Below are positions 1 through 64,000 of a DNA stretch of 64,000 nt, in pieces. The position numbers and the translations under genes were made by a program. The stretch covers positions 86,683,741 through 86,747,740 of the forward strand of contig CM041465.1 of the NCBI GenBank assembly GCA_023213395.1. Reading direction: 5' to 3'. The stretch comes from Cycas panzhihuaensis (taxonomy: Eukaryota; Plantae; Cycadophyta). The notes beneath the pieces are model-generated. The model was not told the origin of the DNA. It searched no databases and saw only the letters and a list, made by a program, of their open reading frames with translations. Each line of letters opens with the position of its first letter. Within the stretch, counting starts at the first letter, position 1.

Positions 1-1420
1 GCATCCTCCTTCAGGAATTCGATCTCCATATCGTCAACAAGAAATTGAAGAAGGGGATGGTAGTGGCAGAACAGCTTGCAGATGCCCTTGTCCCTAACTC
101 GCTCGATGCTCCCGTTGACGACTCTCTTCCTGATGAGTCTATCTTGACTATTCAGGGCACTCCTTCCCATCCACTCAATGATAGTGAGTGGTATGATGAC
201 ATCGTGCGGTACCTTCCTCAGCCGCAGTACTGCCCAAAAGCTAGTAACAAGGTTAGGTCACGCATTCGGACCACCGCTAGGTAATACTTCCTTATGGATG
301 AAGTATTGTACAAGAGATCCTTTGCTAGAATCCTCCTCCGTTACGTCGCTCTAAACGAAGCAGACCAGATAGTCCGTGAATGCCACCATGGCATTTGTGG
401 GGGCCAATCCATGGCCCAGAGGATCCTTCGTATGGGCTATTATTGGTCATCCTTCTTTAAGGACGCCCAAGCCTACGCCTTGAGATGTCTGTGATGCCAA
501 GAGCACGCCAACATTACCCATGTACCCTCTGAGGCTCTTCATCCCATCATATCTCCATGGCCCTTCGTCCAATGGGGTTTAGACCTCATCAAGGTCATAT
601 CACCGCCCTCTTCATCGCAATAGGCGGTACTCCCATTGTCCAGATGGGCGGAAGCCATTCCCTTGATCACTACCCCTGGTAAGACGATAGCTACCTTCGT
701 CTACCAATATATTATTTGCCACTATGAGATTCCCGACATCTTGATTACAGACAATGGAACTCCTTTTTGTAACAAGGAGATTAACGAACTTTGTGAGAAA
801 TTTAAAATCTCTCACAAAACCTCTTCTCCTTATTACCCCTAGGCAAATGGTCAGGTTGAATTATTCAACAAAACTCTTATCAACATTCTAAAGAAAATCG
901 TTGCCCAATCTCAAAGAGATTGGCACCTCCAGCTCCCTTCCGCCTTATGGGCCTATTGTACCTCTATTTGTGCAACTACGGGAATAACTCTGTTCTCCCT
1001 AGTTTACAGAACTGAAGCGGTACTCCCATTGGAAGTAGAGATCCCCTCTCTATGAGTTTCTCTTTGAGGTCTTATCGATGAGGAATCTATTCGTCATGCT
1101 TGCCTCTTAGATCTTGAGGCTTTGGACGAGAGACGTTTGGCTGCTTACCAGGCAAACCTCACGTCCAAAGCTCGCTCACAAAGGACTTATGATAAGCACC
1201 TTCATTCTCATCCTTTGTATCCTAGGGACCAAGTCCTCAAACTGGAATATCTTCACGACCACTTGACCAAATTTGGACCCAAATGGGTTGGCCCCTTTGT
1301 TGTTCTCGAGAGTCTCGATAACAACGCCTCGATAACAACGCCTATAGGATCGCCACCCTGGAGGGCCTTGAATTTGAGAAAGTTATTAATAGGAAATTCC
1401 TTAAAGAATCATATGCATAA
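1..1420 (+). pseudogene. pol: Gypsy pol remnant (RNase H C-terminus + integrase)
   Basis: LLQEFDL..VAEQLA, LYKRSF, ECHHGICGG, RMGYYW, PWPFVQWGLDLI, WAEAIP, ITDNGTPF, SSPYYP, KFGPKWVGPF; multiple stops and frameshifts. Confidence 0.93.
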
Positions 1421-2148
1421 TCTCTTTACTGTCATTTCCACGCTCTGAAATGAGCCTAAACTACCATCCTAAGCACGTTCCTATTCCTCCTAGACATAAG
1501 CAGGATGGTAGCTTAGGGTGGCTTCCTTGTTCTTTTCGGGTTCCTCCCACAGAACCCCTTGTTCCCTTTCCTCTAGGGACCTTGTCCTCCTACTTGGGTA
1601 TATCCCCCAAGTAGGATGACACATTAGAGTGTCATTACTCCCTTGTCATTTACTCTTCCTTTGCATATTCCGCTATGCCCCCATATGGGCATGTGTGCCG
1701 CCCTATCTCCTAGCCTCATACGCCTCTATCGCCGCTGCTCATGGTGATTGTGTGTGCCCCTACTAGGAATATGGCCCTACATGAAAGGAAGTGTGTATAG
1801 CTCAAACAAATATCATAGCACAAAATCATACAATAATCAACTCAAAATATCATCAACCATGTCATCGTGCATCCGTGCACCCTTGTACACATACATATAC
1901 AAACATGGAAACAAATATACATCATCCATCGCATGTCATATACGCATTATCATGCATCAAATGGGTTATTAACCACCTCGTCTATATATATAAAATAATC
2001 ATCATGTGTCATATCATACAACTGGTATGGTACATCATCCATGGGAAGCCCGAATCCTTGCAGGGAGGAGTATAATCATGTGACTACATATGGTGACTGC
2101 TTGGAGGTCCACTGATTTCCCTTATCCAATCAGAACTCCTACTCTAAT

Positions 2149-2480
2149 CTACTGTTGCCCTGCCCCTAGGGCATCATCTCCTGGCCTATGTGATCCCTCT
2201 CTTGGGGACCACACGCCTCCTAGGCTCCTCCTGCGCCTCTGGGAGCTCTCTACCTCGCTCCCCTTATCCTGAGGCCTCCTAGGGGTCGTCACTACCATGT
2301 GTGTATAGGTCCTACTCCGCGATGACCTCGAGGCCACCTCGTCCACCAGCCGATCATATTGAGCCTAGATACAATCTGGATCTCCCTCTACTCCTCGGAG
2401 CCTCTCCTCCATCCCTCAGAAATGCTCCTCCATCACTGCCATCTAGATGCAGCTCTCGGCATCCCCTCCTACTCCTCCGA
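2149..2480 (-). pseudogene. C-terminal remnant of the antisense extra ORF (PMD gene) in element 1
   Basis: RRPQDKGSEVESSQRRRRSLGGVWSPREGS matches the end of the antisense eORF of element 3 (~44080-44200) and element 2 (~55860-56000). Confidence 0.7.
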
Positions 2481-2820
2481 AAGCCAGCCGCTAATGAGGT
2501 TAAACTATGGCGACCCCTAGGTTTGCTTGTTTACTCTTTCTCTTGTCATTATTACACCTTCTCTTTGCACTCTTATGATGGGGGCATCCCCCTCATCTGT
2601 CATAGCTTCCGGTCAATTCCTAGGTGGCACATAAGTAGCCCTTATATTGTCTCCACCCCTATTCTCGTATCCACGCATTCCGCTATGACACTCATCAGCA
2701 CCCTTGGCTCTTGAAATGATTATGATTTATATATATGCATGTGCTACTGACAGTTTTGTTGTCAGCATTCGCCATCGCATCGAGCTTTTGAGCGGTGAGG
2801 CTCCACTGCAAAGGGGGTAA

Positions 2821-5685
2821 TGTTTTCCGACTACTAGGAATGGGTATGGACAGGTCGACTCAGGTAAGCGCAAGTATGCTTCTTCCTTTTCATCTTATTA
2901 TTTCTTTGGAAAGGTTGATAGAAGCATGGCCTCATTGCATGATTGACTGCCACATTTGAGTGATCACCTTGCATCTATTGCTTGATCATGCTGCTTGTCA
3001 TATTTTCAGCCTATGACGACCCGTGGGACTTGCCTCTCCGCGAGGCAAACATCCCCATGGCACTCTACAATCCCTCGCGCCACCTCCACGTTACCTCAAG
3101 CCTCACCTAACTCATATGACCCACTCAAACCTTGATCTTGCATCCTCTCATGGCATGTCTAGGAATCCTAACTCCTGATGTCCCATTTGGTCTAGCCTAC
3201 ATGTCACCTGGACTGTCCCTAGCCACTTGGATAGGAGGGCCAGCCCCTCCTAAACCTAGCACATCTCCATTTAGGGCTCCCAGAACCCTCTCCATTGCTA
3301 TTTTAGCATTCTAGTCTCACACCACTGTAAACTAAGCAGTACCGTAAAATTTACTATGGTACTGCGAAGTTTACCGCAGTGCGATTGTTGCTCACTATGT
3401 TTTTTATCCACCGTGATAATTCTCGCTCTTTTTGCGGAGCTGCCACGTGGATAAGTTACCAAGTTAGCCATATTCAAACCCTAATCGCTCAATTAGGGTT
3501 AGGATGGGTATATATCCCCAAAAAGACCTCATTTTACCTCTCTTAGCTCTCCAACAACACTTCCTATTGCTACAATTCTGCTCTCTCATTCCTCTCTTTT
3601 CACAGGTATGCCTGTAACGCTGGAGTTCTGTCATTCCAGCCAGGAATACGCCTTAAGCAGCTCTGATATGTGGCAAAGGACTCTCCACCAAGCATTTCCA
3701 AGTGAGATCTTCGCGTTTATCCTTCAGTTTTCACTTAGCAAGTGTCTCCTACAACTCCACCTTGTGAGGTACCCTGCAAACCTTACAGGACCTGCCCTCT
3801 TCCATAGTTTGCAGGGGTAGATCAGCCCCTAACACAGCCCAACAAGTACCTCTTGCCTTGGTTTTATGTTTTAGCACATATTTACTCCATTAGAGCTTGT
3901 TTAAAAGTATATTATCTTCCCTTTTTTGTGTTTTTGTTGTAAAAGGGATTGCTCTTTCTTGTCTTTGGCTTCAATACCTCAAGCTTTCTCCCATTCTCTG
4001 CTGGTTTCTCTCAAGAAAGTTGCGGGAGAGGGTCCATAAGGACTGGGTGAAGGGAGTTAAGGCAAGATCCATCCCTTTTAAACCTACTCCCCAAGGGCAA
4101 ACCCCTTCCCATCCTTCCTCTCTTGCACCCGTGCTTTCCTTGAGCAAACTAGGAGTTAGTGAGACCCAAGCCTGCGCTGGATATTAGTGTACATAGCCCT
4201 TACTGCGCTGGTTCCAAGCATGCATGCTCTCCCCTTTGGGCCCTCTTTAAGCCCCTAACATTGTCCAATATCCATTCGGACTCTTGGCAAGGCCGGTGTG
4301 GCGATTCGTTGCCTATAGCGACTCCGCTACTTAGGCATCTCTTCCACATCCTACAACATTCATTCTCGTGCTTGTTTGCTACTCATAGGCTATCACATAA
4401 CCACCATACTTTTACATTCTGAGGTTGCATGGAGGTCCACTTGCGGGGAGTTTTGCCATCCTAAGGCTAGCCTTCCTTTCTTGCTTGGTATACATTGTTT
4501 TCCTAAAGGAGAGCGGAGTTGATTTGAGCAGTAGTTTCACTAACTTAAGGTATAAAATTTTAGTATTTATTTTGTATCATTGCCTATATAGTATCTTGCG
4601 TCTTGGCAACCCCTTCTTGGAAGGGAAAACCTTTTGTGATTGCAGGTCTGCGGTAGCGTTTGTGAAGGGAAAGAATGCACTAATCCAGGTAAGTCCTCAT
4701 CCTTCTTTTCTCTTCTGTTTTTCCACTTTCTTGTATGGCTTTTGGCTCTCTTTGCTTTCCCGCTTTGTTTTGTCCTTTACACAGGGAAGGTAAGGATGCC
4801 CCCACTTCCCTTTCGCTCCAACTACGATTACATATCAACTAAGGACAGGAGGGCATACGTGGCATACGAGTGAGATTTCCCATCAATCGCTTCGCTTTCC
4901 GGGTATGCATCATCTCCCTTCCTCTACCTCCTTCTTTTTGTGCTTTTATTAAGCATCTATTGTATTTGTATAATAAGTCACATAAAGACAAAAATGGTAA
5001 CAAATCAATTTATTTGCATTCACTTTGCATATGTGTGCCATACAGTTGCTTTATAGAGAATGGACATAATAGGGATTGCACCTCCCTCTTTTTCTTACCT
5101 AAACTAAAAACATCCCTTAATTGCACTTCACTTTAGTATGCATGCTTGAGTGCGCACAAAATGCTTGCTTTCCTTTCTTTTCTTTGTCTTTTGTTATTAA
5201 AAGGAAAAGAGAGAGGGGAAGTGTAGCTCTGAGTCCTCCTTAGCTTACATAGTGGTAAGGATCCCCCTTTTGCTATTACCTTCTCTATTTAGATTCACCT
5301 TAAGCTAATTAGCCTAAGGAGGGCCTACCTGCACTTGTCTTATACTCTTTGCCTATTGCATCTTGTCTTACATCCCTTTGCTATAGGAAGCCCTCCTTTG
5401 TAGGTCTCTCCTCCTCCCTTCCGGCCATCCAAGGGTAGGAGGACCTTACCCTTTGGAACTGTCTGAGATACCCTGTGTGTATCTCGCTTCTCGGAACCAA
5501 AAGCGACAGCTACTCCGAGGAAGTTAGGCACCATTCGTGGGTCTCGAACTCGCGCTCTAGCACACGGACACCTTGTGTGGTGTTTTCTTCTGCTTATACG
5601 ATTCCATCCATACCCCAGCATTGGCTGTTGACCACCTACCTCAACCCCTATTAAGTGTAGTGACCATCCCATAGACGCGATTCCA
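2821..5685 (+). repeat. 3' LTR of element 1 (~2.87 kb)
   Basis: Starts with TG just after AAGGGGGTAA, ends GACGCGATTCCA; colinear with 9289-12052. Confidence 0.93.
3329..3515 (+). promoter_or_regulatory. Putative LTR promoter module: GGTACC-core repeat array, G-box, telo-box inverted repeat, TATA
   Basis: Cores at 3338/3358/3378, GCCACGTGG 3442-3450, AAACCCTAATCGCTCAATTAGGGTT 3476-3500, TATATAT 3509-3515; array, G-box-like and telo-box motifs occur in the same order in the other Tat LTRs. Confidence 0.55.
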
Positions 5686-8091
5686 GACTTCTTGTCTGTC
5701 GGGATGTACTCCCAGTACCTGCCAAAGGACTCGTATGTATACATGGCCCTGACCCTGGGCTTCTTCTTAGGGCACTTGTCTAGAAAGTGCCATGTTTTGC
5801 CACACAAATAGCATGTTTCTTTATTGTTTTTCCTCATTGAAAATTTTCTCCTGCTGAAATAGTATTTCTGTGGCCGCCTCCATTTGTCATAGGATCGTCT
5901 TAGCCACTTATGCTTTTTATGATTTTTCTCTTTTTCTTCTTTTCCATATTTTTTTGTATAGGAAAAGCACTAACAATCCTTCATACTTATCTTATCCTTT
6001 ATAGTGGATTTTATTATTTTCTTATCTCTGCAGTAATCAATGACGTATATCCTTATTGCTCCTATGATTTCTCCTAGGAACATGTTTTGTATAGGCATGT
6101 TCCTATGAGACAACAATAGATGTATTTTGTTAGGAAGGGAATACGACATCTTGGAGATAAGGCTCATTTTTACTGTAGTATCCCTGAAGCTAGTAGACCT
6201 ATAGGCCAGCTTTTCATAATCTGCTAAGAACTCATTAAGGCCTAATAGATTCTCTAATTGCATCCCCATCAATAACCTTATGTCGCTTAGGTCTAACACT
6301 TCTCACATGAGTCTGAAGGCTGCTGCAATGGTCTTGCCTACGTTATTGATGTCTATGGCTTGTGTTTTTTATATGGGTTTTTTGCCTACTCGAGGTAGCT
6401 CGTTCATTAGGGAGTCTACATTTAGTATACTAGTCGAAGCACCTCTTGACCCATCCTTAATTTCCCTGTCAATTCTTTCTGGTAGTGCATCCCACCAATA
6501 CATGAGGTTGCCTTTAAATTGTGTTGTGGCTGTTGAGACAATCTCTATGTCGGATAGGGTCAAACTAATTTGTACAGTTTTGCATAAGTAGAGCCACTCT
6601 CCTAATCGTGTTGATCTATCAGAATTGTTGAAGCCATCAAAACTGAGTGCTAGATTCAACTCATTATTTAGTTGGGATTTTTTCCTTCTCATGTAATCCC
6701 TAGTCCACCAGTTTCCATCCTATACTTGCTAGGATCAGGCAGTTCCCTTGGAAGATGGAACTTTGGGATGTCTATCTTGATAACAAAATTCTTCTTTTTA
6801 GTTTCTCTTACCTGGTCTAAAATTTGTTTCAGGGAGTTATACTTCTCCCTCTACGAGAAGGATGATTGACTAATTTCCTAGATGGTCTGGAGTATCATGT
6901 CGGTCTGTATGGTCAAATTCTCTAGGCCTTCTTGGATGGCTTGCATTTTTGTCTCAATGTTGTCGATTCTTTCTTGGGCAGAGCTCATCCATTTAGAATG
7001 ATAGTGCCATGTTTCTGCTCATGGATGACAGATCCACCTCCTTTAACCTTGATGATCGACTGATATTGTGCTATCAAGTCATTATCCTCTTTTTCAGTAA
7101 TGTTTTGGTATTTAGGCCATGAGGGTGTTTGTGAGCAGATTTTGGCAACCGAGATGGCTATGCCTTCTGGGACTTGTATATATACATGGGTAGAGGATTG
7201 CCCCTTGGTTTCCTCTCTATTTTCATCTTGTTCTTTTTCTTTATAAAAAATCATATGTATAGCAGCCGACTTGAGATTTGTTGGCCTAGGTGCTAGTGAC
7301 AGATGATTCTTAAAAGACTTCTTATCTTTTAGATGGAAATGGTCAATGTCTTTCTTTTCTAAGTATTCCTTAATTGCAGGAATATTAGAGGCCATAAACC
7401 CTTTAGTATTTACTGTCTTTCCAAAATCAATCAAGTTCTGCCCTATTACTGGTAGTTGGATCCCATATAGAAGATCCACGTTATCTAACAAAGTATTGTG
7501 TAGCCTAAAAATGGCCCTTCCTCCTATGGATAGGTATGAGATGTCTGGTAGTAGGTTGACCCCTTTTATCTCCACATACATCATTATCCTTTATGGAGTA
7601 ATTAGGTCTGAAAGCTTGATTGAGTAGTTAAGTTTGACAGAGCAGTAAGTGGGTTCATTCGGCTTGCCCTTAAATTGGCATCTGCATGCTTCCTTCCACG
7701 TAGGGTGTCCTATGTCGATTATAGACAGCAAGTATTCCGCTTCAAGTTCATAAGCGAAGAGCGGATTTATGATAAAATCCATTAAAGACAAATGGATGTA
7801 CTTGTAGCCTTCATGTATTTATTTCTCACATTCTTTCTTAGAGAAAAATAGAAGGAAGACAGGGGCTATGCCTATTCCCATAGTGGTTATGTCAACCTCA
7901 ACCTATTTAACGCAATCTGTGAGTAATACTTTGGTCTTGGTCTCATTATACAGATCTTGTATAAGGAGCTTATCGAAGGCTAGTTTTCCTGTAGCCCTAT
8001 CTATCACAGCTTGTTTTTCTTTGGTTATACTTAAGAGATTTCTCATACCGGCTTTTGTTACAGAGGTTGAGTGTCGAGCTTGGAAAGCCAT
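5686..8091 (-). pseudogene. Unit A polyprotein 5' half (movement protein, capsid, zinc knuckle), cut by element 1
   Basis: ORFs 7903-8133, 7591-7791, 6985-7584, 6369-6692, 5970-6299 and CYLCGKTWHFLDKC at ~5780-5815. Confidence 0.9.
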
Positions 8092-9288
8092 TATAAAGGG
8101 GACACAATCAACCTGAATGATCCTAATACACACCAGCGTTCCACTAAACCCTAGCTACTAGTAGTCTAGCCTAAGCCACCAATGTCTTTTATATCTGACT
8201 GAAAGGCCAGGCACTTACACTTCAACAAATATCTTATGTAGTACGTAGCCAGAACTGAGAAGAATAACATGACAATACAAGAACACATTCTAATGTCTAT
8301 ATGCAAGCTAAATAATAACTGAAATATTCGGGCTGGTAGGATTCGATACAATTTTTTATTGCTAAGATCCTATGATAGGCAAGGCAAGAGCATACTTTCA
8401 TATCGAATACTCCGGCAGTATGATAATAAGATAGAAAATAGAAGAAAGCTTCAAGAGATGCAAATATTTTAGAAATCACACCTTGTATTATACTTCAAAA
8501 GATATTACAAAAGTTCTAGGCCTCCTTCTCTCCCTTTGCTCTTCCTTCCTTCCTCTTACTCTTCATCTCCTTACCTCCCTTAGTGTGTTTACAAATGAGG
8601 GGAGGCTCCTTCTTTATAAGAAGATTTTCGTATTATTTTATTAGGGGAAACTTCCCGAAGAAGTCGGTGGAGACATAAAATATTAATTAAGGGAGAATAT
8701 CTAGAAGCATCTACCCTTCGAGGTGAGTGAATGTCTTTTCCATCAGTATGTCAGTCCTTAAGGGTTGAGCTTATAATATTTTATATTTTTACGCGTGAGA
8801 GATATCCCCTCTCACTAGGACACGTCAAAATGTAAAGGATATCCCCCTTTACTAAGATGGTGTGTAGGACATCCCCCTCCACATAAGATCTACTCGTCTG
8901 ATTCACTATCTACCTCTTCAAGCTTCTATTCAAAAGTTGGGTCCCACCATTGTATCTCATCTTCAACCCATAAGCATCAATAAAAGTGGTTCCCATCTGG
9001 TATGTTGTCAGTTTTAAATTTAAATATTTCCCTCATTGCGCTCAGACTAGCTTTTCTGGTACTATAGTAGACATTCAGGGGCTCATCTTCTATGTGATGG
9101 ATGCCTAGAATTATTTTGCAAAAAATGATTCTTCTATTGTATAGATGTACAGAGTGGATTTTTTAAGGCGGATTGCTTTTATAATATGAGCCTACGAATA
9201 AATGTATTAGTAAGTACCACCATCCTGATCCACATCTCGAATATGTAAAAGTGAACCTAATATTTTTGACAATTTTGGTGTTAATAAG

Positions 9289-12052
9289 TGTTTCTGGGCT
9301 ATCGGGAATGGATATAGACAGATCGACTCAAGTAAGCGCAGGTATGCTTCTTCCTTCTCACCTTTATTGTTTCTTTGGAAAGGTAGATATAAGCATTACC
9401 TCATTGCATGATTAACTGCTTCATTTGAGTGATCACCTTGCATATATTGCTTGATCATACTGCTTGTCATATTTTCAGCCTATGACGACCTGCGGGACCT
9501 ACCTTTCTACAAAGTAGGCATCCCCATGGTGCTCTACAACCCTCTGTGCCACCTCTATGTCACCTTAAGCCTCACTCAACTTGTGTGCCCTGCTTACACT
9601 GACATTCTTTCATAGTATTTTTGGGAATCCTAGCTCTTGATGTCTTATTTGGTTTAGCCCACATGTCACCTGGACTGTCCCTAGCCACTTAGACAGGAGG
9701 GTCGGCCCCTCCTAGGCCTATCACATCTCCATGTAGGGCTCCTATAACCTTGGCCATTACTATTTTAACATTCTAGTCTCGCACCGCTGTCAACTAAGCG
9801 GTACAACGATGTTTACTACGGTACCGCGATATTTACTGCAGTGCGACTGTTTCACTTTGTTTTTTTATCTGCCGTGGCAATTCTCACTTTTTTCATAGAA
9901 TTGCCACGTGGATAAGTAACCAACTCAGCCCTACCCAAACCCTAATCACTCGATTAGAGTTATGATGGGTATATATCCTGAAAAGTATCTCATTTCACAT
10001 CTCTTGGCTCTTAAACAACATGTTTAATTGATGTAATTCTGCTCTTCCTCCTCTTTTTCATAAGTATGCATGCAACACTATGCTTTATGCTAGCCCATGA
10101 TTTGCCTGCAGCAACTCTGTCACGTGGTAGGAAACTCTCCTCTAAGAATTTCCAAGCAAGATCTCCACATTTCTCCTTTAATTTCAACCAATAAGTGTTT
10201 TCTACAGCTCTACTTTGGGAAATACCCTGCAAACCTTGTAGGACCTGCCCTCTTCCCTTGTTTACAGGGGTAGGTCTGCCCTTAACTCAGCCCAACAGGT
10301 ACCCCTTACTTCGTTTTTATGTTTTAGCACATATTTACTCCATTAGAGCTTGTTCAAAAGTATATTTTCTTCCACTTTTTTTTGTCTTTTTGTTGTAAAA
10401 GGGATGCTCTTTCTTGTGTTTGGCTTCAAATACCTCAATCTACTTCCCATTCTCTGCTGATTTTTCTCAAGAAAGCTATGGGAGAGGGTTCATAAGGACT
10501 GGGTGAAGGTAGTAAGGTGGGATCCGTCCCATTTAGACCTACTCCCCAAGGGCAAAACCCTTCCCATCCTTCCTTTCTTGTGCCCGTGCTTTCCTTGAGC
10601 TAACTAGGAGTGGGTGGAATCCAAGCCTGCGTTGGATATCAGTGTATACAGCCCTTCCAGGCCTACACGCTCTCCTTTTGGGCCCTCTTTATGCCCCTAA
10701 CGTTGTCCAGCACCCATTTGGACCTTTGGCAAAGCCTGCATGGCGATTCACTGCCCATAGCTACTCTGCCACTTAGGCATCTCTCCTACGTCCCACAACA
10801 TTCACTCTCATGCTTGTTCGCTGCTCATAGGCTATCACATAACCTTCATCCTTTTGCATTCTGAGACTGCATGGAGATCTATTTATGGAGGGTTTTGCCA
10901 TCTTAAGGCTAGCCTTCCATTTTGCTTAGTATCATTGTCTTTCTTTTGAGGAGAGCATAATTGCTTTTAGTAGTAGTTCCACTAATTTGAAATATAAAAC
11001 TTTAACATTTATATTATATCTTTGCCTATATAGTATCTTGCATCTTGGTAGCCCCTTCTTGGAAGGGAAAACCCTTTGTGGTTACAGGTTTTCTGCAGCG
11101 TTTGTGAAGGGAGAGAATGTACGACTCCGAGCATGTTAGCTCTCTTTGCTTTCCTGCTTCACTTTGTTCTTTGTACGGGGAAGGTAAGGAAGCCTATATT
11201 TCATTTTCGCTCCAACTTTGGTTATACACCAACTAAAGACAAGAGGGTATACGTTGCATGCAAGAGTGTTTTCCGGTCAACTGCTCCACTTCCCGGGTAT
11301 ACATCATCTCTCTCTTTCCATTTCTTTGTCTTTTGTGCTCTTATCAAGCATCTATTGTATTTGTATAATAGGTCACATAAAGGTAAAAAGGGTAATAAAC
11401 CAACTACTTACATTTTCCTTGTATATGTATGTTTCATGCTTGTTTTTATAGAAAAGGGGTATAGTAGGAACTACACTCCTTCCCCCCCTTTTTCCTACCT
11501 AGTCTGAAAGCACCCTTAGCTGTATTTCGCTTAGCTTGCATGCTTGAATGCACATGAAACACTTGTTTCCCTTTTTTCCTCTTTGTCTTTTGTCATTGAA
11601 AAGAAAAGAGAGAGAGGGAGAGTAGCTCTTAGTCACCCTTTTTTCCATTCCTTTCCTTGGTTAGATTTGCCTTAGGCTAATTAGCCTAAGGGAAGCATGT
11701 CCACACTTGTCTTAGGCCCTTTGCTATTGTACCATAACTCACATTCCTTCGCCATAGGAACCCCTCCTTTGAGGGTCTCTCCTCCTCCCTCTGGCCATCC
11801 AAGGGTGGGAGGAGCTTACCCTTTGGGATTATCTGAGATACCCTTGTGTGTATCTCTCATCTCAAAACCAAAAGCAAAAGTTATTCCGAGGAAGTTAGGC
11901 ACCATTCGCAGGTCTTGAACTCACGCTCTGGTGCATGGACGTCTTGTGTGATGTTCCCTTCTGCTTATAGGACCCCATCCATACCCTAGCATTGGCTATT
12001 GACCATCTCAATTCCTACTAAGCATAGTGACCATTCTACAGACGCGATTCCA
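9289..12052 (+). mobile_element. Solo LTR of the element-1 family inserted in ORF2 of unit B
   Basis: TGTTTC...ATTCCA, flanked by ATAAG (9284-9288) and ACAAG (12053-12057); the empty site TTAATAAGCATCAAAA is seen in unit C at ~18087. Confidence 0.93.
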
Positions 12053-12154
12053 ACAAGTATCAAAAATTTCTTGAAGTCTCTAAAAGTGATATTGGGTGCT
12101 GTGACTTTAATATATTCATATTCAGGATCATAGATCTACATGAATGGATCTGCA

Positions 12155-15100
12155 TTATCCAAATCCATTGCGTGTTCTTCTTGGAGATAAGGATGATATG
12201 CTCTTAAGTTTATCCGGACGGCTAGTTGTAGATAGTAGTCTTCTTTGGTGTTGTGTCAAATCTTCGTTTGGAGGTGGTGAGGAAGATTCTGGATTACTTA
12301 TTGAAATAGGTTCCAATACGCTTCCAGTTTTGCCATCATGTTGCCTAGACAATTTATTAGCAAGGATGTTAGTGGCTCCTGGAATATATTATATGCCATA
12401 TGAGAATTTATACAAAAAGTTTTGCCATCTTGTTAATCTGCCATGCTTGTCTAATAAGGGATCAATATTCCTATTTTTAAATATGGCTAACCCCTTATAG
12501 TCACTTTGGATAGTGAAGTAAAAAGATAACAAATAGAGTTTAAAGGCCTTTAATGCCTTGACGACAGCTTGTATTTCCCTCTCTGTAGAGTGGTAGCACT
12601 TTTTGCATCAATCCATATGCCCTATGCATATCTGCATACCTACCCGTTTTCAAATAATGCTGCTCCCCATCCTGTGTTAGAGGCATCTGTTTAGAAAGTC
12701 AATTTTCCATTTCCTGTAGGAATCCTTAAGGGTGGAAGTTCTTAGCACATTCTTTCTAACTCTTGGACCAGTTTTGTATGATCGTTGGTCCAGTCAAAAG
12801 AATTCTTCCTCAATAGCGATTATAGTCCTACTCTCTGAATGTTATAATCTTTAATGAAGGGCAACAGGTAATTGATGTATCCTAAAAAGGATCAGACCTG
12901 TTTGGGAGTCACCATTTAGTCAGGACATTCTAATATGCGTCCAACTACATGGGGTTGCGGCTGCACTCATCCCTCCTTAATGTGAAGCCCTAAGAATTCG
13001 ATATCAGATTATGCTAAAGTCATTTTTTAATCTAAAAGTACTATTCTATTTCTCTGACCAACTCGATGAACTTATTGAGATACTCTCGGTGTTGCTCTAA
13101 TGAGGAGGAATAGATCATGATATCGTCTATGTATACAAGAATAAAAGTGTAGTATGGCATGAAGATTGACTCCATCCACCTTTGGAAGTAGCTGGGTGCA
13201 TTGCATAGGCCGAATGGCATAACCATCCACTCATATTGTCCTTGGTGAGTACTGAAGATAGTCTTACAGATATGTTCAGGAGCTATTTTAATTTGGTAAA
13301 AACTGCTTTTACTATCAAACTTAGAGTAAATTTTGGAATGGGATATCTGAATTTGATTGTGATGGCATTGAGTGGTTTGTAGTTGATCACCATTCTTTTC
13401 TTTCCCCACTTCTGTTCACTGTGCTTGTTTACCATGAATGCAGGATAGGAAAACTCTGACGTGGATGGCCTGATTAGATTGTATTTTAATAATTCATCTA
13501 GTGTAGCTTCCATATCCTTTCGGTCTTTCAGGTTGATTGGGATAACTTTTCCGTTGGCTGATGCTCCTGGTAGGGTATTTATCTCACAGAACTATTTTGT
13601 AGATCACCAAAATGCTTGTGGATTTAGGTGACAGCAATCCTTAAAGTTTGGGAGGTTCTGTTGCTATCATATTCTTCCCTTGCCTTGTTCTAGCCATATA
13701 TATTTTCTTTTGAGCTTGGATGCAGCTAATTGTGTGTGATGTAAGGCTATTTTGTTGATGTCACCCTCATTTATTTCTGCAAGAATTTCTGCTTCCAATT
13801 CTTTTATCTACTCTATTGTGGGCCCTTCTAGCTCCTTTATGCAGATTTCGCTGTAAATTTTCAGGATCTGAGATGAGAAAGTCACCTTATTCACGAATCC
13901 AGATGGGTGAACAATGTTGAGCCTTGAATCAAAATTTTTTATAGTATATTCAAGAAACTAGGAGACAAATTCTCATCTTAGAACTGTATATTCAGAAATA
14001 TCATTGTTTACAATGAAGTGAATATCATATGTATAGGCTCTTATTTCCATAGAGTGTATTCATATATGTTGGTAGACATTTGCCCCTTCATCCCGTAAGT
14101 GGAAATAGGGAAGTTTAGTCTTACCAGTAGGGTCCTCAGGACACAAGACTCATGTATCATATTATATGTACATTCAGTATTTAAGAGAGTTTCTAGTTTA
14201 AATGAGTCATTATATTTATATTTTATGTACAATCCATTAAATGTGTATGGTAGGACTATTGCCCTTGGGCTTGCCTCCTTTTGTCCTTCCTTGGATTCAA
14301 TTAATTTCTGGTGTTGCCTTGTAACTTCTACGATTTGTTTTTCATTTTCTTTGGACTCTAACCACCACTTGAAATTAATCTCTTATTTTTTAGTTCAGGG
14401 TGGTATAATCCAGGGGGGTCTACATGAGCCCATTTGCTACATATTCATTTTTAGAGTCATCTGAACCAAATCTAAGCTCATACAATTATTCTCGCTCTGA
14501 GACTTCTTCATCTGTTGGAATGTACTCCCAGTACCTGCCAAAGGACTCGTCTGTATACATGGCCCTGACCCTAGGCTTCTTCTTGGGGCACTTGTCTGTA
14601 AAGTACCATGTTTTGCCACACAAATAACATGTTTCTTTATTGTTTTTCCTCATTGGGAATTTTTTCCTCCTGAAATAGTGTTTCTGTGGCCGCCTCTGTT
14701 TGTTATAGGATCTTCTTAGCCACTTATGTTTTTTATGCTTTTTCCCTTTTTCTTCTTTTCCATATTACTTTATGTAGGAAAAGCACTAACAATCCTTCAT
14801 ACTTATCTTATCCTTTATAGTGGATTTTATTACTTTCTTATCTCTACAGTAGTCAGCGACACATATCCTTATTACTCCTATGATTTCTCCTAGGAACATG
14901 TTTTGTACAGGCATGTTCCTATAGGACAAAAATATATGTATTTTGTCAGGAAGGGGATATGGCATCTTGGAGATAAGGCTCATTTTTACCGTAGTATCCC
15001 CAAAGCTAGCAGACCTATAAACCAGCTTTTCATAGTCTACTAAAAACTCGTTAAGTCCTGATAGATTCTTTAATTACATCCCCATCAATAACCTTATATT

Positions 15101-16907
15101 GCTTAGGTCTAAAACTTCTCGCCTGAGTCTGAAGGTTGCTGCAATGGTCTTACCTAGGTTATTGATATCTGTGGCTTGTGCTTTTGATATGGGTTTTTTG
15201 CTTGCTTAGGGCAACTCATTTATTGGGGAGTCTACATCTAGGTTACTAGTCGAGGCACCTCTTGACCCATCCTTAATTTCCCTGTCAATTCTTTCTGGTA
15301 GTGCATCCCACCAGTATAAGAGGTTGCATTTAAACTATGTTGTGGCTATTGAGACAATCTCTGTGTCGGATAAGGTCAAACTAGTTTATACAATTTTACA
15401 TAAGCGGAGCCACTCTCCTAATCATGTTGACCTATCAGAATTGCTGAGGCCATCAAAACTAAGTGGTAGATTCAACTCATTGTTTAGTTAAGATTTTTTC
15501 CTTCTCATGTAATCCCTTGGTCCACTGGTTTCCATCCTATACCTGTTAGGAGCAGGCGGTTCCCTTAGAGGATGGAACTTTAGGATGCCTATCTCGATAA
15601 CAAAATTCTTCTTTTTAGTCTCTTACCTGGTCTAAAATTTGTTTGAGGGAGTTATACCTCTCCTTCTGTGAGAAGGGAGATTGACTGATTTCTTGGATGG
15701 TCTGGAGTATCATGTCAGTCTATATGGTCAAATTCTCTATGCCTTCTTAGATGGCTTGCATTTTTGTCTCAATGTTGTCAATTTTTTCTTGGGTAGAGCT
15801 CATCCATTTAGAATGACAGTTGCCCTATTTCTACTCATGGATGACAGATCCACCTCCTTTAACATTGATGATTGACTGATATTGTGCTTTCAATTCATTA
15901 TCCTCTTCTTCAGTAAAATTTTGGTATTTAGGCCATGAGGGTGTTTGTGAGCAGATTTTGGCAACCGAGACGGCTATGCCTTCTAAGACTTGGATATATA
16001 CTTGGCTAGAGGATTTCCCCTTGGTTTCCTCTCTATTTTCATCTTGTTCTTTTTCTTTGTAAGGAATCATATGTATAGCAGCCGACTTGAGATTTGTTGG
16101 CCTAGGTGCTAGTGACAGACGATTCTTAAAAGACCTTTTACCTTTTAGATGGAAATGGTTATTATCTTTCTTTTCTAAGTATTCCTTAATTACAGGAATA
16201 TTAGAGGTCGTAAACCCTTCAGTGTTTACTGTCTTTCTAAAATCAATCAAGTTCTGCCATGTTACTGGTAGTTGGATCCCATATAGGAGATCCACATTAT
16301 CTAACAAAGTATTGTGTAGCATGAAAATGGCCCTTCCTTCTATGGATAGGTATGAGATGTTTAGTAGTAGGTTGACCCCCTTTATCTCCACACATATCAT
16401 TATCTTTTGTGGAGTAATTAGGTTTGAAAGCTTAATTGAATAGTTAAGTTTGACAGAGCAATAAATGAGTTCATTTAGCTTGCCCTTAAATTAGCATCTG
16501 CATACTTCTTTCCATGTAGGGTGTCCTATATCGATTATAGACACCAAATATTCCGCTTCAAGTTCATAAGCGAAGAGCGGATTTATGATAAAATCCATTA
16601 AAGACAAATGGATGTACTTGTAGCCTTCATGTATCTATTTCTCACATTCTTCCCTAGAGAAAAAGGGAAGGAGGACATGGGCTATGCCTATTCCCATAGT
16701 AGATATATCAACCTTAGCCTGTTTAACGTAATATGTGAGTAATTCTTTGGTCTTAGTCTCATTATACAGATCTTGTATAAGAAACTTGGGGAAGGCTAGT
16801 TTTCCTGTAGCTCTGTCTATCATAGCTTGTTTTTCTTTTGCTATACTTAAGAGATTTCTCATACCGGCTTCTGTTACAGAGGTTGAGTATCAAGCTTGGA
16901 AAGTCAT
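12155..16907 (-). pseudogene. Unit B polyprotein MP-CP-AP-RT-RNase H
   Basis: YEWMVMPFGLCNAPSYFQRWM, VYIDDIMIYS, KKRMVINYKPLN; many stops; deletion of about 35 nt in RT near 13337. Confidence 0.92.
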
Positions 16908-17689
16908 TACAAAGGGGACACAATCAACTCGAATGATCCTAATACCCACCAGTGTTCCACTAAACCCTAGCTACTAGTAGTCTAGCTTGAGCCACCAATG
17001 TCTTTTATATCTAATGAAAAGGTCAGGCACTTGCACATCAACAGAGATCTTATGTAGTACATAGCCAGAACTTAGAAGAATAACATGGCAATACAAGAAC
17101 ACATTCTAATATCTCTATGCAAGCTTAATAATAACTAAAATATTAAGGCTGGTAGGATTCGATACAATTTCTGATTGCCAAGATCCTATGACAAGCAAAG
17201 CAAGAGCATACTTTCATATCGAATACTCCAACAGCATGATAGTAAGATAGAAAATAGAAGAAAGCTTCAAGAAATGCAAATATTTCAGAAATCACACCTT
17301 GTATTATACTTCAAAAGATATTACAAAAGTTTTGAGCCTCCTTCTCTTCCTTTGCTCTTCCTTACTCTTCCTGTCCTTACTTCCCCGAGTGTGTTTACAA
17401 ATGAGGGGAGTCTCCCTCTTTATAGGAATATTTTCATATTATTTTATTAGGGGAAACTTCCCGAAGAAGTCGATGGAAATATAAACTATTAATTAAGGGA
17501 GAATATATAGGAGCATCTGCCCTTCGAGGTGAGTGAATGTCTTTTCCATCAATATGTCAGTCCTCGATGGTTGAGCTTCGAATATTTTATATTTTTACGT
17601 ATGAGAGACATCCCCTCTTACTAGGACACATTAAAATGTAAAGGACATCCCCCTTTACTAGGACGGTGTGGAGGACATCCCCCTCCACG

Positions 17690-18376
17690 TAGGATCTGCT
17701 CATCCGATTCACTATCCACCTCTTCAAGCTTCTATTCAAAAGCTGGGTGCCACCATTGTATCCCATCTTCAACCCATAAGTATCCATAAAAGCAGTTCGT
17801 GTCTAGTACATTATCAATTTGAAATTTAAATATTTCCCTCATTGCGCCCGAACTAGTTTCTCTGGTACTGTAGTAGACATTCAAGGGGTCATCTTCTATG
17901 TGATGGATGCCCAGAATTCTTCTATAAAAAATGATTCTACTATTGTATAGATGTACATAGTGGATTTTTTAAGGCGGATTGTTTCTATAATATGAGCCTG
18001 CGAATAAATATATTAGTAAGTACCACCATCCTGATCCACATCCCGAATGCGTAAAAGCGAACCCAATATTTTTAACAATTTTGGCATTAATAAGCATCAA
18101 AATTTCCTTGAAGTCTCTAACAATGATATTGGGTGATGTGACTTTAATATATTCATATTCAAGATCGTATATCTACCTGAATGGATCTGCATTATCCAAA
18201 TACATCGCGTGTTCTTCTTGGAGATGAGGATGATGTGCTCTTAAGTTTATTCGGACGGCTAGTTGCAGATATTAGTCTTCTTTGGTATCGTGTCAAATCT
18301 TCATTTAGAGGTGGTAAGGAAGATTCTGGATTGCTTGCTAAAATAGGATCCACTGTGGTTCTGGTTGTGCCATCAT
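17690..18376 (-). pseudogene. Unit C ORF2 (unknown function)
   Basis: Colinear with ORF2 of unit D. Confidence 0.6.
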
Positions 18377-21300
18377 GTTGCCTAGACAATTTATCAGTAA
18401 GGATGTAAGTGGTTCCTAGAATATATTCTACGTCATATAAGAATTTATGCAAAAAGCTCCACCATCTTGTTAATCTGCCATGCTTTCCTAATAGGGGATA
18501 AATATTCTTATTTTTAAATCCGTCTAACCCCTTGTAGTCACTTTAGATAGTGAAGTGATAGGATAACAGATAGAGTCTAAAGGCCTTTAGTGCCTTGACG
18601 ACAGCTTGTATTTCCCTCTCTATAGAGTGGTAGCACTTTTCTGCATCAGTCCATATGTTGGATGCATAACTGCATATCTACCCGTTTTCAAATAATGTTG
18701 CTTCCCATCTTGTGTTGGAGGGATATATTTGGACAGTAAATTTTCCATTTCTTGTGGGAATCCATAAGGGTGGAAGTTCTTGGCACGTTTTTTTTAACTC
18801 CTAGACCAGTTTTGTATGCTCGTTAGTCTAGTCAAAAGAATTCTTCTTGAATTGCGATTGTAGTCATGCTCTTTGAATGCTGCAATCTTTAATAAAGGGC
18901 AACAGGTAATTGATGCACCCTAAAAAGTATTGGACCTGTTTAGGAGTCGCCATCTGGCTAGGATATTCTAATATGTGTCCAACTACATGGGGTTGCGGCT
19001 GCACTCATCCCTTCTTAATGTGAAGCCCCAAGAATTCAATCTCAGATTATGCCAAAGTTGTTTTTAAATTTGAAAGTATTATTCCATTTTCTCTAACCAA
19101 CTTGAGGAACTTATTGAGATGCTCTCAGTGTTCATGTAATGAGGATGAATAGATCAGGATATCATCTATGTATACAAGAATAAAGAGTAGTATGGCCTGA
19201 AGATCAAGTCCATCCACCTTTGGAAGTAGTTGGGTGTATTGCATAGGCCGAATGGCATAACCATCCACTCATATTATCCTTGGGGAGTACTGAAGGCAGT
19301 CTTGTGGATATGCTCAAGGGCTATTTTAATTTGGTAAAAGTTGTTTTTATAGTCAAACTTAGAGTAAATTTTAGAACCTACCAAGTTCCTTAGGAGATTA
19401 TCTTTGTGAGGGATGGGATATCTGAATTTGATTGTGATGGCGTTGAGTGGCTTGTAGTTGATCACCATTCTTTTCTTTTCCAGCTTCTGTTCATTGTGCT
19501 TGTTTTCCATGAATGCAGAACAGGAGAAATCTAACGTGGATGACTTAATTAGATTGTATTTTAATAATTTATCTAGTGTAGCTTCCATATCCTTTCAGTC
19601 TTCTAGGCTGATTGGGATAGCTTTTCTGTAGGCCGATGCTCTTAGCAAGATGTTTATCTCATATAATTGTTTTACAAATCATCAAAATGCTTGTGGATTT
19701 ATGTGACAATAAAGTTTAGGAGGTTCTGTTGCTATCATTTTCTTCCCTTGCATTGTTCTAGCCATATATGTTTTCTTGTGAGTTTGGCTGCAACTAACTG
19801 TATGTGATATAAGGTTATTTTATTGATGTCATCATCATTTATTTCTGCAAGAATTTCTGCCTTCAATTCTTTTATCTGCTCTGCCATGGGCCCTTCTGGC
19901 TCCTTTATGCGGATTTCGCTATAAATTTTTAGGATCTTACATGAGAAAGTCATATTATTCACGAATCTGGAAGGGTGAACAATGTAGAGCCTTGAATCAA
20001 AATTTTTTATAGTATATTCAGGATACTATGAGACAAATTCTTGTCCTAGAACTGCATATTCAGAAATATCATTGTTTACAATGGAGTGAATATCATATGT
20101 CTAGGCTCTTCCACAGAAAAAGTACATTCATATGTACTAGTAGACTTTTGCCCCTTCATTATGTAAGTGGAAATAGAGAAGTTTAGTTTTACCAGTAGGG
20201 TCCTAAGGACACAGGACTCATGTATCATATTACATATACATTCATTATCTAAGAGAGTTTCTAGTTCAAATGAGTCATTATATTTACATTTTATGTACAA
20301 TCCATTGGATGTGTGTGGTAGGACTATTACCCTTGGGCTTGCTTCCTTTTGTCCTTCCCTGGATTCAATTAATTTCTGGTGTTGCCTTTTGACTTCTTTG
20401 ATTTGCCTTTCATTTTATTTAGGCTCTAACAACCACTTGAAATTAATATCTCTTATTTTCAGTTGAAGGTGGTATAATCCAGGAGGGTCTACATGAGCCC
20501 CTTTATTACATATTTGTTTTCAGAGTCATCTGAACCAGAGCTAAGCTCATACAATTCTTCTCACTCTGAGACTTCTTTGTCTGCCAGGATGTACTCCCAA
20601 TACCTGCTAAATGACTCATCTGTATATATGGCCCTGACCCTGGGCTTCTTCTTGAGGCACTTGTCTGCAAAGTGCCCTATTTTGCCACATAAATAGTATG
20701 TTTCTTTATTGTTTTTCCTCATTGGGAATTTTCTCCTCCTGAAATAGTATTTTTGTGGCCACCTCCGTTTGTCATAGGATCCTCTTAGCCACTTATGTTT
20801 TTTATGCTTTTTCCCTTTTCTTTTCCATATTTCTTTGTATAGGAAACGCACTAACAATCCTTCATATTTAACTTATTCTTTATAGTGGATTTTATTATTT
20901 TCTTATCTCTGTAGTAACCAGTGACGCATATCCTTATTGCTCCTATGATTTCTCCTAGGAACATGTTTTGTATATGCATGTTCATGTGGGACAAAAATAG
21001 ATGTATTCTGTCAGGTAGAGGATACGACATCTTGGAGATAAGGCTCATTTTTACCGTAGTATCCCTGAAGCTAGCAGACCTATAGGCTAGTATTTCATAG
21101 TCTACTAAGAACTTATTAAGGGCGGATAGATTCTCTAATTGCATCCCCATCAATAACCTTATGTCACTTAAGTCTAAAAATTCTCGCCTGAGTCTGAAGA
21201 CTGTTGCAATGGTCTTGCCTAGGTTATTAATGCCTATGGCTTGTGCTTTTGATATGGGTTTTCCGCCTGCTGGGGGCAACTCGTTCATTGGGGAGTCTGC

Positions 21301-22975
21301 ATCTAGTGTACTAGTCGAGGCACCTCTTGACCCATCCTTAATTTCCCTGTCAATTCTTTCTTGTAATGCATCCCACCAGTACATGAGGTTGCATTTGAAC
21401 TGTGTTGTGGCTGTTGAGATAATCTCTATGTCGGATAGGGTCAAACTAGTTTGTACAATTTTGCATAAGTGGAGCTACTCTCATAATCATGTTAACCTAT
21501 CAGGATTGTTGAGGCCATCAAAACTGAGTGGTAAATTTAGCTCATTGTTTAGTTTGGATTCTTTCATTCTTATGTAATCTCCTGGTCCACTAGTTTCCAT
21601 CATAGCACATGCTAGGAGTAGGCGGTTCCCTTGGAAGATGGAACTTTGAGATGCCTGTCTCGATAACAAAATTCTTCTTTTTAGTTTATCTTACCTAGTT
21701 TAAAATTTATTTCAGGGAGTTATACTTCTCCCTCTGCGAGAAGGGAAATTGACCAATTTCCTGGATGGTCTGGAGTATCATGTTAATCTTTATAGTCAAA
21801 TTCTCTAAGCCTTCTTGGATGGCTTGCATTTTTGTCTCAATGCTGTTGATTCTTTCTTGGGCAAAGCTCATCCATTTAAAATGCCAATTGCCCTATTTCT
21901 GCTCATGGGTGACAAATCCACCTCCTTAAACCTTGATAATCGACTGATATTGTGCTTTCCAGTCATTATCATCTTCTTTAGTAAAGTTTTGGTATTTATG
22001 ACATGAGTGTGTTTGTGAACAGATTTTGGCAACCGATACGGCTATGCCTTCTAGGACTTGTATATATACTTGGCTAGAGGATTGCCCCTTGGTTTCCTTT
22101 CTATTTTCATCTTGTTCTTTTTCTTTGTAAGGAATCATATGTATGGCAGCCGAGTTGAGATTTGTTGGCCTAGGTGCTAATGATAGACGATTCTTAAAAG
22201 ACCTCTTGTCTTTTAGATGGAAATGGTCATTGTCTTTCTTTTCTAAGTATTCCTTAATTGCAGAAATATTAAAGGCCAAAAACCCTTCAGTGTTTACTGT
22301 CTTTCTAAAATCAATCAAGTTCCATCCTATTACAAGTAGTTGGATCTGATATATAAGATCCACGTTATCTAATAAAATATTGTGTAGCCTAAAACTAACG
22401 CTTCCTCCTATGGATATGTATGAGATGTCTAGTAACAGGTTGACCCCCTTTATCTCCACACACATCATTATCCTTTGTGGAATAATTAGGTCTGAAAGCT
22501 TGATTGAGTAGTTAAGTTTGACAGAGCAGTAAATGAGTTCATTCAGCTTGCCCTTAAATTGACATCTACATGCTTTCTTCCACCTAGGGTGTCCTATGTC
22601 GATTATAAACACCAAGTATTCCACTTCAAGTTTATAAGTGAAGAACGAATTTATGATAAAATCCATTAAAGACAAATGGATGTACTTGTAGCCTTTGTCT
22701 ATCTATTTTTCGCATTCTTCCCTCAAGAAAAAGGGAAGGAAGACAGGGGCTATGCCTATTCCCATAGCAGTTATGTCAACCTCAGCATGTTTAATGCAAT
22801 CTGTGAGTAATTCTTTGGTCTTGGTCTCATTATACAGATCTTGTATAAGGACCTTGGAGAATGCTAGTTTTCTCGTAGCCTTGTCTATCATGGCTTTTTT
22901 TTTTATTATTATATTTAAGAGATTTCTCATACTGACTTCTGTTACAGAGGTTGAGCGTCGAGCTTAGAGAGCCAT
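18192..22975 (-). pseudogene. Unit C polyprotein MP-CP-AP-RT-RNase H
   Basis: ORFs 21926-22675 (MP), 20851-21444 (CP), YLCGKIGHFADKC, 20076-20300 (AP), 19274-19588 (RT), 18192-18452 (RH end). Confidence 0.92.
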
Positions 22976-23042
22976 TACAAAGGGGATACAGTCAACCCGA
23001 ATGATCCTAATACCCACCACAACTTCGAACCAAGGTTTAGTG

Positions 23043-23055
23043 TGGTATCAGAGCC
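23043..23055 (+). other. Minus-strand primer binding site (tRNA-iMet) of the pararetrovirus
   Basis: TGGTATCAGAGCC, the canonical caulimovirid PBS, 71 nt upstream of the polyprotein ATG (23114). Confidence 0.93.
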
Positions 23056-23113
23056 AACATTTGGAACCGTGGTGGGTATTAAGATCATTCAGGTTAACTG
23101 TATTCCCTTTCTA

Positions 23114-26100
23114 ATGGCTCTCCAAGCTCGATGCTCAACCTCTATAACAAAATGCGATATGAGAAATCTCTTAAGTATAGCCAAAGAAAAACAAGCCATG
23201 ATGGACAAGGTTACAGGAAAACTAGCATTCCCCAAGGTCCTTATACAAGATCTGTATAATGAGACCAAGACCAAAGCATTACTTATAGATTGCGTTAAAC
23301 AAACTAAGGTTGACATAACCACTATGGGAATAAGCATAGCCCCTGTCTTCCTTCCCTTTTTTTCTAGGAAAGAATATGAGAAATGGATACATGAATGCTA
23401 CAAGTACATCCATTTATCTTTAATAGATTTTATCATAAATCTGCTCTCTGCTTATGAACTTGAAGTGGAATACTTGGTATCTATAATCAACATAGAACAC
23501 CCCAAGTGGAAAGAAGCATGCAGATGCTAATTTAAGGGCAAGTTGAATGAATACGCTTACTGCTCTGTTAAATTTAACTACTCAATCAAGCTTTCAGGAC
23601 TAATTATTCCACAAAGGATAATGATGTGTGTGGAGATAACGGGAGTCAACCTGCTACCAGACATCTTATATCTATCCATAGAAGGAAGGGCCATTTTCAT
23701 GCTACATAATACTTTCTTAGATAACGTAGATCTCTCATATGGGATCCAACTACTAGTAACAGGGCAGAACTTGATTGATTTTGGAAAGACAGTAAATATT
23801 GAAGGGTTTATGGCCTCTAATATTCCCACAATTAAAGAATACTTAGAAAAGAAATACAATGACCATTTCCATCTAAAAGACAAGAGGTCTTTTAAGAATC
23901 GTCTGTCACTAGCACCTAGGCCAACAAATCTTAAATCAGCTGCCATATATATGATTCCTTACAAAGAAAAAGAATAAGATGAAAATAGAGAGAAAACCAA
24001 GGGGCAATTCTCTAGCCAAGTATATATACAAGTCCCAAAAGGCGTAACCATCTCAGTTGCCAAAATATGCTCACAAATATCCTCATGGCCTAAATACCAA
24101 AACTTTACTGAAGAAGAAGATAATAACTGGAAAACATAATATCAGTCGATCATTAAGGTTAAAAGAGGTAGATCTGTCACCCATAAGCATAAATAAGGCA
24201 ACTGGCATTCTAAATGGATGAGCTCTGCCTAAGAAAGAATGAACAACATTGAGACAAAAATGTAAGCCATCCAAGAAGGCCTAAAGAATTTGACCATACA
24301 AACCAACACGATACTCCAGGCTATTCAAGAAATCGGTCAATCCCCCTTCTCGCAGAGGAAGAAGTATAACTCCCTAAAACAAATTTTAGACCAGATAAGA
24401 GAAACTAGAAAGAAGAATTTTGTTATCAAGAGAAGCATCCCAAAGTTCCATCCACCAAGGGAACTGCCTGCTCCTAGCAGGTACATGATGGAAACCAATG
24501 GACCAGGGGATTACATGAGAAGAAAAGAATCCCAACTAAACAATGAGATGAATCTACCACTCAGTTTTGATGGCCTCAGTAATCTTGATATGTCAACATG
24601 ATTAGGAGAGTGGCTCCACTTATGAAAATTTGTATAAACTAGTTTGACCCTATCCAACACAGAGATTGTCTCAACTGCTACAGCATAGTTCAAAGGCAAC
24701 CTCATATACTGGTGGGATGCACTACCAGAAAGAAATGACAGAGAAATTAAGGATGGGCCAAGAGGTGCATCGACTAGTACATTAGATGCAGACTCCCCAA
24801 TGAACGAGCTGCCCTTAGAAGGCGAAAAACCTATATCAAAAGCATAAGCCACCAACATTAATAACATAGGCAAGACCATTGGAGCAGCCTTTGGACTGAG
24901 GGAAAAAGTTTCAGATCTAAGCGACATAAGGTTATTGATAGGGATGCAATTAGAGAATCTATCCGGCTTTAACGAGTTCTTAGCAAACTATGAAAATCTG
25001 GCCTATAGGTCTTCTAACTTCGGGGATACTACGGTAAAGATGAGCCTTATCTCCAAGATGTTGTATCCCTTACCTGATAAAATACATCTATTTTTGTCCC
25101 AGAGGAATATGCCTGTACAAAACATGTTCCTAGGAGAAATCATAAAAGCAATAAGGATATGTGTCGTTGACTACTGCAGAGATAAGAAAGTAATAAAAGC
25201 CACTATAAAGGATAAGATAAGTATGAAGGATTGCCAATACTTTTCCTATACAAAGAAATATGGAAAAGAAGAAAAAGGGAAAAAGCATAAAAAATATAAG
25301 TGGCTAAGACGATCCTATAACAAATGGAGGCCGCCACAAAAACACTATTTCAAGAAGAGAAAATTCTCAATGAGGAAAAACAATAAAAAAACATGCTATT
25401 TGTGTGGCAAAATATGGCACTTTGCAGACAAGTACCCCAAGAAAAAGCCTAGGATCAGGGCCATGTATATAGATGAGTCATTTGGCAAGTACTGCGAGTA
25501 CATCCCGACAGATGAAGAAATCTCAAAGTGATAAGAATTGTATGAGATTAGCTCTGGTTCAGATAACTCTAAAAACGAATATGTAGTAAAGGGGCATATT
25601 CAGAAACCCATGAATTATACCACCCTGAAGCAAAAAATAAGAGATTAATTTTAAGTGGTGGTTAGAACCCAAAGAAAAAGAAAAGCAAATCAAAGAAGTC
25701 AAAATGCAACACCAGAAATTAATAGAATCCAGGGAAGGACAAAAGGAAGCAAGCACAATTGCAACAATCCTACCACACACATCTAATAGACTGTACATGA
25801 AATGTAAATATAATAACTCATTTGAACTAAAAACTCTCTTAGATACCGGATGTACATATAATATGATACATGAGTCCTGTGTCCCTAGGACCCTACTAGT
25901 AAGACTAAACTTCCATATTGCCACTTATGGGATGAAGGGGCAAAAGTCTACTAGTATATATGAATGCACTCTTTCTGTAGAAATGGGAGCCTATACATAT
26001 GATATTCACTTCATTGTAAATAATGATATTTCTGAATATGCAGTTCTATGACAAGAATTTGTCTCCCAGTATCTTGAATATACTATAAAAATTTCTGATT

Positions 26101-27894
26101 CAAGGCTCGGCATTGTTCACCCCTTTGAATTCGTGAACAGGGTGACTTTCTCATCTCAAATCCTAAAAATTTACAGTGAAATCCACATAAAGGAGCCAGA
26201 AGGGCCCACGGCAGAGCAGATAAAAGAATTGAAGGCAGAAATTCTTACAGAAATAAATGAGGGCGACATCAACAAAATAACCTTACATCACACACAGTTA
26301 GCTGTAGCCAAGCTCAAAAGAAAACATATATGGCTAGAATAAAGCAAGGGAAGAACATAACAGCAACAGAACCTCCCAATCTTTAAGGATTGCTGTCACC
26401 TAAATCCACAAGCATTTTAGCAATCAGCAAAACAGTTCTATGAGATAAACACCCTACCAAGAGCATTAGCCTACAGAAAAGTTATCCCAATCAGCCCAGA
26501 AGACTGAAAGGATATAGAAGCGGCACTAGATGAATTATTAAAATATAATCTAATCAGGTCATCTACATCAGATTTCTCGTGTCATGCATTCATGGTAAAC
26601 AAACACAATGAACAGAAGTTAGAAAAGAAAAGAATGGTGATCAACTACAAGCCACTCAATGCCATCACAATCAAATTCAGATATCCCATCCCTCACAAGG
26701 ATAATCTCCCAAGGAACTTGGTAGATTCCAAAATTTACTCTAAGTTTGACTGTAAAAGCAGCTTTTGCCAAATTAAAACAGCCCCTGAACATATCCACAA
26801 GACTGCATTCAGTACTTCCCAAGGACAATATGAGTGGATGGTTATGTCATTTGACCTATGCAATGTACCCAGCTACTTCCAAAGGTGGATGGATTTGATC
26901 TTCAAACCATACTACTCTTTTATTCTTGTATACATAGATAATATCTTGATCTATTCCTTCTTATTAGAGGAACACTGAGAGCATCTGGATAAGTTCATTG
27001 AGTTAGTCATAGAAAATGGAATAGTACTTTCAGATTCAAAAATGACTTTGGCATAGTCTAAGATCAAATTCTTGGAGCTTCACATTAAGGAGGGACGAGT
27101 GTAGCCGCAATCCCATGTAGTTGGACACATATTAGAATATCTTGACCAGATGGCAACTCCTAAACAGGTCCAATCCTTTTTAAAGTGCATTAATTACCTG
27201 TTGCCCTTCATTAAAGATTGCAACATTTAGAGAATAGGACTACAATCGCTATTGAAGAAGAATTCTTTTGACTGGACCAACGAGCATACAACACTAGTCC
27301 AGCAGTTAAAAAAATGTGCCAAGAACTTCCACTCTTAAGGATTCCCATAGGAAATAGAAAATTTACTGTCCAAACAGATGCCTCCAACACAGGATGGGAA
27401 GAGTATTATTTGAAAAACCGGTATGTATGCAGATATGCACTGGTCACATGGACTGATGTAGAAAAGCGCTACCACTCTATAGAGAGGGAAATACAAGCTG
27501 TCATTAAGGTACTAAAGGCCTTTAGACTCTATCTATTATCCTCTCACTTCACTATCCAAAATGACTACAAGGGGTTAGCCAGATTTAAAAACAGGAATAT
27601 TGATCACCTATTAGACAAGCATGGCAGAGCTTTTTGCATAAATTCTCATATGATGTAGAATATATTCCACGAACCACTAACATCCTTGCTGATAAATTGT
27701 CTAGGAAACATGATGGCACAACCGGAAGTGCAATAGACCCTATTTCAGCAAGCAATCCAGAATCTTACTCACCACCTTCAAATGAAGATTTGGCACGACA
27801 CCAAAGAAGACTACTATCTGCAACTAGTCGTCCGAATAAACTTAAGAGCATATCATCATCATCTCCAAGAAGAACACGTGATCGATTTGGATAA
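23114..27894 (+). pseudogene. Unit D polyprotein: 30K-type movement protein (~23114-23750), capsid with zinc knuckle (~24500-25440), aspartic protease (~25790-26100), RT (~26500-27150), RNase H (~27360-27710)
   Basis: YKYIHLSL..IINIEH..NYSIKLS (MP), CYLCGKIWHFADK, LLDTGCTYNMI, KKRMVINYKPLN, VYIDN, VQTDASNTGW, EREIQAV, NILADKLSR. Confidence 0.94.
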
Positions 27895-28388
27895 TGCAGA
27901 TCCATTTAGGTGGATCTACCATCCCGAATATGAATATATTAAAGTCACAACATCCAATATCGCTTTTAGAGACTTCAAAGAAATTTTGATACTTGTTAAT
28001 GCCAAAATTGTCAAAAATATTGGGTTCGCTTTTACGTATTCAAGATATGGATCAGGATGGTGGTACTTACTAATACATTTATTCACATGCTCATATTATA
28101 GGAGTAATCCGCCTTAAAAAATCCACTATGTATATCTATACAATAGTAGAATCATTTTTTGTAGAATAATTCTAAGTATCCATCACATAGAAGATGACCC
28201 CACAGATGCCTACTACGATTGCAGAAGCTAGTCCGGGTACAATGAGGGAAATATTTGAATTTAAAATTGACAACATACCAGACGTGAACCATTTTTATGG
28301 ATACGTATGGGTTGAAGATGGAATACAATGGTGGGACCTAACTTTTGAACAGAAGCTTAAAGAGGTGGATAATGAATTGGACATGTAG
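27710..28388 (+). pseudogene. Unit D ORF2, ~225 codons, overlapping the polyprotein end in another frame; unknown function
   Basis: MMAQPE..MKIWHDTKEDYYLQLVVRINL.. (27782-28117) and MREIFEFKIDNIPD..WVEDGIQWWD (28194-28388); region conserved in B, C and E. Confidence 0.65.
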
Positions 28389-28395
28389 ATCCTAT

Positions 28396-28482
28396 ATGGA
28401 GGGGGATGTCCTCCACACCATCCTAGTAAGGGGGATGTCATTTACATTTTGACATGTCATAGTGAGAGGGGATGTCTTTCAC
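28396..28482 (+). repeat. Triple hairpin repeat with constant GGGATGT loop (also 8795-8882, 17601-17688, 34443-34529)
   Basis: Consensus GTGGAGG-GGGATGT-CCTCCAC, GTAAAGG-GGGATGT-CCTTTAC, GTGAGAG-GGGATGT-CTCTCAC. Confidence 0.85.
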
Positions 28483-28658
28483 ATGTAAAAATATAAAATA
28501 TTATAACCTCAACCTTCGAGGACTGACATACTGACGGAAAAGACATTCACTCACCTCGAAGGGCAGATGCTCCTAGATATTCTCCCTTAATTAATATTTT
28601 ATGTCTGCATCGAATTCTTTGGGAAGTTTCTCCTAATAAAATAATATGAAAATCTTCC

Positions 28659-28665
28659 TATAAAG
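28659..28665 (+). promoter_or_regulatory. Putative TATA box of the viral pregenomic RNA promoter (also 34705-34711 +, 8612-8618 -, 17418-17424 -)
   Basis: TATAAAG conserved in four units, ~470 nt upstream of the PBS position; TGACATACTGACG pair at ~28524-28536. Confidence 0.65.
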
Positions 28666-29182
28666 AGGGAGCCTCCTCTCATTTGTAAACACACTCAGAA
28701 AAGCAAAGAGGCGAAGAGTAAGGAAGGAAGGAAGAGCAATGGGAGAGAAGGAGGCTCAGAACTTTTGTAATATCTTTTGAAGTATAATACAATGTGTGAT
28801 TTCTAAAATATTTGCATCTCTTAAAGCTTTCTTCTATTTATTATCCTACTATCATGCTGTCGGAGTATTCGATATAAAGGTATGCTCTTGCCTCGCCTGT
28901 CATAGGATCTTGGCCATCAAAAATTGTATCGAATCCTACTAGCCTAAATATTTCAGTTATTATTGAGCTTGCATAGAGACATTAGAATGTGTTCTTGTAT
29001 TTCCATGTTATTCTTTTGAGTTCTGACTACGTACTATATAAGATCTCTCTTGAAGTACAAGTGCCTGGCTTTCAGTCAAATATAAAAGACATTGGTGGCT
29101 TGGAGTAGACTGCTAGTAGCCAGGGTTTAGTGGAATGCTGGTGAATATTAGGATCATTCGGGTTGACTGTGTCCCCTTTGTA

Positions 29183-32100
29183 ATGGCTCTCCAAGCTTGA
29201 CTTTCAACCTCTGTAATAGAAGTCAGTATGAGAAATCTCTTAAATATAGTCAAAGAAAAATAAGACGTGATAGACAGGGCTACGAGAAAACTAGCCTTGC
29301 CTAAGGTCCTTATACAAGATCTGTACAATGAGACCAAGGCCAAAGCATTACTCATAGATTACATTAAACAGACTGAGGTTGACATAACTGCTATGGGAAT
29401 AGGCATAGCCCCTGTCTTCCTTCCATTTTCCTCCAGGGAAGAATGTGAAAAATGGATAAACAAAGACTACAAGTACATCCATTTGTCTTTAATGAATTTT
29501 ATCATAAATCTATTATTCGTTTATGAACTTGAAGTAAAATACTTGATGTTTATAATCGACATAAGACACCCTACGTGGAAGGAAGCATGCAAATGCCAAT
29601 TTAAGGGCAAGATGAATGAACCTACTTACTGCTCTGTTAAACTTAACTAGTCAATCAAGCTTTCAGACCTAATTACTCCATAAAAGATAATGATGTGTGT
29701 GGAGATAAAGGGGGTCAACCTGATACTAGACATCTCATACCTATCCATAAGAGGGAGGGCCATATTCAGACTACACAATACTTTCTTAGATAATGTGGAT
29801 CTCCCATATGGGATCCAACAGCTAGTAACAGGGCAGAACTTGATTAATTTTAGAAAGACAATAAACATTGAAGGGTTTACGACCTCTAATATTCCGGCAA
29901 TTAAGAAGTACTTAGAAAAGAAAGACAATGACCATTTCCATCTAAAAGACAAGAGGTCTTTTAAGAATCGTTTATCACTAGTACTTAGGCAAACAAATCT
30001 CAAGTCGGCTACTATACATATGATTCCTTATAAAGAAAAAGAACAAGATGAAAATAGAGAAGAAACCAAACGACAATCCTCTAGCCAAGTATATATACAA
30101 GTCCTAAAGGGCATCGCCGTATCAGTTGCCAAAATCTGCTCACAAACACCCTCATGGCCTAAATACCAAAACTTACCGAAGAAGAGAATAATGTCTAGAA
30201 AGTACAATATCAGCCAATAATCAAGATTAAAGGCAATGGATCTGTCACCCATGAGCAAAAACAGGGCAACTAGTATTCTAAATGGATGAGCTCTGCCCAA
30301 GAAAGAATCGACAGCATTGAGATAAAAATGTAAGCCATCCAAGAAGGTCTAGAGAATTTGACCATACAGACTGACATGATACTCCAGACCATCTAGGAAA
30401 TCAGTCAATCCCCTTCAGAGGGAGAAGTATAACTCCCTGAAATAAATTTTAGACCAGGTAAGAGAAACTAAAAAGAAGAATTTGTTATCGAGACGGGCAT
30501 CCTAAAGTTCCATCCTCCAAGGGAACCGCTTGCTCCTAGTAGGTATAGGATGGAAACCACTGGACCAGGGAATTACATGAGAATGAAAGAATCTTAACTA
30601 AACAATGAGCTGAATCTACCACTCAGTTTTGATGGCCTCATCAATCTTGATAGGTCAACACGATTAGGAGAGTGGATCAACTTATGTAAAATTGTACAAA
30701 TTAGTTTGACCATCTCTGACACAAAGATTGTCTCAATAGCCACAATACAATTCAAAGGCAACGACATGTACTGGTGGGATGCACTACCAGAAAGAATTGA
30801 CAAGGAAATTAAGGATGGATCAAGAGGTGCCTCGACTAGTATATTAGATGCAAGCTCCCTAATGAACGAGCTGCCCCCAGTAGGTGAAAAACCCATATCA
30901 AAAGCACAAGCCACTAACATCAATAACCTAGGCAAGACCATTGTAGTAGCTTTCGAACACAAGCGAGAAGTTTCATACCTAAGCGACATAAGGTTATTGA
31001 TAGGAATGCAATTAGAAAATCTATCCAGCCTTAACAAATTCTTAGCAGACTATGAAAAGCTGGCCTATAGGTCTGCTAGCTTCAGGGATACTATGGTAAA
31101 AATGAGCCTTATCTCCAAGATGTCATATCCCCTACCTGACAAAATACATCTATTTTTGTCCCACAGAAACATGCCTGTACAAAACATATTCCTAGGAGAA
31201 ATCATAGCAGCAATAAGGATATGCATCGCTGACTACTGCAAAGATAAGAAAATAATAAAAGCCACTATAAAGGATAAGATAAGTATGAAGGATTGTCAAT
31301 GCTTTTCCTGTATTAAGAAATATGGAAAAGAAGAAAAAGGGAAAAAGCATAAAAAACATAAGCGGCTAAGACGATCCTATGACAAAGAGAGGCGACCACA
31401 GAAACACTATTTCTGGAGGAAAAAAATTTCAATAAGGAAAAACAATAAAGAAACATGTTATTTATGTGGCAAAATAGGGCACTTTACAGACAAGTGCCCC
31501 AAGAAGAAGCCCAGGGTCAGGTCCATTTATATAGTCAAGTCCTTTGGTAGGTATTGGAAGTACATCTAGACAGATGAAGAAGTCTCTGAGTGAGAAGAAT
31601 TGTATGAGCTTAGCTCTAGTTCAGATGACTCTGAAAACGAATATGTAGCAAAGGGGCTCATGCAGACCCCCCTGAATTATACCACCCTAAACTAAAAAAT
31701 AAGACATTAATTTCAAGTGGTGGTTAGAGCCCAAAGAAAATGAAAGACAAATCGAAGAAGTCAAAAGGCAACACTAGAAATTAATCGAATCCAGGGAAGG
31801 ACAAAAGGAAGCAAGCACAAGGGCAACAATCTTACCACACACATCCAATGGACTGTACATTAAATGTAAATATAATGACTCATTTGAACTAAAAACTCTC
31901 TTAGATACTGGACGTATATATAATATGATACATGAGTCATGTGTCCCTAGGACCCTACTAGTAAGACTAAACTTCCCTATTGCCACTTACGAGATGAAGG
32001 GGCAAAAGTCTACCAGTACATATGAATGCACTCTTTCTGTAGAAATGGGAGCCTATACATATGATATTCACTTCATTGTAAATAATGATATTTCTGAATA

Positions 32101-33939
32101 TGCAGTTTTAGGACAAGAATTTGTCTCCCAGTATCTCGAATATACTATAAAAATTCTGATTCAAGGCTCAACATAGTTCACCCATCTGAATTCATGAACA
32201 AGGTGACTTTCTCATCTCAGATCCCGAAAATTTACAGTGAAATCCGCATAAAGGAGCCATAAGGGCCCACGGTAAAGCAGATAAAAGAATTTGAGACAGA
32301 AATTCTTGCAGAAATAAATGAGGGTGACATCAACAAAATAGTCTTACATCATACAATTAGCTATAGCCAAGCTCAAAAGAAAACAGATATGGCTAGAACA
32401 AGGCAAGGGAAGAACACGACATCAACAGAACCTCCCAAACTTTAAGAATTATTGTCACCTAAATCCACAAGCATTTTGACGCTCTACAAAATAGTTCTAT
32501 GAGATAAACACCCTACCTAGAGCATCAGCCTACGGAAAAGCTATACCAATAAACCTGAAAGACCGAAAGGATATGGAAGTTGTACTAGATGAATTATTAA
32601 AATACAATCTAATCAAGCCATCCACATTAGATTTCTCCTATCATACATTCATGGTAAACAAGCACACTGAACAGAAGCGGGGAAAGAAAAGAATGATGAT
32701 CAACTACAAGCCACTCAATGTCATCACAATCAAATTCAGATATCTCATCCCTCACAAGGATAATCTCCTAAGGAACTTGGTAGGTTCTAAAATTTACTCT
32801 AAGTTTGAAAGTAAAAGCGTCTTTTACCAAATTAAAATAGCCCATGAACATATCCACAAGACTACCTTTAGTACTTCCCAAGGATAATATGAGTGGATGG
32901 TTATGTCATTCGGCCTATGCAATGTACCCAGCAACTTCCAAATGTGGATGGACTCGATCTTCAGGCCATACTACTCTTTTATTCTTGTATACATAGATGA
33001 TGTCATGATCTATTCCTCCTCATTAGAGGAACACCGAGAGCATCTCAATAAGTTCCTCGAGTTGGTCAAAGAAAATGGAATAGTACTTTCAGATTTAAAA
33101 ACAACTTTGGCATAATCTGAGATCAAATTCTTGGGGCTTCACATTAAGAAGGGATGAGTACAGTTGTAACCCTATGAAATTGGATACATATTAGAATATC
33201 CTGACCAGATGGCAACTCCTAAACAGGTCCAATCCTTTTTAGGGTACATCAATTACCTACTTCCCTTCATTAAAGATTACAGCATTCAGAGAGCATGACT
33301 ACAATCGATATTCAAGAAGAATTCTTTTGACTGGACCAACGAGCATACAAAACTGGTCTAGGAGTTAAAAAGAATGTGCCAAAAACTTCCACCTTTAAGG
33401 ATTCCCACAGGAAATGGAAAATTTACTGTCTAAATAGATTCCTCCAACACAGGATGGGGAGCAGCATTATTTGAAAACCGGTAGGTATGCAGAGAGAAAA
33501 GCGCTACTACTCTACAGAGAGGAAAATACAAACTGTCGTCAAGGCACTAAAGGCCTTTAGACTCTATCTGTTAACCTCACTTCACTATCCAAAGTGACAA
33601 GGGGTTCACTAGATTTAAAAATAGGAATATTAATCCCCTATTAGGAAAGCATGGCAGATTAATAAGATGGCAGAGCTTTTTACACAAATTCTCATATGAC
33701 GTAGAATATATTCTAGGAACCACTTACATTCTTGTTGATAAATTGTCTAGGGAATAGGATGGCACACCGGAACCGCAGTGGACCCTATTTTAGCAAGCAA
33801 TCTAAAATCTTCCTCACCACCTCCAAATGAAGATTTGGCACGATACCAAAGAAGACTACTAGCTGCAACTAATCGTCCGAATAAACTTAAGAGCATATCA
33901 TCATCATCTCCAAGAAGAACACGTGATCGATTTAGATAA
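29183..33939 (+). pseudogene. Unit E polyprotein MP-CP-AP-RT-RNase H
   Basis: ORFs 29267-29650, 29690-30220, 30706-31569 (CYLCGKIGHFTDKC), 31925-32176, 32573-32887, 32897-33115 (VYIDDVMIYS). Confidence 0.93.
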
Positions 33940-34435
33940 TGCAGATCCATTCGGGTGGATCTACCATCTCGAATATGAATATATTAAAGTCACAGCACCC
34001 AATATTGCTTTTAGAAACTTCAAAGAAATTTTGATACTTGTTAACGCCAAAATTGTCAAAAATATTAGGTTTGCTTTTACGCATTCGAGACGTAGATCAG
34101 GATGGTGGTAGTTACTAATACATTTATTTGTAGGCTCATATTATAGAAGCAATCTGCCTTCAAAAACCCACTATGTACATCTATACAATAGTAGAATCAT
34201 TTTTGGCAGAAGAATTCTGGGCATCCATCACATAGAAGATGACCCCCTGAATGTCTACTACAATACCGGAGAAGCTAATATGGGCGTAATGAGGGAAATA
34301 TTTAAATTTGAAATTGACAATGTACCGGATGCGAACAGCTTTTATAGATACTTATGGGTTGAAGATAGGATATAATGGTGGGACCCAGCTTTTGAACAGA
34401 AACTTGAAGAGGTGGATAATGAATTGAATGTATAG
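33759..34435 (+). pseudogene. Unit E ORF2 (unknown function)
   Basis: IDLDNADPFGWIYHLEYEYIKVTAPNIAF (33923-34111), colinear with ORF2 of D. Confidence 0.6.
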
Positions 34436-35180
34436 ATCCTACGTGGAGGGGGATGTCCTCCACACCATCCTAGTAAAGGGGGATGTCCTTGACATTTTGA
34501 TGTGTCCTAGTGAGAGGGGATGTCTCATGCGTAAAAATATAAAATATTATAAACTCAACCCTCGAGGACTGACATACTAACAAAAAAGACATTCACTGAC
34601 CTCGAAGGGCATATGCTCCTAGATATTCTCCCTTAATTAATATTTTATGTCTCCATCAACTTCTTCGGGAAGTTTTCCCTAATAAAATAATACGAAAATC
34701 TTCCTATAAAGAGGGAGTCTCCCCTCATTTATAAACACACTCAGGAAAGCAAGGAGACAAAGAGTAAGGAAAGAAGGAAGAGCAAAGGGAGAGAAGGAGG
34801 CTCAGAACTTTTGTAATATCTTTTGAAGTATAATACAATGTGTGATTTCTGAAATATTTGCATCTCTTGAAGCTTTCTTCTATTTTCTATCTTACTGTCA
34901 TGCTGCCAGAGTATTCGATATGAAAGTATGTTCTTGCCTCGCCTGTCATAGGATCTTAGCAATCAGAAATTATATCAAATCCTACCAGCCTGAATATTCT
35001 AGTTATTATTAAAGCTTACATAGAGACATTAGAATGTGTTTTTGTATTACCATATTATTCTTCTGAGTTCTAGCTACGTACTACATAAGATCTCTGTTGA
35101 AGTACAAGTGCCTAGCGTTTCAGTCAGATATAAAAGACATTGGTAGCTCGTGGTAGATTGCTAGTAGCCAGGGCTTAGTG

Positions 35181-35193
35181 TGGTATCATAGCC
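35181..35193 (+). other. Degenerate tRNA-iMet PBS at the right end of the virus array
   Basis: TGGTATCATAGCC, one mismatch to 23043-23055, same upstream TTAGTG context. Confidence 0.85.
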
Positions 35194-36275
35194 TGACAAG
35201 GCGAACCAAATACTTCGTAAATACCACAATGGCATTTGTGGGGGGGCACTTTAGGGGCCAATATATGGCCTAGAGGATCCTTTGCATGGGTTACTATTGG
35301 CCGTCCCTTTTCAAGGATGCCCATGCTTATGCTTTGCCATGCCATAAGTGTTAGGAACATGCCAACATCATCCATTCGCCTTCTGAGACCCTATACCTTA
35401 TTATCTCTCTGTGGTCGTTTTCCTAATGGGGATTAGACCTCATCGGGGCCATAACCCCTTCTTGTTCGTCACAGCACAAGTTTATCTTAACTATAATGGA
35501 ATATTGCACTAATTGAGCTGAAGCAGTCCCTTTGTCTTCCACTTCTAGTAAAACTATAGCTACCTTCATCTACCAGCATATTATCTGTCGATTTAGGGTC
35601 CCTGATATCTTGATCACAGATAATGGAACTCCCTTTTGTAATAAGGAAATGGATGAGCTTTATGGAAAGTTTAGAATATCCTATAAGACTTCTTCTCCCT
35701 ATTTCCCTTGATCTAATGGCCAAATCGAGTCCTTCAACAAGACTCTTATAAATATTCTAAAGAAAATTGTTGCCCAATCCTAAAGGGATTGGCACCTTCA
35801 ACTTCCCTCTGCTTTACGGGCATATCACACTTCCATTCGCATGGCCACAGGGATGACCCCATTCTCCCTTGTGTATGGAAACGAGGCAGTCCTTCCCTTG
35901 GAAGTTAAAATTCCCTCCTTGCGTGTCTCCCTTCAAGGTCTTATTGACGAGGAGTCCTATCGCTAGGCCTGCCTCCTTGACTTTAAAGCTTTAGACGAGA
36001 GATGTTTGATTGCATATCTAGCGAATCTCACCTCCAAGGCTAAGGTGTGAAGAACATATGATAAACGTCTTTACCCTCACCCTTTGCATCTCGGGGACCA
36101 CATCCTCAAGCTAGAATACCTCTATGATTGCCTGCCTAAATTCGAACTTAAATAAGTTGATCCTTTCGTCATTCTCAAAAGTCTCAACAATGACACTTAT
36201 AGGATTACAACTCTAGAGGGTCTTGAGTTTGAGAAGGCCATTAATGGTAAATTCTTAAAGAAATTCTATGTGTGA
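35194..36275 (+). pseudogene. pol: Integrase remnant of element 2
   Basis: HNGICGG, ITDNGTPF, VYGNEAVLPLEV, INGKFLKKFYV-stop; colinear with 350-1420. Confidence 0.9.
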
Positions 36276-36280
36276 CCTTC

Positions 36281-39200
36281 TGGAATCGCACCTCTGGGGG
36301 GGTCACTTAACTTGAGTGAGGTCAAGCCAACACTACTAATGGCTTGGGTGACTATGGACCTCTAAGAATAAGAAAAATAGGTCACCTACAAAGGGCATCC
36401 GTGCATCGCAACACAAGTTCAAGGACCCGCTAATGGCGCACAAACTCCTTTCGGAAAACTCCTCCTCAATTTGGAATAATGGGTGAAAGAGGGATATTCT
36501 CAATTTCTTAAGTAACCTCAAAAGGGGGCCCTCCCGTCTTGGATGGCCGGAGGAGGGGAGGAAGGAAGCGAGGGAATACCTCCTTGTATGAAGAGGTAAC
36601 GAAGGAAATGACCCTTAGCAAAAAGGAGGAGAAACTCACATGCAAGCCTAAAGACAACTTACAACGCAAGTAGGCAAGAGAGCGACTGGTCCCACAAACT
36701 AAATGCCGACCAAAGGACGAGACCTAAGAGGTCTAGCTTGGGGAAACGAAGAAAGAAGAAAAAAAACATCCTTGAGAGGAGGTACTCTCAAAGCACAATA
36801 CCTAAGGAGGTTCTAGGTATGAAGGGTTAACAAAGGGTATTGTCTTATATTTGTCTTTTTTTTGTTATGTGATAGAGAGATATAAAATAGGAATATCGTG
36901 CTTATGTATGCAAAAAATGACTTTAAAAGAAAACAATGTATTCTTCCTCTCTCTCTAGATGTAACCTCGCTCTCTTTATTCTTTCATATGCAAGGAAAGA
37001 AAGAAAGCAAATTACTAAGTAGGTAAAAAGTTTAAGCAAGAGATGTAAAGCTATTTCGTGATATGCAATAAGGGGAAAAGAGTGTGTATGGATGAGTGCC
37101 TACCCACCTTGCCTTAGCTTTGGTAAGGGTGAAGGCTCTTATGAAAAGAGTAAATAAGTGGATGTGTGTGTGTCAAAAGAGAAGGGAAGCACCTACCAGT
37201 GCGGGGTTGACTAAATCCCCAACTATATGAAATTAAATGGGCAAGCAAGAAACAACCAGTAAAGTGTAAAACAACGTAATCCTTTTCTTTTCCTTTTGTC
37301 TAGGGGTATACAAGAAAAGGGGAGTAAAGGATAAGAGTAGGAAGACTAGGGAGAGAGATGTACTCAAAAATATGACGATCGGGGTAGCACTAACCTCACC
37401 ACTTTCGCAATCCTTGCCCTTCCCCTTGTCGCAGGTGGCACAATGGAAAGAATGCTAGTGAAAAGGAGGGGCTTCCTTACCTTCTCCCAAAACCAAAACA
37501 AAAGGAAAATATGAAGGAAGGAAATGGAAACACTAAAATGACTTTACTTTGTGTTTTTTTAAAGTGCCGAAAAAGTAACTGCTAAGTGAAGGAGGAGCTT
37601 ACCTGGGATGAAGATACCTGCTTACTCCAAAGGGGGACCCAACGCATGCTGGGATAAGTATGTGTAAGGAAATATGGCAAAACGTGTATATCTATTTTGA
37701 AAGAAAAAGCATTCTACATTAATACTTTTCCTTGTTTTGTATATACAATTAATTGTGTGATGTGGGAAGAGGGGTGAAAAGGAGAAAAGTGGGTAGCCTC
37801 GGGATGGCTAACCCTCCAAATCTAAAGTACTCCATTCTATCCCCAAGCACCAAGATAAAGGGTAAAGAGAGTGAAACAACCTAATAACAAGTGTGAATAG
37901 GTTTCTATGAAAGTAGACAAAAGCGGTAAAAGGGATTACAAATGTTGCAAAAGTTGCAAAGTGCAACTTCTGCAGGTTTTTACAAGAACTAACCCTTGAG
38001 CTAAAGAGGTATTATATAGGGCCAGAAACTAGGATATGTAGGATCTTCGATGGCCGGTTGCAAACACAGCAAAAGGCTACCTACGCTGCCATAAGCAAAG
38101 ATCTTCTCTTCAATGGTTCTCTGAGAAATTAAGGGAGGTATGGAGAAGAAGAGGGGAGGAGAGAAGGGGGCTGCCCTTAAGGAGAAGGCATTTTAGGTGC
38201 AAGACCCTATCTATGGCTCCTTTCGCTCTCCATATAACCCTCTTCCCTACTGCCTCCTTGAAGAACCCAAAGAGAGCCAAGAGAGGGTATGTGGACAGGC
38301 CAACAAGAGGGAAGGTTTACCTCCTGATACGATAGAGAAAAGAAGAAAGAAACTTACTACAAGAAGCACTAGTGGAAGAGTACCTATGCTATTCAAAAGG
38401 GAAATCAAAGGACTAATCTGAGAGTACCTGGTAAAGGCAGATCTACCTAGTAAATTGGGTGAAGAAGAGGGTCCTTTACAGTTTGCTGGAGGAAACCCTT
38501 GTAGTGTAGCAAATGGAAAATAAAACCTTGAGCAAAAGGAGACTTGGAGCTTGGTGAGGCGTTTAGAGTGCAATCCTTCTTCAACCAGTGTTATTGCAGA
38601 CTTGCAACCTGCATTTCCTGAGCTGCAAGGGGTTGGTAGTTTGGTTGTCAGTCAAGTGCAACAAAGCTTGAGTCTGTTATAGGGCATTTTTGGAGAAGAG
38701 AGTAGTGAAAAATGGATGAGAAGAGACCAAAATGAAGTAAATTTTGGGTTTTTAAACCTAACCCTAGCTCAACGAGCGATTAGGGTTCGCCTTAGGCGGG
38801 AGTCAAGTCACTGCCACATGGTAATTTCCCAATAAATATGAAATTAACCGTGGCTAATTTTAAAAAAAAAGTTATGAACAGTCACCCTACGATAAACTTA
38901 GTAGTACCATGAAGTTTGCAATAGTACCGCAAAGTTTACTGCGATGCAGGCAAAAGTAAGGTAAAAAGAAGAGTAGGGGAGCCCAAAAGCTCCCAAAAAG
39001 GGGGGAAATCCTAAACCATAAGGGGCATGCTACAGTATCCAGGTAGCAAGGAGGTTATGAGACCTAGCAGGACCACAACAAGCAGGAAATTAATGGTCAA
39101 AGACTCCCAAAAAGTGACAAAATGCATACATGAGGTGACGACCAGGTCTAAGCGAAATGCTAGGGGCTATGTCATACCAATAGACAACGTAATAAGGGCT

Positions 39201-39479
39201 ACAGGAGCCAGCGGTGCTCGGGGACATCATGGAGATACGTGGAGGGTTGTGGAGCACCATGGGATATGTATCCCAGATCGTCATAGGCTAAAAGGATGCT
39301 GAGATGCAATATGGTTAGGCAAACAATGCATAGTGATCATGTAGTCAACCCATCAGAATGCAATATAAGTAACATGCCTTGATCGACCATTTCAGGGACT
39401 GACAAACGAGAAAGATAAAAGCATACCTAAACTTACCTAAGTTGAGTCGCCCATGTCCATTCTAAGTAGTTGAAAAACA
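36281..39479 (-). repeat. 3' LTR of element 3
   Basis: Direct repeat of 51857-55097; preceded on the minus strand by PPT AAGGGGGCAG (39480-39489). Confidence 0.94.
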
Positions 39480-39973
39480 CTGCCCCCTTGGTAGCAGAGC
39501 CTCATTGCTTGGAAGTGTAACACGATGGCAAATGTTGGCAACACAAAGATTAATAATATACAATAAACATAATAGTGTCATCAACCAAGGGTGACGGCAA
39601 GTGTCATGGCAGAACGCGTGGATAGGGAGAAGAGCGGGGCAACATAGGGGTTGCCTATGCATCGCCCTAGAATCTAATAATAGAAAGGGTGGATGAGGAG
39701 GATGCCCCCATCACATGTATGCAAGATGAATGGTGGTGATAGTCATGAATATGATCAATCAAATATTACGAATGAAATATATGTATATATGAGAGTTAAA
39801 GTGATGGGAGCTTCGTATCGGGGGTGGTACGAAGGATAGAGTAAATGGCATAAAACTGATGGTCACCATAGTTTAACCTCATTAGTGGCCAGCTTTTGAA
39901 GGTGCGAATGGATCGCAAGATGGAGGATGGAACGATCTCGAACCAAGGTGCCTGGACAACACGATAAGGTTCC

Positions 39974-40395
39974 TCAAGGGGGATCATCGATGAGAGGAAG
40001 ACGATGCTTAAGGATGAGATGGACAAGGCCGTCTGCCTTAGCATTATGGTCTCAGGGAATGTCTCAGATATCTACAGAAGAAAAATGAGACAAGAGAGAC
40101 CTAGCGGTTGAGACAAGGGCTCTCAAGCGTGGGCAACACACCTGGTAAACTTGGGTGAGATGCAACATAATGACCTGAGAGTCACAAAGCAAGATGATGG
40201 GACTATGGTGGAAATGGAGCGCATCAGTAAGGACTTCAAAATGGTTATGTACTCAGCTTCATTATTGGTGGCTTCGAGAAGGAAGACGCCAAAATGCATG
40301 AAGTCGTATCTGAAGAAGTCATGGAGGATCCACATGGCAGGGGAAGGGTCTGGGTTACCATGACTTCCTCCATTGGTGAAGATGAGCAATGTCAT
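39974..40395 (-). pseudogene. Free-standing archaeal-type RNase H (aRH) of element 3
   Basis: LIFTNGGSHGNPDP..EATNNEAEY..IP*DHNAKADGL, matching the DGxSxGNPG / TNNxAEY / HIPRxxNxxADxL pattern. Confidence 0.85.
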
Positions 40396-41690
40396 AGTGA
40401 GGAGTTGAGAGTTCCGTCAAACGATGGAAAAAAAAAATGACAATGGGGTCGATAAGCAAAGAAAGGTGTAAGAGGTAGCAATAGGATTACAAAAGACTTA
40501 GAAGGCAGTGAGTAAGGAACACGAAGGATGAGAGAGTCCTAAAAAGAGGCTACCTAGAGGCGAGGGGATTGACCTAATGAAAGGGAAGGAAATAGCAACG
40601 AAAAAGCCCCTTCAAGGTCCCAAAGGTTGCTAAAAGGGCCAAAGTGAGGTCTTGAATAGGGAGGCGCTTCCTTTATGAGCCCCAAAGGCTCAGACGAACA
40701 GCAAAAATGGATTCAAGGTGGAGAAACGAGCCAAATGAGTATAAACATAAATATGTTTTGGAGTGGTATAAAAATCAAGATGGAAGAGGTCTGCGAGAGA
40801 CTGAAGGAGTCATCATAAATGCGCCATAAAGGCTTAAAACGGAGACCACAGAGGCGAAATAGGGGATGGGCACAAAAGGCAAAAATAATGTGGGTGAAAG
40901 GATGGTCGTAAGGGTTGTTGCAATAAAAGAAAAGAAGAAAGTGCCTGTTGGGGCCCCAGCATATATAAAGGAAAACAGGTGAAAACAAAGTTCATTTTCA
41001 CAGGCTCACGATCGATCTGGAGCCCTTTCCTTACACAGTGGAGCACTACCTGATTCAGAGGCATGCAACAAGAGATCTGATCTTTGGATCAAGGAGCAGA
41101 GACAACCGATACGACCAGAACGACAAGATGGTGGTGGCCAAGCTAGATCCAATGAGTGGATCGCCCCCTACCCTTTCCATTTTGTCAATTGAATTTAATG
41201 GATTTTTATGCTTTTAGAAGTAGTTTTTGGCCCTTTAAGGGTGATTTGGCACCCTCTAGAGCCTGATTTGGGCCCAAAGAGCGAGGGGGCTAGGGCATTA
41301 GGTAGCCTCGGTCCCATTGGGCCTAGCTTTGGCCCACTTAAACAAAAAATTTAGATTTTTGGGGCATCCCCTCCTATTTTGCGAGGGTTATGAAGGGCCC
41401 CACGACAAAGATCGTGGTGCCGCAGAGTTTGCCGCGGGGCCACTGAGGTGATGCTAAAACCTCAGCGGGGCTTGTATCAAACTCCGCGATATCACAGAGT
41501 TTAACACAAGGCAGAGGAACATAAGGACAGAAAGAAGAAAGAGGGCCCAGGGAGGTGCTAAACTTAGCTCGAAAGGGCATGAGGTAACTAGAGAGCAACT
41601 AAGCATAACATGGAGTGTTTTGATTGACTCTTGGGTGGGTTTTTATAGGCAGTTATCGTAGTGGACAATTGTGAGAACATAGGAGTCACC

Positions 41691-44202
41691 ATGATGAGCT
41701 TCATAGAGATGATGTCACGAGGAGATAGACAGACATTGGGGCGATGTGGGTTATTGAAGATCATCAGGACCCTATAGCATGTGTCGGATCAACACCTCCT
41801 GGTGGATATAGTCTCCTATTGGGATCACAGGCGGTATGTCTTCCACCTTCCCCAGGTGGGAGACATCACTATAACACTAAGAGACATCAGGAGGATCCTA
41901 GGAGTACTGGCAGGAGGAGTGCTAGCATCACTAGGGACACTACCTAGTATGGATGTTGTACACACGGAGGCGGCCATATACTTCATTGGCAAGGGCAGGT
42001 GGGAGTGGCGAGGGATATCATTCCAGATGATGGTGATGTCATAGATTCCTCAAGTGAGGAAACTTATTACATTGGACATTTTGTTCTGAATTGCCTGGAA
42101 ATAGAATTACAGGAACATACCTAGTGGATGGATGGGCACGGTTAGGAGGTGTGAGGCTAAGAAGAGATTGGATTGGGCCGCCTTGATAGCGATGAACATG
42201 GTCGCATAACTTGATGCTATCAGGGTGGTAGGGAGAGGAGGAGTTTCCTATTGTACTCTATTGCAGTGATGGTTTTTCAATCATTTTGGGGCAGTAGCAC
42301 CACCAGGAGGACCTCACCCTATCTCAACACGGGCCCCCATGGTGCACAGGTGACAGACTTAGTTTAGGGGGACTGAGGACAAGGTACATATTATTAGGTA
42401 ATGTGATAGCAATGGTTTGGAGGCTAAAATTTTGACAGGTTGGTAGCACAATCTCCCCCCCAAACCTTCCTCAAGGGGTTTCAAGGTGGGCGGGAGCCCC
42501 CCTTGGCCAAGGCGATGCAAGGGGCATGGAACGCCCCCCGCAAAGAGGGGGTTCGGGGGTGATAGCCCCCGACCCAAAAGTCTAGCACTGAAAAGTATAT
42601 TAAATTGTAAAGAGAATCAGGGTTGTTTGCTCAAAATACCCTAGATTCTATGGTCGATATTTGTGCCTTGTATGACTCTCTCATGTAGCCCGATTTAGGG
42701 CATTTTTCATCATGTTGATAGTGTTCAATATACTGTGAGGAGTTGGGCAGCTGATTGTTGTTGCTGTGAGCACATTACTGCAGATTATGTACATTTTCTC
42801 TATTCTTTGACAATAAAGATCGATACCTTTCCTGTGTGTATATTTCCCTAGCATACTGCTAGGGTTTTACCACGTTATATCAGGTGTATATATGTTGCTT
42901 ATCTTTCTTGTTTATTTTATTGTTGTATCTCTGGTTTAAGAACTTACATGTTAAATTTTAGTTTCGATTCATGTAACTAGTTGCAAGAATAGTTTAGATC
43001 TTGGTGGCGGTTTAAGGGTTGGGACCTTATCTTCTCAACACATATTAGGCAATCGGTGGAGGTGACATTGCTAGACCTCCTCACTCTGGCAGACTACATA
43101 ACATATCCATATAGAGGAGTGCGTTGGGATAGCGATGATGAAGCAGGAGGGTTAGGTGGCAGTCTTGGAGATGGAGGTGACGATGATGGCGGTGATGGGG
43201 CAAGCCCATCAGAAGTAGCAGGTCCGTCAGGAGCTACAGGAGGAGAGGCAGGTCCCTCAAGGGTTGTAGGAGGTGATAGACCACCCCGCACACTAGCACA
43301 AAGATTGAGGGTGGTAGGCAGAGCTCTGGTGGCGGTAGCGATAGAGAGAGGAGGAGACATCTCGGCAGGCCAGGAGGTAAGTGAGGTGGTACCCAAGGCT
43401 AGGGAGGAGGTACCATTAGTCGAGGGAGGTCCCATAGAGGAGGTGGTCATCTACGTCGAGGAGTCAGCCTTCCCAAGAGGTGAGACACTACATTTTCCTA
43501 ACATCTTTCAACCACTAGGCACTTAGATAGCTTGCTTTAATTTAGTTTTGAGATTTTGATATATGGATGCATAGATTAACATATGGTATGTGATTTGGCA
43601 GGAGCAGCGAAGATGGTGAGATTGGTGGAGGTGATAGTCCATGAGGTATTCCCTTAGGTCTACGTGGAGGAATAACCTCCCATCCAGGTTAGAGAGGAGC
43701 CTCAATCGGTGGGGACACACATAACGACATTCGCTCCACTGATTAGGGCCAGGGATATATGGGTAGTGGAGTCCCAGGAGCACCAGGCAAGGGTAGGACA
43801 GCTACAGAGGGAGTTGGACAAGATCTATGTAAAGAGGGACCAGGAAGTCACAGAGAGAGACACTTTATGAAGCTGGGTCCAGGTATTAGAGACCCAAGGA
43901 GGAGGAGTAGTGGGCAGCAATGCAGAGAGTCGTATCAGGATAGTCGTGCTAGAGGAGAGGCTCCGAGGAATGGAGGGGGAGAGGGATCATATCCAGACAT
44001 GATACGATCAATTGGTGGACTAGATGGTTGCGAGGTCGTCGCAGAGCAGGACTCAAACTCATATAACAGCAACGATCTCAAAGAGACCCCAAGACGAGGG
44101 GAGTAAGGCAGGGAGCTCATAGCGGCGACAGAGGAGCTTAGGAGGTATGTGGTCTCCTGGGGAGGGGTCACGCTAACCAATAAATGATACCCCTTAAGAG
44201 TA
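41691..44202 (+). pseudogene. Antisense extra ORF of element 3: Plant Mobile Domain (aminotransferase-like) + Gly/acidic linker + coiled-coil exon
   Basis: DQHLLVDIVSYWDHRRYVFHLPQVGDITITLRDIRRILG fits the PMD motif W..FHLP.GE.TITL.DV..ILG; interrupted by the 42392-43040 insertion; putative intron 43480-43601. Confidence 0.78.
42392..43040. mobile_element. Solo LTR (649 bp, probably Ty1/Copia-type) inserted in the PMD gene
   Basis: T(A)TTAG...TCAACA termini, TSD CATAT (42387-42391 and 43041-43045); absent from the element-2 copy at ~57070. Confidence 0.8.
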
Positions 44203-45004
44203 GGGGTGCTGAAGAGTAGCACATGATTAGTTTTGATTGAGAAAGCACTAGACCTCCAGGGAGCCATCATACGTTGCCATATGATTGTACTCCTCCCTAC
44301 AAGGATTCCAGCTTCTCGAGGATGATGTACTATATTGTTTTATATGATATAATTCATTATGTATATAAACGGAGGCCCATTGGCACCCCATTTGATCCAT
44401 GATGATGATGTTATGATGCTTTTATGATGTTGCATTTATTATTTATTTGTTCATATGTTTATATATATGCATATTTATGTGTATATAGAGACAGGTGCAT
44501 GAGAGACTACGCACCATGATGATATTAGTTGATTGTTATATAGTTTCTGTTATTGGATTCTCTGAGTGATGCCCACACTTTCTTTCATGTAGGACCACAC
44601 TCGTAGTGGGCACACATGACCACCATGAACGTAGGTGATAGATACATGTGAGGCTAGGAGATGGAGAGCCATACATGTCCATCGAAAGAGCATAGCGGGT
44701 ATGCAAAGGAAGCGACGACAAAGAAAGAGTACCGATACTCAAGCGTGCAGTCCTAGTCGAGGTGCGATTTTGAGCTCGAGAGCGATGGAAACATTCGTGT
44801 CTAATTAGGAAGAAAGGTTTCCCACAGGAGAGAAACAAAATGTGCCATATATAAGAACTACAAAGATAGGAAAGCCACCCTAAGCCACCATTCCACCCAT
44901 AGTTGGGAGAATGGGGACACGCTTAGAGGGGTAGTTTAAGCTTATTTCGGAGCAAGAAGAAAGAAGCAGTGCACCAAGCCTACACAGGGGTAGGGACAGG
45001 TCAC

Positions 45005-48000
45005 ATGTGGAATTTCTTTAGGAACCTACCATTGATGGCTTTCTCAAATTTAAGACCCTCCAAGGCTGCGATCCTATAGGCACCGTTATCAAGGCTTTCG
45101 AGAACGACAAAAAGACCAACCTACTTAGGTTCAAATTTGGACAAACAATCATGGAGATATTCCAACTTGAGGATATGGTCCCCAGGATGCAAAGGGTGGG
45201 GGCGAAGGCATTTTTCGTACATCCTTTGTGCCCTAGCTTTAAAGGCAAGGTTTGCTTGGTAAGCAGTCTAACATTTCTTATCTAGGGCTTCGAGATCTAG
45301 GAGACGAGCCTAACAATAGGACTCCTCATCAACAAGACCCCGAAGGGAAACTCGCAAGGATAGGATTTCAACTTCCAATGGGAGGACCGCCTCAATTCTA
45401 TACACAAGGAAGAACGAGGTCATCCCTGTAGCTTTGTGGATAGAAGTACGATACGCCCACAGGGCAAAAGGAAGTTGAAGATGCCAATCCTTTTGAGATT
45501 GGGCAACGGTTTTCTTTAGGATGCTTATAAGGGTTTTGTTAAAAGATTCTATTTAGCCATTGGCCTGGGGGTAATAGGGAGAAGAAGTTTTGTGAGATAT
45601 CTTAAATTTCTCGCAAAGTTTGTCCATTTCCTTATTACAAAAAAGGGTTTCGTTATCCATGACCAAGACGTCAGGGACCACGAATCGATAAATAATATGC
45701 TTATAGATTAAGGTGACCATCGTCTTGCCAGAAGTAGAGGATAAAGGGATTGCTTCGGCCCATTTAGTAAAGTATTCCATCGCAGTCAAGATAAACTTGT
45801 TATGGTCCCAATGAGGTCTAATCCCCATTGAGAGAAAGGCCATGGAGACATAACTGGGTGCAAGGCCTCGGAAGGCAAGTGGATGATGTTGGCATGCTCT
45901 TGACACCGATGACATCGCAGGGCATAGGCGTGGACATCCTTAAAGTGGGATAGCCAATAATAGCCCATGTGAAGGATCCTTTGGGCCATGGATTGGCCTC
46001 TAAAATTGCCCCCGCAAATGCCGCTATGGAATTTGCAAAGTATTTGGCCCGCCTCATCAGGACTAACACGGTGGAGAAGGATCATGTCGAAAGACCTCTT
46101 GTGCAATACCTCTTCCATGAGGAACTACTACCTGGCATTAGCCCAAATACATGACCTAACCTTATTACTTGTATCGAGGCGATACTGCTACTCTATAAGA
46201 TATCGTACAATATCCCCATACCACTCACTATCAGTCAATAAGTGAGGAGACGAGTCCTAAATAGTGAGAACAGGCTCGTCAAGCAAGGAATCATCAACAA
46301 GAGCATTAGAAAAGTTTAGGATGGAGACGTCAGCAAGTTATTCGGCAACCACCATCCCCTTATTTGATTTCTTGTTAACGATTTGGAGATCAAATTTTGA
46401 ACGAGCATGGCCCACTTATCAGTCCTACCTGTCAGGTCGGATCGAATTAGCAAATACCTCAAGGGATCAGATTGAATGATCACTCGAGTAATGTTTCTAA
46501 GCAAGTAGTACCTAAACTTCTTGGTAGTGTGCACCAAGGAGAGGCATTCCTTCTCGGCGACAGAGTAATTAAGCTCAGTAGCAACTAGGGTGTGGCTGAT
46601 GAAGTAGATGGCTCTCTTGTTTCTTGAGTCATCCTCTTGGGCAAGCATGGCACCTAAGGATTCATCAATGGATGAGGTATAAAGGATGAAAGGCCTATCG
46701 AAGAGAGGGGGTGCCAAAGCTAGGGCGGAAGCCAGTGCTCTCTTGAGTTCCTTGAAGGCGTCCTCGGCCTTCAGAGACCAAACAAATGGGATCCCTCTCT
46801 TCAATAGGTTGGTGAGGGGTTTTGCGCTTATGGCGAAGTTCGCCAAGAAACACCTAAGGAAGCCTAATCTACTTAAGAATGACTTGATTTATCATTGGGT
46901 CTTAGGAGGAGGCATGTCTAGGATGGCCTTGACTTTGTGAGGGTCGATTTGGATTCCTTGTTTCGAAACAAAGAAACCAAGGAGTTTGCTAGCCAATACG
47001 GTAAACACACACTTAAGAGGATTTAGGCTTACATGGTATTTGCGACATCATATGAAGATGGCTCACAAATCGCTAAGATGGTGGGCCCTTACGCGCAAAA
47101 GGACCATCATGTCGTCCATAAAAACCTCAAGGGTTTTGTTAATGAGGTTGTGAAAGTCAAATTGCATCACCTTTTGATAAGTGGTACCTACATTTTTAAG
47201 CCTAAAGGGCATCTCCTTGTAGGCGAAGGTGCCCCAAGGAGTGGTAAAGGCCATTTTTTGACTGTTTAGGGGAGATTTAGATTTGGTTTTATCCTAAGAA
47301 GTCGTCCATTAAGCACATGACTTTAAATCTAGTCATTTGATCAATGATCTAATCGATGAAGGGGAGAGGAAAGTTAACCTTAGGACATGCATTATTGATG
47401 TCACGAAAGTCAATGCATATCCTAATCGTTCAGTTCTTTTTAGCAATAGGAACAATGTTAAACACCCACTTGGGGTAGTCGATGGAAGTGATTAACCTTG
47501 CGTCTTAGAGTTCCTCAACTTCCATCTTCACAACGGCTTGAAGTTTTGGGTGAAGAGGGCATTGTTTTTGCCACATGGGGTGAATGCCTAGAATAGTAGT
47601 GAGGTTATGTGTGACAATAGAAGGGTCTATTCTCTTCATGTTAGAGTAGTCCCATGTAAAAATGTCACGAAATTCTTGGAAGAGAAGGGTATATTCATTC
47701 ATTTCGTCATGGGAACATTCCGCTCCCACCTTAATGACCTTACCGGGAGCAAGGACAATATCCTTGGTCGCCCCCATACACATGGCATTCCCTTCCTCAA
47801 AGTGGAGGGAGGCTCGGTCAACAGGAGGGGGTGAAGAAGAAGAAGATAGGTTTGGGTCAACTAAAGGTGATCCAATGGCTAAGATCTTCTGGTGACCAAG
47901 TTTATGGTGACCAGAGAGGAGATTGGGTATGGAACCCATTAAGTGCTCTAGTAAGCCTCGTCATCCTCGAAGCAATCTATCCTATGGATGATCACACTTC

Positions 48001-51000
48001 AAGAAGATGAGGGGCGAGGAGCAGAAGGAGTAGTGGGACCGTAGCGGTCAACCCACCACTCAATGTACTCAAGGGACTCTTTAGAAGAGTTGGAAGACGA
48101 CCTCTTGTGATAGGTAATAAGAGGTTCCCTTGCCTCATCACTTGTGGAGGGTGATGAAGTAGAAGATCAGGTGATATAGGAGATTGCATGAGAGATAGGA
48201 GCAATGATATGTGAATCGGGAGGAGGACTAGACTCTTTGATGGAAGAGGCTTCAAGTTGGGACCTGAAACAAAAAGAGTGCCCCCTACTCATATTTAGGA
48301 GGGATATGGGATGAGGGAGGTCCCCATCCTCGCCGTCAGACTCGTCGTCATTAAGCACAGTGAGGTACCCATAGCTCCCTACACCAATAGGGGCGAAGCA
48401 GATAAGGTTCGAGGAAGAAGGGGAATGACCTTCTTCCAGGTAAGGCAAACCAGGAATGTCGATAGAACAAGCAGAAGCATGGGCAGAAGGGCCCTTATCG
48501 CCCTTCGCCTTGTCGCAAACCACTTGACGAAGTTGACATGGTTGTTTGGTAGGAGGAGGTTCCCAGGGGACAACCCTCATTCGTCCCTTATGGATGAATT
48601 TAAGTTGCCCCCAACGGGACAAGCACACAACTCCCATTTGGTCAAGCCATAGTCATCTCAATAAGAGGTTGTAGTCCACGTCTACATCAAGGACTACAAT
48701 ATCAGTGAGGATAGTTTTGTCCTCGAGAGTGAGGGGAATAGAAACTGACCCTAAGGGTGTCTTTTCGCTACCATTGTAGCCTTGACACTGCCATGGGACC
48801 GATTCAAGGGCTGATATGCCAAGCTCTTGCATGATGCACAAGAGCATAGTATTAACAGAAGAACCATTATCTATAACAGTCCTTCAAAAGGTGTATTCGG
48901 GTGTGTCTATGGTTATGGTGAAGGGGTAGTACCATTAATGTTCCCTTTCACGAACTGAGGGAAGATCCTTAGGATCAAAAGAGATGACGGGTTTACGGCT
49001 TAGGGTAACACCCAAGGTGTGAACTGAAGCATTAACCAATCCTAAGGTTTCTAGGAGAAGAGCACACTACTCTAAACAGAATATCAAGACATCTATCATG
49101 GACATCCCCGTGGCTACGGTGTGAAGCTTATTAACGATGGAGAAGGGCTTCCCCTTCACGGTAGGTTGGGGAAGTGCCCTTCAGAAATTGTAATGACTGG
49201 GGAACACGAGAATGGTCTTAGGAAGTGTGGGAATTTCTAGAGGAGGGACTTCCAGAGGAGGATCAAGATAAGGGGTGGAAGAAGAAGCATCGGTGGCTTC
49301 TTTCGTTGCTTGGGAAGTCAAGGCATATGACAGGGTGGTCTCAAGCATTTAAATGACTCTTTTTCCCTTGTTTCAAGATCGAGAGGGGGAAAGAGTCCAG
49401 TGGTTGGGAGAACTAGAAGAAGAGGAAGAGTTCCTAATACCTTTCCTTTTAACTTGTGTAGGGTGAGGGTTGGGAGACCTTCCTCTGTTTTGGTTGCCTT
49501 TTGGTTAGGTGTTGCAATCGCATTCCCCATGTTTGGGGAAAGGATCCTTATAGACGGGTTGGTTTAGATTGGGTCTAGATGCTTGTTTAGGGGAAGAGTC
49601 GCATTATGGGGTAGCCTTAGGGTGTTGGGCCTTACATTACGAGTCTTCGTGAAAGCATTCCTCATGAATAGAACACCACTTCTTCTCTAAGGGAAAATGT
49701 CTTCCTTGTTTGAGAAGGCTGGGTATTATCACCCTTGGGAGGTGCAGCTTCAGAGTCTTGATGGACAGGTCTGTGAGAAGTGGGTGATGAAGGGGCTTAG
49801 AGTTTAAGCTCCTTCATGGTATGTTCAAAAGAATGTATAGTGGAGGTCAAGAGGTCTAAGGTCTTCTCTGTCAGATGAGACGAAGACCTAGGAGGCTATT
49901 GAACTTTGATATCGCGGGGCAGAGGAGGTGCCTCACGCCATTGTGAGGACCTAAGAGGCTTCTTGAGACCTGCCTAGATCTCAATGGCCTCAAGAGCCAA
50001 ACACTTGGCTATGGTGGAGTCGCACGTTATCACTCTTATTTTGAGGACTTTAATGTGGACTTCAGGGTGAAGGGCATTAACTAAGAGATCTCTCTTTAAC
50101 TCCTTAGGTAAGGTTGCCTTTATGGAGTGGAGAAGATCATGGAAGCATCTCACAAAGTCATGATTCATCTCATCGTGATCTTGTTTAAGAGACAGGAGAG
50201 CCTTTATTCTGCTCTCGAAGGGACGAGCTACGTCAAAATAATTGATGAATGCATCAATGAGTTGTTGGAATGAGTAGATAGAGTGCACTGGAATATGATA
50301 GAACCATTTAGGGGCATCACCTTAGAGAGAGCGTGGGAAGAGTTTCATTAGGATATGGTTATATGCCCAATAATCGATACACACATTGGAAAAACTTCTA
50401 ACATACTATGTTGGGTCTTGCGAAGAGGTCCCATCGAATTTAGGTACCTCGAGAGGGTGAGGCGGTAAGTTGATTCTTAGTGCCTCGATAGATAAAGGAG
50501 TTGATCTATAATCCATGAAGGAGCATGCCCTTGATTGGACCATAGGGTCAACAAAAGATGGAAGAGGAGGTGGGTAAGGTTGCTTGAATCCTCCTTGCGA
50601 GACTTGGTTCGGAAGGGGATACACACTTCCTCCCATTTGATGGGAGGGAACAAATCCCGCATTCAAAGGAATTGGAAGAGGAGTGGACGGGTGCGAGGGA
50701 CCTATCCCTCCTTAAGGATACGCCCCTTGCTGAAAGGGGATATGAGAGGGGGCACCTTGGGAGGGAGCTTGCCCTCCATGCGAAGGCGCCACATAAGAAG
50801 GAGCGTAAGATGGGGGAATAGAAGGGTGCAGAATCGAATTTTACTCATATGGGTTGCCTATAGGTGGTGCGATGCCATACAGATGCAAAAGATCCACTCC
50901 ATAAATAAGAAGGAGATTCCCTTTACTGTGCCCCCACGATTGGGAAGTATAACCCGGGGGCATGTAAATGGAAAGATCCCTCAGTTGAGCTTGGGTATGC

Positions 51001-51710
51001 GTGGGGATCGATCCCACGCAGCTAGATGTAGGGGCATATGTGGGTCCCCTATATCTAATGGGAGGAGGATAAACTACAGTCGGTTGGGGCGTAGTTATTT
51101 AGCTAGAGGGAGGCATACTCAACTGGATTTAGGAAGAGGATATACCTTGGGTGGTCCTTAAGGAACATGGATCACAAAGAGGAGAAGATGAAACGAGGGA
51201 TATCCTCATTGTAGGTAAGAAGAAAGTGCTATGCTTCGTAGAATATTATCCAACCACTTAGGATGTGATTAGAGGCTAGTGACTTAGAAGCATTGGTTAA
51301 GTGCTTCCACCACAACATTCGCGGAGGGGTATCTGCCTGATCATATGTGGTGGAAGGGTCCTCATATGAGGTAGACCCCACGAGGCAGTCCTAATGAGAA
51401 TCGCCACCAAAGTGGTGGTACTCTAAGGGAGAAGATGCCTCCACCTCATGAGTGGAGAGGTGGTGGATTTGTGGGTACTCTTAATCACCCGAGTAGAAGA
51501 CAGGGTCCTCACCCTCTTGGGCAGGCCTTTGGAAAGAAGTGGATGGTTGATGGGACTTGGACGCATAGGTGTGATATGCCCAATCTGAAGGAAATCCTTC
51601 CATGGTTGATTTAGAATCCGACGATGGAAGAGGATGGTAAGGGGAGTCTTCCAACAAAGGGGGAAGGCCTTGTAGACGACAGGAGAATTGTTGCGTACAA
51701 GTTCCACCTA
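45005..51710 (-). pseudogene. gag-pol: gag-pol of element 3 (gag, protease, RT, RNase H, integrase)
   Basis: EVPKFDG..LFPRSL..KWF (gag), VIDNGSSVN (~48860), ICIDFRDIN, AFTTPWGTFAYKEMPF, VFMDDM, ELNYSVAEKECL, HSGICGG..CHRC, WPFSQWGLDLIG, SSPYYPQANG; the 5' boundary is approximate. Confidence 0.93.
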
Positions 51711-51833
51711 AAGATTAGAAGAAAAAGGAGATGGTGAGGTCATAAGCATTGGGGACTGCCCAACAAATCAAGGAGAGCTACCAAAAAGGAGGTAACACCA
51801 ACAGATCAGGGAGAAGGACTAATCCCTTACTAG

Positions 51834-51855
51834 CGAGTCCCTAATACGGTCACCA
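51834..51855 (-). other. Candidate PBS of element 3
   Basis: TGGTGACCGTATTAGGGACTCG, 1 nt after the 5' LTR; its complement resembles a tRNA 3' end (CGAGTCCC...CCA); tRNA identity not determined. Confidence 0.7.
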
Positions 51856-51856
51856 G

Positions 51857-54800
51857 TGGAATCACACCCATGGGGGGGGTCACTTAACTTGAGTGAGGTG
51901 AAGCCAACACTACTAACGACTTGGGTGACTATGGACCTACATGAACAAGGAAAAGAGGTCACCCACAAAGGGCATCTGTGCGTTGGAACATAGGTTCGAG
52001 AACTCGGTAATGGTACACAAACTCCTTTCGGAAAACTCCTCCTCGATTTGGAGTAACAGGTGAAAGAGTGATCTCCTTGGTTTCCTAAGTAAACCTTGGA
52101 AGGGGGCACTCTCATCCTGGATGGCCGGAGAAGGGCAGGAAGGAAGCGAGCGAATACCTCCTCACGTGAAGTGGTAACGAAGGAAATGACCCTTAACAGA
52201 AAGAGGGAGAAACTCACGTGCAAGCCTAAGGCGGCTTGCAACATGAGTAGACAAGAGAGCAACTAGTCTCACAAATTAAGCGTCGACCAAAGGACGAGAC
52301 CTAAGAGGTCTAACTCGAGGAAACAAAGAAAGAAGGAAAAAAACACCCTTGAGAGGAGGTCCTCTCAAAGCACAATACCTAAGGAGGTTCTAGGTATGAA
52401 GGATTAATAAAGGGTGTTGTCTTATGTTTGTCTTTCTTTTGTTGTGTGATAAAGAGATATGAAATGGAAATGCCGTGCTTGTGTATGCAAGAAATGACTT
52501 TAAAAGAAAACAATATATTCTTCCTCTCTCTCTCTAGATGCAACCTCGCTCTCTTTATTCTTTCATATGCAAGGAAAGAAAGCAAGCAAATTGCTAAGTA
52601 GGTAAAAAGCTGAAGCAAGAGATGCAAAGCTATTTCGTGATATGCAATAAGGGGACAAGAGCGTGTACGGATAAGTGCATGCCTGCCTTACCTTAGCTTT
52701 GGTAAGGGTGAAGGCTCTTCTGAAAGGAGTAAATAAGTCGATGTGTGTATGTCAAAAGAGAAGGCAAGCACCTACCGATGCGAGCTAACTAAATCCCCAA
52801 CTATATGAATTTAAATGGGCAAGCAAGAAACAACCAATAAAGTATAAAACAATATAATCCTTTTCTTTTCCTTTTGTCTAGGGGTATACAAGAAAAGAGG
52901 AGTAAAGGATAACAGTAGGAAGACTAGGGAGAGAGACGTACCCAGAAATCCAACAGTCGGGGTAGCGCTACCCTCACCACTTTTGTAATCCTTGCCCTTC
53001 CCCTTACTGCGGGTGGTGTAACGAAAAGGATGTTGGCAAAAAGGAGGGGGCTTCCTTACCTTCCCCCAAAATCGAAACAAAAGGAATATGCAAAGAAAGG
53101 AAATGGAAACACTAAAATGACTTTACTTTGCAATTTTTTAAAGTGCCGGAAAAGTAACTGCTAAGTGAAAGAGGAGCATACCTGGGATGAAGATCCTCGC
53201 TTACTCTGAACGTAAGGAAACTTGAACAAACAAAGCTCGCCCTTTCCCAAGGGGCACCCAATGCATGCGAGGATAAGTATGTGCAAGGAAATATGGCAAA
53301 ACGTGTGTATCTCTTTTAAAAGGAAAAGCATTCAACATTAATACTATTCCTTGTTTTGCATGTACAATCAATTGTGTGATGTGGGAAGGGGGGGTGAAAA
53401 GGAGAAAAGTGGGTAGGCTCAGGATGGTTAATCCCCCAAATCTGAAATGCTCCATGCTATCCCCAAGTACCAAGACAAAGGATAAAGAGAGTGAAACAAC
53501 CTAATAACAAGTGCGAACAAGTTTTTGTGAAAGCAAACAAAAACGGTAAAGGGGTTACAAAAGTTGTAAAGTGTAACTTCTGCAGGTTTTTGTAAGAACT
53601 AACCCTTGAGCTAAGGAGGTATACTATAGGGCCAGAAACCAGGCTGTATAGGATCTTTGATGGTCAGTTACAAACGCAGCAATAGGCTGCCTACGCTGCC
53701 ACCAGCAAAGATCTTCTCCTCAATGATTCTCCAAGAAATCAAGGGAGGTATGGAGAAGGAGAGGGGAGGAGAGAAGAGGGCTGCCCTTGAGGAGAAGGCA
53801 TGTTGGGTGCAGGACCCTGCCTATGGCTCCTTTCGCTCTCTGTATAACCCTCTTCTCTACTGCCTTCTTGAAGAACCCAAAGAGAGACAAGAGAGGGGAC
53901 GTAAACATGCCAACAAGAGGGGGGGTTCGCCTCTCGATACAATAGAGAAAAGAAGAAAGAAACTTACTGCAAGAAGCACTAGTGGAAGAGTACCTATGCT
54001 ATTCAAAAAGGAAATCAAAAGATTGATCTAAGAGTACCTAGTAAAGGCAAAACTGAAGCAGATCTACCTGGCAAATCAGGTGAAGAAGAGGGTCCTTTGG
54101 GGTTTGCTGGAGGAAACCCTTCTAGTGCAGCAAATGGAGAAGAAAACCTTGAGCAAAAGGAGACCTAAAGCTTGGTGAGACGATTGGAGTGCAATCCTTC
54201 TTCAGCCAGCCTTATTGCAAACCTGCAACCTGCATTTCTTGAGCTGTAAGTAGGTAGTGGATTGTCGATCCAAAAGTGCAGAGCTTGAGTCTGTTATAGG
54301 GCATTTTTTGGAGAAGAGAGTAGTAAAAAATGGATAAAAATAGACCAAAATGAAGTGAATTTTGGGTTTTTAAACCCAACCCTAACTCAACGAGCGATTA
54401 GGATTCGCCCTGGGCAGGAGTCATGTCACTGCCACGTGGCAATTTTGCAAATAATACGAAATTAGTCATGAGTAGTTTAAAAGAAAAAGTTATAAACAGT
54501 TGCCCTATGGTAAACTTAATGGTACCGTGAAGTTTGCAGTGGTACCATGAAGTTTACCACGGTGTGGACAAAAGTAAGGTAAAAAGAAGAGTGGGAGAGC
54601 CCGGAAGTTCCTAAAAAGGGGCGAAATCCTAGACCCTAAGGGGCATGCTGCAGTATCCAGGTTGCAAGGAGGTTATGAGACTTAGGGGGACCACAACAAG
54701 TAGAAAATTGATGGTCAAAGACTCCTAAAAAGTGACAAAAGGCATACACGGGGTGACGACTAGGCCTAGCCGAGATGCTAGGAGCTATGTCATACCAATA

Positions 54801-55097
54801 GATGACGTAATAAGGGCTGCAGGAGCCAGCGATACTCAGGGACATCATGGAGACGCACGGAGGTTTGTGGCACACCATGGGATATGTATCTCGGATCGTC
54901 ATAGGCTAAAAAGATGCTGAGATGCAATATAGTCAGCCAAACAATGCATAGTGATCATGTAGTCAACCCATCATAATGCAATGCAAGTAACATACCTCGG
55001 TCGACCATTTCCGGGACTGACAAAAGCGAAAGATAGAAGCATACCTGAACTTACCTGAGTCGAGTCGCCCATGTCTATTCCCGGTAGTCGAGAAACA
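51857..55097 (-). repeat. 5' LTR of element 3
   Basis: Direct repeat of 36281-39479, followed on the minus strand by PBS and gag. Confidence 0.94.
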
Positions 55098-55859
55098 CCT
55101 TCCCTACTCCCAAACAGATTAGGCATACCCCCTTCCCCTCTCACTCTGAAATGAGCCTAAACTACCGCTCTAAGCGTGTCCCCATTCCCCCTAGTCACGG
55201 ATGGCAGCTAAGAGTGGCCCTTTCTTTACAGTTCCATTGCTTGTATTGCGTCTTTTGTTTTTGCTTTTGGGGAAAACCTCTCTCTTCCTAGTTGGGTGTG
55301 CAAACTTTCCTCGCTTCCAAGCCTAGAATTGCACCCCAATTAAGGCCTTTTGCTTGAGTATCTATATTCCTCCTTTGGCATTATTTCCTTTGCATATCTG
55401 TTATGCTCCTTCGATGGACATGCATAGCTCTCCCTCTCCTAGCCTCATATGTACCTATTACTGATACACATGGTGGCCGTGTGTGTCCGCTACGAGTGTG
55501 GTGTTACATGAAAAGAAACACGAGTCTCATCCATACATGATCTAAATAAACACCATAATGCATAATCCCTCGTGCACATGTGCACCCATATTTGCATGCA
55601 TCTATCTCTCCATGCATGTATGCATAAACAAATAAACAATACAATAGAACCATAATACCATCATCATAGGTTAAATAGGATACCAATTGGCTCTCATCTA
55701 TATACACAAAAATCATATCATACAAGGTCATATAGTACATCATCTTAGCATCATGCCTTAAGAAGCTGAAACCCTTGCAAGGAGGAGTACAATCATATAC
55801 CTACATATGGTGTGACTCCCTGGAGGTCCAGTGCTTTCCTGTCCAAAAATAATAATACA

Positions 55860-57765
55860 TCAGAACTCCTTGACACCTTGCCCTCAAGGGGTATCATCTC
55901 CTTGCCTGTCAGACCCCTCGCTAGGAGACCATATGCGTCCTAGGCTCTACCGACATTGTTGTGAGCTCCCTGCCTCGTTCTCCTTGTCTCAAGGCCTCCT
56001 CTGGGTCACCATCGTCATATGTGTGTGAGATCTACTTCACGACAACCTAGTGACGATTTGCTCTATTAGTTGATCATATCTCACCTGGATACAATTTCTC
56101 TTCCCCTTCACTCCTCAGAGCCTCTCCTCTAGCACAACGATCATGATCTAACTCTCAGCATCTCTACCTGCTCCTCCTCTTCCCTAGGCCTCCAGTGCCT
56201 AGACCCGGCCTCTTAGGGCATCCCTCTCTATAGCTATCTGGTCCCTCTCTATGCAAAGTCCATCTAGCTCACCCTACAACTATCTCGTCCTCACCTAGTG
56301 TCATTGGGACTCTGTAGCCCATATGTCCCTAGCTCTGATCAATAGGGTGAATGCCGTTGTGTGTGCCTCCATCAATCGAGGCTCCTCGTTGGCTAGGATA
56401 GGAGCTTGTCCCTCTGCATAGACCTGAAGAAATAACTCCCAGACTACCACCTCGAGTAGCCTCGTCATCTCCGCTACGCCTGCCAAACCACGCATACCAC
56501 GTGTCAGTCTAATAAATATATATGTGAAAGCATTTAAATCAAATCAAAGTAAATTATTTAAGTAGCTAGTGATCGAAAAGACATCGAGTTAGGGTAGTAT
56601 CTCACCTCTTGGGATAGTCAGTTCCTTGGCCCTGACGACTACCTCCTCTGCAGGAGCTCCCTAAGCTGTTGCTCCTCCTTCCTCTGCCTCTGGCACTCTC
56701 TTTCCTACCTCATGGGCTATCAAATCACCTCATGCCTCTACTCCCCCCTCGATCATGGTTATCACTGCCTCTGTTGCTATCACCGTTGCTTTTACTGCCG
56801 CTAGAGCCCTACCTACTACTCTCTCTCTGTCTACTGGCATGTGTGGTGACCTACCTCCCCTCATAGGCACCGATGGGCTTGCCTCACCTCCCATAGCTCC
56901 TGATGGGCCTACCCTGTCAACCCCATCATCACCTCTGCCCTCATCAGGGTCATCTCCTAACTCCCTTGTCGCGTCATCGCTCTCCCAATGTACCCCTCTA
57001 TATAGGTCGACTGTGTAGTTTGCTAGGGTAAGTAGGTCAAGCAACATCGCCTCCACTGACCTCCATACATGAACCTAGTCCTTGGTCCCCCTAAATCGAG
57101 TTTGCCATTTGTGGACCATGGGTGCCCGTGCCGAGATGGGATGTGGTCCTCTCGATGGTGCCACCACTCCAAAGTGATCAAAACACCAGTACTATAATAG
57201 GGTGTACTATGAGAATCCTCCCCTCCCTGCCACCCAGATCTGATCTAGCTGTGCTACCAGGTTAGCTGCTATCAAGGCAGCCCAATCTAGCCTCTCCTTG
57301 GGCTCAGCCCTCCTGACCGTGGCCATCCATCTGCCCGGTATATCCCTGTAATTCTGTTTCTGGGAAATCTAGAACAGAATAGCCAAAGTAATAAGCTTTG
57401 TAGACATCACCATCGCCTATCACCATCACCTAAATCGACACACCTTGTCGATCCCACCTGCCCTGTCCTATGAAGTATGTGGTTGCCTCTATATGGGAAG
57501 TATCCGTATTGGGCAAAGTGCCCAGTGATACCAGTGTTCCTCCCACTGGTACACCCAAAATCCTCCTAATATCTCCTAGTGTGATGGTAATATCCTCCAC
57601 TTAGGGAAGATGGAAAGCATGTCTCCGTCGGTCCTAATGGGAGACTATGTCTACTAGGAGGCGTTAATCTAATGCAGATTGGGGCATCCTAATGACCTTC
57701 AGGAGCCTTCATCATCTCAAAGTCATCTGGTCTTGCTGCGACATCATCTTAATAAAACTGAGCAT
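55860..57765 (-). pseudogene. Antisense PMD extra ORF of element 2
   Basis: Colinear with 41691-44202 (LLDLLTLANY..YRGVHWESDD; LIRARDIWATESQ); putative intron 56480-56605. Confidence 0.75.
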
Positions 57766-59068
57766 GACCACTCTGATGTTCTTGCGGCTGTCCACCATGA
57801 TAACCGCTTATAAGCAATCCAAATGTCGGTCTAAAATACCCCTTACTGCATGTCCCACTGTCCATCGAATGCCTCATACTCCATTAGAGTGAGCTAAGTC
57901 ATCCATCGGGCCCCAATTCTTTTTTTTTCCACTATCCTTTCACTACTCTACATTAAACTCTACGGTACTGTAGAGTTTGACACAGGCCCCGCTGAGATTT
58001 TGACACCCCCTTTGTGACCTCACAGAAAACTTTGCGACACTGTGATCTTTGTCGCGGGGCCATTGTTTCCCCCCAAAAAGGGGGGGGGGGGCATGCCCTA
58101 AAAACCATAAAATTTCAGTCTAAGTTGGTGAAGGCCTAGTCCACTGGGACCAGGGCTACCTAATGCCTTGGCCCTCCCCCTCTCTAGGCCTCATTTAGGC
58201 TCCATAAGCTCCCAAATTGCCCTTAAAGGGCCAAAACTAAGCTACAAAAACTTTAAAAAATCATCAAATAAAAGCAACGAAATGAGAGGGGTAAGGAATG
58301 ATCCACTCATTAGATCGGGCCTCGCTACTGCCATCTCGTCATCTTGATCACGTAGGCTGTCTCCACGCCTCAATCCAATGGCTAGATCCCCTACAAAGTG
58401 CTCCCAAAATTTGGCAAGGCTCTGTTGCATAGAAGAAAGGGCTCCAGATCGATCATGGGGCTCATGAAAATGAATTCCATTTTCACTCCCCTTTCTTTAT
58501 ATATGCAGGGGTCCCTAGGGGCACTTTCTCCGTTTCATTTACCACAACAGCCTTCGAAACTATCTCCTTGGCTGCATCGTCTTTGTCTTTAGGGTCCATC
58601 CATTATTTTGCTTCTGTAGCCCCAGTTTCAAGCTCTTTTGTTGTATTTATGACGACCCCTTCAATCTCTTGCAAACCCCTTCTGCCTCGTTTTTTGCACT
58701 ACCCTAAAACATATCTATGTTTATACTCTTTTGACTCATTTCGACATTCTAGATCCATTTTTACTACCCGTTCAAGCCTTTGAGGCTCTCAAAGGAAGCG
58801 CCTTCCCCTTTTCTGGATCTCCTTTGGCCCTTTTAGTGACCTTTGGGAGCCCCAAATAGGCTTTTTCATTATCATCTCCCTGCCTCTTCGTCGAGTCAGT
58901 TTCCTTGAGCTCGGTAGCCTCTTCTCATGATTCCCATGTCCTTTTATAGTCCATATTCATAGCATCCTAAGTGATTATAGCCTTGTCGGTGCACTTTCTC
59001 CCCTCTTCACTCTTTGACCTTATCATCACTATTTCTCTCGTCGTTCGATGCAAACCTTATTTTTCACC

Positions 59069-59491
59069 ATGGTATTACTTATCTTCACCAGTGGAGGAAG
59101 TCATGGTAATCCAAGACCTTATGCTGTCGCGTGGATCCTCTGTGACCCCTTTGGATACAACTGTATGCATTCTGTAATCTTTCTCCTTGAGGCCACAAAT
59201 AACGAAGCTGAATATACAGTCGTTATCAAGGCACTCACCAATATACTTCATTTCCACCATGGTCCCATTATCCTCTTTTACGACTTTCAGATCGTCGTGT
59301 CGCAACTAACCAAGGCTTACCAAGTGCATTGCCAACGATTGAGAGCCCTCACCTCGACTGCCAAATCCCTTCTATCTCATTTCTCCTCCATGGATGTTCA
59401 GCATATCCCCTGAGACTTAAACACCGAGGTAGATGGCCTTTTCTGTCACATTCTCGAGTGTCATCTCTCCCTTCTAAATGATCCTCCTTAG
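59069..59491 (+). pseudogene. Free-standing archaeal-type RNase H (aRH) of element 2, ~140 codons
   Basis: LIFTSGGSHGNPRP..EATNNEAEY..YDFQIVVSQL..HIP*DLNTEVDGL. Confidence 0.87.
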
Positions 59492-59970
59492 ATAGCCTAG
59501 AAGATTGCCTTATCACCCAGACTTTGGGATCATCCCGTCCTCGTTGTGATTCCTTCACACCTTCGAAACTGGCCACTAATGAGGTCAAACTATGGTGACC
59601 ATCAAGTTTGTTTTTCCACCTTGCCCTTCGCACCACCTACAGTATGAAGCCCTCATATTTTGGTTTCTACATGTATATGCTTCTTGTTTATGTTGATTAT
59701 ACTCGTGGTTATTAGCATCATTTATCTTGTATAGGTGTGATGGGGGCATCCTCCTCATCCACCCTCTTTTTCATTAGATTCTAGGGCAACACATAGGCAG
59801 CCCTATACCGCCCCTTTTTTCTCCTTGTCCATGCGTTCCACCATGACACTTGTCACCCCCTTAGATGATGGCACCTTTGTATTCTAATACACGATATTAA
59901 CCTTTGTGTTGACAGTATTCGCCATCGCTTTACTCTTCTGAGCAACGAGACTCTACTGACAAGGGGGTAA

Positions 59971-62900
59971 TGTTTCTCGGCTACTAAGAATGGATATGGA
60001 TGGTACCTCTCAGGTAAGTACAGGTATATTTCTATCCTCACTTTTTATTGACTTCATGATGTAATTGAATTGTCATTAGATACATTTTGCATGATATTAA
60101 TCGACTATATGATTGTTATACATGGCTTGCCTGCCTATGTTTGCATCAACTACTTTAGCTTATGATGACTCAGGATGAATATCCCATGGCTCCTCATGGC
60201 CCTCCACAATGCCTCCACATCATCCTCAAACACTCTCAACTCCTGCAGCTTGTTCTTTACCACCTTTTAGTGTGATATAATCCCTAATCACTCGTTTAGG
60301 CATGGTCACCATCCTCACTTACCACTTGTTCCTCACGGGGGCCTAGTTGCCACCTTTTTCTCACTTCTTCTGGTTTCACCAACTCTTAAAATCCCTTAGA
60401 TGCCCCGACAACTCATTATTTTGGCCTTTCGGGGTCTAGGACCCCCCCTTTTGGAAGCCTTCCAAGTTTCCCTTTTGTTTTCATCTTGTTTTGAGCACAT
60501 TGTGGCATTATTCGCAGTACCACGGCAAACTCTGTAGTACCGCAAAGTTTGGCATGATACGACTGTCCACTCTTAGTTTTTGGCATGGCCACAACTAGTT
60601 TCATATTAATTATAAAATTAACATGTGGCGCTGGGTTGTTTCCTGCCCAGGGCATTCCCTAATCGCCGGGTAAGTTAGGGTTAGGTTTAAAAACCTAATT
60701 TTTAGCTCATTTTTCCTCTTCTTGACTCACTTTTGGAAAAAAGAAAGCTTCTCTTCAGCCACCTCCTACTCTTCACTCTTCTCTCTTCCTTCCTTAGGGT
60801 AAAAACCCTAAATCGCAGGTCTGCAATAGCTTGATCCGGACAGGTCCTCCTCCCAAGTGCTCCATCAAGTCATTAGTACCAAGTTTTCTTGTAGGGTTCA
60901 CTTCTTTCTAGAGCTGTTGTAGGGATCTCTCATCCATCCTTCCAGGGAAACCCTTTTCTCCCAACCATTTCATGAGGTAAAACTATTTCAAACCAGTTTC
61001 AATAGGGATCTTCAGACCTACATTTGGTTATCTATTTCTCTTGGCAATAGGGTTTTCTGCATATTATTTTAGTTTTCTTTTGCAAACCCTCTCATATACT
61101 TCTCTTCCGGAAGGTAAACCCTTCCTCTTTCTAGGTCATTTCCTCCATGCCTTAAGGTTTCTCTTGGGTTCCTACCAAGAAGGTTGAGAGAAAATGCTAT
61201 AGCAAAGTGAGAAAGGAGTTTGAAGCTAGGGTTCCGACCCTCTTAGCCATCTCCTATAGGGAAATCCCCTACCCTTTGTAACTTTTCTCATCCTATACCT
61301 CTCTTGCGCACCCAGAAACCCTTAAGAGAAGGGATTCCATCAGTTGTAGCATTAACAACTACTTGCAATGCCTGCAACCAACTTTCATACGCCATTAAAA
61401 TATGATTTTTGCAACAAGTCGTTGTAGTTTGCAAACTTCTAGCCTCATCTTACAAATGTTGTAAAAGTTGTATATTGTAACTTTTGCAACATTTGTAGCT
61501 TTTGCATTTTTTGCAACTTTTACTACTCACAAGCCTTGTTGCATTTTTATCACTTAAAAGCCTTAACTTCTTACTTGATCCATTAGTCTAGAGCGCTTGG
61601 ATGTGTGGAGGTACCTTACTCGAGGGGCTAGCCATTACGAGGCTATCTCTCTCCCCCTTTCTACCCTCATTTTCCCATAGTTGTTAGAATATTTTACATG
61701 CATACAAAGCAAAGTTTGGATCATATATTATGTTTATTTAAAATACATTTGTATAAGATCACGTTCTTTTCTTTTTTTAAACATACACGTACATATACGA
61801 GCATACATTTGTTCTTATGCATATCTAGCACCCGTGAGAAGGGGAGAAATAATTTGTTGTGCAGGTGTCGCCTTTTGGAGCAAGCGAAGATCATCGTGGA
61901 AGGTACGCACACCATTTTTTATTTTACTACTTTGCTTTGAACTTTCCTTGTGAGCGACTTTTTTTTTTTTCCTTTTGGTTTCTTTCCGTACTAGTTCTTG
62001 GAAAAAGTAAGGAAGCCTCGTCGATAGTTCCCCTACGACACCAACCGCGGTAAAGAGTGCAAGGTGGGTAAAAAAGGATTGTGAGAAAAGAGAAGAGTTT
62101 GCTACACTGGCCATCTTAGTTCTAGGAGCACCTCTTCCTACCCTATCTTCTCGCTCACCCTTCTAACCCTTTCCCTAAAGAAGGAAAAAGGGAAAAAGGA
62201 AAGGTTACGCATACTCTGTTGCTTGCGGATTACTTGTCTTTCTCATTAGGGAAAGAAACTGCCATTTTGTATGTGTAGGCATTAATCCTACTAGTGGAGC
62301 AATTTCCTACCTCTGGTGTATTCCATTCACCTTTTCTTGTATGACCCTCACATCTATTAGGGTAAGGGTACAAAGGGTTACGAGCTCCTCTATCACTACC
62401 TTTTGTTTTCTACCCATGCACTACTAGGGTAGCTTGCACTAGTTGTTGCATTCTCTTTGTACGATTTCCAACTTTCTTGGTTCCTTTGCTTTTATTAACA
62501 TTTGTAAAAGAAAAGAGAGAGAGGCAAGAATCAAAAGAGAGTGTTATTGTTATTTTCCTTCTCCTTTTAATTCATGATAAATCAGAAATAGCAACACTTA
62601 ATAACACCACCCTATTCATCATAAAACAAAACAAAAGATATCTTTCATAACGCCCCACACACCCAGCTATCCGCCTAGGGCATTGGCACCTTGGGAGCAT
62701 CCTCCTCAAGGTGCTCCTTTTTGGTAAGGCATCGTCTTGCCCTACCTGCATTTAGGAGTTAGTCTTTTTCCACCCAACCTCCTCTTTGCACCCTCACTAT
62801 CCACCATTCCTTTCTTGTATATAGGTACCCTTTTCTCCATTAGGGTCTACCTCCTATGTTCCCTCTTTCTTGGGAAAGGTGCCTTTCATCTCAACTCTCC

Positions 62901-63166
62901 TTCCTCGACCATTCAAGATAGGAGGGTCCCTTTGAGGCTACTCGACAAATTGAGGGAGCCCCTTACCCATCTTAAATCCGAGAAGATGCTCACCATAAGG
63001 GAAGGTTTGTGTGCCATTTGTGGGTCTTTGAACCTGCGTTTCGATGTACAGACGCCCTTTATGGGTAATCATTTCTTTTGCTTCTAAGGATCCTTTAGCC
63101 CTGTAATTGTCGATTGTATAGGCTTGATCCCCTTGCATCCGATGACCTCCCAGAGGTGCACTTCTA
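59971..63166 (+). repeat. 3' LTR of element 2 (~3.2 kb)
   Basis: TGTTTCTCGGCTACT start after the PPT; the end CCCAGAGGTGCACTTCTA resembles the element-3 LTR end (CCCAGAGGTGCGATTCCA); terminal CA is mutated. Confidence 0.82.
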
Positions 63167-63450
63167 GGTATAAAGCTCTGGTTTCATTCTTTATTTCATA
63201 TAGATCCTTCAGTATTTATTATGATTCTACTAATGTTATTTTGCCTTGTAAATGTATAATTAGTTCATCTACAACAAACAAACTAATAATTATGAGTGCT
63301 TCTCAATCTTTATCCTCCTAGTCTTCCACATCTTTGGATGTTATTGTTGAAGCCATAAAGGATGTACCAACAGTCATTCCAGTAGTCATTGCAACTTGAG
63401 GAGCTATCTAAATAAGCTTCAATTCTTTGCCTTCAATAATTTTCATTCAT
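63167..63450 (-). pseudogene. gag: Ty1/Copia gag fragment (insertion target of element 2)
   Basis: Hand translation: KIIEGKE..ED*EDKD*EALIIISLFVVDELIIHLQGK..ES**ILKDLYEIKNETRALY, fitting the Copia gag pattern W..KD.KA...I.L.V.D....HI....TA.E.W..LK.LYE. Confidence 0.72.
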
Positions 63451-64000
63451 TTTTACCTAATTTTTACCATTTAACTTTTGTAACTTAGATAGAATGTCAC
63501 TAGCTATATTTACACTCAATATAATGGGGGGGGGGGGATGCAATAAAATCATAATCACAAGCATGATTTTATATGAATATTCAGAGGTTGCAAGGTTTGC
63601 TTATAAATATAAGCTCAATTTATGAAATAATAACTCAAAATATGATTACTACAACTTGAATTTTAAAAACAATGGTCAAACATCAAAGATATAGTGATTA
63701 GCACCTTTTAGACATAAAGTTGCTTTCATAATATAACCGTGAGCCAAAAAAATAAAGGTGCAAGCCCCTAACTTTATGAAAATTAACTTAATTTCATTAT
63801 TCTAAAGTTATAAACTATATAACATAGAAATATTTATTAAAAAGTTAATTTTATTAAAAAAAAAAAATATTTAACCATCAAAAACTCATATGCGCGGTCC
63901 TGGAGGTTGATGTTTTCACTAGAGTCAAATAGAGATGATAATTAACAAATAAACAATTATTTATGGGGTTTATAAACATGATCTATACAATTTTTGCCTC

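What the first reader, a model, noticed from the sequence alone, without database searches (positions are those of the whole stretch)
39974..44202. Divergent two-gene accessory cassette in Tat elements: antisense PMD gene back-to-back with a free-standing archaeal RNase H
Seen in elements 3 and 2 (55860-59491): downstream of the pol stop lies an antisense PMD/coiled-coil gene, then ~1.3 kb of non-coding DNA, then a sense ~140-codon aRH with its own ATG, ending ~500 nt before the PPT. The pol RH runs straight into integrase with no aRH. Known: Tat-clade elements carry aRH, in Ogre/Retand between RH and INT within the polyprotein, with position varying in basal Tat lineages; PMD eORFs occur in some Tat/Ogre and Mutator elements, and the host PMD proteins MAIN/MAIL1 act in TE silencing. 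Inference: here aRH sits ~4 kb past the pol stop and must be expressed separately, perhaps from a bidirectional promoter shared with PMD, possibly as an R-loop/chromatin counter-silencing module.
Basis: partly seen in the sequence, partly recalled or inferred. Interest (0 to 1): 0.8.

Follow-up and report, generated by a model that had tools for sequence, protein, structure and literature searches.

The report
Gymnosperm retrotransposon with detached RNase H
Two decayed copies of a plant jumping element carry their RNA-removing enzyme as a separate small gene facing away from a second accessory gene, a layout that matches an already described conifer, cycad and ginkgo lineage; the enzyme likely stands in for the element's own worn-out one during copying.

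Summary
In two old, nested Ty3/gypsy Tat copies (about 69% identical), pol ends at its normal stop. An antisense PMD/coiled-coil gene with a conserved intron follows, then 1.26 kb of non-coding DNA, then a 140-codon archaeal-type RNase H (aRH) with its own ATG, about 480 nt before the PPT. aRH and the PMD region show codon-position constraint; the spacer shows none. Both copies are now pseudogenes.

The parts are known. Gymnosperm TatIII (structure #3, 'post-integrase') is defined by aRH after integrase, reported as a separate ORF, with an antisense PMD ORF. The aRH here falls in its own clade among cellular-type RNases HI, as reported for TatIII. I found no text stating that PMD lies between integrase and aRH; the papers' figures were not visible.

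Most likely, aRH is made separately and supplies RNase H activity to an RT whose native RH lacks its first catalytic Asp. A shared promoter rests on one two-way TATA that is no better conserved than its surroundings. The R-loop counter-silencing idea has no direct support.

The parts
36281..55098 (-). Element 3: full-length Tat (TatIII-type) LTR retrotransposon, inserted just after the pol stop of element 2
   Evidence: LTR pair, TG..CA ends, 5-bp TSD CCTTC at 36276-36280 and 55099-55103
51857..55098 (-). 5' LTR of element 3
   Evidence: 85% identical to the 3' LTR; K2P 0.147 over 3184 sites
51838..51855 (-). Primer-binding-site-like sequence beginning TGG, one base after the 5' LTR
   Evidence: sequence; tRNA type not tested
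50091..50345 (-). gag capsid domain (decayed)
   Evidence: Pfam Retrotrans_gag E 2e-5
46973..47251 (-). RT core (part matched by Pfam)
   Evidence: RVT_1 E 4.4e-8
46397..46780 (-). Native RNase H, tether-like: first catalytic Asp replaced by Ser; runs into integrase with no aRH
   Evidence: RT_RNaseH_2 E 1.9e-25; alignment to Ty3 RT 4OL8
45001..46060 (-). Integrase ending at the natural pol stop (45001-45003)
   Evidence: rve E 4.4e-10, Integrase_H2C2 E 3.1e-5; same C-terminus and stop in 3 of 3 elements
41655..42389 (+). PMD coding region of the antisense gene (8 premature stops in 245 codons)
   Evidence: Pfam PMD E 1.9e-5, below cut-off; third-position excess p=8e-11; translation
42409..43046 (.). 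Secondary insertion of about 640 bp in element 3's PMD gene, absent from element 2, flanked by a short duplication
   Evidence: pairwise alignment, flanks; highest-depth part in run X1
43047..43479 (+). Acidic/Gly-rich linker of the PMD gene, in frame with the PMD region once the insertion is set aside
   Evidence: translation and periodicity p=6e-4
43480..43601 (+). Predicted GT-AG intron of the PMD gene (122 nt); same sites in element 2 at 56605-56480
   Evidence: donor and acceptor conserved in 2 of 2 copies, frame continuous across it, no periodicity inside
43602..44197 (+). Last exon, with a coiled-coil-like stretch (judged by eye)
   Evidence: 50% amino-acid identity to element 2 and 53% to the element 1 remnant; third-position test p=0.1
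40396..41654 (.). Non-coding spacer between the two divergent genes
   Evidence: no codon periodicity on either strand; 66% identity between copies
40961..40969 (.). TATA-like motif readable on both strands; also in element 2 at about 58496-58504
   Evidence: motif scan; not more conserved than chance; 4.7% of simulations show one
39974..40395 (-). Free-standing archaeal-type RNase H of element 3 (one frameshift near 40240, one internal stop)
   Evidence: RVT_3 23.2 bits; tblastn to element 2 aRH in two frames
39481..39490 (-). Polypurine tract
   Evidence: sequence abutting the 3' LTR
36281..39480 (-). 3' LTR of element 3
35192..36275 (+). Element 2 integrase and pol stop
   Evidence: blastn and tblastn; stop
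55884..57803 (-). Element 2 antisense PMD/coiled-coil gene (decayed)
   Evidence: Pfam PMD E 0.0099; tblastn
59069..59491 (+). Element 2 free-standing aRH, single frame, one internal stop
   Evidence: RVT_3 47.3 bits, E 2.5e-12; PDB archaeal-type RNase H1 4E19 E 5e-14
59961..63167 (+). Element 2 PPT and 3' LTR (right end approximate)
   Evidence: similarity to element 3 LTR ends
1..5685 (+). Element 1: related Tat copy with INT, only the 3' remnant of the PMD gene (2170-2478), no aRH, then PPT and LTR (2821-5685)
   Evidence: deletion junction with short microhomology

Best explanation
These are decayed copies of a Tat retrotransposon with the layout of the gymnosperm TatIII lineage, in which the archaeal-type RNase H sits outside pol as its own gene and likely supplies, as a separate protein, the RNase H activity that reverse transcription needs because the native RH has lost its first catalytic Asp. 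Shown: the layout, the natural pol stop, the conserved aRH start codon, past purifying selection on aRH and PMD, and the degenerate native RH. Inferred: aRH was translated from a short sense transcript starting in the spacer and ending at the 3' LTR terminator, and had to reach the particle or RT in trans. Also inferred: the PMD gene was transcribed antisense from the same spacer and spliced. Its intron survives copying because it lies on the strand opposite the genomic RNA. The PMD protein is probably a nuclear regulator of the element, like other antisense ORFs of Tat elements; nothing here ties its job to that of aRH.
For: pol ends with the same C-terminus and stop in 3 of 3 elements, about 4 kb before aRH, with an antisense gene and in-frame stops between. 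The aRH Met aligns in 2 of 2 window copies and 3 of 3 close database relatives (P0124, P0125, P0167; 50-63% identical). Those 3 of 3 relatives carry the first catalytic Asp, as does one contig of the same species (loose end). dN/dS of aRH is 0.21 (CI 0.10-0.37), against 0.44-0.77 in 15 non-coding frames and 0.54-0.60 in 3 LTR frames. Native RH has Ser where Ty3 RT has the catalytic Asp; native RH is degraded in all aRH-bearing Tat structures (PMC10508981). The aRH tree puts the 6 free-standing sequences in one clade (99/99) among cellular-type RNases HI, apart from 22 in-Pol aRH domains (100/100), as reported for lineage III (PMC4408406). An antisense accessory gene with its own promoter is documented for maize Grande (PMC7264820).
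Against: No transcript, start site or protein was seen; the only run listed may be DNA and holds contigs only. Both window copies lack the first catalytic Asp (Ser, Asn), one X1 contig appears to lack it too, and both have a stop at the catalytic Arg position. CpG decay (about 0.5-0.6 per site per copy, from the LTR pair) can explain this but was not proven. How a free 140-residue protein would be packaged is unexplained. Several ATGs lie between the TATA and the aRH start (4 in element 3, 5 in element 2). No labelled TatIII RT was available, so membership rests on layout and the aRH tree; the test of one clade for free plus in-Pol aRH was not rejected (p-AU 0.066). Only one native RH copy is in the window.
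Confidence: 0.6

Rival explanations
1. aRH has no promoter of its own. It is expressed from the LTR-driven RNA, by splicing to a subgenomic message (as for env-like ORFs) or by internal initiation in the pyrimidine-rich leader; the spacer TATA serves only the PMD gene. The enzyme's role would still be in reverse transcription.
For: The TATA fits the PMD direction at least as well (TATATAAA with an initiator-like motif about 30 nt on). The aRH leader is 68-70% pyrimidine and has upstream ATGs. Splicing to a 3' sense ORF is reported for barley Bagy2 (PMC7264820).
Against: No AG lies within 89 nt of the aRH ATG in either copy. None of the 15 joints shown for run X1 (5 more were not shown) links pol to aRH, though that run may be DNA.
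Confidence: 0.2
2. The first reader's module: PMD and aRH are co-expressed from one bidirectional promoter and act together in the nucleus, aRH clearing R-loops and PMD opposing silencing at the element.
For: Head-to-head layout kept in 2 of 2 copies that are about 31% diverged; two-way TATA in both; both genes lost together in element 1. Host PMD-C proteins act on silencing and oppose Polycomb (PMC5418596 passages; bioRxiv 10.1101/2024.09.27.615353 abstract).
Against: The TATA window (21/24) is within the shuffle null for the best window (20-24), and 4.7% of simulated spacers have such a motif. Antisense PMD genes persist in angiosperm Tat lineages where aRH is inside Pol (PMC4408406), so the two are not obligately paired. 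Gypsy PMDs (PMD-A) are a different clade from MAIN/MAIL1. A dead native RH already demands a replicative role for aRH. The joint loss in element 1 is one deletion with microhomology.
Confidence: 0.13
3. aRH is really the C-terminus of Pol (as drawn in 2015), reached by read-through, frameshift or an in-frame splice; the gap is an artefact of decay.
For: Ustyantsev 2015 places lineage III aRH at the C-terminus of a putative Pol; a 2026 paper calls the point controversial.
Against: Natural pol stop in 3 of 3 elements, about 4 kb with a whole antisense gene between, in-frame stops and no periodicity upstream of the ATG, and a conserved Met in 5 of 5 family sequences.
Confidence: 0.04
4. aRH is a captured passenger with no function in the element.
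For: Element 1 lacks it; both window copies are broken.
Against: dN/dS 0.21 and third-position excess p=1.7e-4; family members in independent datasets; the structure is reported across Pinaceae, Cycas and Ginkgo.
Confidence: 0.03

Closest known systems
TatIII (Neumann 2019) = lineage III (Ustyantsev 2015) = structure #3 'post-integrase', clusters Tat H and I (Biryukov and Ustyantsev 2023; Plants 2026)
   Same: aRH after INT and reported as a separate ORF; antisense PMD eORF in the 3' region; degenerate native RH; 5-bp TSD; aRH in its own clade near cellular RNases HI.
   Different: The texts read do not say that PMD lies between INT and aRH, head to head with it; the 2015 text implies INT-aRH in Pol and then PMD. 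They report no coiled coil and no intron for lineage III PMD. Element 3 (18.8 kb, 3.2-kb LTRs) is longer than the reported 12.7-17.3 kb.
Ogre (Tat lineages IV/V) and Retand
   Same: Long pol-to-3'LTR region with antisense ORFs; PMD plus coiled coil antisense at the 3' end in lineage V; tether-like native RH.
   Different: aRH is inside Pol between RH and INT; angiosperm-wide; Retand has TRP28 rather than PMD.
Structure #4 'pre-capsid' Tat (mosses, one Selaginella)
   Same: aRH as a separate ORF outside pol.
   Different: It lies upstream of gag; no PMD pairing is described in the passages read.
Maize Grande gene23
   Same: Antisense accessory gene in the 3' internal region with its own promoter; nuclear protein.
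   Different: Different protein; no divergent sense RNase H gene described.
Archaeal-type RNase HI (PDB 4E19, 3U3G, 3HST, 2EHG)
   Same: Same fold family and motif layout; E 5e-14 to 3.7e-4.
   Different: Cellular enzymes; here the gene rides in a retrotransposon and the window copies are broken.

Membership tests
Tat clade (Ty3/gypsy, OTA) | gag-PR-RT-RH-INT order between LTRs | tested here: met
   (gag, RT, RH, INT); protease motif seen by eye in the translation; LTRs
Tat clade (Ty3/gypsy, OTA) | additional archaeal-type RNase H | tested here: met
   RVT_3 above cut-off in 2 of 2 copies; PDB hits
Tat clade (Ty3/gypsy, OTA) | native RH degenerate in its catalytic core | tested here: met
   Ser at the first catalytic Asp vs Ty3 RT; one copy only
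TatIII / structure #3 | aRH downstream of INT, not between PR-RT or RH-INT | tested here: met
TatIII / structure #3 | antisense PMD eORF in the 3' region | tested here: met
   Pfam PMD E 1.9e-5 and 0.0099, both under the cut-off; selection signal
TatIII / structure #3 | aRH in its own clade, apart from in-Pol aRH, near prokaryotic RNases HI | tested here: met
   (99/99 and 100/100); no named TatIII reference in the tree; p-AU 0.066 for the alternative; the 'prokaryotic' label is my assumption for unnamed proteins
TatIII / structure #3 | RT/INT phylogeny in clusters H or I | tested here: inconclusive
   INT tree groups element 1 with one unnamed 74% relative and with unnamed RH-INT proteins lacking aRH; the best named hit is Cryptomeria at 45%; no labelled TatIII references available
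TatIII / structure #3 | 5-bp TSD | tested here: met
   CCTTC on both sides of element 3; 92% of TatIII
TatIII / structure #3 | PBS for tRNA-Arg or tRNA-His | not tested
   PBS-like sequence present but not compared with tRNAs
TatIII / structure #3 | length 12.7-17.3 kb (observed range, not a strict criterion) | tested here: not met
   18,818 bp, about 18.2 kb without the insertion, owing to 3.2-kb LTRs; internal part about 11.7 kb
TatIII / structure #3 | host in Pinaceae, Cycas or Ginkgo | not testable with these tools
   no genome held; organism coded
Ogre / Retand | aRH between RH and INT inside Pol | tested here: not met
   tblastn of an aRH-INT protein skips the aRH part at that place
TatI / TatII (structure #2) | aRH between PR and RT | tested here: not met
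   no RVT_3 hit in the 3 frames of 47899-51800 or the 3 frames of 44399-48000

The most novel reading that the evidence does not exclude
TatIII elements replicate with a two-part reverse transcriptase: RT with a dead tether RH from pol, plus a free RNase H subunit made from an internal promoter that fires both ways and also drives the spliced antisense PMD regulator. That would be a detachable, trans-acting RNase H that deletion derivatives such as element 1 can borrow, and the head-to-head order would be the true, so far unstated, anatomy of the lineage.
Probability: 0.25. Interest if true: 0.65.

Novelty: new member of a known kind. Interest (0 to 1): 0.3.

Why it matters
The literature leaves two points open for this lineage: whether aRH is part of Pol or a separate ORF (called controversial in PMC13468544), and how it could work from a separate ORF (asked in PMC10508981). 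These copies argue clearly for a separate, selected gene with a conserved start. They also point to a defined 1.26-kb spacer where its promoter can be tested. If aRH works in trans, it is a natural example of an RNase H subunit detached from its RT, a possible stage in the evolution of the retrovirus-like dual RNase H. The lineage itself is already described, and these particular copies are dead.

Tried and rejected
No genome was held, so copy-wide statistics could not be done; selection rests on one pair of copies.

Word-based protein searches found nothing for aRH (5 candidates, 0 hits) or for PMD among longer proteins (1096 candidates, 0 hits); both queries are decayed. The viral-contig scan with an INT region gave no relative. 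The metagenome scan returned 80 loci at 30-40% identity, which I took to be cellular RNase HI genes from their identity and did not examine; it gave no plant context.

Sequencing runs: no RNA holder was listed. The one run of the same species label may be DNA and holds contigs only, so it says nothing on strand, start sites or splicing. It does show related copies across the cassette, including one 536-nt contig covering 58913-59391 (leader plus aRH).

Cluster look-ups gave no names for 6 of 6 proteins. Earlier-findings look-ups returned nothing.

Rejected: hidden coding sequence in the spacer (no periodicity); special conservation of the TATA region; a Pol-aRH fusion; an ancestrally inactive aRH (3 of 3 relatives have the first Asp), though not excluded for this sub-branch. 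No structure or complex prediction was run: only broken copies or stand-ins from unknown hosts were available.
Full report
Setting. Self-comparison of the window shows three related LTR elements and a block of 6-kb repeats. Element 3 lies on the minus strand at 36281-55098. Its 3.2-kb LTRs are 85% identical (K2P 0.147), with TG..CA ends and a CCTTC target duplication. It inserted right after the pol stop of element 2 (plus strand), whose 3' half resumes at 55104. Element 1 occupies 1-5685. No genome was held.

The observation. Pfam on 18 translated frames finds gag, RT, RH and integrase in element 3, with no RVT_3 hit in any of the 6 gag-pol frames. RVT_3 hits the small ORFs at 40395-39974 (23.2 bits) and 59069-59491 (47.3 bits), cut-off 21.6. 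PMD hits the opposite strand in both copies but under its cut-off of 34.9 (24.5 bits, E 1.9e-5; 15.5 bits, E 0.0099). pol ends in the same C-terminal motif and stop in 3 of 3 elements. The aRH ATG lies about 4.0 kb further on in element 2, and 4.6 kb in element 3, which carries an insertion of about 640 bp. aRH ends 470-485 nt before the PPT. The best solved relatives are 6 archaeal-type RNases HI, led by 4E19 at E 5e-14.

Were these real genes? Both copies are broken: element 3 has 8 stops in 245 PMD codons and a frameshift in aRH, and both aRH copies have one internal stop. Their ancestors were constrained, though. Differences between the copies fall at third positions in aRH (59/140 vs 68/279, p=1.7e-4), PMD (114/244 vs 112/488, p=8e-11) and the linker (p=6e-4). 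They do not in the coiled-coil exon (p=0.1), the intron (0.3), the region after the gene (0.5) or the spacer halves (0.69, 0.21). dN/dS for aRH is 0.21 (CI 0.10-0.37). The same method gives 0.44-0.77 in 15 non-coding frames and 0.54-0.60 in 3 LTR frames, so the neutral baseline is about 0.55, not 1. The PMD gene has a GT-AG intron at the same place in both copies (43480-43601; 56605-56480), with the frame continuous across it. An intron on the strand opposite the genomic RNA would survive reverse transcription, which fits a separately transcribed antisense gene (inference).

Is aRH free-standing and was it active? A search of 1.84 billion representatives gave three close, partial relatives (P0124, P0125, P0167; 50-63% identical). 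All 3 have Met at the same position and Asp at the first catalytic site; two more distant short proteins (P0133, P0230) join them in a tree. The window copies read Ser and Asn at that site. In run X1, one contig appears to read Asn and another Asp. The site is in CpG context, and CpG decay in the LTR pair is about 0.5-0.6 per copy (28 kept in both, 53 changed in one, 20 changed oppositely), so decay is the simplest reading. An inactive sub-branch is not excluded. Upstream of the ATG are in-frame stops and no AG within 89 nt. The native RH has Ser where Ty3 RT has its first catalytic Asp (one copy only).

Trees. In a 50-row aRH tree (22 of the 26 in-Pol domains found, leaving out P0002, P0004, P0038 and P0110; 22 unnamed hits that I took as prokaryotic; 6 free-standing), the free-standing group is one clade (99/99) among the cellular-type proteins and apart from in-Pol aRH (100/100). 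Forcing free and in-Pol together was not rejected (p-AU 0.066). In a 75-row INT tree (74 of 120 hits long enough), element 1 pairs with an unnamed 74% relative and, at 95/85, with unnamed proteins whose RH runs into INT without aRH. The grouping with Cryptomeria is weak (82/56). No labelled TatIII sequence was available.

The promoter. One TATA-like motif reads on both strands in both copies (40961-40969; about 58496-58504), some 570 nt from the aRH start and 690 nt from the PMD region. Its window is 21/24 identical, inside the shuffle null for the best window (20-24), and 4.7% of 2000 simulated spacers contain such a motif. There are 4-5 ATGs between it and aRH. It is a lead only. No expression data were obtained.

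What is known. Ustyantsev 2015 (PMC4408406; abstract, parts 1-2 of 6 of the body, passages, supplement legends and table rows) describes gymnosperm lineage III with aRH after INT, an antisense PMD eORF at the 3' end, and aRH in its own clade with a bacterial enzyme. It places aRH at the end of a putative Pol. Neumann 2019 (PMC6317226; passages and one supplement table) defines TatIII by aRH after INT: 5-bp TSD in 92%, 12.7-17.3 kb, reverse 3' eORF in 18%. [quoted passage not shown] Their text says 'upstream of pol', but their table lists INT.aRH. A 2026 paper (PMC13468544; passages) calls it 'post-integrase, solo aRH' and notes the dispute. Antisense ORFs with their own promoter are known in Grande (PMC7264820 passages; PMC11963269 passages). 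Gypsy PMDs form a clade distinct from MAIN/MAIL1 (PMC5418596 passages); host PMD-C proteins oppose Polycomb (bioRxiv 10.1101/2024.09.27.615353, abstract only). Seven searches gave no text stating that PMD lies between INT and aRH, or proposing a shared promoter. The structure figures of these papers, image-only supplements, the large REXdb files and subscription papers such as Steinbauerova 2011 were not seen and may show it.

Mechanism. An LTR retrotransposon needs RNase H for strand transfer and PPT priming (stated in PMC4408406). With the native domain degenerate, the selected aRH is the only candidate in the element, so a replicative role in trans is most likely (0.6, including an internal promoter). 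Expression from a spliced or internally initiated LTR transcript is the main rival (0.2). The joint counter-silencing module gets 0.13, because PMD and aRH are decoupled in angiosperm Tat lineages and nothing here shows co-expression. Element 1 lacks aRH and most of the PMD gene through one deletion with a short microhomology; whether it moved in that state cannot be told.

Verdict. The feature is real and well supported. It most likely belongs to the described TatIII lineage. The added details (gene order, PMD intron, conserved aRH start, selection) bear on a small acknowledged open question. Interest 0.3.

Noticed in passing
window 5686-9288 and 12053-35180: Tandem and inverted copies of about 6 kb, 86-90% identical, of an endogenous caulimovirid-like sequence: movement protein (E 3e-4), caulimovirus coat domain (E 1e-4), zinc knuckle, RT and RNase H. 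Copies are broken by stops and frameshifts.
   Followed up: partly
window 9289-12052: Solo LTR of the element 1 family inserted in the caulimovirid-like array, with a near-perfect 5-bp flanking duplication.
   Followed up: partly
window 42409-43046: Insertion of about 640 bp in element 3's PMD gene, with TG..CA-like ends and a roughly 12-bp flanking duplication, longer than an LTR element's usual 5 bp; single copy in the window but the highest-depth stretch in run X1.
   Followed up: partly
window 2478-2479: Element 1 has a deletion of about 3.4 kb that removes the PMD domain, the spacer and aRH together, joined at a short microhomology. A contig in run X1 skips 42388-44241, a different internal part.
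   Followed up: partly
window 36273-36280: Element 3 inserted within 5 bases of element 2's pol stop codon, on the opposite strand.
   Followed up: no
window 44230-44330 (also about 2040-2120 and 55760-55850): A stretch just past the PMD gene's stop is 78% identical between elements 2 and 3 and recognisable in element 1, although apparently non-coding; it could be a terminator or RNA signal.
   Followed up: no
window 41129-41157: An ATG followed by about ten codons is kept on the PMD strand in both copies, 160 nt past the TATA; it could be a first exon of the PMD gene, whose open frame begins right after a splice-acceptor-like site near 41648.
   Followed up: no
proteins P0133 and P0230: Two short unnamed RNases H from environmental assemblies form the sister group of this aRH family; they may come from TatIII elements of another gymnosperm.
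   Followed up: partly
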